DNA from: Verrucomicrobiota bacterium
Lineage (GTDB): Bacteria; Verrucomicrobiota; Verrucomicrobiia; Limisphaerales; UBA11358
DNA length: 64,000 nucleotides
Assembly: GCA_049523555.1 (NCBI GenBank)
Contig: JBEKMU010000010.1
Span: 1,395 to 65,394, forward strand
Reading direction: 5' to 3'
The position numbers were made by a program, and so were the translations under genes. Positions 1 to 64,000 of the stretch are shown here, piece after piece; position 1 is the first letter of the stretch, and each line of letters begins with the position of its first letter. Below the pieces are notes generated by a model. The model was not told where the DNA came from. It worked only from the letters and a program-made list of their open reading frames with translations, and searched no databases.

Positions 1-9
1 GCCCGATAA

Positions 10-939
10 ATGTCGCACCAGCCGGACAACATTTTTGCCGGGACACAGGTCGTGTCGCTGGTCGAAGTGCGGGGAACGAATAATTCTCTGGTTCACCCAC
101 GCGGTGCGGTGGGCGTCGTCACGCGTACGCCCACCGGCGATCAAAATCAATTCCTCGTCCGCTTCCCTGACGGTTTCGAAGCGTCTCTCACCCGCGAGCA
201 GTTGGATGTCCTGAAGCATTTCAAGGATCGCCTTCAAAGTAGCGCAGGCGTCCCGCCTGCGAACTTCGACTTGGAATCGCTGGTCGTCTACCGCTGCGTC
301 GTTGGCTCGCGGGCGTATGGACTGGACAACGATGAATCCGACACCGACCGGCGCGGCATCTATCTTGCGCCTGCCGAACTGCAATGGTCGCTCTTCGGCG
401 CGCCGGAACAGTTCGAGGACAATGCCACGCAAAGCTGCTACTGGGAATTGCAGAAATTCCTAACCATGGCGCTCAAGGCGAATCCGAACATTCTGGAATG
501 TCTCTACTCGCCGATGGTGGAAAAGGTCACGCCTTTGGGTGAAGAATTGCTGGCCATGCGGGAAGCGTTCCTGAGTCAGATGATTTTTCAAACCTTCAAC
601 GGCTACGCCATGAGCCAGTTCAAGAAGATCGAGCAGGACATTCGAAATTCAGGCCAGATTAAATGGAAACACGCCATGCATCTGCTGCGCCTGCTGCTGA
701 CCGGCGCAGCCACATTGCAAAACGGCAATGTGCCAGTGCACGTCGAGGCGCACCGCGAACGATTACTTGCCGTCAAACGCGGCGAAATGTCGTGGGCCGA
801 AGTGGACGCTTGGCGGAAGGAACTTCACCACGACTTCGAACTCGCTCTGGCCGAAACCAAACTGCCCGAACGCCCCGATTACGAAGCGGCGAACCGCTTC
901 CTTATCAAAGCACGGTGGGAAGTCACCGAACGGAAATGA
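10..939 (+). CDS. Pol-beta-fold nucleotidyltransferase (pfam10127/RlaP-like), NTase-1 of a three-gene cassette
   Basis: 309-aa ORF. Motif VVGSRAYGLDNDESDTDRRGIY (GS-x10-DxD) plus a helical C-terminal half and an extra ~90-aa N-terminal region. Paralogue of 3873..4688. TAA at 7-9 abuts the ATG. Confidence 0.7.
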   Translation: MSHQPDNIFAGTQVVSLVEVRGTNNSLVHPRGAVGVVTRTPTGDQNQFLVRFPDGFEASLTREQLDVLKHFKDRLQSSAGVPPANFDLESLVVYRCVVGSRAYGLDNDESDTDRRGIYLAPAELQWSLFGAPEQFEDNATQSCYWELQKFLTMALKANPNILECLYSPMVEKVTPLGEELLAMREAFLSQMIFQTFNGYAMSQFKKIEQDIRNSGQIKWKHAMHLLRLLLTGAATLQNGNVPVHVEAHRERLLAVKRGEMSWAEVDAWRKELHHDFELALAETKLPERPDYEAANRFLIKARWEVTERK

Positions 940-945
940 CACATA

Positions 946-3870
946 ATGGCCTCAATTGATCAAGTCGTTCAGCAAATCCGATTCGCTTTAGAGAACCTCT
1001 CCGAACGAAACGGGCAGCATGAGTTCGAGCATCTTTGTCGGCATTTCGCTCGTCACCGTATCTGTTTTAATATTCTTCCAGCGACTGGACCTGTTGGCGG
1101 TGGGGGCGATCAAGGCAAGGACTTTGAAACCTTCCGAACTTTTATCCACAGCCTCGGTGATGATAAATTCGCGGCCGTTGCTGAAAAAAAGAAACTGGCC
1201 TTTGCCTGCTCGCTCCAGAAGCAGGGGAATTTAAACAGGAAGATTCGCAGTGACGTCACGACCATCATGTCAGGCTCGCAACGGCCAGACATCATTTATT
1301 TCTTCTCGTCGCGTCCGGTGAATGTTGCCGCACGCCATAAGCATCAGTCGTGGGCACAAGAAAAACATCGCGTTGAGTTAGAGATTATTGACAGGGAAGC
1401 GCTGGCTGAACAATTATCGGATCCAAAAGTCTTTTGGATCGCGACACGGTATCTCAATGTACCGTTAGAAATCTTCCCGCCGCTCCCAAAGGCAAATGAA
1501 GAGTATGAAATCAAGAAGACAAGTTGGGCCAAGGCAACTGATTCGCCGTCCCGCTATTCTGATTTCGTGGAGTTGAAGCGATGCGCCCGGTATGCGCTTA
1601 ACAATTCACCCCAGGATGTCCCTTTCTGGTTAGGATTTCTCGAACAGTTCGAGAAATCACGGTTTGATGATCCTGTTTGGACACAAGTTGCCTATGAAAT
1701 CATGGTCTTGACTGTTCGGCAGACACGTTCGCTACGCGGTCAGGAAGAACGGATTCGCCGATATCTTTCCCAAGCTGAGAAGTTCCAGTATCCTGATGAG
1801 GTCGACAATGCCGTCACGATAATAGGCTACTTGGTTGGTGCTCATCGGTTGGGTGAAATCGAAATGGCCTCGAAAGAGATTCATCAACGATGGCTGGAGT
1901 TTCGGGACAAGATCGAACGCGGCATTGCGAAGCCAGCATCACCAAATCAACTTTGCCTCTGGCTTGAAATTCGTGGCCACCTTTCATTTGCGGGAGGCGT
2001 GATGAAGGAAACTCTGCCCGACATTGGTGAAACGCTTTCATGGTGGTTACGGGCCGCTATAAAATGTTCAAAAGCACCGGCTTTTCCGGTTCAGCAGTTC
2101 CATGACAATCTTTTTGATTACATGGGATTTATTGGAGAGCACCCGACATTTGAGGCAATTCTCGAAAAACTGCGGCCAGAGATTGCCAAGCGAACGGGTA
2201 AGGCCGCACTTGCAGAATCCCACTTTAAAAGAGCGCAACAGTTCTCCAAGCAAAAACAATTCGTCCGAGCCATTCGGGAACTCCACTCGGCTCGCGTGAA
2301 GTGGTTTTCGGAGGAGACGCTCGAATGCTCCGCACTTTGTGGCGTTCTTGTCGCACGCTGCTATTCGTGTCTAGGTCTACACTACGCGGCTATTTACTAT
2401 GCTCTGGCAACTGGGTTCATCGTGGCAAATGCCCCTCAACCGTCACTCACAGACAAGCTCTACGAGTGTCTGGCTACCGCTGCGGAGGCTGCGTACGGAC
2501 AGGGGCATTGGTACTTGTTTTTTGGATTAACGGAAGCCTTGCTCATTCTGCACAGGGAGCGTGCGCCGAATCCAACTGATCTTGAAAAGCACGAGCACCT
2601 CCAGTGGTTGGTGCAAAATCTCCCGATGGCATCGCTCGTAACACAGCGGCTAGTTCCGTCTCATTTTGATCGGTTCATGAATAATGTCCGTCGCTTGGGA
2701 TTCGGCAAACTGACTGAGGAAGGAATGGGCGTAATCAGACCGCCCTTTGACAAGTGGACGAAGGAGGAATTCGCGAATGCCCTTCGCAAAAGTTTTACCG
2801 GTCCGCCATTCTCGGACGCCGGCAAAAAATGTGAGGTCACATGGTCAGCCTTGGGCGTCAGGTGGCGAGTTCGATGGGACAACACCTACCAAGCGTTCAA
2901 AGTCGCTGGTGAATGCGTTGCATTCCTTCAAATTGCCATCGCGGAATTTGTAGGTTGTGACCTTGATGTTGTGCCGGGTGACTTGCGGGCAGAAATCGAA
3001 CTGACGGACGAAGCAAAAGTTACTGTAGAACCGTTACCGGATAATACTGCCTATCAATGGCGGTTTCGCGTGCCGCGAGTACCTGTACTTGGGCGTGGGG
3101 GAGTAAACGACTATGTCACGCATATGCTCATTTGTGTGGTCAAGATAGTTCGGGCGTTTTCTGTAATGCCGTCGGACAAATTCAAATCATTGGTCATCGG
3201 TGAAAGAGGATCACGTGTTTTCAGCCACGCGTTCTTCGCGCGGCGCTTCCCTGAGTTGATTGAGTTCTTCCTGCCCGAAGTTGGATTTCGAGCCGATTCT
3301 CGTACGGCCTTTGAGTGTCCTATCCAACCGGAAGGGTGGAGACCCATAGTTCCATCGGAACTCGAATGGATAAATACAGTTCATCCGAGTTTTGATGAGG
3401 CCGCAGAACTGGGGCGAATTCGCAAACGTTACGATGTGACAACACGAGGTCTCAAGTTCACGCTGAAACGGCTGCAAGAAAACTCGGAGTTTCGCTCAAT
3501 TGTTGCGAATCTGCGAGCCAAAGGCTGGAAAGACTGGCATGTGCTTCAGGCGATGTTGAATGCCGTTGCCAACTATCGCACTAACGAAAAGCTCGGGAGA
3601 TTTGCCGGAAAGGCCGAGTGGATAAAAGCCTTCAAAGAGGAGAGCTTTTCAGAGGAACGGCCAGATAGCTTAACAGTACCGATTGAGAAGCTCTCTGAAC
3701 GTGAGCTCGAATTTGCCACACTCACGACCGTGTTAAGCACCTTGTCTCACTTGGGCCTTGAACCGCGCCACACCACGCCCAATTTCGAAGGTTTGCGAGA
3801 ATACCTTCGACATCGCTGGCGTTACTGGGATTTGGATGTGGAACATCCGCCGGTTTTTGAGGAGTCCTGA
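946..3870 (+). CDS. 974-aa protein: N-terminal Mrr-like restriction-endonuclease-like domain plus ~790-aa helical region of unknown function
   Basis: Long ORF with 6-nt and 2-nt spacers to its neighbours. N-terminal pattern GQHEFEHLC...GGGGDQGKDFETF...LAFACSLQK resembles the Mrr core (FE-x-L, GDxGxD, strand-QK). No Walker A seen. Visibly AT-richer than the flanks. Confidence 0.5.
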   Translation: MASIDQVVQQIRFALENLSERNGQHEFEHLCRHFARHRICFNILPATGPVGGGGDQGKDFETFRTFIHSLGDDKFAAVAEKKKLAFACSLQKQGNLNRKIRSDVTTIMSGSQRPDIIYFFSSRPVNVAARHKHQSWAQEKHRVELEIIDREALAEQLSDPKVFWIATRYLNVPLEIFPPLPKANEEYEIKKTSWAKATDSPSRYSDFVELKRCARYALNNSPQDVPFWLGFLEQFEKSRFDDPVWTQVAYEIMVLTVRQTRSLRGQEERIRRYLSQAEKFQYPDEVDNAVTIIGYLVGAHRLGEIEMASKEIHQRWLEFRDKIERGIAKPASPNQLCLWLEIRGHLSFAGGVMKETLPDIGETLSWWLRAAIKCSKAPAFPVQQFHDNLFDYMGFIGEHPTFEAILEKLRPEIAKRTGKAALAESHFKRAQQFSKQKQFVRAIRELHSARVKWFSEETLECSALCGVLVARCYSCLGLHYAAIYYALATGFIVANAPQPSLTDKLYECLATAAEAAYGQGHWYLFFGLTEALLILHRERAPNPTDLEKHEHLQWLVQNLPMASLVTQRLVPSHFDRFMNNVRRLGFGKLTEEGMGVIRPPFDKWTKEEFANALRKSFTGPPFSDAGKKCEVTWSALGVRWRVRWDNTYQAFKVAGECVAFLQIAIAEFVGCDLDVVPGDLRAEIELTDEAKVTVEPLPDNTAYQWRFRVPRVPVLGRGGVNDYVTHMLICVVKIVRAFSVMPSDKFKSLVIGERGSRVFSHAFFARRFPELIEFFLPEVGFRADSRTAFECPIQPEGWRPIVPSELEWINTVHPSFDEAAELGRIRKRYDVTTRGLKFTLKRLQENSEFRSIVANLRAKGWKDWHVLQAMLNAVANYRTNEKLGRFAGKAEWIKAFKEESFSEERPDSLTVPIEKLSERELEFATLTTVLSTLSHLGLEPRHTTPNFEGLREYLRHRWRYWDLDVEHPPVFEES

Positions 3871-3872
3871 GA

Positions 3873-4688
3873 ATGACCATTGACCCACGCCTTCAGCGCA
3901 TCGTCGCGGCGCAGCCGTATCCGCTGCTGTTCGCCACGATCAGCGGCGCGCACCTTTATGGATTTCCGTCGCCGGACTCGGATTTCGACCTGCGCGGCGC
4001 GCATGTGCTGCCGCTTGAAAAGGTCGTAGGGCTGGATGTACGCGATGAAACGGTCGAGGACTCGCGGGTGATTGACGGGCTCGACATGGACATTGTGAGC
4101 CATGACGTGAAGAAATTCTTCGGACTGTTGCTCAAGAAGAACGGTTACGTGCTGGAACAGCTTTTCTCGCCGCTCATCGTCCATACCACGCCGGAGCATC
4201 AGGAACTGAAGGCGATCTGTGCCTTCAAGCCGGTTGCGTCGAACGACAACATTCCTTTTCCTGCGCCCGGCGGTGTTATCACCAAGCATCACTCGTATCA
4301 CTACTGCGGCTTCGCGGAGACGCAGTGGAAGCTATTCCTGAAGGAATCGCCGCGGCGGGTGAAGCCGTTGCTCTACGTTTATCGCGTCCTGCTCACGGGC
4401 ATTCACCTAATGCGTACGGGCGAAGTGGAGGCAAACCTCCTGACGTTGAACGAGGAGTTTCGATTGCCTTACATCGCTGACCTCGTGGCACGAAAGCTGG
4501 CCGGGCCGGAAAAATCCAGACTGGAAGACGCAGATGTCGCCTTCCACGAATCGGAATACCAACGATTGCGGGGAGAATTGCAGGCGGCACATGAGACCAG
4601 CCAGCTCCCGGAGTTGCCCAGCGAGGAAACGCGAGCAGCGTTGAATGATTTGCTCGTGAGAATTCGCACCAAAAAGTTTTCGCGTTGA
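3873..4688 (+). CDS. Pol-beta-fold nucleotidyltransferase (pfam10127/RlaP-like), NTase-2
   Basis: 271-aa ORF. Motif ISGAHLYGFPSPDSDFDLRG plus a helical C-terminal half. Start is 2 nt after the upstream stop. Confidence 0.7.
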   Translation: MTIDPRLQRIVAAQPYPLLFATISGAHLYGFPSPDSDFDLRGAHVLPLEKVVGLDVRDETVEDSRVIDGLDMDIVSHDVKKFFGLLLKKNGYVLEQLFSPLIVHTTPEHQELKAICAFKPVASNDNIPFPAPGGVITKHHSYHYCGFAETQWKLFLKESPRRVKPLLYVYRVLLTGIHLMRTGEVEANLLTLNEEFRLPYIADLVARKLAGPEKSRLEDADVAFHESEYQRLRGELQAAHETSQLPELPSEETRAALNDLLVRIRTKKFSR

Positions 4689-4775
4689 AAACGATTCGTG
4701 TTGTTTTCCACCTTCGCCAAGGCTACGGTGGACCGGCGTGTTTATTCATGGTTAGCATCACGTCGTTTTGTCCCG

Positions 4776-5933
4776 ATGAAAGCAATTCTGGCACTTGAAG
4801 ACGGCTCGGTGTATCAGGGGCAGGGTTTCGGCGCGCGCGCGTCCGCGTGCGGCGAGGTCTGCTTCAATACTTCGATGACCGGCTACCAGGAAATCCTCAC
4901 CGACCCTTCCTACAAAGGCCAGATTGTCACGATGACCTATCCGCTCATCGGCAATTACGGCGTGAATGCCGTGGATGTGGAATCGTGGCAGCCGCACGTC
5001 GCCGGTTTCGTCGTCCGCGAACTTTCGCCGGTCGTCAGCAACTGGCGCGCGGATTTTTCGCTCGCCGAATATCTGGAGAAAAACGGGGTTCCGGGAATTC
5101 AAGGCATTGACACGCGGGCGTTGACCAAAAAACTCCGCGTGCGCGGTGCGATGAACGGATTTATTTCCACGGAAAACATTCCGGACGAGGAGGCCCTGCG
5201 CCGCGCGAAGGAATTCGTCTTCGTCGGCGTGGATTACGTCAAGGAAGTCACGCACAAGAAAGCCTTTCGCTGGGATGAAAAGGACGAGCAGAGCGGGGCG
5301 TTCGACCTGGCGCGCGGCAACGCGACCGTTGACGCCCGGCAAAATCGCAAGCCGCTGCCGCCTGCGGACATTCCCATTGTCGCCCTGGACTACGGGCTGA
5401 AATACAACATTCTGCGCCGGCTGCGGCAGCACGGTTTCAGTGTGCAGGTTTTGCCGGCGACGGCGTCCGCCGACGACGTGCTCAAGCACAAACCGGCGGG
5501 CATTTTTCTGTCCAACGGCCCCGGCGACCCGGCGGTGCTTGATTACATCGTGCGCGCAGTGAAGGCGCTGGTGGACACCGGTATTCCGATTTTCGGGATT
5601 TGTCTCGGCCACCAGATTCTCGGCCTGGCGTTCGGCGGGAAAACCTTCAAATTGAAATTCGGCCATCGCGGCGCGAACCAGCCGGTGAAGGATTTCGAGA
5701 CCGGCCGGGTGGAAATCACGGCGCAGAACCACGGTTTCGCCGTGGACCCTGCGAGCCTGCCGCCGGACGTGGCCGTCAATCGCATCAATCTCAACGACCA
5801 GACCGTGGAAGGTTTGCGGCACAAAACGAAGCCGGTGTTCTGCGTGCAGTATCATCCCGAAGCCTCGCCCGGGCCGCACGATTCGACGCCGCTGTTCGCT
5901 GAATTCCGCGCCCTGATTGAGCGGCGGGGTTGA
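4776..5933 (+). CDS. carA: carbamoyl-phosphate synthase small (glutaminase) subunit
   Basis: [21 protein letters not shown]-terminus and GICLGHQ glutamine amidotransferase motif. Start trimmed to the internal ATG at 4776. Confidence 0.93.
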
Positions 5934-5992
5934 GATGAGATTTCCGTTTGACTTGAAACGGGCAGCAGTCATAATCGGTTCACCGTAAAGCT

Positions 5993-6544
5993 ATGGCCAA
6001 ACTTGTTATCCTGACTCAAGGCATGACCGACCGGGCGCATGAGTTGAAAGCGGATCGCACCACCATCGGCCGTGTGGAGGATAACCTGTTTCAAATCGCC
6101 GAGCCGTCCGTCTCCAGCCATCACTGCGAGGTGCTTTTACGCGGCAATGACGTCGTTATCAAAGACCTCGATTCCACCAACGGCACGTTCATCAACGGCG
6201 AAAAAATCGCCGAAAGCATTTTGAAACCCGGCCAGACCTTGCGCCTCGGCAACGTGGAACTGCGCCTCGACACCGGCGCGCCGGCAGCCGCTCCCGCTCC
6301 CGCACCGGCTGGTGCGCCCGCCAAAAAAACCCCGGACGGCACAATGGTCATGCCGCGTGGCGTCAGTTTGGGTGATTTGGAAAAGGGCGGTGGACGCCCC
6401 GCGGGTTTCGACACCAACAAGGAATTTTCCAAAAGGACCAACAAGGTCAACAGCATCTTCCTCATCATCGGCATCGCTGCCGGTTTGCTCATCATCGCTC
6501 TTATCCTCTACGCGCTCTCGCTCGCCGGCAACAGCCACAAATAA
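5993..6544 (+). CDS. FHA domain protein with C-terminal transmembrane anchor
   Basis: TIGR..N..I....VSSHHCEV...VVIKDLDSTNGTFINGEKI is a typical FHA pattern. Ala/Pro linker and hydrophobic C-terminus. Confidence 0.8.
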   Translation: MAKLVILTQGMTDRAHELKADRTTIGRVEDNLFQIAEPSVSSHHCEVLLRGNDVVIKDLDSTNGTFINGEKIAESILKPGQTLRLGNVELRLDTGAPAAAPAPAPAGAPAKKTPDGTMVMPRGVSLGDLEKGGGRPAGFDTNKEFSKRTNKVNSIFLIIGIAAGLLIIALILYALSLAGNSHK

Positions 6545-6562
6545 AAATCCGGTTTCGCGGTC

Positions 6563-7222
6563 ATGAAACCGCGCTCTTCAAATCAAAGAAAACAAGCCTT
6601 CACGCTCATGGAGTTGCTGGTCGTCATCGCCGTGCTGGCAATACTGCTTGCAACGATTGACTTTGGGCCGTCGCAGAACGCTAAAAAAAAGGCCCAACGC
6701 ATAAATTGCGTCAGCAATCTGCATCAAATTGGCACCGCTTTCAAAGTTTGGGAGGGCGACCAACTTGTAAGATATCCAATGCAGATCTCGGTAACGAATG
6801 GGGGAACAAGGGAATTAGCTGAAAGTGGAATCGTTTATGTGAATTTTCAAGTCATGTCCAACCAGTTGAGCACACCAGAAATCCTCGTCTGCAGGGCAGA
6901 TAACAGTCGAGTTGCAGCAACCAATTTTTCAACTGATTTTAATAACGGCAAAATCAGTTATTTCGTTGGCTTGGATGCCGCCGACGAATATCCGCAACGA
7001 GTTCTTTCCGGCGACGACAATTTTGAAATCGGCGGCGTATCAGTAGAACCTGGCTTGTTGCGACTTTCGACGAACACCCCCGTCTCTTGGACGGCAGCGC
7101 GACACAAGCACATAGGAAACATTCTCCTCGCTGACGGCTCAGTCTCGCAAACAGACGACAAATCGCTGGTTGAAAAATTGCAGGCCACCGGCCTCGCCAC
7201 CAACCGGCTGGCGATTCCGTAG
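6563..7222 (+). CDS. prepilin-type N-terminal cleavage/methylation domain protein, H-X9-DG (DUF1559-like) family
   Basis: QAFTLMELLVVIAVLAILLA leader and HKHIGNILLADG (H-X9-DG) near the C-terminus. Confidence 0.85.
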   Translation: MKPRSSNQRKQAFTLMELLVVIAVLAILLATIDFGPSQNAKKKAQRINCVSNLHQIGTAFKVWEGDQLVRYPMQISVTNGGTRELAESGIVYVNFQVMSNQLSTPEILVCRADNSRVAATNFSTDFNNGKISYFVGLDAADEYPQRVLSGDDNFEIGGVSVEPGLLRLSTNTPVSWTAARHKHIGNILLADGSVSQTDDKSLVEKLQATGLATNRLAIP

Positions 7223-7302
7223 GCAGGGCGCGTTCTCCGAACGCGCCGGCCATCACAATACAATCGCCACGGCGCGATGGGGACATCGCACCCTGCCAAT
7301 TT

Positions 7303-7336
7303 CAATTCGTGATAATTCGCGAAATTCGCGGATAAT
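7303..7336 (+). repeat. ATTCGYG periodic motif block upstream of prfB
   Basis: CAATTCGTGATAATTCGCGAAATTCGCGGATAAT. A related block lies at 13312..13375. Confidence 0.4.
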
Positions 7337-7379
7337 CCCTTCTGGCTTCCGGCTTCCGGTTTCGGTATTTTCCTTCGCC

Positions 7380-8523
7380 ATGTTCGAAACGGTTAAAACA
7401 GAAATTACGACGGCGTCAGAGAAACTCGCGCACCTGCGGAGGTTTCTTTGACGTGCCCGCCGCGCAGAAGCGCCTCGGCGAGCTCAACGCCCTGATGGCC
7501 GCCGACAATTTCTGGAACAACCGCGAAAAGGCGCAGGCGCTGATTGACGAGGCCAACTCCCTCCGCAACAAAATCGAGCCGCTGCTTCAGGCGGAAAAAC
7601 ATCTGGAGGATTTCCGTGTGATGCTCGAACTCGGCGGGGCCGAACCCGCCGACGCACAACCGAAAGTCCAGCAGGAATTGGAACGCGACGTCGCGAAATT
7701 TGTCAAGGACCTCGATGCGCTGGAACTGAAGGTCTTTCTCAGCGGCCCGCACGACCGGAAGAATTGCATCCTGAGCATCAACGCCGGCGCGGGCGGCACC
7801 GAGGCGCAGGATTGGGCGGAAATGCTGTCGCGCATGTATCAGCGGTGGGCAGAATCGCGCAGCTGGGAGGTCGAAGTCACCGACGCGCTGCCCGGCGAAG
7901 GCGCAGGCCTCAAGAGCGTTACCATGCTGCTTCAAGGCGAAAACGCCTACGGCTTCGCCAAGGCCGAACGCGGCGTGCACCGGCTGGTGCGCATTTCGCC
8001 GTTCGACGCGAACAAGCGGCGGCACACCAGCTTCGCCAGCGTGGACGTGATTGCCGAAATCGAGGAAAACACCGACCTCGTCATTCCCCCAAATGAGTTT
8101 CAAGTGGACACGTTTCGTTCCGGCGGCAAAGGCGGCCAGAACGTGAACAAGGTCGAAACCGCCGTCCGCATCACGCACATTCCGACCGGTCTCGTCGTCG
8201 CGTCGCAAACCCAGCGGTCACAGCACCAAAATCGCGCCACGGCGATGCGACTGTTGCTCTCGCGGATTTATGCCCAACGGCAGGACGCGGCGAAGGCCGA
8301 GATGGAGCGGTTTTATGGCGAGAAAGGCAGCATTTCGTGGGGTAACCAGATTCGCAGCTACGTCTTTCAGCCCTATCGCATGGTGAAGGATTTGCGCACG
8401 GGCGTCGAAACCAGCAATGTTCAAGCTGTGATGGACGGCGATTTGGATCAATTCGTGAACGGCTGGCTCCGCGCCGGTTGTCCGACGAAGCGGATGCAGG
8501 GCGTTAAGGATGATGAGGAATAA
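7380..8523 (+). CDS. prfB: peptide chain release factor 2, requires programmed +1 frameshift at 7446-7452
   Basis: ORF0 MFETVKTEITTASEKLAHLRRFL ends at CTT TGA C. The +1 frame continues DVPAAQKRLGELNALMAADNFWNN and includes the SPF and GGQ motifs. Confidence 0.95.
7438..7452 (+). promoter_or_regulatory. RF2 autoregulatory +1 frameshift site (internal SD GGAGG + CUU UGA C)
   Basis: GGAGG at 7438-7442, then 3 nt, then CTT TGA C at 7446-7452. Confidence 0.9.
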
Positions 8524-8528
8524 AATGG

Positions 8529-8600
8529 GTCAGTAGTCAATAGTTGATAGTTAATAGCAATCGCCAGCGCACTACTGACTACTGGCTACTAACTGCTAAC
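8529..8600. repeat. inverted arrays of GTYARTA heptamer repeats (REP-like, intergenic prfB/trpC)
   Basis: GTCAGTA GTCAATA GTTGATA GTTAATA, an 11-nt spacer, then the mirror array (reverse complement GTTAGCA GTTAGTA GCCAGTA GTCAGTA). Confidence 0.6.
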
Positions 8601-8609
8601 AATTGACCA

Positions 8610-9449
8610 ATGAACATTCTCGACACCATTGTTGAGCAAAAGAAACGTGAGGTCGCGCAACTGCCTGCGCGACTCATCGCCGCCGGCGATTTGCGCGATG
8701 CGCTGCTCGAACGCGGCGAGAGGCGCGATTTTCTCGCGGCCTTGTGCCAGTCGCGTCATGGCGACATCGCGCTGATCGCCGAGGTCAAAAAGGCGTCGCC
8801 ATCGGCGGGCGTGATTTGCCAGGACTTTGACCCGGTCCGCATCGCCAAAGAATACGAAGCGGCGGGTGCAAGTTGCCTGTCGGTTTTAACTGACGAAAAA
8901 TTCTTTCAAGGTTCGCTCGATTATCTCCAGCAAATCCGCGCAGCGGTGAAGCTGCCGTTGTTGCGGAAGGACTTCATCATTGATGAGCGGCAAATCCTCG
9001 AGGCCATCGAATGGGGCGCGGACGCCATCCTGCTCATCGTCGCCATTTTGAGCGACGACCAATTGAAAAAGTTCCATTCGCTGGCGACCGAAGCCGGCTT
9101 GGCTGCATTGGTTGAGGTTCACGACGAAGCGGAATTGGAACGCGCGCTGAAAATTGGCGCGAATTTGATCGGCGTCAACAACCGCGATTTAAGAACTTTC
9201 AAGATGGATTTGGCGACGACAGAAAAACTGGCGGCAGAATTAAACCGTAGGACAGGCGTCTCGCCTGTCTCTAAAATTAAAAATGGAGACAGGCAGGATG
9301 TCTGTCCCACGCTTGTTGCCGAAAGCGGCATTCACACGCGCGCGGACGTGGAGCGGTTGAAGAAATGCGGCGCTAACGCAATTTTGGTCGGCGAATCATT
9401 GATGCGCGGTGGTGATATTCAATCCAAAATCCGCGATTTGATCGGGTGA
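8610..9449 (+). CDS. trpC: indole-3-glycerol phosphate synthase carrying an in-frame palindromic-element insertion
   Basis: KKASPS, NNRDL and ESGI blocks. About 20 extra residues (RRTGVSPVSKIKNGDRQDVCPT) are encoded by the repeat at 9247..9310. Confidence 0.9.
   Translation: MNILDTIVEQKKREVAQLPARLIAAGDLRDALLERGERRDFLAALCQSRHGDIALIAEVKKASPSAGVICQDFDPVRIAKEYEAAGASCLSVLTDEKFFQGSLDYLQQIRAAVKLPLLRKDFIIDERQILEAIEWGADAILLIVAILSDDQLKKFHSLATEAGLAALVEVHDEAELERALKIGANLIGVNNRDLRTFKMDLATTEKLAAELNRRTGVSPVSKIKNGDRQDVCPTLVAESGIHTRADVERLKKCGANAILVGESLMRGGDIQSKIRDLIG
9247..9310. repeat. REPIN-like element, family A (GTAGGACAGGCG...), inside trpC
   Basis: 64 bp with two inverted hairpin units and GTAG / C(C)AC termini. 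About 85% identical (reverse orientation) to 17772..17835. Confidence 0.8.
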
Positions 9450-9453
9450 ATTG

Positions 9454-9531
9454 GTAGGAGACGAGGTAACGAGGCTCACTTGATTTCGGATTTCGGATTT
9501 GAAGTGTGAGCCTCCTTACGTCGGCTCCTAC
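9454..9531. repeat. REPIN-like element, family B (GTAGGAGCCGACGTAAGGAGGCTCAC inverted pair)
   Basis: Two ~26-bp arms in inverted orientation (about 23/26 complementary) around a TTTCGGA-repeat loop. Lies between convergent trpC and pdxA. Confidence 0.75.
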
Positions 9532-9534
9532 TTT

Positions 9535-10506
9535 TCACTTCCGATTTTTTGCCAGTTGCTTCGCCAGCCGAATCGCCGCAATCATGCTCGAGGGATTGGC
9601 GATTCCCTTTCCGGCGATGTCATAGGCCGTGCCGTGGTCTGGCGAGGTGCGGATAAAGGGCAGACCCAGCGTCCAGTTCACGCCCGTGTCAAACGGATAC
9701 ATCGCCACGACGGCGTCAAAATCCCCGCATAGGGCATAATGAAAGACCGTGTCGCCGCTCAACGGTCCGATGACATCCAGTCCGCGTTTCTGCGCCGCGA
9801 GCACCGTCGGCGTGATGGTTTTGATTTCCTCATCGCCGAATTCGCCGCCTTCGCCCGCGTGCGGATTCAAACCACACACGGCGATTTTCGCGCGCGACAA
9901 ACCCAAATCACGGCACGCTTGCGCGGCCAATTCGATGGCAAGCGCGATTTTTTCCGCGGTGAGTTTTTGGGGGACCGATTTGATGGAAATGTGGATGGTG
10001 GCCAGCGCGACGCGCAACCAGCGGTCTTTTTCATCATGGCCAAGCAGCATCATTGCGGTGCGTTTAGCACCGGCGAGTCCGGATAGAAATTCAGTCTGGC
10101 CGACAAATTCGTGTCCGGCGCGGATGATGGATTCCTTGTTGACCGGCGCGGTGACGAGCGCATCCAATTCGCCGCGAAGACAGCGTTCCGCGCCGTCGCG
10201 CAGCGAGGCGATGGCGGCGTTTGCGGCGGCAGGTGAACCGGCAGTCAGATTTTCCGACAACGGTTCGGAAAGCGGATTTGCAACATAAATTTTTTCTCTA
10301 AAGATATGTTTATCGTAGTAGGTGGAAAAATTTTTCAGTGGCATATCAAGCCCGAGCTTCCAGTTGAGACTCTGAAGATAATTCTCATCGCCGATGAGCA
10401 AATAGCGCGTGTCGTCGGCTTTGTATTCGGCAGCGACGGCTTTGAGCGTGACTTCGGGGCTGATGCCGGTCACGTCGCCAAGTGAAATGCCAATCCAGCC
10501 GGTCAT
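9535..10506 (-). CDS. pdxA: 4-hydroxythreonine-4-phosphate dehydrogenase
   Basis: PdxA-like sequence throughout (GDVTGISPEV..., CGLNPHAGEGG). Start trimmed to the ATG at 10506. Confidence 0.9.
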   Translation of the reverse strand: MTGWIGISLGDVTGISPEVTLKAVAAEYKADDTRYLLIGDENYLQSLNWKLGLDMPLKNFSTYYDKHIFREKIYVANPLSEPLSENLTAGSPAAANAAIASLRDGAERCLRGELDALVTAPVNKESIIRAGHEFVGQTEFLSGLAGAKRTAMMLLGHDEKDRWLRVALATIHISIKSVPQKLTAEKIALAIELAAQACRDLGLSRAKIAVCGLNPHAGEGGEFGDEEIKTITPTVLAAQKRGLDVIGPLSGDTVFHYALCGDFDAVVAMYPFDTGVNWTLGLPFIRTSPDHGTAYDIAGKGIANPSSMIAAIRLAKQLAKNRK

Positions 10507-10551
10507 ATTGGTTGAACGCTGAGGGCAAAACTGCCTCAACTTGCGGTGAAA

Positions 10552-11508
10552 TCAAAAATAGCGGATGAACGTTTTTTTCTTCAGCGAGTCAATCCACTGT
10601 TTTTGGACACGGGTCTGTTCCTGTGTGCGCAGGGTTTTTTCGATGTCGTCGCGGACCTCGGTGAGCGGCCGGACGTGGGCGGGGCGGGTTTGCTCGACGA
10701 GCATGAGGTAGCAGGCTCCCGGCGTTTCAATCACGTCGCTGACCTGGCCGGGCTTGAGCGCGAAGGCGACGTCGGCGAGTTCCTTGCGGAGCACGGAGCG
10801 CCCGACCCACCCCCAGTCGCCGCCCTGTTTTTGCTGCGAACCTTGCGAATACGTAGAGGCCATTTCCTGAAACGTCGCGCCTTCCTTGATTTGGGACAGG
10901 ATTTCGCGGGCCAGAGCCAGCGTGTTGGTGTCATCGTCGGAGGTTTTGTTGAGCACGATCATGCGCAATTTGATTTCGTCCTCAACCTTGAAATCGTCCT
11001 GGTGGGCAAGGTAGTAGGTTTCCACCTTGTAGGGCGAGATGACGATTTCGCGCGAGACGTTTTGGTTGCGCAACGCCGACTCGATGTATTGATCGCGGAT
11101 GTCCTCGCGGAATTGTTCGTACGTCATGCCTTGTGCCTGTAACGATTTCATCGCCGTCACGCGGTCGCCGAACTGCTCGCGGATCCGGTCCTGCACCAGT
11201 TCGTCCACCACACTGTCCGGCAGCTTGGTATATTTGGTCTCGAATTCGTGTAGGATCAATTGGCGCTCCACCAATATCTCCAAACTGTTGTCGAGCGCCT
11301 CGGCGAGTTTTTGCTGAAAGCCCTCCGGCTGTACGGCGTATTGCCGGCGCAATGCCTCCTCCGCCGGCGCAGTGAATTCCTCGACCTGCTCGTAGGTGAT
11401 GACCGTGTTGTTCACGATGGCCTTGACGCCGTCGGCCAGTTCCGCGCGCAAGGGCAGGCCCAAGCACAATGCCGCCGCCCAAATTGGGATCAATCGGGAC
11501 CAATTCAT
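10552..11508 (-). CDS. SurA-like periplasmic peptidyl-prolyl isomerase/chaperone (PpiC-type)
   Basis: Signal peptide MNWSRLIPIWAAALCLGLPLRA and a parvulin block GGDWGWV....L......A.ALKPGQVS.VIET. Sits upstream of pdxA as in the enterobacterial surA-pdxA arrangement. Confidence 0.8.
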   Translation of the reverse strand: MNWSRLIPIWAAALCLGLPLRAELADGVKAIVNNTVITYEQVEEFTAPAEEALRRQYAVQPEGFQQKLAEALDNSLEILVERQLILHEFETKYTKLPDSVVDELVQDRIREQFGDRVTAMKSLQAQGMTYEQFREDIRDQYIESALRNQNVSREIVISPYKVETYYLAHQDDFKVEDEIKLRMIVLNKTSDDDTNTLALAREILSQIKEGATFQEMASTYSQGSQQKQGGDWGWVGRSVLRKELADVAFALKPGQVSDVIETPGACYLMLVEQTRPAHVRPLTEVRDDIEKTLRTQEQTRVQKQWIDSLKKKTFIRYF

Positions 11509-11564
11509 CAAATTCGACGCGAATACTAACAACTGCCTCCGGCGGGTCAAGCGCCGCCACTTAA

Positions 11565-11744
11565 TCAAAACGGCTGCAGGCAATTGAACAAATACATGAC
11601 CAACGCCATGAGCGCGGCGAAAATCAAGCCCGCCACGATTGACCATTTTAAAAATTTTCGATGCTTGCGGCGCGCCGCCGGGCCGCCCTGGCCCGGCAGC
11701 AGGTAATAACGTTCGCGCTCTTTATTGCCCTTTGAGAAAAACAT
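11565..11744 (-). CDS. small hypothetical membrane protein
   Basis: 59-aa ORF from MFFSKG with one hydrophobic helix (WSIVAGLIFAALMALVMYLF). No homology recognised. Confidence 0.3.
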   Translation of the reverse strand: MFFSKGNKERERYYLLPGQGGPAARRKHRKFLKWSIVAGLIFAALMALVMYLFNCLQPF

Positions 11745-11837
11745 ACGCTTCCGACTTCGCCAATTTTTTAACACACAATCCGCCGTTGCTCAAGTCCAGT
11801 GCTTGCGGTGGCGAGCCGTGCCCCTTACCGTTCCGGC

Positions 11838-12659
11838 GTGAATCTCGAAGACCATCTCGGCGACATCATCCGCAAGGCGCGCGCGATGAGCAACGTTTCG
11901 ACGGCTGCCGCGGCAAAGGCCGCGGGAATTTCCGAAGCCGAACTTTCCGCGCTCGAAGAAAGCGGACAAATCGGCAAACGACCTGACTTTACCGCACTCG
12001 CCCGGCTGGTCGGCTTGAACCCGGCCAAACTCGAAGGCATTGCCAATGGCTGGCTGCCGGCGGAAAAGGATTTGAGCGTCTGGCGCGAACTGCGCGTGTT
12101 CACCACCGCCGGCGAAAGCATGACCGTGAATTGCTATCTGGTTTGGGACGAAGTCACGCGCGACGCGGCACTGTTCGACACCGGCTTCGACGCGAAACCA
12201 ATCCTGGATTGTATCGCCGAAAACCAGCTTCTGCTCCGGCACGTTTTCATCACGCACTCGCACTACGACCACGTGGACGCTCTGCCCAAAATCCGCGAAG
12301 CCTTTCCGAAAGTGCGGCTGCACAGCGGTTCCAAAAACGCGCCGGTGGACCAGCGCAACAAGCCCAGCGAAATCGTCCATCTTGGCGGCCTGCGCATCAC
12401 GCATCGCGAGACGCCCGGTCACGCGGAGGACGGCGTGACCTATCTTGTCGGCAACTGGCAGGAGGACGCGCCGCACGTAGCCATCGTGGGCGACGCGATT
12501 TTTGCCGGGTCCATCGGGCGCGGCAACCAATCTTGGGATTTGGCGCGGCAAAAAGTGCGCGAACAAATTTTATCGTTGCCGCCGGGAACGTTGATTTGCC
12601 CCGGCCACGGCCCGTTGACGACGGTGGCGGAGGAAAAGGAACACAATCCGTTCTTTTGA
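11838..12659 (+). CDS. XRE-type HTH domain fused to MBL-fold metallo-hydrolase
   Basis: N-terminal LGDIIRKARAMSNVSTAAAAKAAGISEAELSALE and the MBL motif THSHYDHVDAL. GTG start at 11838 preferred; the ORF is open from 11799. Confidence 0.7.
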   Translation: MNLEDHLGDIIRKARAMSNVSTAAAAKAAGISEAELSALEESGQIGKRPDFTALARLVGLNPAKLEGIANGWLPAEKDLSVWRELRVFTTAGESMTVNCYLVWDEVTRDAALFDTGFDAKPILDCIAENQLLLRHVFITHSHYDHVDALPKIREAFPKVRLHSGSKNAPVDQRNKPSEIVHLGGLRITHRETPGHAEDGVTYLVGNWQEDAPHVAIVGDAIFAGSIGRGNQSWDLARQKVREQILSLPPGTLICPGHGPLTTVAEEKEHNPFF

Positions 12660-12883
12660 TTTACAGACGGTTCGACTGGCAAAGTAAAAATTGGACATGC
12701 CATGTGACCAGCGGGACACATTTCGCAATCTTCAGCCTGCGATTAAAGTTAACGACGAAGTTTTCCACCGGTCACACCCCGGATTTGCCGGAATGGCAAC
12801 AGTTGCCGGCATCGCACGTCACCCCGCGTTGCCGGGTGGTTTGTAAGTAAGCATCTCCGCACGCGTGGCACACGGATTGCACC

Positions 12884-13192
12884 TTGAAAAGGTTGAACAC
12901 AGATACGCGACTTATGAGATTCTCTCTGGAGATTGGCAACACGGACAAACACCTCGTCGAATTCAATTTCAACCAGCTTCGCGGCACCCTGGTCATCCGC
13001 GTGGACGACCGGCCGGTTTTCCAATCCAAACGCATTTTCAACGAACCGGTCCGCGAAGTTTACCACTTCGTGATTGATGGCGCGGAGAAATCGGACGTGC
13101 GGATTGAGAAACGGCGCAAACCGCTGTTTGGCCACCACAACACAGTCTTTGTGAACGATCGCCTGACCCGGGTGGTGGACAGGTATTTTTAA
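12884..13192 (+). CDS. hypothetical protein
   Basis: 102-aa ORF of normal composition in a 750-bp otherwise non-coding gap. No homology recognised. Confidence 0.4.
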   Translation: MKRLNTDTRLMRFSLEIGNTDKHLVEFNFNQLRGTLVIRVDDRPVFQSKRIFNEPVREVYHFVIDGAEKSDVRIEKRRKPLFGHHNTVFVNDRLTRVVDRYF

Positions 13193-13311
13193 CTGATTTT
13201 CACCAAACGCAATTGTCTCCGACCCCGTGGCCGTATGGGACAGGAAATAATTTAAATGCCCAGACCGGACACGCATTTCACGAATTCACACTGATTAAAA
13301 GCCACTTGAAT

Positions 13312-13375
13312 CAATTCGTAATAATTCGTGCAGTTCGTATCTCTGCATCTGTGTCCATCCGTGTTAATCCGTGGT
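13312..13375 (+). repeat. ATTCGYG / ATCCGTG periodic motif block upstream of ilvN
   Basis: CAATTCGTAATAATTCGTGCAGTTCGTATCTCTGCATCTGTGTCCATCCGTGTTAATCCGTGGTC. The first 18 nt match 7303.. at 16/18. Confidence 0.4.
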
Positions 13376-13461
13376 CATGCTGGACACATAAATCCCTTTG
13401 AAATTGCAAATTGACCCTTCTGCACATGGTTGTTAGCCTTTGCTCCCCTCAGCGGGATTTT

Positions 13462-13935
13462 ATGCGACATACCATTTCAGTTTTGGTGGAGAACAAGTTC
13501 GGCGTGCTCACGCGCGTGGCGGGCCTGTTCAGCGGCCGCGGCTACAACATTGACACGCTCAACGTCGGCCCGACGCAGGACCCGACGACTTCGCGCATGA
13601 CCATCGTCACCCACGGCGACGAGGCCACGCTGGAACAAATCGTCAAGCAGCTCAACAAATTGCCGGACGTCATCAAGGTGCAGGATTTCCACGAGGGCGA
13701 ATACGTGGACCGCGAATTGGTGCTGGTCAAGGTGGCGGTGGACTCAAAGTCGCGCGCCGAGGTGATGCAAATCACGGACATTTTCCGCGCCAAAATCGTG
13801 GACGTGCAGCCCAAGAGCCTGTCCATCGAAATCACCGGTAACGAGAGCAAGGTGGAGAAATTCATCGGCCTGATGGACTCGTTCGGCGTGTCCGAAATCA
13901 CACGCACGGGCAAGGTCGCACTGCCCCGCAAGTGA
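13462..13935 (+). CDS. ilvN: acetolactate synthase small (regulatory) subunit
   Basis: MRHTISVLVENKFGVLTRVAGLFSGRGYNIDTLNVG is an ACT domain. Confidence 0.9.
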   Translation: MRHTISVLVENKFGVLTRVAGLFSGRGYNIDTLNVGPTQDPTTSRMTIVTHGDEATLEQIVKQLNKLPDVIKVQDFHEGEYVDRELVLVKVAVDSKSRAEVMQITDIFRAKIVDVQPKSLSIEITGNESKVEKFIGLMDSFGVSEITRTGKVALPRK

Positions 13936-14085
13936 TGGCACGGACGCTGTTTTACGCCCTCAACAACCCCGCATCCCAGTCCTGATCGCGTTTGCATTTG
14001 ACGGACGGGCACTGATGTTTAAGATTAAAAATTCATTTGAACGAGTTGAAGACATTGAAAACACACAAACGAGAAAGATTGAGTT

Positions 14086-15186
14086 ATGGCAACGATTGAT
14101 TTTGGTGGAACAAAGGAAAAAGTCATCACGCGGAAGGAATTCCCGATGGCCCGGGCCCGCAAGGTGCTCAAAAACGAGACCATCGCCATCATCGGCTATG
14201 GCGTGCAAGGCCCGGCACAGGGACTGAATCTGCGCGACAACGGCTTCAAAGTCATCGTCGGCCAAGCCAGGTCGTTCAAGCGCGACTGGGACCGTGCCGT
14301 GAAGGACGGGTGGAAACCCGGCAAGACGCTGTTCGACATCGAGGAAGCCGTGCAAAAGGGCACCATCATCCAGATGCTCGTTTCCGACGCCGCCCAGCGC
14401 ACCATCTGGCCGGTCGTGAAGAAAAATCTCAAGCCCGGCGCAGCGTTGTATTTCTCGCACGGCTTCTCCATCGCCTACAAAAAGCAGACCGGCGTCATCC
14501 CGCCGAAAAACGTGGACGTAATCATGGTCGCCCCGAAGGGTTCCGGCTTGAACGTCCGCCGCAATTTTCTCACGGGCGCGGGCATCAACTCCAGTTTTGC
14601 GATCGAGCAGGACGCCACCGGTCACGCGAAAGAGCGTTGCCTCGCCATCGGCATCGGCATCGGCTCGGGTTACCTGTTCCCGACCACGTTCCAGCACGAG
14701 GTCTTCAGCGACCTCACCGGCGAACGTGGCGTGTTGATGGGCGCGCTGGCGGGCATCATGGAGGCGCAATACGATGTGCTCCGCTCCCACGGCCATTCGC
14801 CGAGTGAAGCGTTCAACGAAACCGTCGAGGAACTCACTCAAAGCCTCATCCGGCTCGTGGACGAAAACGGCATGGACTGGATGTATTCCAATTGTTCCGC
14901 CACCGCGCAGCGCGGCGCGCTGGACTGGAAACCCAAGTTCAAGCAGGCCACCCTGCCGGTGTTCAAGAAACTTTACCAGCGCGTCAAATCGGGCAAGGAA
15001 TGCGCCCGCGTGCTCTCCGCCTGTGGCGCGCGCAACTACCAGGCACAGTTGCAGAAGGAGTTGAGCCAAATCCACAATTCCGAAATGTGGCGCGCCGGCG
15101 CAGCTTCCCGTGAGTTGCGTCCAAAGCAATCTGCCAAGGCCATCGCCAAAGGCACCAAGGGCGTCTCCGGACGCACGGCAAATTAA
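14086..15186 (+). CDS. ilvC: ketol-acid reductoisomerase
   Basis: IAIIGYGVQGPAQGLNLRDNG Rossmann motif and full-length IlvC-like sequence. Confidence 0.95.
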   Translation: MATIDFGGTKEKVITRKEFPMARARKVLKNETIAIIGYGVQGPAQGLNLRDNGFKVIVGQARSFKRDWDRAVKDGWKPGKTLFDIEEAVQKGTIIQMLVSDAAQRTIWPVVKKNLKPGAALYFSHGFSIAYKKQTGVIPPKNVDVIMVAPKGSGLNVRRNFLTGAGINSSFAIEQDATGHAKERCLAIGIGIGSGYLFPTTFQHEVFSDLTGERGVLMGALAGIMEAQYDVLRSHGHSPSEAFNETVEELTQSLIRLVDENGMDWMYSNCSATAQRGALDWKPKFKQATLPVFKKLYQRVKSGKECARVLSACGARNYQAQLQKELSQIHNSEMWRAGAASRELRPKQSAKAIAKGTKGVSGRTAN

Positions 15187-15204
15187 GGTCCGCGCAAAAA
15201 ATTG

Positions 15205-15240
15205 AAAGCCGCTGTAGCAATCCAGCGGCTTTTTGCTTTT
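15205..15240 (+). terminator. rho-independent terminator after ilvC (possibly bidirectional)
   Basis: AAAGCCGCTG-tagcaatc-CAGCGGCTTT followed by TTGCTTTT. An A-run lies on the other side. Confidence 0.7.
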
Positions 15241-15244
15241 GATT

Positions 15245-16264
15245 TTACTGTGGCAATTGTGAGATTTGAAAACCTAGCTCACGAGCGCGCTCGATGAATT
15301 TACCGATATTGCTCACAGCCCACTCATTACAGACTACTACTTTCTTTTCGTCGCCGGTTAAAAGAGTGTCTTCTTCATCCGGAAAGTATCTCCGATAACC
15401 TGTTCGTTTGATAATCTCCTGTCCCCTTTCTTGCGGGGCGAAGACACCCCACGAGCCTTGCAATGAATCCGGAAATGCCACTTTCAATTCTTCGAAAGTT
15501 GTTTTGGGTTTATCTTGAAGATATACCCTGACAACTGCGAGAACCAGTCGGCTCTTCGCAAGTGCTTCGCCACCGAAATTATATTTTGTGTAATCCTTCT
15601 GGCGGGCCTCTCTGCGTTGTTCAGCTTGGGCACGGAGCTTAACTTGGTAATCTCCCGCATCGGGTAGTGGTATAATTTGTTGAACATCCAACAAGATTTG
15701 ACCGCCACTTCGGTATGGTTTTAAACGAACACACCGAATATCCAAGTCGCGCTCATTTAGCCAGAGAACGCTAGTTGTGAGTTCTTGAGAAAATTCGGCG
15801 GCAGCGAGAACAATTCGGACATCGCTTGCAAATTGATCAGCGTGCGGTTCTTGCCATCCTAAAAAAACAAGCAATTCCTGTCTCGCATTCTTGGCCTGTT
15901 GCGTCTTGCGAAGAAAATCTTCGTAAATCTGGACAGCTTTGTCGAATGTGAGAGTAGAAAGCATGGCTGCATAACGAACTGCTTGGAGCTCCATGTAACT
16001 TCCTGAATCATTTCGTTTCAATTCGACAACCACTAGGTTTGCGTGGTCGTCAACGCCGAGCAAATCCACTCGCGATTTGGTGTCTTCCCAATCAGAAAAC
16101 TCTTCTGCAATGACAAGTGTTCTTGGAGAGATGATGTCAATTTTTTCTCGAAGCATTCGCTGCAAGTCTCGGCGCTCAAGAATCCCTTCCACCTCAAAAC
16201 TGGTGGATTGGATTGCGGCCAAGGATTTATTTTCGATTTTGTAGATTGCCATTTTATCCTCCAA
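15245..16264 (-). CDS. NucS/DUF91-like PD-(D/E)xK nuclease-fold protein (single-gene AT-rich island)
   Basis: Motif EEFS...RVDLLGVDDHANLVVVELKR...LQAVRYAAML. Markedly AT-rich. The start at 16264 overlaps the argJ stop by 11 nt; an alternative ATG is at 16252. Confidence 0.7.
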   Translation of the reverse strand: MEDKMAIYKIENKSLAAIQSTSFEVEGILERRDLQRMLREKIDIISPRTLVIAEEFSDWEDTKSRVDLLGVDDHANLVVVELKRNDSGSYMELQAVRYAAMLSTLTFDKAVQIYEDFLRKTQQAKNARQELLVFLGWQEPHADQFASDVRIVLAAAEFSQELTTSVLWLNERDLDIRCVRLKPYRSGGQILLDVQQIIPLPDAGDYQVKLRAQAEQRREARQKDYTKYNFGGEALAKSRLVLAVVRVYLQDKPKTTFEELKVAFPDSLQGSWGVFAPQERGQEIIKRTGYRRYFPDEEDTLLTGDEKKVVVCNEWAVSNIGKFIERARELGFQISQLPQ

Positions 16265-17723
16265 GCGTTGTTGGATCCGCTACGTCGCCCTTGTTGAAAT
16301 CCACGTATGCTTCCGTCAAATCGGCGGCGTAAATCACCGCGCCGGCCCGGCCGAGGTTCAGGTTGATGTGCAAATCAAATTCCTTCGGCGCCGCGGCGGT
16401 ACAGAGCTGCTTGAATGTCGCCTTCGTCGGCTGCCCATGTTTCAAGCTCCAGAGAATTTTTCTGCGGCCGTCTCGTCGCGCCGAAGCGTCAGACGCGAAG
16501 GCGGAGCTGTAACCGATGTCCACCTTCTCCTCGACGATTTTTGCCGCGGAATAACCGAGCGCGTCAATGATGCGGCCCCAGTTCGGGTCGCCGCCATGCC
16601 AGCTTGTCTTCACCAGCGGACTGTTGGCCACCGCCCGAGCCGCGGCATCGGCGTCCTGAACCGTCTTCGCGCCGTTTACCCGCACCGTCACCACGCGATG
16701 AACGCCCTCACCGTCGCGCACAATCATCTTCGCCAGCTCCAGACAGACGTGGTTGAGAGCTGACTGAAACGTCGTCAAATCGCGTAGCCGCGCTTGTGAA
16801 AGCGCGGATTTCCGCGAACTTACGTTCGCGGCTACAAGCGAAGGGTTTCCTGCGAGTCCATTCGCCAGCACCAGCACCGTGTCGTTGGTGCTCATGTCGC
16901 CATCCACGGTGATGCGATTGAAGCTCTGCGCGACGGCTTCCTGCAAAGCGGCCTGCAAAGTTTTCGCTTCAATCGCCGCATCGGTGGTAATGAAACAAAG
17001 CATCGTCGCGTGCAGCGCGGCGGGCCGCGCGCCGGTGGCGGACATCATCGGCTGAATCATGCCCGCGCCCTTGCAAATGCCGCCGATACGGACGGCTTTG
17101 CCGCCCAGCTTGAATTCAACCGCGATTTGTTTGGGCCGTGTGTCGCTCGTCATGATGGCTTCGGCAGCCTGGTCCGCGTGACTTGATGAATTCCCTAGCA
17201 GTTTTGCCGCCTCCAAAATTCCACGTTTGACGTTTCCCATCGGCATGGTGACGCCAATGCGTCCAGTCGAGCCGACCAAAACACGTTCGGCGGGCAATTC
17301 GTAGCTGCGTTCGTTAGAACGCGGCTGATCTTTTCGCGAAGAAGATGGCCGCGAACTCATCCCGCACAACGGGACAGCTACGGTGTGGGCGGTGACGCGC
17401 GTCATTTCCATGGCATCCTTAAAACCCTGTTTTCCCGTGCAGGCATTGGCGTTGCCGGAATTGACGACGATGGCCTGTGCAGCTCCCCTTTTCACGCGTT
17501 CGACGCATACCCTCACCGGTGCGGCACAAACCTGATTGGTCGTAAACATGCCGGCAACTGACGCCGGGACCTTGGACACAATCAGCGCGAGATCGCGTTT
17601 TTGTCCCTTGTTAGAGCCTTTGCCCGTGCCGAGGCGTTTGATGTCGCAAAATACGCCGCCGGCGAGGAAGCCTTTGGGTGCGACGATGGAACCTGAAATT
17701 TCTTTGAACGGATTTTTGCTCAT
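16254..17723 (-). CDS. argJ: bifunctional ornithine acetyltransferase / N-acetylglutamate synthase, unusually long (489 aa) because of internal insertions
   Basis: KGF..GG, NSGNANACTG, the autoprocessing site ATML and DGEG blocks are present. Canonical ArgJ is ~400-410 aa. At least two insertions coincide with palindromic repeats. Confidence 0.9.
   Translation of the reverse strand: MSKNPFKEISGSIVAPKGFLAGGVFCDIKRLGTGKGSNKGQKRDLALIVSKVPASVAGMFTTNQVCAAPVRVCVERVKRGAAQAIVVNSGNANACTGKQGFKDAMEMTRVTAHTVAVPLCGMSSRPSSSRKDQPRSNERSYELPAERVLVGSTGRIGVTMPMGNVKRGILEAAKLLGNSSSHADQAAEAIMTSDTRPKQIAVEFKLGGKAVRIGGICKGAGMIQPMMSATGARPAALHATMLCFITTDAAIEAKTLQAALQEAVAQSFNRITVDGDMSTNDTVLVLANGLAGNPSLVAANVSSRKSALSQARLRDLTTFQSALNHVCLELAKMIVRDGEGVHRVVTVRVNGAKTVQDADAAARAVANSPLVKTSWHGGDPNWGRIIDALGYSAAKIVEEKVDIGYSSAFASDASARRDGRRKILWSLKHGQPTKATFKQLCTAAAPKEFDLHINLNLGRAGAVIYAADLTEAYVDFNKGDVADPTTLGG
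16784..16835. repeat. REPIN-like element, family C (GTAGCCGCG...CGCGGCTAC), inside argJ
   Basis: GTAGCCGCGCTTGTGAAAGCGCGG + ATTT + CCGCGAACTTACGTTCGCGGCTAC, i.e. two 8-bp-stem hairpins in inverted orientation. It encodes ~VAANVSSRKSALSQARL. Confidence 0.75.
17301..17381. repeat. 81-bp GTAGCTGCG...CAGCTAC palindromic element inside argJ
   Basis: GTAGCTGCGTTCGTTAGAACGCGG... ...GGGACAGCTAC contains several internal hairpins. It is exactly 27 codons and matches a ~27-aa insertion before the conserved STG.IG block. Confidence 0.65.
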
Positions 17724-17771
17724 TGTTCGGCTGAGAATTTGCGGGCGATGGAAAATATTTTCAACTCGAAT

Positions 17772-17835
17772 GTAGGACAGGCGTCCCGCCTGTCTCCATT
17801 TTTTAAGTCAGAGACAGGCGCGACGCCTGTCCTAC
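17772..17835. repeat. REPIN-like element, family A, intergenic copy
   Basis: GTAGGACAGGCGTCCCGCCTGTCTCC...GAGACAGGCGCGACGCCTGTCCTAC. It supplies the last codon and the TAG stop (17832-17834) of the methyltransferase gene. Confidence 0.8.
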
Positions 17836-18641
17836 GTTTTTATCGCATCAATTTCCAGCCGCACCATGCGGACGTGGACGCGCCCGGCCGCGTCCGGTGG
17901 ATGTTGGGCGAGGTATCGGTCTGCAACAGCAGCGATGAAATCCTCGCGCAAATTTTCCGGCACGCGCTGCGTGTAAGGCAGCCAAGTCGTGCGCAACCAT
18001 GCCGTAAAGCTTTTGCCGTCGCCGTAGATGGCATCCTTCGGCGACAGGCGCACACCCAAAGATTTGAACCCAAATCGCGGCAGCCATTTTTCATAACTGT
18101 CCGGGCTGTGAAAGAAATACGGCTTTTCCATCCTTCGGAAAAATTCGCACCAGCGTTTGAGCCGCATTTCCGGGCGCAACGCAACGAATATATCCTGCGC
18201 GTTGCCCTTGCCGCCGCACGAAATCACCAACTGTCCGCCGGAACGCAGACACGCCGCCGCCCGGCGCAAAAACGCCTCATGATCGTCCACCCAATGCATG
18301 GTGGCGTTAGAAAAAACGAGGTCGAATTGCCGCTCAACCCGGATTTGGCGCGCGTCCATCACCCGGAATTTCAAATTGGCAATTTTGCCTGAGGGAAAAG
18401 CGGCGCGGGCGAATCTGATCATTTGCGGCGAGGCATCAATGCCGACCACGAAACCGTGCGGCACGGCGTGGGCGATTTCGGCGCTGATCTTGCCGTCGCC
18501 ACAGCCGACATCGAGGACGTGCTCATCGCCCCGCAGGTTGAGCCTGGCGATGAGTTCGCGCGCCCAGGCTTGCTGCACGACGGAATTCGCGGCGTAATCG
18601 GCAGCATTCCATTTGGCGGGTTGTGAAGCAATTCGAGGCAT
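17832..18641 (-). CDS. class I SAM-dependent methyltransferase (trans-aconitate methyltransferase-like)
   Basis: VLDVGCGDGKIS motif I and DLVFSNATMHWV. Start trimmed to the ATG at 18641. Confidence 0.8.
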   Translation of the reverse strand: MPRIASQPAKWNAADYAANSVVQQAWARELIARLNLRGDEHVLDVGCGDGKISAEIAHAVPHGFVVGIDASPQMIRFARAAFPSGKIANLKFRVMDARQIRVERQFDLVFSNATMHWVDDHEAFLRRAAACLRSGGQLVISCGGKGNAQDIFVALRPEMRLKRWCEFFRRMEKPYFFHSPDSYEKWLPRFGFKSLGVRLSPKDAIYGDGKSFTAWLRTTWLPYTQRVPENLREDFIAAVADRYLAQHPPDAAGRVHVRMVRLEIDAIKT

Positions 18642-18708
18642 TTTTTGGGCAGGGACGAGCCGCTGCTCGTCCTGAATTGGGGCCGCGCGGCAGCACGGCC
18701 CTACCACG

Positions 18709-19764
18709 TCAAATCAATCCCGCTGTCTCCGGGAAACCGCAGAGGAGGTTCATGCTTTGCACGGCCTGGCCGCTCGCGCCCTTGACCAGATTGTCCTCGG
18801 CACTCATGACGATAAGCCGGCCCGTCCGCAGGTCGAGCCGCCACGCGATTTCGATGATGTTTGTGCCGTTGACATTTTTGGTGTCAGGCAGATTTTTGCC
18901 ATTTAGCAAACGAACGAACGGCTCATTGCCGTAGGCTTTCTGGTAGCACGTAGAAATCTTCTCCGTGTCAACGGATTTATCCGCGGGCGTGAGGTACAGC
19001 GTCGTCAAGATGCCGCGGTTAACCGGAATCAGATGCGGTGTAAATTGGATGGTGATCCCGCCTTGCGGGACGCCCGCCGCCAGCGAAAGTTGTTCCTCGA
19101 TTTCCGACAAGTGCCGGTGCTTGGGCACACTGTAAGGCCGGACGCTTTCGTTGCATTCGCAAAAAAGATAGTCCGCCTCGGCTTTGCGGCCCGCGCCGCT
19201 CACGCCGCTCAACGAATCGGCAATGATGCCGTCCGGTTTGATCAACCCCGCCTTCAGCAACGGAATCACCGGCAGCAGGATGCTGGTCGGGTAACAGCCG
19301 GGCGACGCAACGAGCAATGCCTTTTTGATTTCCGCACGATAAATTTCCGGCAGGCCATAGACGGATTTTTTCAACAAATCCGGCGCGGGATGGTCGTGCG
19401 CGTAAAACTCCTTGTAGATTTCCGCGCGCTTGAGCCGGAAATCCGCGCTGAGGTCAATCACGAGGCAACCGGCGTCCAGCAGCGGCACGGCATATTCGGC
19501 GGCGACGCCGTGCGGCAACGCCAAGAACACCACGTCCGCCTGCTTCGCCAGCAGGTCGGCTTTTGGCTCGGTGAAGCGGAGGGTTTTCGATTTAGGATGA
19601 CTGGCAAATTTCGGAAAGACCTGCGCGAGCGTCTGCCCGGCGTTCTGGCGCGAGGTCACGGCCACCAACTCCACGTGGGGATGGTTCAACAACAACCGGA
19701 CGAGTTCCTCGCCGGAGTAACCGGAGGCACCGATGATGGCGACTTTCTTCGATTTCATATTCAT
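18709..19764 (-). CDS. argC: N-acetyl-gamma-glutamyl-phosphate reductase
   Basis: KVAIIGASGYSGEELVRLL and the catalytic Cys block SPGCYPTS. Confidence 0.92.
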   Translation of the reverse strand: MNMKSKKVAIIGASGYSGEELVRLLLNHPHVELVAVTSRQNAGQTLAQVFPKFASHPKSKTLRFTEPKADLLAKQADVVFLALPHGVAAEYAVPLLDAGCLVIDLSADFRLKRAEIYKEFYAHDHPAPDLLKKSVYGLPEIYRAEIKKALLVASPGCYPTSILLPVIPLLKAGLIKPDGIIADSLSGVSGAGRKAEADYLFCECNESVRPYSVPKHRHLSEIEEQLSLAAGVPQGGITIQFTPHLIPVNRGILTTLYLTPADKSVDTEKISTCYQKAYGNEPFVRLLNGKNLPDTKNVNGTNIIEIAWRLDLRTGRLIVMSAEDNLVKGASGQAVQSMNLLCGFPETAGLI

Positions 19765-19774
19765 GTCAAACGTT

Positions 19775-19838
19775 GGAGTAATGGAGTAATGGAGTAATGG
19801 AATTTTGCAATACTCCATTTCTCCAGCACTCCATTTCC
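19775..19838. repeat. GGAGTAAT x3 tandem repeat with an inverted partner (argC leader)
   Basis: GGAGTAATGGAGTAATGGAGTAATGG-aattttgcaa-TACTCCATTTCTCCAGCACTCCATTTCC. Confidence 0.6.
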
Positions 19839-19840
19839 CC

Positions 19841-19874
19841 AACAAAAAAGCCCCGCCGGTTTTGCCAGCGGGGC
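19841..19874 (-). terminator. rho-independent terminator after rpsI
   Basis: On the minus strand: GCCCCGC-tggcaaaaccg-GCGGGGC followed by TTTTTTGTT. Confidence 0.7.
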
Positions 19875-19893
19875 CTGGAAATTTCCAGCGCGA

Positions 19894-20295
19894 TTAACGT
19901 TTCGAGTATTGGAACCGTTTGCGCGCGCCCGGCTGGCCGTATTTCTTGCGCTCTTTCATGCGCGAATCGCGCGTGAGCAGGCCCTCGGCCTTGAGCATGG
20001 CACGCAAAGTGGCGTCGGCCACAATCAGCGCCCGGGCTATCCCATGCCGCACCGCGCCGGCCTGTCCGTTCGGTCCGCCGCCGGTGACATTGACGCGCAC
20101 GTCAAATTTTTCCGCCGTGCCGGTGACGGCAAGCGGTTGCGCCGCCGTCGAGCGCAAGGTCTCGAGCGGGAAATAATTTTCAAATGGCCTGCCGTTCACG
20201 ATGATCTTGCCGTTGCCGGTCGCGAGCCGGACGCGGGCGACGGCGGTCTTGCGCCGGCCGGTGCCGAGAAATTCGTTTTTGGTTTCCGCTGCCAT
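19894..20295 (-). CDS. rpsI: 30S ribosomal protein S9
   Basis: [14 protein letters not shown]...[17 protein letters not shown]...RKKYG..GARK..QYSKR. Confidence 0.95.
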
Positions 20296-20334
20296 CTGTC
20301 AGTTGAGGGTTGAAAGTTGGTGGTTGGGAGAAAA

Positions 20335-20769
20335 TCAGGCCGCCACCTTGAGCGGTTCCGGCTTTTGCGCCGCGTGCGGATGTTTCGGGCCCTTGAAAAC
20401 TTTCAGCTTGGTCAGCAACTGGCTGCCGAGCCGGTTTTTCGGAATCATGCCTTTGACCGCGTGCGTAATGAGTTTTTCAGGATGCTTCGCACGGATTTGT
20501 TCAACGGTCCGGTATTTCTCGCCGCCTTTCCAGCCGGAATAGGTCATGTATTCCTTGGCGGTTTCCTTCTTGCCGGTGACGCGGACTTTCTCGGCGTTGA
20601 TGACGATGACAAAGTCGCCGGCGTCGAGGTAGGGCGTGTAGACGGGCTTGTTTTTGCCGCGCAAAACGTCGGCCACCTGCGCCGCCAGCCGGCCGAGCAC
20701 GGCGCCGTCGGCGTCAATCACGTGCCACTTCCGCTCATTCAAATTCACTTTGGGCAAATGCGTTTTCAT
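20335..20769 (-). CDS. rplM: 50S ribosomal protein L13
   Basis: RKWHVIDADGAVLGRLAAQVADVLRGKNKPVYTP. Confidence 0.95.
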   Translation of the reverse strand: MKTHLPKVNLNERKWHVIDADGAVLGRLAAQVADVLRGKNKPVYTPYLDAGDFVIVINAEKVRVTGKKETAKEYMTYSGWKGGEKYRTVEQIRAKHPEKLITHAVKGMIPKNRLGSQLLTKLKVFKGPKHPHAAQKPEPLKVAA

Positions 20770-21046
20770 TCAAACCGAAAAGGAGCGCGGAATTTACCAG
20801 ACGCACGAACGAAGTCAATAGGGCATTTCGACTGGTAAGCGAACGATTCGCGCCAAAAAGATTGCTACCCGGGGCTGGGTGATTTATTTGCGTGCGCAAG
20901 CGTTTTTTCTTGAGCAATTGCAAGGGAAACGCTAATTAATCACTAAATTTTTTGACATTGAGCCGTTTTATAAGAGGTTTATGGACATTTTGTTCCTGTC
21001 CAGGGTAAATCAAGGCAAGCATTCAAGCAACCTGCCAAAAGAAAAA

Positions 21047-22102
21047 ATGAGACCAGAACAGTGGGAAACATTCAAGAAAGCCGCGCGGCTGGAAAAATTG
21101 GACAAGGTGGCGATGGCCATGATTGTGGACAGTCCGTGGATACCCGGGTATCTCGGCATCAAGCACATGGATTTTTATCTCGACCCGGAATTGTGGTTTC
21201 AATCACACCTCAAAATCCACCAGGAATTCCCTGACGTCATCTGGGTCCCCTCGTGGTGGATGGAATACGGCATGGCGGCGGAACCGTCGGCGTTGGGGTC
21301 CAAGATCAAATTCTGGGCGGACAACACGCCCAGCGAATACCACACGCTTTTTCACATCGAAGACATCGAAAAATTCCCTGAATACGAAGTGGAGAACGAC
21401 GCTTTCATGGCGCTGACGCTGCATCGCATCCGAATGCAGAAGCAACGCATCCTCGACACCGGAGAAGTTCTGCCGTTCATCACGTCGCGCGGCCCGATGT
21501 GCACGGCGGGTTTTGTGCGCGGCACGACCGAATTGATGATTGATCTCGTGGAAAAACCGGAGTGGTCCCACAAACTGCTCGATCTTTGCACACGGCTGGT
21601 CATTGACTGGCTGAAAGCCCAGCACAAGGCCATCGGCAATACGGTGGAGGGCATTTTTATTTTGGACGACATCGTCGGTTTCGTAAACGAAGAGCATTAC
21701 CAGGAATTCTGCCACCCCTATTTGAAGCGCATCTGCGACGCCTTCCCAAAGGACTGGGTGAAGCTCTATCACAACGATGCGGAAGTACAGGCCTGTCTGG
21801 ACCATTTGCCGGATGCCGGGTTCAACGTGCTGAACTGGGGCAAACAAACGGACATTGCCGAGGTCAAGGAACGCGTGGGTGACCGGATGTGCCTGATGGG
21901 GAATGTGAATCCGCTCGAAGTCGGCGTCCGCGGCACGCCGGAGGAAGTGCGCGAAGCGACGCTGGAAGTTCTCGAAAAGGGCGGCGACCGGGGCATGATT
22001 CTGTCCGTCGGCGGCGGCACCAGTCCCGGCATGCCCAAACAGAACATCCTCGCCATGCTGGAAGCGTTGGCGGAATTCAATTCGAAACGGGTGACTGCTT
22101 AA
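21047..22102 (+). CDS. uroporphyrinogen decarboxylase (URO-D) family methyltransferase, MtaA/MT1-like
   Basis: URO-D-like sequence along its whole length. Sits immediately upstream of the corrinoid protein gene. No clear H-x-C zinc motif (YHNDAE). The ORF is open from 20981. Confidence 0.7.
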   Translation: MRPEQWETFKKAARLEKLDKVAMAMIVDSPWIPGYLGIKHMDFYLDPELWFQSHLKIHQEFPDVIWVPSWWMEYGMAAEPSALGSKIKFWADNTPSEYHTLFHIEDIEKFPEYEVENDAFMALTLHRIRMQKQRILDTGEVLPFITSRGPMCTAGFVRGTTELMIDLVEKPEWSHKLLDLCTRLVIDWLKAQHKAIGNTVEGIFILDDIVGFVNEEHYQEFCHPYLKRICDAFPKDWVKLYHNDAEVQACLDHLPDAGFNVLNWGKQTDIAEVKERVGDRMCLMGNVNPLEVGVRGTPEEVREATLEVLEKGGDRGMILSVGGGTSPGMPKQNILAMLEALAEFNSKRVTA

Positions 22103-22119
22103 GCAAAGGAAAATACCAG

Positions 22120-23106
22120 ATGCCAGACTACGCGTTAATGAATCAGAGCCTTTACGAAGGCAAGGCCAAGGAAGTCGAACAGATGACCCGGGACGCCCTC
22201 GCCGCAGGCCGGAGCGTCAAGGAAGTGCTCACGGAGGGGCTCATCGCGGGCATGAGCGTCGTCGGCGAGGATTTCAAATACAACATCCTCTACGTGCCTG
22301 AAGTGCTGATTGCCGCGCGCGCGATGAAAGCCGGCATGTTGGTTTTGAAGCCATTGCTCAGTGCAAAAGGTTCGGACGTGCAGCCGGCCGGAATTCTCCT
22401 CATGGGAACGGTACGCGGCGACCTGCATGACATCGGCAAAAATCTCGTTTGCATGATGGCCGAGGGCGCGGGCTTTGAAGTCCACGACATCGGCGTGGAC
22501 CAGAGCATTGAAAAATTCCTCGCCGCCACCGAGCAGCACAAGCCGCACATCATCGGCATGAGCGCGTTGCTCACCACGACGATGACTTACATGAAAACAG
22601 TCGTTGACGGCTACAAGGAACGCGGCATGACCAACATCAAGTTCGCCATCGGCGGTGCGCCCATCAGCCAGATGTACGCCGACGAAATCGGCGCGGACGG
22701 CTATGGCGCAGACGCGTCGAGCGCGGTGGATTTGTTTCTCTATTTCGTCGGCAAAGGCGCTGCTCCCAAAGCCAGGACCAAAATGGAAACCATCGCGGCG
22801 GTCATGGCCGAACGGGCGGAACCAACGAAAACGCAACGGGACCCGAACGCCAAATCGAAATTCCAAGTCCTCTACTGGCAGGACATACCGTCGCAGATCA
22901 AGGCGTGGGACGATTTCGACGAAATCAAGCTCGACATGCCGTCGCGTTTTGCCGAGCGGATTGACGCTTCGGCGCAGAAACAGGGTCATATCCAGGCCGA
23001 TGCTTACATGGCACACCTGCGCTGGAGCGACACGGCCGAACGGCCCGGCACGCCCCAGGAAGTCGCCGAAGCCGTGAAGAAAGAGTTGGAAGCAAAATTC
23101 CCGTAA
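22120..23106 (+). CDS. corrinoid (B12-binding) protein with ~110-aa C-terminal extension
   Basis: B12-binding cap helix bundle followed by GTVRGDLHDIGKNLV (DxHxxG) and the Rossmann-like MSALLTTT block. Start chosen at ATG 22120, after the upstream stop. Confidence 0.85.
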   Translation: MPDYALMNQSLYEGKAKEVEQMTRDALAAGRSVKEVLTEGLIAGMSVVGEDFKYNILYVPEVLIAARAMKAGMLVLKPLLSAKGSDVQPAGILLMGTVRGDLHDIGKNLVCMMAEGAGFEVHDIGVDQSIEKFLAATEQHKPHIIGMSALLTTTMTYMKTVVDGYKERGMTNIKFAIGGAPISQMYADEIGADGYGADASSAVDLFLYFVGKGAAPKARTKMETIAAVMAERAEPTKTQRDPNAKSKFQVLYWQDIPSQIKAWDDFDEIKLDMPSRFAERIDASAQKQGHIQADAYMAHLRWSDTAERPGTPQEVAEAVKKELEAKFP

Positions 23107-23164
23107 CGGCGCGGTTGGGTAGAACGCGGTGGATTGGGGAGAGGCAACGAATCAGAAATCTTCT

Positions 23165-23407
23165 TTATGCCTTATTGCAACCGGCAAAGAGTTCTTCCCA
23201 AGAACATCGAAGTGCAGCGCGCAAGCGCACCAGCGTTGGCAGGCTTGGAAAATTTTCGCCAGCTTCCACGTTCTGAATGTAGCGGGCACTCACGCCAACC
23301 TTTTCGGCCAGTCCTTCTTGAGTCAAATCCCGCCGCATCCGCAGTGAGGCAACGTTTTTTCCGAGTCGCTTTCGATATGGACAAGGTTCGGGTTTGCGCA
23401 CAGGCAT
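23165..23407 (-). CDS. XRE-family HTH transcriptional regulator (paralogue 1)
   Basis: LGKNVASLRMRRDLTQEGLAEKVGVSARYIQNVEAGE. Paralogue of 43501..43731. Confidence 0.8.
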   Translation of the reverse strand: MPVRKPEPCPYRKRLGKNVASLRMRRDLTQEGLAEKVGVSARYIQNVEAGENFPSLPTLVRLRAALRCSWEELFAGCNKA

Positions 23408-23565
23408 AACGGAATCCTGTCCAAAAGGCGCGCGGCAAAACACGAGGCTTTACTTCGTGATGTGTTTCGCTATAATATTATGGTGTGGATTAAGCCGGAT
23501 TCAAAAAGGATTGTTGCTGAAACGGAACGGTTCGGTTTGAATCAAGCCGTTCAAGAAGAACAACT

Positions 23566-24780
23566 ATGCAGCCTCAAAACTGTGAGGGCAAAATCGACGG
23601 AAGAAGGCCGCTGATTGCCGCCTGTTGTTGGCTTTGCTCAATTGCTATCTGGAGCAGTTGCACTTATTCAGCGAAGTCGCCCAACACATCCACTCAAGCT
23701 CCAGCTCATTCTCCATTTACTTCGGCGGTGCGGACAAACGCGGCAGTGGTAAGCGCTCCGTTTCGAGCGTGGGTCACGGGAACTTGGGACACGAATTCAT
23801 TTGGCAGCGGCTCACGTTTTGCGAAAGAAGGCGATGCTCGAACGCGGACGTTGGCGCTCGAAAAACTTTTCAGCAAGCGGCACTCAATGTCAGAGGCGGA
23901 GTTGCGAGGTTTCCAACTGATGCTTGAGGAACAGATTCGCGCCACATCCGATGATCCTTACGTCGTAGCCACTTCCGTCCACACACTTGCCGGCCTTCTG
24001 GATTATCTCAAGTCGAGAGGGCTTGTATCCAAAGCAGACATTGCGGCAGACGGCGAATTGCTCGTGTCATACATGAGCGACGACACTCTCGATCTTCAGG
24101 TGAGAGGCGCAGCGATTCGCGCCGTCGGTGATCTTGGAATTACAAATGGCCAGAAACCCATTGAGGAAATGCTCTTTGACGCTGCAAATGTAAATACGCC
24201 GGAGATTGCGCGCAACGGTTGCCTTGCCTTGGTGAAACTTGCGAATGAGGAATCTTTCACGCCAATTCGCGGAGTTTTCGAGACGACATCTGATTCTTCG
24301 GTGTTTGGCACTGCCGCGTTCTGCCTCGGGCAGATTAACAACACTGAGGCCATGTCTGCATTGGCCGAAAATGCGCGGAGATTTCCTGATTCGGAATCGT
24401 GCGACGCAGCGTTGGTGAACATGGACAAGGTAATTTTGGAGACGTTGAATCATCCTGACAGCCCGGTGGTAATTAACGCCATCCAAGCAACCGAACATCT
24501 GTGGAAAGACGGTCAGCGGGAAAAATATGTTCCGGCGTTGCGAGGGCTTCTCGCTGACGGGTCGCTCGCGGTGAAAAGGGCAAGCTGCGAACGGCTCATT
24601 GATGCAGCGAGTCGGTTGCCGTTTGCGCAAGAGAAGCAGGAGTTGGCAGTTGTTTTGGAAAGCATCGGGCAATCGCCAGAGCTACGCGAATACGCTGAGA
24701 AGATTCGGCAGCGGATGGACGCAACTGTCCTCGTTCCGGCCACAGCGTCAGCGCCAGCCCCATCTTCGATAAAACAATAG
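23566..24780 (+). CDS. HEAT/PBS-lyase-like repeat protein with N-terminal signal or lipoprotein-like peptide
   Basis: Hydrophobic N-terminus LIAACCWLCSIAIWSSC. Repeated blocks of the type VRGAAIRAVGDLG and ARNGCLALVKLANEES. Confidence 0.65.
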   Translation: MQPQNCEGKIDGRRPLIAACCWLCSIAIWSSCTYSAKSPNTSTQAPAHSPFTSAVRTNAAVVSAPFRAWVTGTWDTNSFGSGSRFAKEGDARTRTLALEKLFSKRHSMSEAELRGFQLMLEEQIRATSDDPYVVATSVHTLAGLLDYLKSRGLVSKADIAADGELLVSYMSDDTLDLQVRGAAIRAVGDLGITNGQKPIEEMLFDAANVNTPEIARNGCLALVKLANEESFTPIRGVFETTSDSSVFGTAAFCLGQINNTEAMSALAENARRFPDSESCDAALVNMDKVILETLNHPDSPVVINAIQATEHLWKDGQREKYVPALRGLLADGSLAVKRASCERLIDAASRLPFAQEKQELAVVLESIGQSPELREYAEKIRQRMDATVLVPATASAPAPSSIKQ

Positions 24781-24789
24781 AAATAGAGT

Positions 24790-26901
24790 ATGCACACACG
24801 AGCAATGAAGCATCGCTTGGCCTTTCTTAACGTATTGGTTTTGTTCTTTTGTGCGGTCAGTCGTTCTCACGCCCAAATTCCAACGTATGGGAATCTTCAG
24901 GCCCAAGAATATGGTGATGCCGTGTATCGGCAAATAGATAGCTTTTGGCTGAATTTTTTCGGGGCCGACTACAATCATACGGCGGTCTTTGCCGGAATTA
25001 ATTCGAGTCACATCCCGCAGGTAATGGAAGCAACCGGACAGGGGGGAAATACAGCAGGTGATACCACTGCCGAGATCGGTTTTTCGGATATTAATGGCCA
25101 ACCATCGCTGACTTATTTCGGCGCTTATACAAAGACCGATTTGACTTTATCATTTTCTGCACGCAAGAGCGTAGTAGCAACTGCCGTTTCGCTTGTTGAT
25201 GCTTATATCCAATATTATGCATATGACGCCATCGACTATTATTCGGGAGGGAATGATATAAGCCATATCCAATACATTCGTTGTGATGGGCTTGTGGAAT
25301 ACTGCTACAACGCGAATGGGTATGTCGTTTGGTGGCCCACCGCGAATCCGAGCCATTGGAGTATTCTTAGCTATCCCGACGAGCACAATGATGCGCCGAC
25401 TCCTCCAACTGATCCGTCTTATGAGTTTTCACCTTGGGCGCAGCGGGGCGCGCCCGGCGGGTCGTTTTGGGGACCGAGTCCCGGCAACACTTACATGACG
25501 CGGCCTTCCGTCATCAACCTGCCGACCTACCAACTGACGCAGGTGACGAACGCGGGCTACGCAGACGTGACGATTCAAGCCACGGATGAATCGGGCATTC
25601 ACTACATCGGATACAAGAAGCCGGGAGAAACAAATTGGAATTACAGCCCGACACAGGTGCAGCATCCGACAAGTGACACGTATTCTTTCGGCCCGGTGCG
25701 GATCACGAACAGCGGAACGCTCTATATTTTTGCCGTGGACAACGGCGGCAATTATCCAACGCTCGCCACGAGTTACACGATCACTGTGCCGCCGCCTGAC
25801 ACAACAAAGCCAACGGTTTCAATCACCAACCCACCGTCCGCAAAGACTTACACGAATTCACAGACAGTAACCGTTTCAGCGAGCGCCTCGGACAACGTGG
25901 GTGTCGCGAGCGTTGCATTTTATGATGGCTCGACGCTCAAAGGCACTGACCCGACCGCAGCCTACACCTACGATTGGTCATTCGCTGCTGCTGACAACGG
26001 GGCGCATGTGTGGACGGCTCGTGCGTACGATGCTGCCGGAAACGTTTCCACCTCCAGTCCGGTTACGCTCACCGTCAGCATTGACATCACGCCGCCAACG
26101 GTTGTGATTTCCAGCCCAGCCAACGGAGCAAATCTGACAACTTCGACAACGACCGTATCAGGTACGGCCAGTGATCCCGGCTCGCCGAGCAGCGGGCTGA
26201 ATTTGGTGCAAGTTCGAGTCAATGGCGGCGCTTGGCAAACGGCGAGCGGCACGACGAGTTGGAGTCGCAGCGTAACGCTGATGCCGTGCGGAAACACAAT
26301 CGAAGCCCGCAGTCTCGACAAGGCGGGCAACTATTCCACCAACGCTTTAATCTCCGTCACCTACACGCCGCCCAACACCGTGCCGAATACTCCAAGCAAC
26401 ATTTCACCACCCAACGCCGCAACGAAAGTGTCAGTCACCCCCACGTTGCAAGCGAGTGCGTTCAGCGATGTGGACTGCATCGGCGACACGCACGCTGCGA
26501 GCCAGTGGCAAGTGCTGAACAGCACGGGCGCAGTCGTGGTTGCGGACAGTGGCGCGGACACGGTGAACAAGGTCAGCTGGCTAGTGCCCGCTGCAAAATT
26601 GTATTACGGCAGCAACTACCAATGGCGTGTTCGCTACCAAGACAGCCGCAGTGGATGGAGCAGCTACTCTACTCAAACCACATTCACCACTGGCGGCCCA
26701 TTACTCAGCGGAACAAAGCAAGGCACAAACATGGTTTTCAAATGGCCGACCAATGCGCTCAGCTTCTCGCTGCAATGGGTCACGAATCTTTCATCGGCGA
26801 ATTGGAGCAACGCAACGCCTGCACCAGTAATTGTGAGCGGCCAATACACCGTCACAAACAGAATGACCAATAACGCGAGATTCTATCGGTTGAAGAAATA
26901 G
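24790..26901 (+). CDS. secreted multidomain protein: permuted papain-like (YiiX/NlpC-P60 clan) domain + Ig-like/FN3-like domains + FYRL-type C-terminal domain
   Basis: Signal peptide. NHTAVFAG...VMEATGQG...RCDGLVEYCYNANG follows the His-before-Cys permuted pattern. Tandem Ig-like modules (TKPTVSITNP...; ITPPTVVISSP...). C-terminus ends ...ARFYRLKK. Confidence 0.65.
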   Translation: MHTRAMKHRLAFLNVLVLFFCAVSRSHAQIPTYGNLQAQEYGDAVYRQIDSFWLNFFGADYNHTAVFAGINSSHIPQVMEATGQGGNTAGDTTAEIGFSDINGQPSLTYFGAYTKTDLTLSFSARKSVVATAVSLVDAYIQYYAYDAIDYYSGGNDISHIQYIRCDGLVEYCYNANGYVVWWPTANPSHWSILSYPDEHNDAPTPPTDPSYEFSPWAQRGAPGGSFWGPSPGNTYMTRPSVINLPTYQLTQVTNAGYADVTIQATDESGIHYIGYKKPGETNWNYSPTQVQHPTSDTYSFGPVRITNSGTLYIFAVDNGGNYPTLATSYTITVPPPDTTKPTVSITNPPSAKTYTNSQTVTVSASASDNVGVASVAFYDGSTLKGTDPTAAYTYDWSFAAADNGAHVWTARAYDAAGNVSTSSPVTLTVSIDITPPTVVISSPANGANLTTSTTTVSGTASDPGSPSSGLNLVQVRVNGGAWQTASGTTSWSRSVTLMPCGNTIEARSLDKAGNYSTNALISVTYTPPNTVPNTPSNISPPNAATKVSVTPTLQASAFSDVDCIGDTHAASQWQVLNSTGAVVVADSGADTVNKVSWLVPAAKLYYGSNYQWRVRYQDSRSGWSSYSTQTTFTTGGPLLSGTKQGTNMVFKWPTNALSFSLQWVTNLSSANWSNATPAPVIVSGQYTVTNRMTNNARFYRLKK

Positions 26902-27013
26902 CATCGGGACTGCGCTACCTTTATCTGCGCTCTTTGTGCGTTTTGCATTTTCCGCAGCAAAAGAAAACAGAGTTTCCCTGATTTCCCAATTTTGTTATGT
27001 TGCGTCGGCAAAA

Positions 27014-28633
27014 ATGCAGACATTGCGCGAAAAACTATTTCAGTCCTCCCGGTTTCTCATCGGGACTGAATTGGTTTCCACCCGCGGCTCCATGGCGGAG
27101 AAAAGCGCCGTAAAGGTTCGCACGTTCGCCAACCAGCTCGTCGAGTGCCCGTACATTGACTGGATTTCCATCACCGACAATGCCGGCGGTCACCCGCAAC
27201 TCGCACCCACGGCACTGGGCAAACCTCTGCTTTACGCGGGCAAGGAGGTCGTTATTCACCTCACGTGCAAGGACCTGAACCGAAACGGCCTTGAGAGTGA
27301 AGCCTGGCTGCTGAACAGCGAAGGTTTTAACAATGTTCTGGCCATGACCGGCGATTACCCGGTGACCGGGGACATGGGCATGGCCAAGCCGGTTTTCGAC
27401 ATTGATTCCGTCGGCCTGATTTCCATGTTGAACAAGATGAATCAGGGGTTTGATCTCAAAGATGAGCATGGCAACAGCAAAAGCGAGCGGCTCGAAAAAA
27501 CCCAGTTTTGCATCGGCGCCGTCACCACCAATTACAAGCTGCGCGAGGGCGAGGTTGTCCCTCAATACCTGAAGCTGCAAAAGAAAGTCGAGTGCGGCGC
27601 TCACTTCATCATCAATCAAGTCGGCTACGATTCCCGCAAAGCCCACGAACTGCGGCGGTACATGGATGACCACGGGATGAAGGACGTTCCGCTAATTGGG
27701 AATGTCTTTTTGTTGAGCCCAAGGGTCGCGCAAATTTTTTACAGCGGAAGAATTCCGGGTATTGTTGTCACTCCCGCGCTGCTGGAGCTTTGTCTCAAAC
27801 AGGGTCAATCCCCCGACAAGGGGAAGGCTTTCTTCTGCGAATTTGCGGCCAAGCAGATGGCCATCTTCCGCGGCCTGGGCTACCGGGGAGCGTATCTGGG
27901 AGGGGTGCACAATCTCGCGACCATGGAAAAAGTGATGGCGATTGAACGATCGTTCTCGCCGGATGATTGGAAACAATTTGCGCGCGGGATCAAATTCTCC
28001 AGACTTGGCGAATTTTTCCATTACGCCGAAGACCCCGCCTCCGGACTGGCGGCTCCGACCCTGCCAACCCCCGCCGGGACCCCGGTAAAATCAAAACATG
28101 TCGGCGCGCTGTATCAGTTGTCCAAGTGGACCCATGACCTCATGTTTACCCCGGGACGGGTCTTGAGCAACTGGGGGGCGAAAATCTGCCAAAACTCAAA
28201 GGATCCCAGTCAAGGCCCCAAGCCGCTTCGGGCTTTGGAGCATCTCAGCAAGGCCGTTTTGTTCCAATGCAAAGACTGCGGCGATTGTTCGCTGCCGGAC
28301 ATTGCGTTTCTGTGCCCCGAATCTCAATGTGCCAAGAACCAGCGGAATGGTCCCTGTGGCGGCACACGGGAGGGCCACTGCGAAGTGGATGGCTACGGCG
28401 ATTGCATCTGGCTGCGCGCCTATGAACGGTTGAAACACGACGGAAAAGAACAGTCATTGCTCGAGCACGCGCCCGCCGTGCAAAATCAAGCGCTTCGGGG
28501 GACTTCCTCCTGGGCGAACAACTGGCTGGGACGTGATCACGCCGCAAAACGGGTGGACAAGATTTCTTTGAACAAGACCGGTGAACAGAAAACAACCGAC
28601 ACGAAACAGCAAACGCCCGTTTCCACACATTAA
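27014..28633 (+). CDS. metF: methylenetetrahydrofolate reductase fused to a Cys-rich MTHFR C-terminal (MetV-like) domain
   Basis: MetF-like barrel sequence (ISITDNAGG..., HLTCKD). C-terminal CKDCGDCSLPDIAFLCPESQCAKNQRNGPCGG. Start trimmed to the ATG at 27014. Confidence 0.8.
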   Translation: MQTLREKLFQSSRFLIGTELVSTRGSMAEKSAVKVRTFANQLVECPYIDWISITDNAGGHPQLAPTALGKPLLYAGKEVVIHLTCKDLNRNGLESEAWLLNSEGFNNVLAMTGDYPVTGDMGMAKPVFDIDSVGLISMLNKMNQGFDLKDEHGNSKSERLEKTQFCIGAVTTNYKLREGEVVPQYLKLQKKVECGAHFIINQVGYDSRKAHELRRYMDDHGMKDVPLIGNVFLLSPRVAQIFYSGRIPGIVVTPALLELCLKQGQSPDKGKAFFCEFAAKQMAIFRGLGYRGAYLGGVHNLATMEKVMAIERSFSPDDWKQFARGIKFSRLGEFFHYAEDPASGLAAPTLPTPAGTPVKSKHVGALYQLSKWTHDLMFTPGRVLSNWGAKICQNSKDPSQGPKPLRALEHLSKAVLFQCKDCGDCSLPDIAFLCPESQCAKNQRNGPCGGTREGHCEVDGYGDCIWLRAYERLKHDGKEQSLLEHAPAVQNQALRGTSSWANNWLGRDHAAKRVDKISLNKTGEQKTTDTKQQTPVSTH

Positions 28634-28658
28634 AGCCATCGTTATTCGAGAAGATAAA

Positions 28659-29588
28659 ATGAGCGCGAAAAAACTACGGATTATTGGTGATTTGATCAAC
28701 AACGCCTATGGGCGGGCTCGCAACGCCTTCACCGCGCGAAATCTGGAAGGCTATCAAAATCTGGCCAAATCGCAGGCCGAACTGGGCGTGGATTTTCTCG
28801 ACCTCAACATTGATGGCACCCGGCAAATCCAGGTGAAGCTGGAGGAAATGCGGGCCTTCCTGCCCGATGTGATTCCGGCGATTCAAGCGGTAACCCGGGT
28901 TCCGCTGTGCATGGACAATCCGTCGGTGGAATTCCAGAAGGTTGCGCTGAAACATTACGACCGTTCCAAAGGCGGGGCGCCCATCCTGAATTCCATTGCC
29001 GCCTCCCGCGAACATCTCGATGAAATGATCGAACTGGTCGCGGCCTACGACACGCTCGTCATCGTCATGGCTTCTGAAAAATTTGCCGACGGCGGGTCGG
29101 CCCAGTGTCTCAATCCGCAAGACGTGCATGCCACCGCAAAGCATTTTGTCGAGTTGCTGACGACCAAAGCCGGACGGCGCAAGGACCAAATCCTCATTGA
29201 CACGGGACTCGCGCCGGTCGGCGCTGACACTTACGGACTGGTCAACATCGGTCTCGATGCCATGCGGTTGATTCGCCAGGACCCGGACCTGCGTGGTGTT
29301 CATTTCACCTGCGGGCTGTCCAACTTCGCCTGGGGCACTCCCAAGCACATCCGTCATGAACTCGAAAAAGCTTATCTCACCATCGGGATGGAAGCCGGCC
29401 TGGATTTTGCCATAGCCAATCCGGAAAAATCGTCCGGCCCGCTCCCGGCTGATCATCCGTTGGTGGCGCGGCTGCGACAAGCCCTCGCCCAAGGCCGGGC
29501 CGCTGCCGGGGAAAGCCAGGAAACGGCCGGGTTTCGTCAGGCCGAGGCCGTGATGAATATCTGGAGCGATGGACAACCCGCAGATTAA
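28659..29588 (+). CDS. pterin-binding methyltetrahydrofolate:corrinoid methyltransferase (MeTr/AcsE/MtrH-like)
   Basis: LRIIGDLINN....A........Y..LA..Q...G.DFLDLNID is typical of DHPS-like pterin-binding barrels. Confidence 0.75.
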   Translation: MSAKKLRIIGDLINNAYGRARNAFTARNLEGYQNLAKSQAELGVDFLDLNIDGTRQIQVKLEEMRAFLPDVIPAIQAVTRVPLCMDNPSVEFQKVALKHYDRSKGGAPILNSIAASREHLDEMIELVAAYDTLVIVMASEKFADGGSAQCLNPQDVHATAKHFVELLTTKAGRRKDQILIDTGLAPVGADTYGLVNIGLDAMRLIRQDPDLRGVHFTCGLSNFAWGTPKHIRHELEKAYLTIGMEAGLDFAIANPEKSSGPLPADHPLVARLRQALAQGRAAAGESQETAGFRQAEAVMNIWSDGQPAD

Positions 29589-30867
29589 GACGACGATTCC
29601 ATCAGCGGCCAACGGCCGACGCATCTGGCTTCGTGTCGGAATGCTGTTGAATGGAATCAGCACCAGCCCCCTTCGAAACGCCCACGTTGCCTATAACGAA
29701 AAAGAAATTCTCTTCGTCGGCGGGTCTGACGCTTCACCGTCCCCGGATTTCTTGAGTCCCGGGCAACGCCAGCCGGATTTGGATTTGCCGGATTTCACTT
29801 TGCTGCCCGGACTCATCGAAGCACACACGCATTTGTCTCTCGAAGGGGCGGAATTGGATGCTCATCAGCGGGCGGTTCATCTGAAACAAACGCCCGAAGC
29901 TCTTTTGAAAGCGGCGCGGCGGCGGCTGGAAAAATTGGTCCGCATCGGCGTCATCTCCGTCCGCGACGCGGGTGACAAGGACGGCGTCGGCCTGACGCTC
30001 AGCAAACTTTACCAGAGCGAAGGCAGGCCATTGATGCCTTACGTGGACAGCCCCGGCGCCGCGATTCATCACAAGGGGCGTTACGGAAGTCTCATGGCGG
30101 AACCGATCGAGAAATTCGACTCCCTGATGCATTGCGTGGAGGCCCGGGTCAAAGCCGGGGCCGATCGCATCAAGTTGATTGCGACCGGTATCATCAATTT
30201 CAAACAGGGCAGGGTCACCACTGAACCGTAAATGATCGCAGTGGAGGTTTCTGAATTGGTCAGTGCGGCAAAATCATTCGGCAAACAAACCTTCGCACAT
30301 GCTTCCGGCGACACGGGCATCGAACGCGCCATCGAAGGCGGCGTGGATTCCATCGAACACGGCTTCTTTGTTCGCGAGGATCAACTCGCCCGGATGCGCG
30401 ACCGGCAAATTGCCTGGGTGCCAACCTTTGCGCCGGTACAGGCACAGATTGACCATGCCGACCGGTTGGGTTGGGACGACAAAGTGGTATCGAACTTGAA
30501 GAAAATTCTCGACCGACATGCCGCGAGCCTGGTCAAAGCGCATGACATGGGCGTACCAATCATTGCCGGCAGCGACGCCGGTTCGTATGGCGTCGCGCAT
30601 GGAATTGGTTTTTTAAAGGAACTGGAATTGATGGAACGCGCCGGTCTGCCACCGCTGGCCGTGATCAATTCTGCGGCCGGCGCGAGTTCAAATCGTCTCG
30701 CGTTCAGGGAAAAATTCGGTCAAATCAAACCGGGATATCAAAGTCGCTTCATTCTCACGCGTTACTCGCCGCGGGAAAGTGTTTCGAATCTGCAAAAGCA
30801 AAAATTTGTCGTGTTTGACGGCGAGGTTTTTGAGAGCGGCGAGAACGTTGATTTAGAGGGGTTATAA
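29569..30867 (+). pseudogene. amidohydrolase-family enzyme interrupted by an in-frame TAA (30229-30231) followed directly by ATG
   Basis: The N-terminal half carries EAHTHL (HxH). The C-terminal half carries FAHASGD, SIEHG and GSDAG. Both halves share one frame (663 nt apart). Confidence 0.6.
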
Positions 30868-31002
30868 GTCACGCTGCGTTCTTGTGTTACAGTATCAAGA
30901 ACGACCAGCTTACGTTTACACTCACAATGTGAAGCGCACACAATCTCGTGAGAGGTCGTTTTTTATTGTCTGAAAGTGTGCAAGGCGATAGAAGTAACCT
31001 GA

Positions 31003-31467
31003 ATGATATGTCATCCATTCTTGACGAATTTAATTATCGAACATCTGTTCTCAAAAGCGCAGGTCTATCTGTACTTCACTGGGTATGACCCTTCCGGTAA
31101 AGGGTTTTTCGGCTCATGGTGCATTTTCAACAGTTCCAACCACACAGAGTCGCTAGAAAGCGTCTTTGCAGATGATCTAGGAGTGAGTGCAGGTCACTTC
31201 TCCACAGTTGGAGAGAACGTTTTCTTTTATGATCTAGCGAACATGCCTAGCCAGTTTGCCGCATTGCACGCCAATGAACTTTCCGAAACTCTTAGACAAA
31301 TTATCAGAGGAAGCCCTCTTCCAGAGGAAACTATTGAAAAGAGCTTGTTGGAAATGTTTCGACTCCACAAAACCTATGCTGCTCTGCTCAATTACGACAA
31401 AGGGTTGATTGACGAGCCATACATCATCTACAAGATAACAAGGGAAAAGACAGTGCAGCTTCATTGA
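31003..31467 (+). CDS. hypothetical protein in an AT-rich gap
   Basis: 154-aa ORF of normal amino-acid composition. No homology recognised. Confidence 0.35.
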   Translation: MICHPFLTNLIIEHLFSKAQVYLYFTGYDPSGKGFFGSWCIFNSSNHTESLESVFADDLGVSAGHFSTVGENVFFYDLANMPSQFAALHANELSETLRQIIRGSPLPEETIEKSLLEMFRLHKTYAALLNYDKGLIDEPYIIYKITREKTVQLH

Positions 31468-31560
31468 GCAGTTAAGGATCGCGGCCATGCCAGAAAGGAA
31501 AGGGGCAGTCCCAATAACTGACAATTTCGTCGACGCTAAAAGGAGACAATTATTTTTTGC

Positions 31561-33522
31561 TCAGCTTTTTCTGCCGGCTTTGAGCGTTGCGATGATTAGC
31601 TCCGCGTCATAAACGCACCCGGCCCACGTCCCGCCACTGGCCAGTTGCAGGGCGGCCCAGAGCCGCGTGTCCTCCGGTAAGGCGGCGTTCGACGCAAGGT
31701 CCTTCCGCACTCCACGGGCCGCCAGCACCCGCCGGCCTTCTTCCGGCGTGAATTGGCGTTGGCCTTCGCCGACCAGATCAACACTCCCTTCGTTGCGCTT
31801 GCAGTCAATGTGAATGCGGATGACGTCGCCGTCCAAAACCTTGCCGATGGGGCCGCCGGCCAGTCCTTCGGGGCCGATATGCCCGATACATGCACCGGTT
31901 GAAAGCCCCGAAAAACGGGCGTCAGTCAACAAGGCAACCTGTTTGCCAAAAGGCAAATGTTTGAGCGCACCGGTGACCTGATAGGTTTCTTCCATGCCCG
32001 TGCCCATCGGCCCAACGCCGGTCAGCACCAGCACGTCGCCGGCCTTGATACGTCCCTGTTTGATGGCCGCCATTGCGTCCTTCTCGTTCACAAAAACCCG
32101 CGCCGGCCCTTCCTTGCGATAAACGCCGGCCGCGTCCACAACTGACGGATCAATCGCCGTGGCTTTCACCACGGAACCTTCCGGCGCCAGATTGCCACGC
32201 GGGAAAACGAGCGTGCTGGCCAGGCCGCGTTCCCGGGCTTTGTCCGGCGGGAAAATGACTTCGTCGGCATCCACGCCATCCTGCTGCTTCAATAATTCCC
32301 GGAAACGCCAGCGCCGTTCGGATTTTTCCCACCAATCCAGGTTTTCGGCCAAGGTTTTTCCCGTGACGGTGAGCACTTCCCCGTTGAGCAAACCCAGGTA
32401 GCGCAGATGCAGCATCACTTCCGGCACGCCGCCTGCGAGGAATACGCGAACCGTGGGGTGCTGAACCGGACCGTTCGGCAACACGCTGACGAGCCGGGGA
32501 ACACGGCGATTGACGTAAATCCAATCATCCACCGTCGGAAGTTTCAGGCCGGCGGCGTGAGCGATGGCCGGGATGTGCAACAGCAAATTCGTGGAACCAC
32601 CGAAGGCGGCATGAATTACCATTGCATTTTGGATGCTCTCGGAGGTCAGAACATCGCGCATCTTGAACTTGCGTTCATGCAGTTGGTGAAGTGCGCGGGC
32701 CGAACGTCGGGCCATGTCCAGCCACACCGGTTGTCCTGAAGGCGCGAGCGCTGAATGCGGCAACGAAAGTCCGAGCGCCTCGCCGACCACCTGCGCAGTC
32801 GCCGCCGTGCCCAGAAATTGGCAGCCGCCGCCCGGTGAACCGCAGGCGCGGCAGCTCAATTCAGCGGCTTCCGACAACGAAACCAGTCCATGCGCGAAGC
32901 GGGTGCCCAGCGTTTGCACCGTGCCGGCATCTTCAGCCGCGTCAGCCAGCAACGTGACTCCGCCGGGAACAACCACGCAGGGCAGATCAGGCAGACCCGC
33001 GACGGCCATCATCATTGCCGGCAAACCTTTGTCGCAGGTGGCGATGCCGAGCACACCGGCGCGCAGGGGTAGTGAACGGGCCAGACGCCGGAAAATGATG
33101 GCGGCGTCATTTCGATACGGCAGGCTGTCGAACATGCCCGCTGTTCCCTGGGTCCGGCCATCGCAAGGGTCAGAGCAAAAACCGGCGAAAGGAACTGTTT
33201 GCAGCCGGCGAAATTCTTCCGCAGCGGCTTGAACGAGCAATCCGATTTCCCAATGACCGGTGTGATAACCAAGGGCAATCGGTTTGCCGTCGGGAGCGCG
33301 CAATCCACCTTGGGTACTGAGAATCAGGAACTGTTTCCGTCCGGCCTCGGCTGGGTTCCAGCCCATGCCGGCGTTTTGCGTCATTCCAAACAAATCGCCG
33401 CTGGGACTGTTCAGGAGCATTTCTTCGGTAATTGGCAGGCTTCCCGCCGGACCGTGGGCGTGGGTCTGAATCCGGTAGATGTCCGGGATGGCGGAATCGA
33501 ACACATCGTGGCTGGAACTCAT
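31561..33522 (-). CDS. IlvD/Edd-family dehydratase, YjhG/YagF-type D-xylonate dehydratase
   Basis: N-terminus ...[44 protein letters not shown] closely parallels E. coli YjhG. Length is ~653 aa. Confidence 0.85.
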
Positions 33523-33563
33523 GGGAGTTATTGAAGCATGTCTGGAAAAAATGAAAATCAGAA

Positions 33564-34754
33564 TTAAGAATTGACCTCACTCGCCTTGACATCCGCAGTT
33601 TTTGCGGGCGGCCCTTGAAAAGAGTATCCGTGTCCAAGCTCGATCAACCGGCTTTCAAAGAACCTCCAGGATACTGCCGCCGCCACCGCCGTCGCTGCCA
33701 GGGCCAGCAGATTTGCCCCCATGGCCGTCCATCCGATTGCCGGGCAGCCATGCCGTTCCAGCACGGATGCTTTCAGGGCCAGGGCAGGATCCTGGAGCAG
33801 ATACAGTCCATAAGACACCCTCGCGATTGGCTTCAGCACCGGGAGGCTTAGCCACTGGCGAAACCGGCCATGCGCATTCAGCCGCGCCAGCAACAGCGTG
33901 CAGGTGAAAAAAGCCGCAATCCAGGTGTACCCGCCGATGGCAATCAGAGGATGGTATGTATTGAAGCCGGAGAGCATCATCCCGATTATGCCTGCAGCCA
34001 GTGCCAGCCACAGAGCCCGCAGGCGCGCCATCCGCTCTACCAACCATTCCCGGACTTGGGTGACCCGAAGGGCATAGGCGCTCAAAACGCCCATCAGCAA
34101 GGAATCCCACCGGCAGGGCAGCAGCATGTAGCACACGCCGCAGGCCTTCGAACTCTCCGAAAAGACCAGGAACGACGAAGCGCGCAACAAGGGCGCAAGC
34201 ATGATCGCCGCCACCGTGATTTGGACCAGTCGCGGCCCATTCAGCCTGCGCACCAATGGCGGTAACAGCAGGTAAAATTGCTCCTCCACGGCAAGTGACC
34301 AAGTGACCCCCAGATAGCCCGGCACGGTAACGAAAGGCACGATGAAGTTTTGCAGGAAGCAGAGATACACCAGCATCGTCCAACCATTAACCGTGCCCAA
34401 CCCGTGCCCGCTGAAACGCGACTCCAAACCCAATCCCACGACCAACAGAGCCGGCGCCAGCAGAACTGCGTATAGCGGCACGATCCGCAAAAAACGCCGG
34501 AGATAAAAAATGCGGTAATAGTTCGAGGCTTCCCGGTGGTCGAGCAAAATTCCCCCGATGAGGAAACCTGAAATGACAAAAAACAGGTCAACGCCAACCC
34601 ACCCGAAACCCGTCACCGTTTTGATTATTTGAACGGGAATGGCAAACGAAACAAAATGATGCAACAGCACCAGAAGGATGGCGATGGCCCGCAGACCATC
34701 CAAGTCGGACATCCGGTCACCGGCGCTGTTCGATTTCGAGTTCATGCTGGCCAT
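33564..34754 (-). CDS. acyltransferase family 3 (OafA-like) membrane protein
   Basis: [15 protein letters not shown] motif and about 10 hydrophobic helices. Start uncertain (34844, 34754 or 34712). Confidence 0.75.
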
Positions 34755-34883
34755 GCAAAAGGGCGCTTGCTCATGTAAGCACAACGTTTCCCCCTCCAGC
34801 AAGCGCGGGCAAGCCCCGGTCAACGCCGGAATTCGTATCGCCAATCTTCAAAGAGCCTGCTAAAAACCCCGCACTCCGAGCTT

Positions 34884-36158
34884 ATGACACAACAACGTTG
34901 GTTGCGCATCATCCCCGTCGCGTTGCTCATGTACACGATTTCGTACATTGATCGCACCAACGTTTCGCTCGCCCTCGACCCGAAAATTTCTTCGTTGATG
35001 CACGATTTGCTCATGGACGACAAAATGAAAGGCGAGTTGGCGGGAATCTTCTTCATCGGCTATCTTCTGCTGCAGATTCCGGGAGGTTATCTGGCATCGC
35101 GCTGGAGCGCCCGCAAACTCATCAGTTTGTGTCTGATCGCCTGGGGAGCGTGCGCCGTCGGTTGCGGGCTGGCACAAACCTTTAGGCAGTTTGAAGTCAT
35201 GCGTTTTTTCCTGGGCGTGGCGGAAAGCGCCGTGTTTCCGGCCACCCTGGTCCTGCTGGCCAGTTGGTTTCCGCGCGCCGAACGCGCCCGCGCCAACTCT
35301 TACTGGCTTCTGTGCCAGCCGCTCGCCGTCGCCGGCTCCGCGCCCATCACCGGCTGGCTGCTCGGAAAATACGGCTGGCAACAGATGTTGATTCTCGAGG
35401 GAATTTTGCCATTCATCTGGCTGCCCATCTGGTGGTTTTTCATTCGTGACCATCCGCATGAAGCAAAATGGATTTCCGACGAAGAAAAAAATCAGATCGA
35501 AACGATATTGAAAAATGAAGCGAACGAATTGGAGCCGCCGCAAAAGATCTCGTGGGCGAAAAGATTAGCCCATCCATCAATTCTCATCATGGTCGTGCTT
35601 TATTTCCTGCACAACTGTGCGGTTTACGGCTATATGCCTTTTTTTACGAACGGCTTGAAAGACCGTGACTTTAGTCCGTTACAACATGGAATTCTCTTTG
35701 CTATTCCCTATGCTGTTACGGCAATTGTAATGGTTATTAACTCGTGGCATTCAGATAAGACTCACGAGCGGCGTGGCCATGTCGCCGTGGTTTACGCAAT
35801 GAGCGGAGTCAGTCTTATCTTGAGTGTTGTATTGAGCGATCATTTTTGGATTTCCTATGGATTTGCATGTTTGGCGATTCCCGGTCCTTTTGCAGCGATG
35901 GCTCCGTTTTGGGCCATTCCGGGCGAAACCCTGCCGCGCAATGTGATGGGCACTGTCATGGGCGTGGTCAATGCCTTCGGCAATCTCGGTGGATTTGTCG
36001 GACCTCTGATGGTCGGACGGTTGTTGAAAGAATATCATAGCACCGCGATTGCGTTTAATGTTCTCGGCGCGGGAATGCTCGCTTGCGTCGTGCTTGCGTT
36101 TCTGCTGCCGAAAACCGGGCGGCAAATTATCATGACTGGACGCCCGCCAACGGCGTAA
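34884..36158 (+). CDS. MFS transporter (anion:cation symporter / sugar-acid type)
   Basis: 12-helix profile with YIDRTNVSLA and GYLLLQIPGGYLASRW motifs. Confidence 0.8.
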   Translation: MTQQRWLRIIPVALLMYTISYIDRTNVSLALDPKISSLMHDLLMDDKMKGELAGIFFIGYLLLQIPGGYLASRWSARKLISLCLIAWGACAVGCGLAQTFRQFEVMRFFLGVAESAVFPATLVLLASWFPRAERARANSYWLLCQPLAVAGSAPITGWLLGKYGWQQMLILEGILPFIWLPIWWFFIRDHPHEAKWISDEEKNQIETILKNEANELEPPQKISWAKRLAHPSILIMVVLYFLHNCAVYGYMPFFTNGLKDRDFSPLQHGILFAIPYAVTAIVMVINSWHSDKTHERRGHVAVVYAMSGVSLILSVVLSDHFWISYGFACLAIPGPFAAMAPFWAIPGETLPRNVMGTVMGVVNAFGNLGGFVGPLMVGRLLKEYHSTAIAFNVLGAGMLACVVLAFLLPKTGRQIIMTGRPPTA

Positions 36159-36172
36159 GCGGATTGAAAAAC

Positions 36173-37030
36173 ATGAAACTCTGCCGGTTCAAAGACAAGC
36201 AAGGCCAGGTTCTCGTGGCTATGGTCGCGGACGATTCCACGTTGCTCGACCTGACCCCGGCAGGAATCACGCAACTGCATCCGCTGCTGGAGCGTGACAA
36301 TCTGGTTTCCCAACTAGACAAAATCGCGAAACAAAACCTGCCCCGCCTGGCGTTGTCGGAAGTTCAATTGTGCGCGCCGGTGGAGCGGCAGGAAGTCTGG
36401 GCGGCGGGCGTTACCTACCTGCGCAGCAAGACCGCCCGCATGAAGGAATCCGATTTCAGCGCCATTGCTTACGATGAGGTTTATGCGGCAGAACGGCCGG
36501 AACTTTTTTTCAAATCGCTCGCGGAAAAAGTCGTCGCGACCAGCGAACCAGTGGGCATCCGCCGGGATGCGCGCTGGAATGTGCCGGAACCGGAGCTGGC
36601 GCTGGTGTTGAATTCAAAGGGCAAAATCGTCGGCCACACCATTGGCAACGACATGAGTTCGCGTGACATCGAAGGGGAAAATCTGCTCTATCTGCCGCAG
36701 GCGAAAATTTACACCGGCTCCTGCGCTCTCGGCCCGTGGATTGAGGTTGGCACTGATGAAGCAACGGCGCGGGAATGGAAAATCCGGCTGGCCATCCGGC
36801 GAAAGGGCGAAAGCGTCTTTGCGGGCGAAACCTCGGTTGGCCAGATTAAACGCCGTTTCGAGGAACTGGCCGGGTTTCTCTTCCGCAGCCAGGTTTTTCC
36901 CCATGGCGCTGTTTTGCTGACCGGAACCGGCATCGTCCCGCCCGAAACTTTTACGCTGCAGGAGGGGGATGTGGTTGAGATCGAAATCACCGGAATCGGT
37001 TTGCTCAGGAACCCGGTGATGGTAGTTTGA
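36173..37030 (+). CDS. fumarylacetoacetate hydrolase family protein (likely 2-keto-3-deoxy-xylonate dehydratase, XylX-like)
   Basis: FAH-fold sequence. Positioned between the sugar-acid transporter and KGSADH. Confidence 0.75.
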   Translation: MKLCRFKDKQGQVLVAMVADDSTLLDLTPAGITQLHPLLERDNLVSQLDKIAKQNLPRLALSEVQLCAPVERQEVWAAGVTYLRSKTARMKESDFSAIAYDEVYAAERPELFFKSLAEKVVATSEPVGIRRDARWNVPEPELALVLNSKGKIVGHTIGNDMSSRDIEGENLLYLPQAKIYTGSCALGPWIEVGTDEATAREWKIRLAIRRKGESVFAGETSVGQIKRRFEELAGFLFRSQVFPHGAVLLTGTGIVPPETFTLQEGDVVEIEITGIGLLRNPVMVV

Positions 37031-37038
37031 CGGCTGCC

Positions 37039-38652
37039 ATGAACTTACACGGCCAGAATTTTATCGGCGACCAACTCAGCCCCGGCGCGGGGAAAACTTT
37101 CCGCGCCACCAGCCCGCTGGACAGCACGCCTTTTCCGCCCACCTTCCATTTCGCCGGGGCAAAAGACGTGGACGCCGCCATGGAACTGGCCGGGGCGGCC
37201 TTTGAAACATATCGCGCAACCACCGGCGAACAGCGCGCGGCGTTTCTCGAACGCATTGCCGATGAAATCATGGCGCTGGGTGACGACCTCATCACCCGCG
37301 CGCATCAGGAAACCGGACTGCCTGAAGCGCGGCTGACGGGCGAACGCGCGCGCACCGCCGGCCAGCTCAAACTGTTCGCGCAGGTCGTCCGCGAAGGTTC
37401 GTGGGTGGACGCGCGCATTGACACGGCCATTCCCGACCGGCAGCCGGCGCCCAAACCCGATTTGCGTCGGATGCTAATTCCCATTGGCCCGGTGATTGTT
37501 TTCGGGTCGAGCAATTTTCCGCTCGCTTTCTCGGTGGCCGGGGGCGACACCGCGTCGGCGTTGGCCACCGGCAACCCAGTGGTGGTGAAAGCGCACAGCG
37601 GTCATCCGGGCACGTCGGAACTGGTCGCAACCGCCGTTCGCCGGGCCGTGGTCGCGTGCGGCCTGCCCGCCGGTGTGTTCTCGATGTTGCACGGGGCCGG
37701 CAAAGTGATTGGCATTTCGCTGGTCCGGCATCCAGCCGCCCGGGCGGTTGGCTTCACCGGGTCGCGCGCCGCCGGACGCGCTTTGTTTGACGCGGCCGCC
37801 GCGCGACCGGAGCCGATTCCGGTATTCGCCGAGATGAGCAGCCTGAACCCGATTTTCATTCTGCCGGAAGCGATGCGCGGGCAGACGGCCAAAATTTCCG
37901 AAGGTTTGCGGGCGTCGGTGACGCTGGGGGTCGGGCAATTCTGCACGAAGCCCGGTTTGGTTTTCGGTTTGCACGGCACCGGGTTCGACCAATTTCAGAA
38001 GGCACTCGGGCAATTGTTTGAAACCACGGCGCCCGCCACGATGCTGCACGGGGGCATTTGCGAATCGTATCATCAGGGTCTGGTCCGCGCTTCGGAAACG
38101 AGCGGCGTAACGTTGCTCGCGCGCTCAAAGGAAAATCCGGATGCCAAAAAAACGCACGGCGAAACGGTTGTCGTCTGCACTGACGCAAGCAATTTCCGGA
38201 AACATCCGGAGCTGGCGGAGGAGGTGTTCGGGCCGTTCGCGTTGTTGGTCTCAGCGCAGACGATGGCGGAACTGGAAGACATCGCCGAAAATCTGGAAGG
38301 CCAGCTCACGGCCACCGTGCATGGCACACCCGGCGATTTGCAACAGGCGAACCGGTTGTTGAAGACCTTGGAACGCAAGGCGGGCCGGTTGCTCATCAAC
38401 GGTTTTCCGACCGGCGTTGAAGTGTGTCCTGCGATGAATCACGGCGGCCCGTATCCGGCCACGACCGACGTGCGCTTTACTTCCGTGGGAACGGCGGCGC
38501 TATATCGTTTTGTCCGTCCGATTTGTTACCAGAATTTCCCCGCTTCGCTGCTGCCGGACGCGTTGAAAGATGAAAATCCCCTGAACCTCTGGCGTTTACT
38601 GAATGGGAAAATGGCCAAGGATGCGGTCAACGCCGGTCTTCCCAAGACCTGA
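37039..38652 (+). CDS. aldehyde dehydrogenase, alpha-ketoglutarate semialdehyde dehydrogenase-like
   Basis: ALDH superfamily blocks (VVFGSSNFPLAFS, GQFCTKPG) and KGSADH-like length. Confidence 0.8.
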   Translation: MNLHGQNFIGDQLSPGAGKTFRATSPLDSTPFPPTFHFAGAKDVDAAMELAGAAFETYRATTGEQRAAFLERIADEIMALGDDLITRAHQETGLPEARLTGERARTAGQLKLFAQVVREGSWVDARIDTAIPDRQPAPKPDLRRMLIPIGPVIVFGSSNFPLAFSVAGGDTASALATGNPVVVKAHSGHPGTSELVATAVRRAVVACGLPAGVFSMLHGAGKVIGISLVRHPAARAVGFTGSRAAGRALFDAAAARPEPIPVFAEMSSLNPIFILPEAMRGQTAKISEGLRASVTLGVGQFCTKPGLVFGLHGTGFDQFQKALGQLFETTAPATMLHGGICESYHQGLVRASETSGVTLLARSKENPDAKKTHGETVVVCTDASNFRKHPELAEEVFGPFALLVSAQTMAELEDIAENLEGQLTATVHGTPGDLQQANRLLKTLERKAGRLLINGFPTGVEVCPAMNHGGPYPATTDVRFTSVGTAALYRFVRPICYQNFPASLLPDALKDENPLNLWRLLNGKMAKDAVNAGLPKT

Positions 38653-38697
38653 GCAAATCCCGGTCAAGGCTCACGCGCCACTCGCCGTTGTAGAACT

Positions 38698-40017
38698 TTA
38701 TTGCCTCACGGGCGCGGGTTTGTCCGCCTTCAAGGCCGGCAGCCAATCGTAGTAGGCGCGATGAAAGAAAGGTTCCTGCGAACCATGTACGTTTTGATGG
38801 CCGGAGTTCGCAAGAATGATGACTTCCTTTGGCGAAGTGATTCTGTTTGCGTCGGCCAGAATGCTCGACGGCGGCGCGAGTTGTTCATCGTGCAATCCAA
38901 GAGCGATGAGCACGGGGCATTTGATGCGGCGCGCAAAGTTCGCCGGGTCGTAATACCGGCTGGTTTCATGCACTTTTTTCGGGTCCTTGCCGTCGGTGTT
39001 GAAATACCAGTTCGGAAAGCCCGTCGCGCGCCCGGCTTCGGGGGCCAGCATGTCGGAAGCCGCCGGTACGAGTGCCAGCGCGGCAGTGATGTCTTCGGGA
39101 CACAAGCCCGCGAGCATCAACGTCTGCTGTCCGCCCTGGCTTTGACCCATCACGACGAATGTTTTGCCATCCCAATCAGGACGTGACTTCAGATATTTCA
39201 TGGCCTGGACGCAGGACAGATACATCCGCAAATAATAGCTCTGGTCGCGGTCGTCGTTGCCGATGTTCCAATAATTTTTGAGCGGCCCGTCATACTCCTC
39301 CTTGTAAAACGATTCCGGTTGGTCAATCGGGATATCGTGGGCTTCGATGTTCAGCGCCAGCCAGCCGTCCTTGGCACGGTCGGTCACCCAGCTTTTCTGC
39401 AATCCGTAAACACCGGCCCATTGCGGGATGAGCAAGGCCGGGAATTTTTGGCCTTTTTCAGGACGCGCAATCTGTCCTTCGATGTGCGTGCCACCGATGT
39501 TGTCCAAGGTGATTTTCCAATACGCCACACCCGGCTTTCCACTGTCCACTTTTTCGAGCTTCGGATGGGCGGGGACTTTCTTCAACATCTTCAGCTTGGC
39601 CTTCCAGAACGCATCGAAATCGGCTGGCGGCGGGGCGGCAGGCAGGATTTTATCCGGTGCAGCGACGGCACCACCCCAGACACGATTGGAGTTATTCTCC
39701 GGTTGCCACTGCACTTCGACCAGCATCGTGTTCGGTTTGTCGAACTTGGATTCCAGCGTGGCGGCATCGTTGCTGAAGGTCAGCTCACCCTGTCCCACCT
39801 CCGTAAAGCCGCCGCTCTTGAGGATATAATGCGCGGCGGGCGCGTTCGTGCCGCCCCTCCATTCGACCGTCCAATGAACGGTTTCGCCAATCTGATAAAT
39901 GCCGTTTGATTTGTCCGGCGCGACCACCATCGGTTGCGCGCAACAAAAATTCGCAACCGCCAAAAAAACCGACGCAATAACAAAATTGGAAGCGTGTTTG
40001 TATTGCATAAGGCGCAC
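38698..40017 (-). CDS. acetylxylan esterase (AXE1/CE7-like) with signal peptide
   Basis: GQSQGG nucleophile elbow, with later Asp (GLHDE) and His (SGHQ). N-terminal signal peptide. Confidence 0.75.
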   Translation of the reverse strand: MRLMQYKHASNFVIASVFLAVANFCCAQPMVVAPDKSNGIYQIGETVHWTVEWRGGTNAPAAHYILKSGGFTEVGQGELTFSNDAATLESKFDKPNTMLVEVQWQPENNSNRVWGGAVAAPDKILPAAPPPADFDAFWKAKLKMLKKVPAHPKLEKVDSGKPGVAYWKITLDNIGGTHIEGQIARPEKGQKFPALLIPQWAGVYGLQKSWVTDRAKDGWLALNIEAHDIPIDQPESFYKEEYDGPLKNYWNIGNDDRDQSYYLRMYLSCVQAMKYLKSRPDWDGKTFVVMGQSQGGQQTLMLAGLCPEDITAALALVPAASDMLAPEAGRATGFPNWYFNTDGKDPKKVHETSRYYDPANFARRIKCPVLIALGLHDEQLAPPSSILADANRITSPKEVIILANSGHQNVHGSQEPFFHRAYYDWLPALKADKPAPVRQ

Positions 40018-40025
40018 GGGTTGTA

Positions 40026-40352
40026 CTAGGCAGTGATAAAAATTTCGCTGTCCGTGATTTGCAATTCAACGCCCGCGGCCTTCGCGGCTTCTTGAAGGGC
40101 GGCATTCAGCATTACCACCGGATCTCTGCTGACGTCGAGCCGGCGCATCAAACCTTCGCCTTTTTTGGTGCCGACGGTGAGCGTCAATTTCAGGCCTTTG
40201 CGTTTGCAACTGACGCGCGTGCCGTCGGGCAGTTTGGTGTTCATCGGTTTGATGAAGGCATCAGTGTAATGCACGCCGATGCCCGATTTATCGGCGGAAC
40301 CAGGCGGAAGTTTTTCCTTGGCCGCCGCATTGATGTCACAAAGCTTTGTCAT
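40026..40352 (-). CDS. hypothetical 108-aa protein, co-oriented with the corrinoid reactivation genes
   Basis: ORF lies 25 nt after the upstream gene and 8 nt before the esterase gene. GGGGAA lies upstream of the ATG. Confidence 0.5.
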   Translation of the reverse strand: MTKLCDINAAAKEKLPPGSADKSGIGVHYTDAFIKPMNTKLPDGTRVSCKRKGLKLTLTVGTKKGEGLMRRLDVSRDPVVMLNAALQEAAKAAGVELQITDSEIFITA

Positions 40353-40377
40353 AGAGAGTTCCCCATCATTTCAAAAA

Positions 40378-41664
40378 TCACGCCGGTTGTCCAACTCTAC
40401 TCGCTTCCTTTTCACGCCGGACCAGTGCGTAATGAATCACTTCAAAGACCAGACCCCATTTGTGTTCGCGCCGGGCCGAATCGCAATAACAGCCGGAGGG
40501 ATCGTAGGGACGTTCCCAGGCCAGAACCGCGTTCAAAGGTTTGCCGAGCAGGGGTTTCTCGTTCGCAATGCTGCTCATGAGCGACACGGCATTGTTCAGA
40601 TACTCGCACTGGTATTGATAGCCGATGTCGCCGGGAACCGGAACGCAACCGGTGGCCAGAATCCGGTAGCCGTCGTCAGGCGGTCCGAGTTTAACTTCGT
40701 AGTCAAAGGCCAGCGGCCGCCCCATGTTGGAACAGGTGGTGCCTTCATAACGGAATCGGGCTGCCACCGTACCGTCTGCCAAAAATTTCAATTGCAGCCG
40801 TTCCTGCGACCATTTTTGCAGCGCGCGGGTGTTGATGCGGTATCGGGCGTCATGATTCAACGTTGAACCGGTTGCGACCGGCGTGTCTGGTTCTTCAACC
40901 GCACCGCCTTGAAGCCGGCGAACGTCTTCGATTTGCGGCGGCGAATGCCGATACGGCGCGCGGCGATATTGACAGCGCGGCAGCGAGCAATTTTCGCAGG
41001 GAATCAGGGTCGCCAGGTCCCGCACTGTGTCCAAATGCCGCGTGATGCCGAACACCGCCAGGAGCGATTTCTTGGGGCGCAACATCCCGGTGTCCAGCAC
41101 GTCAATGTCGCCGGGAAAATCGCGGTCCGGTTTTTGCCGGATCAATTTCCACAGTTTGATTTGATCGGATATGTCCCAACCTGAATAACCCGGACTGTAA
41201 TGCGGCAGGGCCGCCATGCCGTTTTGATCGGCCCAGCCACAGATGTGGCCGCTGGCCACCGTCACCAGATGCTCGACCACCGCGGAACCGTACATCTCCA
41301 TGAAAAAATATTCGTCCGGTTTTCTCTCCTGCCAGAGTTGTCGCGCCCTGGCCTCGCATTCCGGCCCGGCGCTCACCGCGACGAGCACCGCCGCGTGAGC
41401 CCGAGCGGTGGTGAATTGATCGTGAAGCTGTTTCGACGTGAATTCCGTTCCGCGCACCCGCAACCGTTTGTTTTTCAGTTCAAGGCCGCCAGTCTGCCGG
41501 GCATAAATCCATGGTTTCCCGTTTTCCGCATACCAGGCCCGCGCCCATTCAGCGAGTTCGCGCGCCCGCCCGTCCGGCGTGTGACGTTTCGGATATCCGA
41601 GCAACCGGTGGTATTCGGCTTCCTGCACGTTGATGGCGGGATGGGTGTCAATCAGTTCGAACAT
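40378..41664 (-). CDS. MetH activation-domain-like protein fused to a Cys-containing C-terminal domain of unknown function
   Basis: EYFFMEMYGSAVVEHL...SPGYSGWDISDQ..LW.L...VLDTGMLRPKKSLLAVFG resembles the B12-dependent methionine synthase activation region. Confidence 0.5.
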   Translation of the reverse strand: MFELIDTHPAINVQEAEYHRLLGYPKRHTPDGRARELAEWARAWYAENGKPWIYARQTGGLELKNKRLRVRGTEFTSKQLHDQFTTARAHAAVLVAVSAGPECEARARQLWQERKPDEYFFMEMYGSAVVEHLVTVASGHICGWADQNGMAALPHYSPGYSGWDISDQIKLWKLIRQKPDRDFPGDIDVLDTGMLRPKKSLLAVFGITRHLDTVRDLATLIPCENCSLPRCQYRRAPYRHSPPQIEDVRRLQGGAVEEPDTPVATGSTLNHDARYRINTRALQKWSQERLQLKFLADGTVAARFRYEGTTCSNMGRPLAFDYEVKLGPPDDGYRILATGCVPVPGDIGYQYQCEYLNNAVSLMSSIANEKPLLGKPLNAVLAWERPYDPSGCYCDSARREHKWGLVFEVIHYALVRREKEASRVGQPA

Positions 41665-41681
41665 GGCAAAAATCAGGAAAT

Positions 41682-43334
41682 TTACCGGGCCGCGGCAGCG
41701 TTGGGAGATATCACGGGATTGAACTGGCAGCCTTCCACGAAGTAATCGAAGAAATGCGGATGGGTTTCCAAACGGCAGTGCGTCACGCGTTTGACCATGT
41801 CTTCCAGTTCCAGGCGCTTCGTCCGCGACAACAGGGCGATGCAGGCGCCTTCAATCGAGGCGTTGCCGACCTGCAAAATTTTTGAATCGGCAATGTTCGG
41901 AATCAGGCCAATGCGTTTCGAGGATTCGACGTCCAGATGCCGGCCAAAGCCGCCGGCCAGATAAAAAACGTCCAAGTCTTCAAACCGGATTCCGTATTGC
42001 TCGAAGATGATGTGCAGGCCCGCGACATTGGCGCCTTTGGCCTGCGCCAGCTCGTTGATGTCGCTTTCGGAAAAATAAATCGGCGAATCGCTGTTCACAT
42101 CGAGGACAATCTTATCCTCACCGTGCTCAAACCGGCCCAGGGAATTGATGCGATGGTTTCTCAGAAGTTCACTCAACAAATCCACCAGGCCGGAACCGCA
42201 GATGCCTTCCGCGGGTCCGTCGCCAATCACTTGCACGGAAAACGAACCGTCCGCGTTCAGCTTCACCTTTTCAATGGCGCCCGGCAGTCCCGGCATGCCG
42301 CAGGAAATCTTGCCGCCCTCAAACGCCGGGCCGGCCGGACAGGAGGTCGCAAAAATCTTGTGTTTATTTCCCAGAATCAATTCCGTGTTCGTGCCGATGT
42401 CCATGACGGCCACCAGCCGCTCCTCATTCGCCAAATCCACGGCCAGCATGCAGGCAGCGGCGTCCGCGCCGACGTGACCGCTGATGATCGGCAGGCCGTA
42501 GGCGCGCGCCCGGGGATGAAGCGGCAGCAACAATTTTTTCGCCGGTTCGACCAGGCTGGTCGTTGTCCGGCGGCCTTCCGCCATTTCCAGTTCGGTGAGG
42601 GAGCGGTAGGGGCTTTGGCCGATGGAATAAACGTTCAGGCGGAAGAACATGTCGCGCATGGTTGAATTGCCGGCGACGACCAGTTCGTAAATCGTCCTTG
42701 GGTCAACCGGGAATTCCTCGATGGCGTGGCTTAAATATCCGGCGAGCGTCCGTTGCAGCAGTTTGCTGTGGTCGTGCGTGTCGTAATGGATGCGCGCCAT
42801 CACGTCCGAGCCGCCAAAGCGTTGCGGATTTTCAAATGAAGCATCGGCGACGACCTCGCCGGTTTCCAGGTTCAAGAGCCGGAGCACGATGGTCGTGGTC
42901 CCCAAATCCAGCGCCAACCCGTGGATCGGCCCGGTCGAGCGGTCAATTTCCTCGCCGTCCAGAAGAATCCGGTCGCCGTCGCGGGTGACGGCAGGGTCCA
43001 GCTTCCATTTTTGATTTCCCGTCGGGAGTTGAAACGCGTGGCGTTCGATTTTCATCTCCCCGCGCCGCATCGTGTGGCAGCGGACGACGCCGGAGTCGGC
43101 AACGATTTTACAGGAGCAGGACAGCCGGAACTGGCCCTGCAAATGTTTTTCCGCCGGCACGGGTGGGGAAAGACACTCCATGCCTTCGATGACCTCCACG
43201 ACACACTCCTTGCATTTGCCCTGCTTGCGGCAGGACGTCGGCACATGCACGCCGAGCGATTCGGCGTAATCGAACAGCGACGAACCCGGCGTGACGCCGG
43301 TTCGCCGGCCGTTGAAATGTAGTTCGACACTCAT
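41682..43334 (-). CDS. reductive activator of corrinoid proteins (RACo-type: 2Fe-2S ferredoxin domain + ASKHA ATPase)
   Basis: N-terminal CRKQGKCKECVV is a plant-type ferredoxin motif. Long ASKHA-like body (LALDLGTTT, DIGTNTE). Confidence 0.8.
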   Translation of the reverse strand: MSVELHFNGRRTGVTPGSSLFDYAESLGVHVPTSCRKQGKCKECVVEVIEGMECLSPPVPAEKHLQGQFRLSCSCKIVADSGVVRCHTMRRGEMKIERHAFQLPTGNQKWKLDPAVTRDGDRILLDGEEIDRSTGPIHGLALDLGTTTIVLRLLNLETGEVVADASFENPQRFGGSDVMARIHYDTHDHSKLLQRTLAGYLSHAIEEFPVDPRTIYELVVAGNSTMRDMFFRLNVYSIGQSPYRSLTELEMAEGRRTTTSLVEPAKKLLLPLHPRARAYGLPIISGHVGADAAACMLAVDLANEERLVAVMDIGTNTELILGNKHKIFATSCPAGPAFEGGKISCGMPGLPGAIEKVKLNADGSFSVQVIGDGPAEGICGSGLVDLLSELLRNHRINSLGRFEHGEDKIVLDVNSDSPIYFSESDINELAQAKGANVAGLHIIFEQYGIRFEDLDVFYLAGGFGRHLDVESSKRIGLIPNIADSKILQVGNASIEGACIALLSRTKRLELEDMVKRVTHCRLETHPHFFDYFVEGCQFNPVISPNAAAAR

Positions 43335-43500
43335 GCGACTGGCTTTGCGCGTATGATTCAAATTAGCATCATAAATGCTTTCTTGAGTTCAGGCAACGAT
43401 GGAGTAAGGCAGGGAAGCCAAGCCTCGACTTGGGCGCAGTGGATTACATTACCAAACTGTTTGACGCGCAGGATTTCGTCTCGCGGATTTGGCTTTCACG

Positions 43501-43731
43501 TCACTCGGAAGGCATCAACCGCTTCCAAGTGCAACGGAGTCCCAATTGAATCCGAAAAGCCGTTGTGACGAGAATGTTGATTTCCCCTGCTTCAATTTTC
43601 TGGAGGTTCCGCGTGGCGATTTCGGCTCGTTCGGCCAATTCATCCTGCGTCAAACCTTTGCGTACCCGTTCCCGGCGCACATTGGCACCGAAGACCTTGA
43701 CTCGTTTCCATTCTTTCTTGGAGATGGCCAC
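43501..43731 (-). CDS. XRE-family HTH transcriptional regulator (paralogue 2)
   Basis: FGANVRRERVRKGLTQDELAERAEIATRNLQKIEAGE. Shares the ...LRC(S/T)W..L tail with 23165..23407. Confidence 0.8.
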   Translation of the reverse strand: MAISKKEWKRVKVFGANVRRERVRKGLTQDELAERAEIATRNLQKIEAGEINILVTTAFRIQLGLRCTWKRLMPSE

Positions 43732-43765
43732 GACACATTACATCGCCCCCTAATGCTAAAAATGA

Positions 43766-43781
43766 ACGATACATATATCGT
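43766..43781. promoter_or_regulatory. candidate operator palindrome in the divergent XRE / giant-protein intergenic region
   Basis: ACGATA-CATA-TATCGT (6-4-6 perfect inverted repeat), 35 nt upstream of the XRE start codon. Confidence 0.3.
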
Positions 43782-43908
43782 GAAAACGTTTTGGATTCTG
43801 CTTGCCAAAGGCGGCGGGTTTTTGAAGTGTCAGTTCGAGTCTCCTCGGGGTTAAAAATTTTTGGGCAGAACAAGCAATTTGATCCGTATTAACAACGGAA
43901 GGAAACAC

Positions 43909-46900
43909 ATGAAAACGGCCACAAAAATAATCAGGACGGTTTTAATTTCTGCCGGCCTTATTGCATCGTCGGGATTTATCTACGGCCAAGAAACCACCGT
44001 GCAAGCTCAATCCGTCCTTGGCAGTGCCGACCAGCCGGTCAGCCAGCCCGATTCAATAGTGCGGGTTGTAGCGGACTCGCAAGGATTGTCCCTAGTGCCG
44101 CTTGACCAACTGCCCAAAGCCGGAACTTTCTGGACAGTCGGTGGCAACGGGTTATGCCCAGTGCCATATCCTTGTCCGCCCAGCGACCCAAACGCGATTT
44201 TTTACGCCCTTGGCCCGGATGGAGTTTTCCTCGTGGATACCACCGACGGTACTGCGCCGCAGCCGACCAGACGTCAAGCCATGCTTGGCGTAAGCACTTC
44301 CACTCTTGTTCAGGCGCAGGTGGATAGCGTGCTGAATTTAATCGTTCAGCAACAGACAGTGCAGATGAACGCGGAGTTGGGTGTGCCGTTTCCGAGTGGT
44401 AGCGGTGACAGCGGCGGAGCAGGCTCGGATTTCACTTCAAGCTACACGGCCCCGAATTATGGCACGAATCTTTGGATTGCGAATTTCGCATTATCATCGG
44501 GCAACGCGGTGGGTATGGTTTCAAATACAACAGCGGACATCTCCTACGAAATTCAATACGTCCATGATTTAACCAGCACGCAGTGGTTGAGTGGAGGTTT
44601 TATTCTCGGCTCGGAACTGACCAACTGGACGGCGCTGGTTATGACCAATGCTTTGAGCCTGACCAACAATTTGTTCGTGCGCATCCGGTCATGGGCGAGC
44701 AGCGACGGAAGTGGTTTGCCGGATTGGTGGGAATTGCAGAATTTCGGCTACCTCGGGGTAGACCCCTACGGAAACCCAATGGGTGATGGATGGAATAATC
44801 TCTACAAATTCCAGCATGGGATGAACCCGAATGTGTTTTACACACCGCCCGCACCACAAGGATTGACCGTTTCTTACAATGCCAACAACAACACGGCAGT
44901 CATAAGCTGGCAGCCTTCACCCGGCTCGGTCGCGGGCTACACGGTGACACGCAATAACAACGGTACTATAACCACATTCAACTTTTCAGCCGGCACCACC
45001 AGTTTCACTGACACTACACAACCCCAAACACCAAATCTGTCCAATTGGACAAGAGGGCCTGTGTCCTATAACCCGACTTACCAAGTTCAAGCCCAATACA
45101 CCGGTGGTCACTCATCAGCATCGAGTGCCACTGTGAATCTTCTCGGTTCTCAAAATTCAGTGTCTGTCAGTGTGGTTCCCGGCGCGCAAAACTCTCAAAA
45201 TTTGGTGGTGTCCAGTATTCCACAGAATACGCCAACCATCCACATCACACGTATGGGGCCTTGGAATCAATCCGGCCAACCACAAGGCGATACGACGGTC
45301 ACCATATTTAATATTCCTATTACCAGCTTGATCAATGGTGTTTACCCATTATCCGAATCGCAGTCCATGCCACCTGACGGCAGTTTCTACACTTGGTGGG
45401 CACAAACGATTCCTACCAATGGCAGTCCCAGTGCCGCTACAGGTCCCGCCACGACCTTCTTGGGAACGACCCTCTTTTATGATGGACGGGTGCAACTGAA
45501 GCAGGATCTGATTTTTCAGTTACGCGCGGCCATGATGGATTACCCCTTCGGCTATTACGTCGGGAGCGACTATTACAATTTGTTTGGATTTTTTTATCCG
45601 GCCAGTTACACTTATTCGGGTTTTTATCCGACATTCGATGGACAAGGCCATCCCATCGACACGGTGGGGTCGTTTGACGCTTTTCTGCCGTTTGAAAACA
45701 ATTATTATTATCGAAACTTAGTGTTCAATCTGTCAGATGTGAACCAAGGATTTCCGACAACGGGCATTTGGGGGATTACCGTGCCTTACGTGATACTTTC
45801 AAACTCGGTTGTAGCTTACCAATTCCAAGCACCTGCTACCAATGGTGCTTCCATTCCGGCCTTACTGGGAACAAATGATGCGCGCTGGTTGGGAGCAGGG
45901 TCATATTTTGTGGGATCTTCATTGCCACTGAATGAAATTGGCGTCAGTTTTGACGTAAGTGGTTACCATTTAGCCAGCAGCGCCAGAAACTATTTTGGGC
46001 TGCCTTTTTTGTCGGCGGAGATTGCCTATGCGTCAGGAGGCAGCACGGCGACCACCACACTCAATGCCGGCGGCAGCACCACCCAAGGAGGCTATTTTTA
46101 TACGGAAACCGCCCAGCCGCGGTTCCAGACTCTGGAGTATGATTTCTGGCAGCCAGCGGCAGGCAAACTACCGGGGATGGCCAGTTTTTCTCCGACCAAC
46201 ACAACGACATCTAAGTTCATTGGTGGCGTGGGGCAATACATGCCCAAGATTGTTGGTTACGCCAAACTTGCGGTCACTAACGGCTATTCCGGTGTGTATG
46301 CCTACTTGGGCCAATACTTTGATCAAGCTTACATCGAGAACACAAATGGCGTTGCCACCACTAATTCTGCTGGTCTTGTGACGCCTTACGGCGATTTCTT
46401 TCCAACCTACCCAGGCCCGGCGGCATTGGTGACGATGCCAGACATTGACCCGCCCTACCAACGAGGCACCTGCACGGTTTATTGCGTCAGCTTGGCCCTC
46501 GACAAAAATCATGACGGCAACATGGATTTGTCGTGGAGCGGCTCGGATGCCACGTCGGCCAGCAGCCCCATGGAATTTTGGGTGAATTCCGGGAATGACA
46601 AACCGGGCAGTGGTGGCAACCTGGACAAAGACTTGCCGGTGCCGCAGAATCCACCAAATAGCTCCTACGGGCAAATTCGCTGTCAGCGAAACCTCGAAAA
46701 CTTCGCCCGGTTGTGGGTTTGCGGAACACCGGCGCTTTCATATTCGCAAAACAACTATCTGGTAAATCTGACATGGCAAAACGTGAGCAGCGGTAGTCCC
46801 AGTATTAACATTTATCGGGCTTGTGAAACTAATGGTGGAATTGGCTACTTGACCAACTCCGCTACCGCAGCCATTCAAACAACCAACGCTGCCTATGGCA

Positions 46901-48102
46901 CAACTTTATATGGTGGTACTGTTACCAACGGCAGCACGTTTTGGTTCCCGCTAAATGAATTTACGAACGCGGGAGATCATCACTACCTATTTGAAGGCGC
47001 GGGCGCTGGTTCTGGTGAACTGGTGATGACCATTACCCAAAACGGCAACACCATCGCTCAAGCATCGGCCTGGCTGGATTTGCATGACATCAAAGATTTT
47101 TACGAACGCGCAGTCATCACGAACAATTTGAGCGGAGCCATCAGCAATTGGAGCAGTGCGGTTAAAACGTTGCAATATGCTTCATCTTCCGCTCTCGGCA
47201 ACGACACCAACCTCATTGTTTTTGTGCATGGCATCAATGTGGATAATGTGGACTGGCTGGATGATAGCGACACGGTGTTCAAACGGTTGTATTGGGCTGG
47301 CTTTCAAGGCCAGTTCGTGACGGTGGATTGGCCGTGCAATTTCTTCGACTGGTCATTATTGAAAACTCAAACATCCGTTTTCAACCAGAGCGAAATCAAA
47401 GCTTACAAGGCCAGCGCAACATTCGCGGCTTACCTGACTCAATTGCGCGCTTGGTTTGCTGGTTATCGTTTGCATCTTTTTGTTCACAGCCAGGGAAATG
47501 CCATGGTGAGCGAGGCGATAAGACAGAGTGGCATTTCCTTCGACACTTACATTCTCACCCAAGGGGCATTGCCAGCCAGTGCTTACGATGTGAATGCGCC
47601 AACAAACACATCCTTGCAAGTAGCCGAATCCGTCTATGGAACCCCCGAATCGCAACCGATGGGGTATCGTGGCATTTACACAAATCTGACCGGAAGAATT
47701 GTCAATTTTTACAATACGCTTGATCCGGTTCTGAATTGGTGGATAACGGACCAAGAAGGGGGAAAACCCGACGGTTATGCCGAAAATCTGATCGTCCCCT
47801 GTACTTACTACACATTCGATGGAGCCAACGGTTGGCATCACAACATTTTCGGTTCTATTGACTATCAGGTTACAGACCCAGAGGAATCCCGCGCCATGAT
47901 TTCACGTTCACTTACCCTGCCGATTGGACAAAGCGGGCCTGCATCTGGACATGGTGTTATTCAATCTGCGGTTGACCTTCACGCGAACTTTAATTTCGGC
48001 AATACGTCTTTTGATGACCACAGCGCACAGTGGGCGTGGCCAATCCAAACGACTTTGCCTTATTATAGGCAAATTCTTCTACAAATCCAACCCACACCAT
48101 GA
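43909..48102 (+). CDS. 1397-aa secreted protein with FN3-like module and C-terminal DUF900-type alpha/beta hydrolase domain
   Basis: Signal peptide MKTATKIIRTVLISAGLIASSGFIYG. DGSGLPDWWELQNFG motif and a PPAPQGLTV... FN3-like module. C-terminal LIVFVHGINVDN...LHLFVHSQGNAMV matches the DUF900 pattern (FVHG..., AHSMGN). Confidence 0.75.
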   Translation: MKTATKIIRTVLISAGLIASSGFIYGQETTVQAQSVLGSADQPVSQPDSIVRVVADSQGLSLVPLDQLPKAGTFWTVGGNGLCPVPYPCPPSDPNAIFYALGPDGVFLVDTTDGTAPQPTRRQAMLGVSTSTLVQAQVDSVLNLIVQQQTVQMNAELGVPFPSGSGDSGGAGSDFTSSYTAPNYGTNLWIANFALSSGNAVGMVSNTTADISYEIQYVHDLTSTQWLSGGFILGSELTNWTALVMTNALSLTNNLFVRIRSWASSDGSGLPDWWELQNFGYLGVDPYGNPMGDGWNNLYKFQHGMNPNVFYTPPAPQGLTVSYNANNNTAVISWQPSPGSVAGYTVTRNNNGTITTFNFSAGTTSFTDTTQPQTPNLSNWTRGPVSYNPTYQVQAQYTGGHSSASSATVNLLGSQNSVSVSVVPGAQNSQNLVVSSIPQNTPTIHITRMGPWNQSGQPQGDTTVTIFNIPITSLINGVYPLSESQSMPPDGSFYTWWAQTIPTNGSPSAATGPATTFLGTTLFYDGRVQLKQDLIFQLRAAMMDYPFGYYVGSDYYNLFGFFYPASYTYSGFYPTFDGQGHPIDTVGSFDAFLPFENNYYYRNLVFNLSDVNQGFPTTGIWGITVPYVILSNSVVAYQFQAPATNGASIPALLGTNDARWLGAGSYFVGSSLPLNEIGVSFDVSGYHLASSARNYFGLPFLSAEIAYASGGSTATTTLNAGGSTTQGGYFYTETAQPRFQTLEYDFWQPAAGKLPGMASFSPTNTTTSKFIGGVGQYMPKIVGYAKLAVTNGYSGVYAYLGQYFDQAYIENTNGVATTNSAGLVTPYGDFFPTYPGPAALVTMPDIDPPYQRGTCTVYCVSLALDKNHDGNMDLSWSGSDATSASSPMEFWVNSGNDKPGSGGNLDKDLPVPQNPPNSSYGQIRCQRNLENFARLWVCGTPALSYSQNNYLVNLTWQNVSSGSPSINIYRACETNGGIGYLTNSATAAIQTTNAAYGTTLYGGTVTNGSTFWFPLNEFTNAGDHHYLFEGAGAGSGELVMTITQNGNTIAQASAWLDLHDIKDFYERAVITNNLSGAISNWSSAVKTLQYASSSALGNDTNLIVFVHGINVDNVDWLDDSDTVFKRLYWAGFQGQFVTVDWPCNFFDWSLLKTQTSVFNQSEIKAYKASATFAAYLTQLRAWFAGYRLHLFVHSQGNAMVSEAIRQSGISFDTYILTQGALPASAYDVNAPTNTSLQVAESVYGTPESQPMGYRGIYTNLTGRIVNFYNTLDPVLNWWITDQEGGKPDGYAENLIVPCTYYTFDGANGWHHNIFGSIDYQVTDPEESRAMISRSLTLPIGQSGPASGHGVIQSAVDLHANFNFGNTSFDDHSAQWAWPIQTTLPYYRQILLQIQPTP

Positions 48103-49139
48103 GAAAACGAATCTGGATACCCTGCATTGTCGTCTTGGTTGTTTGCCTGTTGTTGGTGCTGTTTAGGCCGACACAACATCAAACCACCACCTTACCTGTG
48201 CAAAGTGTGGCGCCCACTAACCAGCTAGAGCAACCAGAGCAGCCGAAGGTCGTCGAACATCATCAAATCACAAATATTTCGGGAATCCCACCGCTTCCGC
48301 CATCCGCATCGCCTCTTGCCAAATCTCTCGCCGAGACAAATCCATTGGTTGCAAGGGAGTTGGCGTTGTGGCAAGCACCCATCGAGTTTTACGGCAAAGT
48401 GATCGATGAAAACAGCAACGCAGTGGCTAGAGCGCAGGTGAGCTTTCACTGGATGGAGATGCCGACCACAGATGGCAGCAGATCATCTAACACGGAAAGT
48501 GATTCTGAAGGATTGTTCTCCTTGCATGGCGCACTCGGGCCGAGCCTGACTGTTTCGGTCAGCAAGGAAGGTTATTACACGTCCCGATCAACACCCGACG
48601 GTTTCCACTATTCTTTGGGAAATGAGCTATTTCACCCCGATTCGTTAAATCCAGTTGTGTTTCATTTGCGAAAAAAGGGGAACGGCGAATCATTGATTCA
48701 AACGGATTTTCCTCCCGGAATGCAGATCGCCCAACTCCATCACGACGGAACGCCAATAGAACTAGATTTACTCAACGGCACCAGAGTTTCCGCTGGAAGC
48801 GGTCAACTTAAATTGGAATTTTGGAGGGACATTTCCAATATGAATAAACAACCGTTTGATTGGAAACTTCAGTTTTCGGCCCCCGGTGGCGGCCTTGTTC
48901 CAACCGATGAGGAATTTGCCTTTGAAGCTCCAGAGAATGGATACCAATCTTCGATTGTAATTGATATGCCGGCAACAAACCAAAACTGGCTCGGAGAGAT
49001 TCGCAGAAAGTATTACATCCAATTGTCCAATGGCAATTATGGGCGGATTGATTTTTATCTTTTGCCCTATAACGGCGTTATTACCGTCCATTCCGCCATC
49101 AACCCATCTGGCTCGCGGAATTTGGAGCCAAACAATTGA
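48099..49139 (+). CDS. membrane-anchored protein with carboxypeptidase-regulatory-like beta-sandwich domain
   Basis: ATGA start/stop overlap with the upstream gene. N-terminal helix IWIPCIVVLVVCLLLVLF. FYGKVIDENSNAVARAQVSF...SDSEGLFSL. Confidence 0.65.
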   Translation: MRKRIWIPCIVVLVVCLLLVLFRPTQHQTTTLPVQSVAPTNQLEQPEQPKVVEHHQITNISGIPPLPPSASPLAKSLAETNPLVARELALWQAPIEFYGKVIDENSNAVARAQVSFHWMEMPTTDGSRSSNTESDSEGLFSLHGALGPSLTVSVSKEGYYTSRSTPDGFHYSLGNELFHPDSLNPVVFHLRKKGNGESLIQTDFPPGMQIAQLHHDGTPIELDLLNGTRVSAGSGQLKLEFWRDISNMNKQPFDWKLQFSAPGGGLVPTDEEFAFEAPENGYQSSIVIDMPATNQNWLGEIRRKYYIQLSNGNYGRIDFYLLPYNGVITVHSAINPSGSRNLEPNN

Positions 49140-49621
49140 CCGTGAAAAAATGCAGCTATTGCGGTCGTGAGAACGCGGACGATGCCGACCATTGCTATGA
49201 GTGTGGGACGGCATTTCATCCCGAAAGGGAAACTAGACGAAGCGAGAAAGCAGGCACTCTTTTCGGGTTTGTCGGGCGTCCTATTTCCCCTTGGGTCAAA
49301 TGGGGACTTTATTTTGCTGCTTGGGGTGCTGTCGTGCTTGCGGCCATCAATAGGAATAATGCCCACCTTCTTGCAATTCTAGCTTTTCCGATTGGTTTGT
49401 TGGGCATCATGCCCTTTAATATAGCAGCCGCGGCGGTATTGCTGGTGGGTTGGGTAGTGATCTTCCTCGGCTGGACAATTTATATTGTACTCACAATAGC
49501 CTTAGGTCGCGCAAAACGAGTCAGCGTCTTTTCGTTACTTTATGTTTTGTTTTGCATCCTGCTCGCAGTAAACGTCGCTGGCTGCAAAAAGTTGCTCGAA
49601 ACCGCTGCGGGCATTCATTGA
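49136..49621 (+). CDS. zinc-ribbon + 4-TM membrane protein
   Basis: CSYCGRENADDADHCYECG followed by four hydrophobic helices. Overlaps the upstream stop. Confidence 0.6.
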   Translation: MTVKKCSYCGRENADDADHCYECGTAFHPERETRRSEKAGTLFGFVGRPISPWVKWGLYFAAWGAVVLAAINRNNAHLLAILAFPIGLLGIMPFNIAAAAVLLVGWVVIFLGWTIYIVLTIALGRAKRVSVFSLLYVLFCILLAVNVAGCKKLLETAAGIH

Positions 49622-49719
49622 TAAGTGAAACCGATGAAGAATTTCCTTTGAAGGCTCTTTCCCCTTGCACAGCGAACGGGCTCTCCTACCCTTTGGCAAT
49701 GAATCCATTCTGAACCGCG

Positions 49720-52269
49720 ATGAAAAGATCACAATTCGCCCCCGGCCTTTTTGTCCTGCTGTTTTCCATTTCAACCTTTGTCGTTCAATCCCGGGCGGAA
49801 ACCGGCTACGACGGCTGGCTCCGCTACGAACAAATTGACGCTGCCCCGGTCAAAAGAAATTACGACGAATCACTGCCCGCAGTTGTAGTGACTTTGGGCA
49901 GTTCCGAGGTCGCCCAATCGGCCCAAAACGAGTTGATTCGCGGTGTGCGCAGAATGCTGGGCAGAACCTTGCGAATTGAAACGGCGTTGCCCAATGAAAA
50001 TGCCATCCTGCTCGGCACGTTTGACGAGATCAAAAAAGCGGTTCCGACTTTCAACGCGCCGGCGGATTTGAAGGAGGACGGGTTTTATTTGCAAACGGTT
50101 TCGGTTGATGAACGCAAAGTGCTCATCATTACCGCGCCAAACGAGCGCGGCGTGCTTTACGGCACGTTCACCTTGTTGCGGGAAATGTCGCTGTATGAAC
50201 CGATTTCAACGCTCGATGAAATGGAAAGCCCTTATGCGCCGGTCCGCATCATCAATCAATGGGACAATCTCGACGGCGCCATCGAGCGCGGTTACGCCGG
50301 AAGATCTGTTTTTTGGAACAACGGGCACATCGTCAAAGACCTGACGCGCGCGGGCGATTACGCGCGCCTGCTGGCGTCGCTCGGCATCAACGGCTGCTCC
50401 ATCAACAATGTCAATGCCGACGCGCGGGCCATCCAAACCGATTATTTGCCGGAACTCAAACGGGTGGCCGCCGCGTTTCGCCCCTGGGGCGTGAAGTTGT
50501 TTGTTTCCGTCAATTTCGGCAGTCCGAAAAAAATCGGCGGGCTGGACACGTTTGATCCGCTCGACCCGCGCGTGATTGATTTTTGGAAAAACAAGGTGGA
50601 CGAAATTTACGCGGCGATTCCCGATTTCGGTGGGTTCATCATGAAGGCGGATTCCGAGGGCGAACTCGGCCCGTCGGCCTACGGCCGCACGCATGCCGAT
50701 GCGGCAAACGTGGTCGCCCGCCCGCTCAAAGCTCACGGCGGGATCGTTTTCTATCGCGGTTTCGTTTACAACCATCATGCGGACTGGCGCAATTTGAAGA
50801 ACGACCGCGCCAAGGCCGCTTACGACAATTTTCACCCGCTCGACGGGAAATTCGACGACAACGTCATCATCCAGATCAAAAACGGGCCGATTGATTTTCA
50901 GGTGCACGAACCGGCGTCGCCGCTGTTCGGCGGCCTGGAAAAAACGGCCATGGCGATTGAACTGCAAATCACCCAGGAATATCTCGGCCAACAGCGGCAC
51001 TTGTGCTTTGAAGTGCCGATGTGGAAGGAAACGCTCGATTTCGACCTGCATGCGAAAGGCACAAATACACCGGTCAAGGCGCTGGTTGCCGGAAAGGTTT
51101 TCGACCAAACAACCGGTGGAATTGCCGGCGTGGCCAATGTCGGCCTCGACACCAACTGGCTCGGCCATCCGCTCGCGCTGGCGAATCTCTACGGCTTCGG
51201 CCGCCTCGCGTGGGATCCGGATTTGAGCAGCACACAAATTGCCAACGAATGGACGAAGTTGACCTTCGGTCACGACCCACAGGTCGTCAGAACGATTTCC
51301 GACATGCAATTGAATTCGTGGCGCATTTACGAAAATTGCACCGGCCCGCTCGGCGTCGGCGGATTGACGGACATCATCGAAGTCCATTATGGCCCGGGCA
51401 TCGAATCGTCAGAACGCAACGGCTGGGGGCAATGGCATCGCGGTGACGAGCATGGCATTGGCATGGACCGCACCGTCGCGACCGGCACCGGTTACACCGC
51501 GCAATATCATTCGCCTGTTTCGGACAGGTTCGAGTCGTTGCAAACCTGCCCTGACAAATTGCTGCTGTTCTTCCATCACGTGCCCTACAACCACGTTTTG
51601 CATTCCGGCAAAACCTTGATTCAGCACGTTTATGACACACATTACAAAGGCGCGGAGCAGGTGCAAAAACTGGTTGAGCAGTGGAAATCGCTCAAAGGCA
51701 AAATTGACGAACAACGTTACAATGAAACGCTGGTGCGCCTTGAATATCAAGTCGGCCACGCCATGGAGTGGCGCGATGCCGTTTGCCAGTGGTTTTTCAA
51801 AATGTCCGGCATCCCCGACAAGTATGGCCGTGTTGAAAACGACCCAAACCGCATCGAAGCCGAATCCATGAAACTGGACGGTTACGAAATTTTTGACGTG
51901 AAGCCGTGGGAGACTGCGTCCGGTGGCAAAGCGATCCGCATTACCAGCGCCGATGGCCACGGCTCGGCAAGTTTCAATTATACCGGCAAACCGGGCTGGT
52001 TTGATCTGGCAGTGCAATATTACGACCAGACCAACGGTGTTTCGCAGTACAAACTTTTCGTGGCCGGACAGAAGGTTGACCAATGGCTGGCGGACGACAT
52101 GTTGCCTTCCCGGAATATTCCGTCTGTTCCCAACGGTCACACCTCCACGCGGCACACCGCACGCGGCATTGCGCTGCGTCCGAACGATGAAATTCGCATT
52201 GATGCCATCGCCGACGGCGGCGAGAAGGCCCCCATTGATTACGTCGAAATCGAGCCGGCCTCACGTTGA
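49720..52269 (+). CDS. GH67 alpha-glucuronidase with C-terminal carbohydrate-binding-like module
   Basis: GYDGWLRYE, WDNLDG.IERGYAG, NNVNA, KADSEGE.GP, QIKNGPIDFQ and ELQITQEYLG blocks. Signal peptide and ~130 extra C-terminal residues. Confidence 0.88.
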   Translation: MKRSQFAPGLFVLLFSISTFVVQSRAETGYDGWLRYEQIDAAPVKRNYDESLPAVVVTLGSSEVAQSAQNELIRGVRRMLGRTLRIETALPNENAILLGTFDEIKKAVPTFNAPADLKEDGFYLQTVSVDERKVLIITAPNERGVLYGTFTLLREMSLYEPISTLDEMESPYAPVRIINQWDNLDGAIERGYAGRSVFWNNGHIVKDLTRAGDYARLLASLGINGCSINNVNADARAIQTDYLPELKRVAAAFRPWGVKLFVSVNFGSPKKIGGLDTFDPLDPRVIDFWKNKVDEIYAAIPDFGGFIMKADSEGELGPSAYGRTHADAANVVARPLKAHGGIVFYRGFVYNHHADWRNLKNDRAKAAYDNFHPLDGKFDDNVIIQIKNGPIDFQVHEPASPLFGGLEKTAMAIELQITQEYLGQQRHLCFEVPMWKETLDFDLHAKGTNTPVKALVAGKVFDQTTGGIAGVANVGLDTNWLGHPLALANLYGFGRLAWDPDLSSTQIANEWTKLTFGHDPQVVRTISDMQLNSWRIYENCTGPLGVGGLTDIIEVHYGPGIESSERNGWGQWHRGDEHGIGMDRTVATGTGYTAQYHSPVSDRFESLQTCPDKLLLFFHHVPYNHVLHSGKTLIQHVYDTHYKGAEQVQKLVEQWKSLKGKIDEQRYNETLVRLEYQVGHAMEWRDAVCQWFFKMSGIPDKYGRVENDPNRIEAESMKLDGYEIFDVKPWETASGGKAIRITSADGHGSASFNYTGKPGWFDLAVQYYDQTNGVSQYKLFVAGQKVDQWLADDMLPSRNIPSVPNGHTSTRHTARGIALRPNDEIRIDAIADGGEKAPIDYVEIEPASR

Positions 52270-52326
52270 ACGCGTTCACATTCATATTTCTCGCAAGAGT
52301 TTAACTGCCAGTCATTGGCTGACTTA

Positions 52327-52368
52327 GCGAATTAGCCGGACACACATGGCGAATTAGCTGGACACATG
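52327..52368 (+). promoter_or_regulatory. tandem direct repeat upstream of fdh (candidate regulator binding site)
   Basis: GCGAATTAGCCGGACACACATG followed directly by GCGAATTAGCTGGACACATG, ~50 nt upstream of the fdh ATG. Confidence 0.35.
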
Positions 52369-52415
52369 CAGCGGTTTCCTCCACGTTTTGACCGAACATC
52401 AACCAAATAAAAGCC

Positions 52416-53621
52416 ATGTCTAAAGTCCTCTGTGTTTTATACGACGACCCCGAGACGGGGTATCCCAAATCCTACGCGCGCAACGATATTCCCAGGCTGG
52501 CACGCTATCCCGACGGCCAGACACTACCGACGCCGAAGCAAATTGATTTCCGTCCGGGAGACCTCCTGGGCTGTGTTTCCGGCGAACTCGGCCTGCGCAA
52601 ATTTCTTGAAAGTCTGGGGCACAAGCTCGTCGTCACCTCGGACAAGGACGGCGCGGGTTCCGTTTTTGAAAAAGAACTGGCCGATGCGGAAGTTGTCATT
52701 TCACAGCCGTTCTGGCCGGCCTACCTGACGGCGGCGCGCATCGCCAAGGCACCCAAGTTGAAACTGGCCATCACTGCGGGCATCGGCTCCGACCACGTTG
52801 ACTTGCAGGCCGCGATGGAACGCAAGATCACCGTGGCCGAGGTCACCTGGTGCAACAGCATCAGCGTTTCCGAACACGCCGTGATGATGATACTGGCGCT
52901 GGTGCGCAATTACATCCCGTCTTACCAGTGGGTCGTCAAAGGCGGCTGGAACATCGCCGATTGCGTCGAGCGGTCTTACGATCTGGAAGGCATGAGCGTC
53001 GGAACGGTGGCGTCCGGTCGCATCGGCCTGGCCGTGCTGAAACGGCTGAAACCATTTGATGTCAAACTGCATTACACCGACCGGCACCGGCTGCCGCCGC
53101 AGATCGAAAAGGAACTGGGCCTGACCTATCATCCCAACGTCGAATCACTCGTGAAGGTTTGCGACGTGATTTCCATCCATTGCCCGTTGCATCCCGAAAC
53201 CGAGCACATGTTCAACGAGAAACTCATCAGCCAGATGAAACGCGGCTCGTATATCGTGAACACCGCGCGCGGCAAAATCTGCGACCGCGACGCCATCGCC
53301 CGCGCGCTGAAGAACGGCCAACTGGCCGGGTACGCCGGCGACGTCTGGTTCCCGCAACCGCCGCCGAAGGATCATCCGTGGCGGACGATGCCGCACCACG
53401 GCATGACGCCGCACACATCGGGCACGAGCCTCTCGGCGCAGGCGCGTTACGCCGCCGGCACCCGTGAAATTCTGGAATGCTGGTTTGAAAAACGCCCGAT
53501 CCGGCCCGAATACCTGATTGTAGATGGCGGCAAACTGGCCGGGACCGGCGCGCATTCCTACAGTGCCGGCAATGCCACCGGTGGCTCGGAGGAAGCTGCA
53601 AAATTCAAGAAAAGCAAATAG
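52416..53621 (+). CDS. fdh: NAD-dependent formate dehydrogenase
   Basis: MSKVLCVLYDDPETGYPKSYARNDIP...GQTLPTPKQIDF..G.LLG.VSGELGLRKFLES.GH.LVVTSDKDG is near-identical in pattern to Pseudomonas sp. 101 FDH. The C-terminus ends GNATGGSEEAAKFKK. Confidence 0.95.
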   Translation: MSKVLCVLYDDPETGYPKSYARNDIPRLARYPDGQTLPTPKQIDFRPGDLLGCVSGELGLRKFLESLGHKLVVTSDKDGAGSVFEKELADAEVVISQPFWPAYLTAARIAKAPKLKLAITAGIGSDHVDLQAAMERKITVAEVTWCNSISVSEHAVMMILALVRNYIPSYQWVVKGGWNIADCVERSYDLEGMSVGTVASGRIGLAVLKRLKPFDVKLHYTDRHRLPPQIEKELGLTYHPNVESLVKVCDVISIHCPLHPETEHMFNEKLISQMKRGSYIVNTARGKICDRDAIARALKNGQLAGYAGDVWFPQPPPKDHPWRTMPHHGMTPHTSGTSLSAQARYAAGTREILECWFEKRPIRPEYLIVDGGKLAGTGAHSYSAGNATGGSEEAAKFKKSK

Positions 53622-53665
53622 CGCGGGACCTGTTCCCCGGTCTTTGCTGGGTACGATATCCCGGC
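53555..53665 (+). repeat. fdh 3' end plus downstream segment, copy A of a diverged duplication
   Basis: Aligns at roughly 80-85% with 55843..55949. Confidence 0.8.
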
Positions 53666-54913
53666 TCAGCGAATCTGTTTCGCGTGGTCAAATTTTAAAC
53701 TGTGGAGTCGGAGACGGCGGATTTTTTGGACCTTGTGCCGGGGTGCTCGACGCGTCTTGGCAGGTTTTTTCCGCCTCGTCCGGCTTGGTTTCCGTCTGGT
53801 AATTTTCCGGTCGGGCACGAAAACGGTTTGCCACGGTTCCACCCGGTGTGTGCGCGGCGTGGTAAGCAGGGGTTCGCCGTTCTGCTCCGCCGGTTCCGGT
53901 TCCGGTTTCTGCGCGATAAATTCCGTGTCGAATCCGGCAATCACCGGCCGCAATTCCACGCCGTTTTTGGGCGGGGCGGTCAGCGGGGGTTCGCCGTTCT
54001 GCTCCACCGGTTCCGGTGCCGGTTTCTGCGCGATAAATTCCGTGTCGAATCCGGCAACCACCGGCCGCGAGTCCTCGCCGTTTTTGGGCGGGGCGGTCAG
54101 CGGGGGTTCGCCGTTCTGCTCCGCCGGTTCCGATGCTGGTTTCTGCGCGACGATTTTCGTGTCGAATCCGGCAACTACCGGCCGCGAGTCCCCGCCGTTA
54201 CTGCGCGGGGCGATCAGCGGGGGTCCGCCGTTCTGCTCTGCCGGCTCCGATGCTGGTTTCTGCGCGACGATTTTCGTGTCGAATCCGGCAACTACCGGCC
54301 GCGATTCCCCGCCGTTACTGCGCGGGGCGGTCAGCGGGGGTTCGCTGTTCTTCTCTGCCGGCTCCGGTGTCGGTGCGGGTTTCGGTTCAACCACTTCGGT
54401 TTGCGACCCGGTTATGGCTGGCGGCAAGGCCTTCTCGTCCTGGCGCGACGCGGCCAGCAGGGCCTGTAAATTTTTCTCACCCTGTTCCTGCGCCCGTTTC
54501 CGTTCGGCAATTTCCGTTTCAAGCCGGTTGACCGTCTGGCGCAATTTTTCGTTGGCTTTGATCAATTCCACCCACTGTTCCTTGACTTGCAATTCCCATT
54601 TGTCCAGCGCCTGTCGTTCCGCCCCGTTTACCCGCAAAAAGTTCTTGAGGGCGGAATAAAAGCGCATCATGCCCGCAAGCAGCAGCAGGGAAATCAGGGC
54701 GTAAATGATGTCCACTGTGATTCCCCACTGGGCACCGGCACTAAATGGTTTTACCGAGAGGAACAAGCTCAGCAGCGCCAGAAGTGAGAGCGCACCAAAA
54801 AGCAGCCACCCCATGAGCGTTGACTTGAAAAGCCGGCCCAGGCGCAGCGCGTACCAAGCCACCCCGAACTGCAGTAGCCCCGATGTCAGACGTATGATGT
54901 CCATGTCGTTCAT
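53666..54913 (-). CDS. membrane / coiled-coil protein with ~4.7 tandem 39-aa repeats and a highly basic tail
   Basis: N-terminal hydrophobic helices, then a coiled-coil segment (KWELQVKEQWVELIKANEKLRQTVNRLETEIAERKRAQEQ). Repeats read KPASEPAEQNGxPPLxAPxxNGxxSRPVVAGFDTxxxAQ, and the tail is RRKPSRTRRKKPAKTRRAPRHK. The ORF is open to 55075, so the start is uncertain. Confidence 0.6.
   Translation of the reverse strand: MNDMDIIRLTSGLLQFGVAWYALRLGRLFKSTLMGWLLFGALSLLALLSLFLSVKPFSAGAQWGITVDIIYALISLLLLAGMMRFYSALKNFLRVNGAERQALDKWELQVKEQWVELIKANEKLRQTVNRLETEIAERKRAQEQGEKNLQALLAASRQDEKALPPAITGSQTEVVEPKPAPTPEPAEKNSEPPLTAPRSNGGESRPVVAGFDTKIVAQKPASEPAEQNGGPPLIAPRSNGGDSRPVVAGFDTKIVAQKPASEPAEQNGEPPLTAPPKNGEDSRPVVAGFDTEFIAQKPAPEPVEQNGEPPLTAPPKNGVELRPVIAGFDTEFIAQKPEPEPAEQNGEPLLTTPRTHRVEPWQTVFVPDRKITRRKPSRTRRKKPAKTRRAPRHKVQKIRRLRLHSLKFDHAKQIR
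53850..54400. repeat. 117-bp tandem repeat (about 4.7 copies) inside the CDS
   Basis: The landmark GGTTCGCCGTTCTGCTC recurs at 53871, 53988, 54105, 54222 and 54339, a period of exactly 117. Confidence 0.9.
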
Positions 54914-55038
54914 ATCGGTAACTATTGCCCCGGTTAGAGCAAGAAAGAGGCCAAAAGAACCCTGAGGGATGCAATACAATACGACGTTGGGAAAAGCGCC
55001 CAATCCACCCCGAATACCAGAATCTGGGTCGTGTAGGA

Positions 55039-55842
55039 CTAGGTTGTGATGCCCAACAATTCGGCGATTGTCCAAGTCCTGTCCGTCAAACCGGCGCGAG
55101 CGGCGGGGGTCAAGCCATGCGCGCTGTGAACGCGGCAGAAGTCGAAATGCGCCACAAATAGGGCAACGGCGTGCCGCAAGTTGTCCAGCGTCTTTGAATA
55201 GTCAAGAGTAAGGCGCGTGAATCGTCTGTTAAACAAGCGAACGGACAGGTTCGTGCGTTCAACGTGAGCAGTGGTGATTCTAGTGCGGTCTGGATTGCCG
55301 ATGCGAACGTAGTTTTTAACCCCGATGCAGTCTTGTGGATTCAATCGGCGGCGCATCATTTTGGGCATCAAGGCATCGTGAGCATAAAGTTTGGTTTGCT
55401 GTGCAAAGTGGACATTCTGGCCAAAGGCATTGCGCACCGCTGGCCGATAAGCGTTGAATGAGTCGCTGGTTATTTGGCAAGTTCCCTTCACCCGCTTTCT
55501 CAAATCCAGCATGAAGGCTATTGTGTTCTCGCAACTGCGCTTGCCCGTGAGGTACGCCAAAATCAATTTGGATTGCCGGTCAACGGCCAGAAATGTGTAT
55601 TGCTCGCCAATCTCATCGGCTTGGGATGGGTTATTCTTTTCAAGACACTTCACGAAACAATACAATTCATCTGCCTGAATGGATTCGGTTTCCACGTTGC
55701 AGATTTTGGCGTCCAGCAAGCGAGCGCACTTTTCGCCAGCAACGGCCAGAATCCCCAAGACCGTGCGCCGGTTCAATCCTGTGAGGCGTTCGCAAGCTCT
55801 GATGCCCGTGCCTTCGACGAGCATGTGAACGACTTGGCAGGC
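55039..55842 (-). mobile_element. 5'-truncated IS1-family insertion sequence (transposase ORF 55039..55824)
   Basis: 261-aa ORF with HTH GIRACERLTGLNRRTVL and DDE-region blocks QADELYCFV, ITSDSFNAY and TAHVERTNLSVRLFNRRFTRLTLDYSK. Only ~18 nt lie upstream before unrelated DNA, with an in-frame TAG, and no N-terminal zinc-finger part is present. Confidence 0.7.
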
Positions 55843-55949
55843 TTCCTACAGTGCTGGCAATACAACCGGCGGTTCAGAGAAAGCGGCAAAATTCAAGAAA
55901 ATAAGCGCGGGACCTGTATCCCCGTCTTTGCCGGGCACGAAATCCCGGC
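55843..55949 (+). pseudogene. relic fdh 3' end (copy B of the duplication)
   Basis: Encodes ...SYSAGNTTGGSEKAAKFKKI against the live-gene tail SYSAGNATGGSEEAAKFKKSK. A 4-nt gap removes the stop codon. Confidence 0.75.
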
Positions 55950-55957
55950 ACACGGCG

Positions 55958-57761
55958 TCAAGCCGTCCTTACGGCGGAACTTTTCCACATGCTTTTCGGC
56001 AAAAGGCCGAGAACGATGAATCCAATCTGACTTGCCACAAAAAGCATCAGCCACCGGAAAGCAGCTTCCGTAAAACCATACGAATGCAGGCCGATGCCGA
56101 GCATGTTCACGCCGAACCATGACCAGCTCGTGACGACGTTTCCAAAAATGGCGCAATTGATGAGTCCGCGTTCACGAATCATCCCGCCCCAGCGCAGGTG
56201 CAGGACGAGCGCGTTCCACAGCACGATGATAAGCGCGCCGTTTTCCTTCGGGTCCCAGCCCCAAAACCGGCCCCACGATTGGTCGGCCCAGATGCCGCCC
56301 AGCACCGTGCCGACAAAGCTGAACAGCGTCGCAAAACAGACAATGCCATAAACCATCCGCGCCAGCGATTTGCCCGTGGCCGCGTCCAGCGTTTTGGTGA
56401 ACACGCCGCGCACGATGTAAATCAGCGCCAGAAACCCGGCCACGAACGTGCTGGCGTAACCGAGCGTGACGACGACGACGTGCGTCGCCAGCCAGAAGTT
56501 GGTGTCGAGCACGGCGAGCGAACGCACCGATGCCGTTCTTGTGAAACCGTTCCAGCACGAGACCGAGCACGACCGCGCCCCAGCCGATGAAAATCGCCGA
56601 TGAGTAAAGATTGGTCACGGGCGGGCGGCCTTCCAGCGCCATGCGGAAAATCAAGCCGGTCGTGTGAACCACAAAGGCCAGCCCGACCAGCCACACCGCC
56701 GAGCGGCGCAACGTTTCGGAAAGGTTGAACCACGACAGGCAGGCGAGCAGCCCGGCAAGGACGTAAATCACCATTGCCTTGTAGAACGGCTCCATCTGAT
56801 TGTAGAAAGTTTCGTAGCCAATTTTTTTGAGCGCGGGGGAAAAATTCGGCTGGAGAGACGCGCGATACTCGATTAGTTGCTGGTTGAAGCCGCTCACGTC
56901 GCCTTTTTTGAAGGCAGTCACCATTGCCGCATAATATTGGACGGAGGAATCAATGGTTCCGATGGCGGCATCGGAAATCAGCGCCTTGCCCACGGGCGAC
57001 CAATCATTGCGCGATTGCCATGAATGCGTCGGCGGTACCAGTAACGGCGGGTCCAACTCCGCCATGAACTCAAACTTCCGCGCGAAAACCATAAACTGGT
57101 TGTAGGCCGTCTCATCATATTTCTGGTTGGTCTCCTGCGCCCGCAAGGCCGCCGCGCCCACCGACATCACGCGCTCGTAATCCGCAAGTTCCGCCCCCCA
57201 GTCCTGCGCATCGGCCGGCTCCAACGTGTTTTTGAGCCGGACGTAAAGCAAAAGCCGGTCGTGCATCTTCACCACGGCGCGCTGGAACGCGTCGCGCCGC
57301 ACGTCCTCGATTTTTTGAACGCGCTGGTTTTCCTGATCGAGCACGTCGAGGGCGGGCTGCATCTGGTTCCAGGAATAATGTTTGCCGTCTTGATGTTGGG
57401 CCTTGTCCTTGCCCGGCAGCTTGAGCAGCGCGACGAGTTCGGGATTGTCCACGCGAAAGACCGGCCACTGATCGGCCTGGTCCGGGTTCATCATTACAGT
57501 CGCCAGCCATTCAGTGGCGGGAATGATTTCCGGCCTTTCGTTCCAATCCTTCCACGGTTCGAGGTTGAGCGTCTGCTTGTCGCGCAATGCCAGCAGCGAG
57601 TTGCGAGCCAGCGAATCCATCGGCTGCAACCGGCCGTTGGCGAGCAGCGGCAGGTGCCCGAACCCCGCGTAGTCAAAACCCTTGTCCTTGGGCGCGCGCA
57701 GCGTGCCCAAAAACCACACGGCCATGACCACGGTTAAAATGAGCGGCAACCACTTTTTCAT
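55958..57761 (-). pseudogene. ccsA: cytochrome c biogenesis protein CcsA/ResC, reading frame broken near 56527
   Basis: The N-terminal ORF is coherent up to ...LERFHKNGIG. The C-terminal ORF (VRSLAVLDTNFWLATHV...WGRFWGWDPKENGAL WWD motif) is in another frame. Confidence 0.6.
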
Positions 57762-59065
57762 TTCGTCTTCCTTTTTGAAATGAAACCGACGAGGTGCATC
57801 GTGAATTGAATCACGAGTCCGACGGCGACCATCGCACAGCCGATGTAAGGCGTCAACCAGCTTGGATTGCGCACGACCTGGAGCACCGACGACGGCGCGC
57901 GACCCGCCTGACGCACCGCTTCACCGGCGTCCATTTGATACTGGTAAAAAGTCAGCCCGGCGTAACGCAGCGGGTTGTTCATGTAAATTTCCACCTCCCG
58001 GTTCTCGCAAGTCTGCGGATTGTCAATGCGCACGCGGCTCCGGAAATCCTTGGGGATGTCCGTGCCGGGATAAACGGTGTGCGTCGCCTTGAGCAACGTC
58101 AATGAGAACGGGTCGTAGAAGCGCGTCGGGCGCAGCGTGAAGGTGAACGTCTTGCCGCCGATCTCCACCGACTGGGGCGCGGTGAGTTGGCTGATGATTT
58201 TTCCCGCCATCTGCCGTCCCGCCTGTTGCACATAGCTCTCCTTCACCGCCTCAATCATCGGTGCATCGGCCGTCCAGCCGGAGACAACCCATTCGCCCAA
58301 AGAAATGGTAGGGCCGACCTGCCGGTCGGCCTGGACGCGCGGCAGCGCGTCCCTACCGGCGACGATTTCAATGAGCGCCGTCGGCACGTTCTTGTCGTCC
58401 ATCGTTTTTACGTCGGGGCGCGGAGAGAAATCAAAACTCGCCGCGACGCCGTTGGTGGTCAAGGGCGGGCCGTTTTGCATCATTGGCGCGCGAAACGTCG
58501 GCTCGGAATTTTTCCAGAAACTTTTCACGCGGATGACAAACGGCAGGTTGGCGTTTTGGATTTCGCCACCGCGCGCGAGCAGTTTGTCCGGGAAGGTGAT
58601 GACCTGCTCGCGGTTCGAATCCGCCCCGGTAGTGAAAGCCAGTTCGTAATTTCGGGGACTTTCGGAATACCATTTGGTTTCGCCCTCCGAAAAACGGATT
58701 TGCGATTCGCGCGCCAGCATGTCGGTCGCCAACTGGCCGACGAGCAGCAGGATGACGCCGGCGTGCGCGATTTGGATGCCGATTTTTCTGGTCGTGAGTT
58801 CAAACCGGTAGATGTGCGCCGCGACGAGATTGATGAGCAGCAGCGTGCCGATGAGATAACCGCCGGGCAGCAACAGCGGCACCCGCCGGCCGAACAGGTC
58901 CACGCCGAAAATCAGCCACTGGCGGAAATAGCGCGCCTGCGCGTTGTAAAGCCCCTCATCCACCTGCGCCAGCGTGCCGATGAAAACGAGCACGATGCCG
59001 AACGCGAGCAGCACGACCGTCAGCCGGAGCGACGTGAAAACTTTGAGCAGCCGGTCAACGAACAT
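57758..59065 (-). CDS. ccsB: cytochrome c biogenesis protein ResB/CcsB
   Basis: FTSLRLTVVLLAFGIVLVFIGTLAQ N-terminus, a large periplasmic domain and a C-terminal helix. ATGA overlap with the ccsA start. Confidence 0.8.
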   Translation of the reverse strand: MFVDRLLKVFTSLRLTVVLLAFGIVLVFIGTLAQVDEGLYNAQARYFRQWLIFGVDLFGRRVPLLLPGGYLIGTLLLINLVAAHIYRFELTTRKIGIQIAHAGVILLLVGQLATDMLARESQIRFSEGETKWYSESPRNYELAFTTGADSNREQVITFPDKLLARGGEIQNANLPFVIRVKSFWKNSEPTFRAPMMQNGPPLTTNGVAASFDFSPRPDVKTMDDKNVPTALIEIVAGRDALPRVQADRQVGPTISLGEWVVSGWTADAPMIEAVKESYVQQAGRQMAGKIISQLTAPQSVEIGGKTFTFTLRPTRFYDPFSLTLLKATHTVYPGTDIPKDFRSRVRIDNPQTCENREVEIYMNNPLRYAGLTFYQYQMDAGEAVRQAGRAPSSVLQVVRNPSWLTPYIGCAMVAVGLVIQFTMHLVGFISKRKTK

Positions 59066-60170
59066 GGGGATATTTTGCCGACTGGATGAATTTGGTAAAG
59101 GCTTCCTTCTGCTGTCCGACAAGTTGTTCGTCGCCCATCAATTTGTAAAACCAGGTCTGGCCCGCCTGCGGCAGGATGACACCAATGAGTCGCGCCTTTT
59201 GGCCGGTCTTCGCGTCGGTGCCCGTCAGGTCCACCATCGTGGCCTGCCCGCCTGCCACCTCGAATGTGCTGGTCACCGTCGGGAGATTTTCTTCGGTGAG
59301 TAGCGGCAGGCCGAGTTGTCCGCGCCAGCGATTCACATTGGGGAGCATGCCGCCGCCTTCGCCGTTCAGCATGGCCGCGTTCACGTCCGCCTTCGCGCCA
59401 TTCGCACCGGCGATGGCGTATTCGGCCAGGAGAAATTCCGCCGGCGGCATCTCCTGCCAGTCCGACGGCACGGTCCAAGCCGGTTTCCCGGAATTCTCAG
59501 CCGGCGCTTCCGGGACGGTCAGCGGATGCGGCGGGGCCGCCGATGACTCGTTGAAGGAGACCGATTTCAGGAACCGAATGAACCCGGGTTTTTGCGACGC
59601 GACAAACGATTCTTCGCCGGTCATTTTGAAAAACCAGCTCATCGTGCCGCGCGTCACCATCGCCACCAAAATCCGTTCGCGGGATTTTCCAATCATCGGC
59701 TGCTCGCTCGCGAGGTCAAACAATTTGCCTTGGTCCGTGCCAATGGCGACTGGCTCAGCCTGCTTGACCGCGTCCGGGTCGGTGCTGGGCGGCAACTGCA
59801 CCTGTTGACGCCACATGTTGACCAACTCCAAATCGCGCCCGACGATGGGCAGCGGGATGACGGACACGTCCGCGGATTGACCGTCCTTGCCGGTCACGGA
59901 AAAACTGGCCACGCGCATTTCGCTCGGCGGTTTTTCCTGCCAGCCCTCCGGCAGCGTCCATGCCAGCGTCGGCAATGCCGTTGCCTCCGGCGCGGCCATC
60001 TCACCGCCATTGTCACTCGGATTGGGCGTGACCGTTTGGGTTGGCGGCGTTTCCTTCGGCGCGTAATAAACCTGATTGTTCTCGCGCTTGCAGCCGGGCA
60101 AAAGCCCGACGCACAGCCACAGCCACAACCCAAGGAACGCCAATCGCCGAACTAATGATGAACATTTCAT
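59055..60170 (-). CDS. lipoprotein with an internally duplicated ~150-aa domain, unknown function
   Basis: Lipobox LLPGC. The two halves share W(T)xPxxWQExPPxE...NxWRxQxxLP...WFxKxxGxE...FxxFxxS. Confidence 0.65.
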   Translation of the reverse strand: MKCSSLVRRLAFLGLWLWLCVGLLPGCKRENNQVYYAPKETPPTQTVTPNPSDNGGEMAAPEATALPTLAWTLPEGWQEKPPSEMRVASFSVTGKDGQSADVSVIPLPIVGRDLELVNMWRQQVQLPPSTDPDAVKQAEPVAIGTDQGKLFDLASEQPMIGKSRERILVAMVTRGTMSWFFKMTGEESFVASQKPGFIRFLKSVSFNESSAAPPHPLTVPEAPAENSGKPAWTVPSDWQEMPPAEFLLAEYAIAGANGAKADVNAAMLNGEGGGMLPNVNRWRGQLGLPLLTEENLPTVTSTFEVAGGQATMVDLTGTDAKTGQKARLIGVILPQAGQTWFYKLMGDEQLVGQQKEAFTKFIQSAKYPHVR

Positions 60171-61654
60171 TTCGGAAAGGCTCCAGTATGGCAATCGGCG
60201 CAGGAGAAGTCCAGATAGGTGGAGTCAATGTGATAAAAATCGTAGCCGCCGGCCTTGAGCTGCTCCAGTTGTGCGCCGCTGCCCTGCGCCAGGATGATGT
60301 GGCACAGGTTGCAATCGCTGGCGGGAACCGCTTTCTTTCCGTCGTCGGTCTTGTGATTGCCATCATGGCAGCGAAAACAACCGGGCCAGATTTCGTGGCC
60401 GATATTGTTTGGATAAACCCGCCAATCAGCCTTCATCTCCGGGAAAAAGTTGTTCCGGTAAATCTGCCGCGCTTCGGCAACGAGCCCGTCAACACCGGCC
60501 AGTTTCGGGTAATCGGCGCGCAGGCTGGATGAAATTTTCTGCATGGCTTCGTCCTCGGTCTGGTAAGGCGCGATCAGGACGGCCACGACATTGGACCTCA
60601 CCCACGGCACCGAATGATCCAGCAGCCCGGCGGTGATGGCGTCGTCCACGGCTTCATTGGGCGGAAGAAAACGGTGCGAGGGACGGGTGTGGCAGTCCAG
60701 GCAATCCATCGTGCGGATGGTGTATTTGGCCGGGTCCTCGTGAAAATTTTTGGTCCGGTAAACCGTGATCTTGCCGGTGGATTTTTCGGTGACACGCACC
60801 CACGGGATGACCTGCCGCTGATCATCGGTGGCGATGTATTCGACCTTGTCGTTCCGGCTCACATGCCAGTGAATGCCGCTCGGCTGGCCGTCGGCCCCGC
60901 CACTGCCGACCTTGAGCAGCAGGCGAACCGCGAAGGGTGTGTTGGTTTCGTCAGACAGGTAGTGGTAATAGGTCCGGTCCATGTTCCCGATAAATCGTTC
61001 GGGCCAGTGACATTGCTCGCACGTTTCCCGTGCCGGACGCAGATTCTTGATGGGCGTCCCGACGGGCCGATGATAGGAATCGGTCAGCACATCGTAAAGT
61101 TGGTGGAGGCCGTTAAGCTTGGTCCGCACATACCAATCGGCGCCGGGCCCGACGTGGCATTCGACGCAGGCGACGCGGGCGTGCGGCGAGTGCAGATACG
61201 TGGTGTATTCCGGTTTCATCGGCACGTGGCAGGCCAAGCCGCAAAACTGTACGGAATCGGTGTATTGGTAGGTTTGATAACTGCCAAACGCGGTCACCAG
61301 CAGAAACCCCAGCGAGGCGAGGACAAAGCCGACCAGCAATTTCCGGTCGCGTGGACGCGACAGATCAATCTGCAGCCGACCGGAGATTTTTTGACGCCGT
61401 TGCGCCCACAGACCACCCAGGATCAGCACCAGCCCAAAAAAGAAGCACAGGGGCGCCACCACATAGACCAGAATCCCCATGTAGGGATTGCTGCGGGGGA
61501 GAAATAATTCGATGGCGAACAGCAGCAGGAAGGCAAACACGCTGCCCACCGCCATCACGACGCCGCTCAGACTGAGCCAGTTCTGAAACAGGCCCAATCG
61601 CCGGAGGAATGTTGGATTTTCGTTTTGCTGCATGGGGCGAACCAGCCGGGGCAT
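60167..61654 (-). CDS. membrane-anchored multihaem c-type cytochrome (six CxxCH plus one Cx3CH)
   Basis: Motifs CGLACH, CVECH, CEQCH, CLDCH, CFRCH, CNLCH and CADCH, with N-terminal hydrophobic helices. Confidence 0.8.
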   Translation of the reverse strand: MPRLVRPMQQNENPTFLRRLGLFQNWLSLSGVVMAVGSVFAFLLLFAIELFLPRSNPYMGILVYVVAPLCFFFGLVLILGGLWAQRRQKISGRLQIDLSRPRDRKLLVGFVLASLGFLLVTAFGSYQTYQYTDSVQFCGLACHVPMKPEYTTYLHSPHARVACVECHVGPGADWYVRTKLNGLHQLYDVLTDSYHRPVGTPIKNLRPARETCEQCHWPERFIGNMDRTYYHYLSDETNTPFAVRLLLKVGSGGADGQPSGIHWHVSRNDKVEYIATDDQRQVIPWVRVTEKSTGKITVYRTKNFHEDPAKYTIRTMDCLDCHTRPSHRFLPPNEAVDDAITAGLLDHSVPWVRSNVVAVLIAPYQTEDEAMQKISSSLRADYPKLAGVDGLVAEARQIYRNNFFPEMKADWRVYPNNIGHEIWPGCFRCHDGNHKTDDGKKAVPASDCNLCHIILAQGSGAQLEQLKAGGYDFYHIDSTYLDFSCADCHTGAFPK

Positions 61655-61746
61655 TGCCCTTCCCCGGAATAAACCGCTATCCGTTCAACCGTCGTTGTGT
61701 TTCGGATTTCTTTCCGCCGCCCGTTCGCAGGAACTGAAAAAGTTTT

Positions 61747-62097
61747 TTACTGCGCCGGCTTGAAAGATCGGACCTGTGTCACCAAAGCCTTGATTTCATC
61801 GTCACTGAACTTGTCGCCGAAAGCCTTCATCTTGTCCTTGCCATTTTCAGTGACACCTTCCTTGATGGTTTTGGCGGCCTGGGCATCGTCAAAGGACGCC
61901 TGGACTTTGGGGTCGGTCAAATCCTTGATGTCCAGTTTGCGTCCCATCATCGTGTGGCCTTTGCCGTCCTTTCCGTGACAGGCGGCACAATTCATATTCC
62001 AATTATCGGTCACGTCTGCGGCCCCGGCCAGCCGGCAAAGGGCAAACCCAGACAGAAACGCGAGGACGGTTGTTTTTACGAGAGGCTTTGTTTTCAT
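61747..62097 (-). CDS. monohaem class I c-type cytochrome, secreted
   Basis: Signal peptide plus CAACHGKDGKG. Confidence 0.8.
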   Translation of the reverse strand: MKTKPLVKTTVLAFLSGFALCRLAGAADVTDNWNMNCAACHGKDGKGHTMMGRKLDIKDLTDPKVQASFDDAQAAKTIKEGVTENGKDKMKAFGDKFSDDEIKALVTQVRSFKPAQ

Positions 62098-62156
62098 GAT
62101 GCCGTTAATAAAAGATGCTGAACTGATTTTGTCAAACCGAACGATGGCCGAATTAT

Positions 62157-64000
62157 TCAGAACCGGTATTGCATGCTCGCGTAAACCAGATGGGCATCGT
62201 AGTTGTTGTGCCCGCCGGAGGTTTCATCTTGATTGCGGAAGAAACCGTATTTCAAGCTGACCTTGATGGCCTTGGTGATCTGGCGGGTGATGGTGGCGGT
62301 GACACTCTGTTCTTCGTCTCCGGCGCCGTAGGGCTGGGTATAAACTGAAGTGTTTACATAATCATCCGCGCGGTAGTAGGAGTATTGCAATTGCAGGTCG
62401 GTCTTGTTGTCCAGCGCGAAGCCGGACATGGCGCTGACGGTCCAGTAATCATTCTTGCCGGGAAGCACGAAATTGGTGACACCCGTTATGGATATTGGCG
62501 GCGTGTCAACGCTGTCCAGAGCGTAACTGCCGCTGACCTGCACATACCAACGGGGCAGCGGCGTCCAATTGACACTCTGGCTGATGATGTGGCTGGTGAT
62601 TTCCGCGCTCTGGACCGAACCCAGAGAGTCCCCGGTCGTGTCCACAGTCGAGAGTTGAAAATCGTAGCGCGTGACCAACGACAACGTGCTGAACGGCCGC
62701 CACGTGGCACGGATATTCATGTCATCGGTTGTGAATTTCTGATGGGTCAGATAGCCGGGATAACTGGTTGGATTGTTGGTCAGAGTGTTGTCGTAATCGT
62801 AATCGTGAATCTCGTGGTAATACTGCGCGCCGAAGTTCAGTTGATAGAGCGGGTACCAATTGGCGCCGACGGTGTATTTTTGCCCGAGCCGGGTCCAATC
62901 CTGATTTAGGAGAGGAGTAAAAACAGCGTTGGCTTCTTGATTCCAGACCTCGTTGCCGCTGTCTTCCGACCATTCACCGCTGGCATAGAGTGACCAGTTG
63001 CGAAAACCGGTGTAACGGGCTTCCAGACTTTCCGCCACGTCGAGATTCCAATTGTCACTGCTGGCCGATGTCGGGTTCGGATAGGGAGTGACCGATCCGC
63101 CATTTGCATGCACACCATTGTCGCTGAAATTGTCGGAAAGATCGCTGCCGTCGTATTCAAAGCGGAACGCGGGAACCAACACCAGATTCTCGATCGGCGT
63201 CAGCATCAGGTTCATGTTCCCGACATACTCCTTCGTGTTGCCGCCGCCGGTTAGTCCGCTAAAACCTTCATCACGGTTCTGGCTGTTGGGATAGGTGGTT
63301 GAAAAGGGAGAGTTGTAACTTGGTCCATAAATCCGGCTGCCCGACAGGTCGGTATCTATGGTCGTGAAGGAGCCGCCCAGCGAGAACGTGACCTTTTTGT
63401 TGAAGAACGTTTCTGTGAAACCATGAACGTTGAACAAATCGTTCTGCTCGACGTTGTCCTGCGTCACAAAACGATTGGCAGGCTGGCCGGGAGAACGATC
63501 AATATTGATTGAATCATTGTTGTGATCAATCTCGTAACGCAGTCCCAGACCCGCGTCGGTGTTGCCCAGTTTGTCTTTGATGTCGGCTTGAAAAATGTCG
63601 CGCGTTTCATCAATGTTGAGGAACGTCGGCACAATGTTGCGCTGCCCAAAACCGCCGGTAAGGGTGGTGTCTCCCCACGAGGTTGAATCTTTTTCACCCT
63701 GGCGAAATTCGTGGTCGTAACGGAAGGTGATGACCGGTTTGTCGGGCAGGGTCAACCCGGCTTCAAACCACGCATCGCCGCGGTCAACATGAAGCTCGTT
63801 GTTATACAATGAGAACCACTGGTTGTTCTGGGGGAAAAATCCGCCGTTGCCATCATACCAGGTGCGGAATTCCGTGTAACCGCCCCGGAGATAACCTTTG
63901 TCCGGATCGGACAATTCCAGCCGGATGGAATAATCGTGGTTATCGAAAATTCCATGGCCGTCCACTTGAAACAAACCCTTCTTTCCGACGAATTGTTGGT
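62157..64000 (-). CDS. large outer-membrane beta-barrel protein (partial; N-terminus beyond the window), possibly MtrB/PioB-like
   Basis: Alternating beta-strand pattern rich in Y/T/N/D/G. C-terminus ...YASMQYRF (terminal Phe). The frame is open to the window edge. Confidence 0.6.
   Translation of the reverse strand, partial: QQFVGKKGLFQVDGHGIFDNHDYSIRLELSDPDKGYLRGGYTEFRTWYDGNGGFFPQNNQWFSLYNNELHVDRGDAWFEAGLTLPDKPVITFRYDHEFRQGEKDSTSWGDTTLTGGFGQRNIVPTFLNIDETRDIFQADIKDKLGNTDAGLGLRYEIDHNNDSINIDRSPGQPANRFVTQDNVEQNDLFNVHGFTETFFNKKVTFSLGGSFTTIDTDLSGSRIYGPSYNSPFSTTYPNSQNRDEGFSGLTGGGNTKEYVGNMNLMLTPIENLVLVPAFRFEYDGSDLSDNFSDNGVHANGGSVTPYPNPTSASSDNWNLDVAESLEARYTGFRNWSLYASGEWSEDSGNEVWNQEANAVFTPLLNQDWTRLGQKYTVGANWYPLYQLNFGAQYYHEIHDYDYDNTLTNNPTSYPGYLTHQKFTTDDMNIRATWRPFSTLSLVTRYDFQLSTVDTTGDSLGSVQSAEITSHIISQSVNWTPLPRWYVQVSGSYALDSVDTPPISITGVTNFVLPGKNDYWTVSAMSGFALDNKTDLQLQYSYYRADDYVNTSVYTQPYGAGDEEQSVTATITRQITKAIKVSLKYGFFRNQDETSGGHNNYDAHLVYASMQYRF

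What the first reader, a model, noticed from the sequence alone, without database searches (positions are those of the whole stretch)
20981..29588. Corrinoid-dependent methyl-transfer module next to MTHFR, a candidate undescribed O-demethylase linked to xylan side-chain use
Seen: the locus holds a URO-D-family methyltransferase lacking an obvious H-x-C zinc-thiolate motif (21047..22102). Next comes a corrinoid protein with DxHxxG and a ~110-aa C-terminal extension (22120..23106). After an inserted island come MTHFR with a Cys-rich C-terminal domain (27014..28633) and a pterin-binding methyl-THF:corrinoid methyltransferase (28659..29588). Established: substrate:corrinoid methyltransferase + corrinoid protein + methylcorrinoid:THF methyltransferase + activase is the architecture of anaerobic O-demethylases and related methylotrophic systems. 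MTHFR then oxidises methyl-THF. Context in this window: GH67 alpha-glucuronidase, which releases 4-O-methyl-glucuronate from xylan; acetylxylan esterase; xylonate catabolism; and NAD-formate dehydrogenase, the end point of C1 oxidation. Inference: the module may demethylate a methoxylated plant-derived compound. Candidates are 4-O-methyl-glucuronate, methoxylated aromatics, or methanol/pectin-derived methyl groups. The methyl group would pass through THF to formate and CO2. To my knowledge no dedicated 4-O-methyl-glucuronate demethylase is established.
Basis: partly seen in the sequence, partly recalled or inferred. Interest (0 to 1): 0.7.

Follow-up and report, generated by a model that had tools for sequence, protein, structure and literature searches.

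The report
B12 methyl-transfer hub in xylan loci
A highly conserved set of vitamin-B12-dependent methyl-transfer genes sits beside xylan- and glucuronic-acid-degrading genes in bacteria of several phyla. It probably takes the methyl group off a plant cell-wall compound, most likely 4-O-methyl-glucuronic acid, and passes it to folate and methionine; I found no paper describing such a sugar demethylase.

Summary
The window encodes a zinc-site-less URO-D-family methyltransferase and a DxHxxG corrinoid protein fused to a PF13769 domain. After a window-specific 3.8-kb insertion come a MetF-MetV-type MTHFR and a pterin-binding methyltransferase.

In relatives a homocysteine S-methyltransferase also belongs to the set.

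The URO-D/corrinoid pair is near-obligate. URO-D is 76-96% identical across Verrucomicrobiota, Bacteroidota, Ignavibacteria-type MAGs, candidate division KSB1 and unassigned metagenome contigs.

The set repeatedly lies in xylan/glucuronate loci: GH115, GH67, CE15, UxuA, GH10, GH43, GH51. In cultured Opitutus terrae it forms one co-directional cluster: GH115-LacI-UxuA-RACo-Act-sm108-UROD-CorP-GH51-MTHFR-PtMT-amidohydrolase-HcyMT-SDR.

Best reading: a corrinoid methyl hub, like Ruegeria MtgBCDE but with a URO-D donor module. It would move an O-methyl group, most likely from 4-O-methyl-glucuronate, to THF and/or homocysteine. The substrate is inferred from gene neighbourhoods only. No published description was found.

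The parts
21047..22102 (+). URO-D-superfamily methyltransferase (proposed methyl-donor:corrinoid methyltransferase, MT I). It has no zinc-thiolate site: H-N-D replaces H-x-C.
   Evidence: Pfam PF01208, E 2e-43. TIGR01463 108 bits against cut-off 235. AF2 model pLDDT 83; Foldseek TM 0.77-0.78 to human UROD and M. mazei MtaA. Zinc-ligand alignment. Thousands of homologues at 80% identity or more. One tight orthogroup; the next relatives are at 42% identity or less.
22120..22770 (+). Corrinoid protein: B12 cap plus Rossmann B12-binding domain with DxHxxG. This is the N-terminal part of the 22120-23106 gene.
   Evidence: PF02607 and PF02310. Closest NCBIfam matches are MtgC and pyl_corrinoid, which score above MetH. 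Best PDB hit is 1y80, E 1e-56. URO-D lies directly upstream of nearly all orthologues of 75% identity or more found in a corrinoid-centred scan.
22861..23106 (+). PF13769 'Virulence_fact' domain fused to the C-terminus of the corrinoid protein. Its function is unknown.
   Evidence: PF13769, E 8e-16. It is a separate 84-85-aa gene in KSB1, Bacteroidota and other loci and is fused in Opitutaceae.
23134..26936 (.). Window-specific insertion that splits the operon: HTH_3 regulator (23165-23443, minus strand), HEAT-repeat protein (23566-24780, plus), 703-aa Ig-domain protein (24790-26901, plus). It is not part of the system.
   Evidence: Pfam. No homologues in 80 related loci. In relatives MTHFR directly follows the corrinoid gene. 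No flanking repeats.
27014..28633 (+). MetF-MetV-type methylene-THF reductase: MTHFR domain fused to a Cys-rich MTHFR_C/DUF5981 domain.
   Evidence: PF02219 and PF12225. Conserved next to the pterin methyltransferase in relatives.
28659..29588 (+). Pterin-binding methyl-THF:corrinoid methyltransferase (MT II), probably bidirectional.
   Evidence: PF00809. NF005719 116 bits, above the MetH score. About 70% identical in relatives.
29569..30867 (+). Conserved amidohydrolase (COG1228 / prolidase-like), the last gene of the MTHFR-PtMT-amidohydrolase sub-operon. Here it is interrupted by an in-frame TAA at 30229-30231, immediately followed by ATG.
   Evidence: PF01979. Sequence. Homologues read '...TTEPQM...' at that point. 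Nearest solved relatives are Xaa-Pro dipeptidase, Arg carboxypeptidase Cc2672 and ochratoxinase. Its role is unknown.
41682..43361 (-). RACo-type ATP-dependent reductive activase of corrinoid proteins (2Fe-2S ferredoxin + RACo middle + ASKHA domains).
   Evidence: PF14574 E 2e-72, PF17651 and PF00111. Within 10 kb of URO-D in 39 of 80 loci.
40378..41664 (-). 428-aa protein with no Pfam family. The N-terminal half has the fold of the MetH activation (AdoMet-binding) domain. The C-terminal half is Cys-rich.
   Evidence: No Pfam or NCBIfam hit. All homologues are annotated 'hypothetical'. AF2 pLDDT 74. Foldseek hit to 1j6r_A (T. maritima TM0269 activation domain), E 2.6e-9, TM 0.82 normalised to the target, followed by MetH reactivation domains. 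Invariant Cys residues listed.
40026..40352 (-). Conserved 108-aa protein of unknown function (84% mean column identity). It always follows the activation-domain-like gene.
   Evidence: No Pfam hit. Alignment A2. No significant PDB match. Present in 32 of 80 loci.
38698..40017 (-). Acetylxylan esterase (AXE1), co-directional with and directly downstream of the RACo / activation-like / 108-aa operon.
   Evidence: PF05448, E 6e-34. The same arrangement occurs in L002, L003, L077 and L099.
49720..52269 (+). GH67 alpha-glucuronidase, which releases 4-O-methyl-glucuronate from aldouronates. Context gene.
   Evidence: GH67 N, M and C domains, E 7e-149. GH67 also follows the compact operon directly in L115 and lies 5.9 kb from URO-D in L034.
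52416..53621 (+). NAD-dependent formate dehydrogenase, 147 bp downstream of GH67 on the same strand. Context gene and a possible end point of C1 oxidation.
   Evidence: NF005750, 721 bits against cut-off 329.
31561..38652 (.). Pentonate (Weimberg-like) catabolic genes between the two halves of the system: YjhG/YagF D-xylonate dehydratase (minus strand), acyltransferase, MFS transporter, FAH-family protein, aldehyde dehydrogenase. Context genes.
   Evidence: The dehydratase, MFS and FAH genes lie near URO-D in about 9 Verrucomicrobiota loci.

Best explanation
The genes encode a modular corrinoid (vitamin B12) methyl-transfer hub.

Proposed steps:
1. The zinc-less URO-D-family enzyme acts as the donor-side methyltransferase (MT I). 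It transfers a methyl group from an O-methylated plant cell-wall compound to the Co(I) form of the adjacent corrinoid protein. The most likely donor is 4-O-methyl-D-glucuronate, or an aldouronate carrying it, released from glucuronoxylan by GH67/GH115 and CE15 enzymes.
2. The methyl-Co(III) protein is then unloaded in one of two ways.
   a. The pterin-binding methyltransferase passes the methyl to tetrahydrofolate. The adjacent MetF-MetV-type MTHFR oxidises methyl-THF, and PurU and NAD-formate dehydrogenase can take the carbon on to formate and CO2.
   b. In relatives, and presumably elsewhere in this genome, a homocysteine S-methyltransferase makes methionine.
3. Run in reverse, the pterin enzyme together with the homocysteine enzyme forms a split MetH.
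4. Oxidised Co(II) is repaired by the RACo activase together with a protein that has the MetH AdoMet-activation-domain fold.
5. The demethylated product, glucuronate, enters the UxuA pathway.

Shown here: domain identities, loss of the zinc site, the near-obligate URO-D/corrinoid pairing, the conserved gene set, and the neighbourhood statistics.

Inferred: the direction of transfer, the identity of the donor, and the roles of the PF13769 domain, the 108-aa protein and the amidohydrolase.
For: Components:
- The zinc ligands of thiol-methylating MtaA-type enzymes are replaced by H-N-D and Gly. This fits a donor-side MT I, such as the zinc-free CdmB and the O-demethylases of the UroD superfamily (PMC13222342).

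One functional unit:
- URO-D and the corrinoid gene are adjacent in essentially all 80 genome loci.
- Searching from the corrinoid side, about 21 of 22 orthologues of 75% identity or more with enough flank have URO-D directly upstream.
- The full set URO-D / CorP / VF / HcyMT / MTHFR / PtMT / amidohydrolase / 108-aa / activation-like / RACo recurs in Bacteroidota and Ignavibacteria-type MAGs (L056, L060, L068, L071, L084) and, without the homocysteine gene, in KSB1 (L081) and Opitutaceae (L095). Opitutus terrae (L178) has the homocysteine gene as well.

Precedent for the logic:
- Ruegeria/Phaeobacter MtgBCDE shares one corrinoid protein and one bidirectional pterin methyltransferase between glycine-betaine demethylation and a split MetH. 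It has MetF2 next to the pterin gene and a RamA-like activase (PMC12478193; PMC5764234).

Donor:
- Glucuronate- or xylan-specific genes lie within about 10 kb in several phyla. Among 114 URO-D loci: CE15 in 20, UxuA in 18 and GH67 in 2. With the O. terrae locus added (115 loci), GH115 is present in 8.
- An Ignavibacteriaceae locus has GH43-CBM6, BD-FAE and CE15. Bacteroidota loci have GH10, GH3, a GPH transporter and GH51.
- UxuA lies inside the KSB1 operon.
- GH67 directly follows the compact operon in L115. Sugar-acid genes (an enolase-superfamily protein with an MR_MLE_C domain, an MFS transporter, a DHDPS-family protein) lie next to it in L116.
- Opitutus terrae PB90-1 has GH115-LacI-UxuA-RACo-Act-108aa-UROD-CorP-GH51-MTHFR-PtMT-amidohydrolase-HcyMT-SDR on one strand.
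- In the window, AXE1 follows the RACo operon and GH67 is followed by NAD-FDH.

C1 oxidation:
- PurU is adjacent in 13 loci.
Against: - There is no biochemical or expression evidence. The substrate rests on guilt by association in CAZyme-rich genomes, and many loci share ancestry.
- GH67 or GH115 is within 10 kb in only about 10 of 115 loci. In the window GH67 is 27 kb away.
- Some loci have non-catabolic or other-sugar neighbours: a histidine operon in L089-L094 and an arabinose operon in L084.
- Compact operons with URO-D, the corrinoid protein, RACo, the activation-like protein and HcyMT, but no pterin enzyme (L115-L117), could be read as a complete methionine synthase in which URO-D replaces the folate module.
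- Cleaving a secondary alkyl methyl ether with Co(I) is chemically harder than cleaving aryl ethers. No Lewis-acid site has been demonstrated.
- URO-D identity of 80-96% across phyla is unusual for a catabolic specificity module.
- The conserved amidohydrolase, the PF13769 domain and the 108-aa protein have no role in the model.
- The window lacks a homocysteine methyltransferase, and its amidohydrolase carries a stop codon.
Confidence: 0.5

Rival explanations
1. Same hub, different donor. The URO-D enzyme demethylates methoxylated aromatics released from lignin-carbohydrate complexes or feruloylated xylan (ferulate, vanillate, syringate, lignin alcohols), as the characterised UroD-superfamily O-demethylases do.
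For: All characterised ether-cleaving MT I enzymes of the UroD superfamily (OdmB, VdmB, MtvB, MtoB) act on aryl methyl ethers (PMC13222342; PMC10418091). Aryl ethers are chemically easier to cleave. CE15 and BD-FAE/feruloyl-type esterases, which release aromatic moieties, are neighbours.
Against: The neighbours point to the sugar-acid product rather than an aromatic one: UxuA, LacI-type regulators, GH115/GH67, an enolase-superfamily protein, DHDPS-family genes and sugar transporters. No aromatic ring-cleavage or phenolic-acid genes were seen in the annotated flanks. Aromatic O-demethylase MT I proteins form diversified paralogue families, whereas this is a single orthogroup at about 80-96% identity. 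The similarity to CdmB is remote (E 1.5e-9, partial).
Confidence: 0.12
2. It is a housekeeping split methionine synthase. The corrinoid protein, homocysteine methyltransferase, activation-domain protein and RACo are the MetH modules. The URO-D protein is its methyl-donor module for an endogenous donor: either a non-homologous replacement of the folate domain that binds methyl-THF, or a binder of another cellular methyl carrier. The polysaccharide context would then be incidental.
For: Compact operons URO-D-CorP-VF-RACo-Act-HcyMT-108aa contain every MetH module except a pterin domain (L115-L117; L089-L094 next to a histidine operon; L087). The 428-aa protein has the MetH activation-domain fold. 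The very high conservation of URO-D resembles a housekeeping enzyme. URO-D and MetE barrels belong to the same structural class (Foldseek hits to MetE).
Against: A pterin-binding methyl-THF methyltransferase is encoded in the same operon in many loci, which would make a second methyl-THF-binding module redundant. The KSB1 (L081) and Opitutaceae (L095/L096) operons, and this window, lack a homocysteine methyltransferase within the sequence examined, although O. terrae has one. PurU and a MetF2-like MTHFR indicate methyl oxidation. The recurrent placement in xylan/uronate loci in several phyla, under LacI-type regulators, is hard to explain for a biosynthetic enzyme.
Confidence: 0.13
3. Same hub, but the donor is methanol or a uronate methyl ester (from pectin or glucuronoyl methyl esters). 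The methyl group is captured instead of being lost as methanol.
For: GH28-like genes lie directly upstream of URO-D in 12 loci, and CE15 esterases are frequent neighbours. A carboxylate is a good leaving group for SN2 attack by Co(I). Methanol is abundant where plant cell walls are degraded (PMC13391211 abstract).
Against: Known methanol:corrinoid methyltransferases are zinc-dependent MtaB-family enzymes, not URO-D proteins (my own knowledge). No pectin methylesterase association was seen. UxuA (glucuronate branch), rather than altronate-pathway genes, is the recurrent neighbour. Natural methyl esters of glucuronate are not established.
Confidence: 0.1
4. The URO-D enzyme works on the acceptor side. 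It would pass methyl from the methyl-corrinoid, loaded from methyl-THF, to an unknown non-thiol acceptor. Alternatively it dehalogenates chloromethane, as CmuA and CdmB do.
For: The best curated-family similarity is to MtaA/CmuA. The Cmu pathway has the same downstream set of pterin methyltransferase, MetF2 and PurU (my own knowledge; Cdm and Cmu are described in PMC13222342). Peat and soil are chloromethane sources.
Against: The zinc site needed for thiol acceptors is absent. The scores are far below the MtaA/CmuA cut-off. CmuA is a fused methyltransferase-corrinoid protein, whereas here the two are separate. The carbohydrate context and LacI-type regulators do not fit a halomethane.
Confidence: 0.07

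Closest known systems
MtgBCDE glycine-betaine demethylase / split methionine synthase of Ruegeria pomeroyi and Phaeobacter inhibens (PMC12478193; PMC5764234)
   Same: The logic is the same. A donor-specific methyltransferase loads a stand-alone corrinoid protein. A stand-alone, bidirectional pterin methyltransferase and a stand-alone PF02574 homocysteine methyltransferase share that corrinoid protein. A second MTHFR gene sits next to the pterin gene, and a RamA/RACo-type activase repairs the cofactor. Both occur in non-acetogenic, non-methanogenic heterotrophs.
   Different: The donor module here is a URO-D-superfamily protein, not an MttB-family (PF06253) enzyme. The accessory protein has the MetH activation-domain fold plus a Cys-rich half, rather than being a DUF1638 protein. 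The MTHFR is a MetF-MetV fusion. There are extra conserved members: the PF13769 domain, a 108-aa protein and an amidohydrolase. The context is xylan/uronate rather than osmolyte catabolism.
Anaerobic aryl O-demethylases (OdmABCD / Vdm / MtvABC / MtoABCD) and the CdmBCA chloromethane system (PMC13222342)
   Same: They have the MT I (UroD superfamily, no catalytic zinc) / corrinoid protein / MT II (pterin-binding) / ATP-dependent activase architecture, and the methyl group ends on THF.
   Different: Sequence similarity to the one solved member is remote (CdmB E 1.5e-9 over part of the protein). This is a single, highly conserved orthogroup rather than paralogue swarms. The hosts include Verrucomicrobiota, Bacteroidota, Ignavibacteria-type MAGs and KSB1, not acetogens or methanogens. 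It is coupled to homocysteine methylation and to a MetH-type activation domain. The neighbours are carbohydrate-active enzymes.
Cmu chloromethane pathway of Methylobacterium/Hyphomicrobium (CmuA, CmuB, MetF2, FolD, PurU)
   Same: It combines a URO-D-type methyltransferase, a corrinoid, a pterin methyltransferase, a dedicated MTHFR and PurU/formate oxidation in aerobes (my own knowledge; mentioned).
   Different: CmuA is a fused methyltransferase-corrinoid protein, whereas here the genes are separate and the corrinoid protein keeps DxHxxG. TIGR01463 is not met. There is no halomethane context.
Type 1 mlp gene clusters (Kountz & Balskus, PMC10418091)
   Same: These are bacterial clusters of MtaA-like URO-D proteins with a corrinoid protein and a RACE/Ram activase.
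   Different: Those clusters have two or three Mlp paralogues, lack any THF methyltransferase, occur in obligate anaerobes (mostly Firmicutes) and are proposed for methyl-sulfur or methyl-selenide metabolism. Here there is one zinc-less URO-D protein plus a pterin methyltransferase, MTHFR and a homocysteine methyltransferase.
Cytochrome P450 demethylation of 6-O-methyl-D-galactose in porphyran degradation (Reisky et al. 2018, cited in PMC13425298)
   Same: It is the only sugar O-demethylation embedded in a polysaccharide utilisation locus that I am aware of (my own knowledge plus the citation seen).
   Different: That enzyme is oxidative and O2-dependent and releases formaldehyde. The system here would be a non-oxidative, B12-dependent methyl transfer that conserves the methyl group.

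Membership tests
Corrinoid-dependent MT I / CP / MT II / activase methyltransferase systems (O-demethylase type) | MT I of the UroD superfamily | tested here: met
   PF01208, E 2e-43. The AF2 model matches UROD and MtaA structures at TM 0.77-0.78.
Corrinoid-dependent MT I / CP / MT II / activase methyltransferase systems (O-demethylase type) | MT I lacks the H-x-C...C zinc-thiolate site of thiol-methylating MT2 enzymes | tested here: met
   H-N-D and Gly align to H-T-C and Cys of an MtaA-like paralogue. These residues are invariant in the family. The zinc ligands of that paralogue are inferred from the MtaA family, not shown.
Corrinoid-dependent MT I / CP / MT II / activase methyltransferase systems (O-demethylase type) | Stand-alone corrinoid protein with cap and DxHxxG B12 domain, adjacent to MT I | tested here: met
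   PF02607 and PF02310, with DLHDIG in the sequence. The adjacency is conserved.
Corrinoid-dependent MT I / CP / MT II / activase methyltransferase systems (O-demethylase type) | Pterin-binding methylcorrinoid:THF methyltransferase (MT II) | tested here: met
   PF00809 and NF005719.
Corrinoid-dependent MT I / CP / MT II / activase methyltransferase systems (O-demethylase type) | ATP-dependent reductive activase (RACo/AE/RamA type) | tested here: met
   Window 41682-43361, minus strand: PF14574, PF17651 and PF00111.
Corrinoid-dependent MT I / CP / MT II / activase methyltransferase systems (O-demethylase type) | Demonstrated methyl transfer from a methoxylated substrate to the corrinoid protein | not testable with these tools
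   This needs anoxic enzyme assays.
Corrinoid-dependent MT I / CP / MT II / activase methyltransferase systems (O-demethylase type) | Phylogenetic clustering of MT I with characterised O-demethylases (OdmB, VdmB, MtvB, MtoB) | tested here: inconclusive
   Only CdmB and MtaA were available, as PDB sequences: E 1.5e-9 and 3.4e-7, no better than HemE. The nearest 50%-identity cluster representatives are at 42% identity or less and carry no names.
Split cobalamin-dependent methionine synthase (Phaeobacter/Ruegeria type) | Stand-alone PF02574 homocysteine-binding methyltransferase | tested here: not met
   None in the 64-kb window. It is present next to the corrinoid gene in 31 of 80 related loci and in O. 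terrae, so it may lie elsewhere in this genome.
Split cobalamin-dependent methionine synthase (Phaeobacter/Ruegeria type) | Stand-alone pterin-binding and B12-binding modules | tested here: met
Split cobalamin-dependent methionine synthase (Phaeobacter/Ruegeria type) | Reactivation by a RamA-like protein plus a DUF1638 protein | tested here: inconclusive
   A RACo/RamA-like protein is present. No DUF1638 protein was seen. Instead there is a protein with the MetH activation-domain fold.
MtaA/CmuA family methyltransferases (TIGR01463) | Score at or above the curated cut-off | tested here: not met
   108.5 bits against 235.4.
Uroporphyrinogen decarboxylase HemE (TIGR01464) | Score at or above the curated cut-off | tested here: not met
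   71.6 bits against 302.95. The gene context is corrinoid methyl transfer, not haem synthesis.
MetVF-type methylene-THF reductase | MTHFR catalytic domain together with the Cys-rich MetV / MTHFR_C module | tested here: met
   PF02219 and PF12225 in one polypeptide. The flavin and FeS content and the electron partner are not testable here.
Type 1 mlp gene cluster | At least Mlp2 and Mlp3 paralogues, and no THF methyltransferase | tested here: not met
   There is a single URO-D gene and a pterin methyltransferase is present. The definition is from PMC10418091.

The most novel reading that the evidence does not exclude
The URO-D protein is the first corrinoid-dependent carbohydrate O-demethylase: a 4-O-methyl-D-glucuronate:corrinoid methyltransferase. 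It would let xylan-degrading Verrucomicrobiota, Bacteroidota and other bacteria turn the methyl ether of glucuronoxylan side chains directly into methionine and folate-bound C1 units. The metabolic fate of 4-O-methyl-glucuronate would then be B12-dependent and non-oxidative, and the system would also serve as a folate-optional methionine synthase.
Probability: 0.42. Interest if true: 0.85.

Novelty: new variant of a known kind. Interest (0 to 1): 0.75.

Why it matters
- Glucuronoxylan is one of the most abundant polymers on land, and most of its glucuronate side chains carry a 4-O-methyl ether.
- By my reasoning from the standard pathway, a free 4-hydroxyl is needed before the 2-keto-3-deoxy-gluconate aldolase step. 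Ten literature searches found no enzyme that removes this methyl group.
- If this hub does that job, it fills a gap in hemicellulose catabolism.
- It would also tie xylan turnover in soils and sediments to cobalamin supply.
- It would add a methyl source for methionine synthesis in non-methylotrophs.
- It would extend corrinoid O-demethylation from aryl ethers in strict anaerobes to sugar ethers in widespread polysaccharide degraders.
- Even if the donor turns out to be different, the gene set is a large, uncharacterised, cross-phylum family: thousands of metagenome proteins, including three components with no assigned function (the PF13769 domain, the 108-aa protein and the 428-aa activation-domain-like protein). 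A cultured host, Opitutus terrae PB90-1, is available for testing.

Tried and rejected
- **Type 1 mlp cluster or MtaA-type CoM methyltransferase.** Rejected. There is a single URO-D gene, no zinc site, a pterin methyltransferase is present, and scores fall below the cut-offs.
- **HemE.** Rejected on score and context.
- **The 428-aa protein as a Pfam Met_synt_B12 or DUF1638 member.** There was no sequence hit in Pfam or in a PDB profile search. Only the predicted fold links it to the MetH activation domain.
- **The 108-aa protein.** No Pfam family and no credible PDB match.
- **A mobile-element signature for the 3.8-kb insertion.** No flanking repeats were found. Promoter and terminator scans were at background level.
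- **First structure job.** I redid it with proteins from a homology search.
- **Literature.** Ten searches on corrinoid plus 4-O-methyl-glucuronate, methylated sugars, PF13769, xylan plus URO-D, Opitutus plus GH115, and MeGlcA plus demethyl found nothing describing this cluster or a MeGlcA demethylase. The MeGlcA hits concerned glucuronoyl-esterase assays and GH115 enzymology.
- **Direct GH67 linkage.** It is weak: only 2 of 114 loci. GH115, CE15 and UxuA carry most of the association.

Full report
**1. What is in the window**

- 21047-22102 (+) is a URO-D-family protein (PF01208, E 2e-43). It scores highest on MtaA/CmuA models but far below their cut-offs (108 against 235 bits).
- 22120-23106 (+) is a corrinoid protein: a B12 cap plus a B12-binding domain with the DLHDIG motif. 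Its roughly 110-aa tail is a PF13769 'Virulence_fact' domain.
- 27014-28633 (+) is an MTHFR domain fused to the Cys-rich MTHFR_C/DUF5981 (MetV-like) domain.
- 28659-29588 (+) is a pterin-binding methyltransferase, closest to methyl-THF:corrinoid/iron-sulfur protein methyltransferases.
- Between the corrinoid and MTHFR genes lie an HTH_3 gene, a HEAT-repeat gene and a 703-aa Ig-domain gene.
- Directly after the pterin gene comes an amidohydrolase (29569-30867). It is broken by an in-frame TAA at 30229-30231 that is immediately followed by ATG. Homologues read '...TTEPQM...' at that point.

**2. The zinc site**

I aligned a profile of the family to an MtaA-like paralogue found in locus L057, which carries H-T-C and a downstream Cys. 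The family's invariant H242-N243-D244 falls on H-x-C, and a Gly falls on the second Cys. The thiolate zinc site of thiol-methylating URO-D enzymes is therefore absent. This is also true of the zinc-free MT I CdmB (PMC13222342). The predicted structure (pLDDT 83) is a UroD barrel, with TM 0.77-0.78 to human UROD and M. mazei MtaA. At sequence level it is equally remote from HemE, CdmB and MtaA.

**3. Conservation and the true extent of the system**

- The URO-D protein has thousands of metagenomic homologues at 80% identity or more.
- In a library clustered at 50% identity it forms essentially one full-length cluster. The next relatives are at 42% identity or less.
- Eighty genome loci were fetched with it, from Verrucomicrobiota, Bacteroidota, Ignavibacteria and other MAGs.
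- De novo clustering of their ORFs and Pfam annotation gave a recurrent gene set: URO-D; the corrinoid protein (PF13769 either fused or as a separate 84-85-aa gene); a PF02574 homocysteine S-methyltransferase (31 loci); MTHFR/DUF5981, the pterin methyltransferase and the amidohydrolase; and a second unit of RACo activase (39 loci), a roughly 430-aa protein with no family, and a 108-aa protein. PurU is adjacent in 13 loci.
- In 15 or more loci MTHFR directly follows the corrinoid gene, and no locus has homologues of the three intervening window genes. The 'island' is therefore a window-specific insertion. I found no flanking repeats.
- The window itself holds the second unit 11 kb downstream on the minus strand: RACo 41682-43361, the 428-aa protein 40378-41664 and the 108-aa protein 40026-40352. 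An acetylxylan esterase (38698-40017) follows co-directionally.
- The window has no homocysteine methyltransferase.

**4. The 428-aa protein**

It has no Pfam, NCBIfam or PDB sequence match, and all its homologues are annotated 'hypothetical'. In an AlphaFold2 model (pLDDT 74) the N-terminal half matches the AdoMet-binding activation domain of methionine synthase. The top hit is T. maritima TM0269 (E 2.6e-9, TM 0.82 normalised to the target), followed by Thermus, E. coli and human MetH reactivation domains. The C-terminal half is Cys-rich.

Apart from the donor module, the system therefore contains every MetH module as a separate protein (homocysteine, folate, cap/cobalamin, activation), plus a RACo activase.

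**5. Is URO-D really the partner of this corrinoid protein?**

I scanned metagenome contigs from the corrinoid side. About 21 of 22 orthologues of 75% identity or more with enough upstream sequence have the URO-D gene (69-92% identical) immediately upstream. Corrinoid proteins at about 50-58% identity belong to other systems. The pair is effectively obligate.

The same scan revealed a compact operon, URO-D / CorP / PF13769 / RACo / activation-like / HcyMT / 108-aa (L115-L117). It has no pterin methyltransferase or MTHFR.

**6. Genomic context**

Annotated neighbours point repeatedly to glucuronoxylan and hexuronate metabolism, in several phyla.
- Counts among 114 loci with URO-D at 65% identity or more: CE15 glucuronoyl esterase in 20, UxuA in 18, a GH28-like gene in 12 and GH67 in 2. 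With the O. terrae locus added (115 loci), GH115 is present in 8 and a LacI-type regulator in 11.
- Ignavibacteriaceae L042: GH43-CBM6, BD-FAE esterase, CE15, PurU, then URO-D.
- Bacteroidota L064, L057 and L063: GH10 xylanases, GH3, a GPH transporter and GH51 around or inside the cluster.
- KSB1 L081: one operon, RACo / 421 aa / 114 aa / URO-D / CorP / PF13769 / MTHFR / PtMT / amidohydrolase / UxuA.
- L115: GH67 directly follows the compact operon. L116: DHDPS-family, MFS and enolase-superfamily (MR_MLE_C domain) genes lie beside it.
- Opitutus terrae PB90-1, the cultured anaerobe, carries GH115, LacI, UxuA, RACo, a 453-aa activation-like protein, the 108-aa protein, URO-D, CorP/PF13769, GH51, MTHFR, PtMT, amidohydrolase, HcyMT and SDR on one strand, with gaps of 170 bp or less.
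- In the window, besides AXE1 after the RACo unit, GH67 (49720-52269) is followed 147 bp later by an NAD-formate dehydrogenase. A D-xylonate dehydratase / MFS / FAH / aldehyde dehydrogenase set lies between the two units.
- Counter-examples exist: a histidine operon (L089-L094), an arabinose operon (L084) and unrelated neighbours (L086, L087).

**7. Interpretation**

The closest worked-out system in logic is MtgBCDE of Ruegeria and Phaeobacter. There, a donor-specific methyltransferase loads a corrinoid protein that is shared with a split MetH, and the pterin methyltransferase runs in both directions. A second MetF next to the pterin gene oxidises methyl-THF, and a RamA-like protein reactivates the cofactor (PMC12478193; PMC5764234).

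The present set has the same plan, but with a zinc-less URO-D donor module in place of an MttB-family enzyme. URO-D-superfamily MT I enzymes cleave aryl methyl ethers or halomethanes (PMC13222342; PMC10418091).

4-O-methyl-D-glucuronate is the only methylated constituent of glucuronoxylan. The recurrent neighbours either release it (GH115, GH67, CE15) or catabolise its demethylated product (UxuA, SDR, sugar-acid dehydratases, LacI regulators). I therefore rank it as the most likely donor, with methoxylated aromatics, methyl esters or methanol, and an endogenous donor for a housekeeping methionine synthase as rivals.

The donor, the direction of flux, and the roles of PF13769, the 108-aa protein and the amidohydrolase are all inferences.

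**8. Weak points**

- The evidence for the substrate is associative, comes from CAZyme-rich genomes, and is partly phylogenetically redundant.
- Alpha-glucuronidase genes are within 10 kb in only about 10 of 115 loci.
- Co(I) attack on a secondary alkyl methyl ether needs strong leaving-group activation, and no catalytic device for this has been shown.
- URO-D identity of 80-96% across phyla implies both horizontal spread and unusually strong constraint.
- The compact HcyMT-only operons allow a reading in which URO-D is simply the donor module of a methionine synthase.
- In this particular window the operon is split by an insertion, the amidohydrolase carries a stop codon and no homocysteine methyltransferase is present. 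This copy may be partly degenerate or rearranged. The closest relatives (L002, L003, L077) also show rearrangements.

**9. Novelty**

Ten full-text searches found no description of this cluster, of PF13769 in this role, or of any 4-O-methyl-glucuronate demethylase. The only sugar O-demethylation I know of is the oxidative P450 route for 6-O-methyl-galactose (cited).

I classify the system as a new variant of a known kind: a corrinoid methyl-transfer hub with a new donor module, new accessory parts, a new host range and a probable new substrate class. It is directly testable in Opitutus terrae PB90-1.

Noticed in passing
window 30229-30231 (within 29569-30867): An in-frame TAA, immediately followed by ATG, splits the conserved amidohydrolase into 220-aa and 211-aa ORFs. 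Homologues have Gln (CAA-type) there. It could be a pseudogene, a sequencing error, or a two-piece protein made by translational coupling.
   Followed up: partly
L057:18296-19591 (minus strand), Chitinophagaceae MAG: A second, distant URO-D paralogue (431 aa) lies next to a sodium:solute symporter just beyond the RACo gene. It retains the H-T-C...C zinc motif and scores best on MtaA/CmuA. This suggests that some hosts plug additional methyltransferases into the same corrinoid hub.
   Followed up: partly
L115:879-1916 (minus strand), metagenome contig Ga0335077_10004482: A 345-aa 'core' MetE-like protein (Meth_synt_2 only, E 3e-14) lies 4 kb upstream of the compact URO-D/CorP/RACo/HcyMT operon. 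It may be a folate-independent methionine synthase that uses the same methyl-corrinoid protein.
   Followed up: no
window 49720-53621: GH67 alpha-glucuronidase and NAD-dependent formate dehydrogenase are adjacent and co-directional, 147 bp apart. This is an unusual pairing. It would make sense if the methyl group of 4-O-methyl-glucuronate were oxidised to formate.
   Followed up: partly
window 10-4688: Two RlaP (RNA-repair-pathway DNA polymerase beta family) genes flank a 974-aa protein with no Pfam family.
   Followed up: no
window 55039-61654: A weak DDE transposase-like ORF (55039-55824) lies next to a minus-strand block. The block has two proteins without Pfam families, a ResB-like protein and a NapC/NirT-type multihaem cytochrome (60167-61654).
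   Followed up: no
window 43861-49139: A 1413-aa protein with only a weak DUF900 alpha/beta-hydrolase match, followed by a 346-aa protein with a CarboxypepD_reg-like domain, lies between the RACo operon and GH67. No homologues were found in the 80 related loci.
   Followed up: partly
L095/L096:13946-17056 (Opitutaceae): Directly downstream of the cluster are CobA/CobO (cob(I)alamin adenosyltransferase family) and a BtuCDF-like ABC importer. These are consistent with local provision of the corrinoid cofactor.
   Followed up: no
L089-L094 (one metagenomic population): The activation-like protein is only 267 aa here and lacks the Cys-rich C-terminal half. The operon sits directly after a histidine biosynthesis operon. 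This anabolic context does not fit the xylan association.
   Followed up: no
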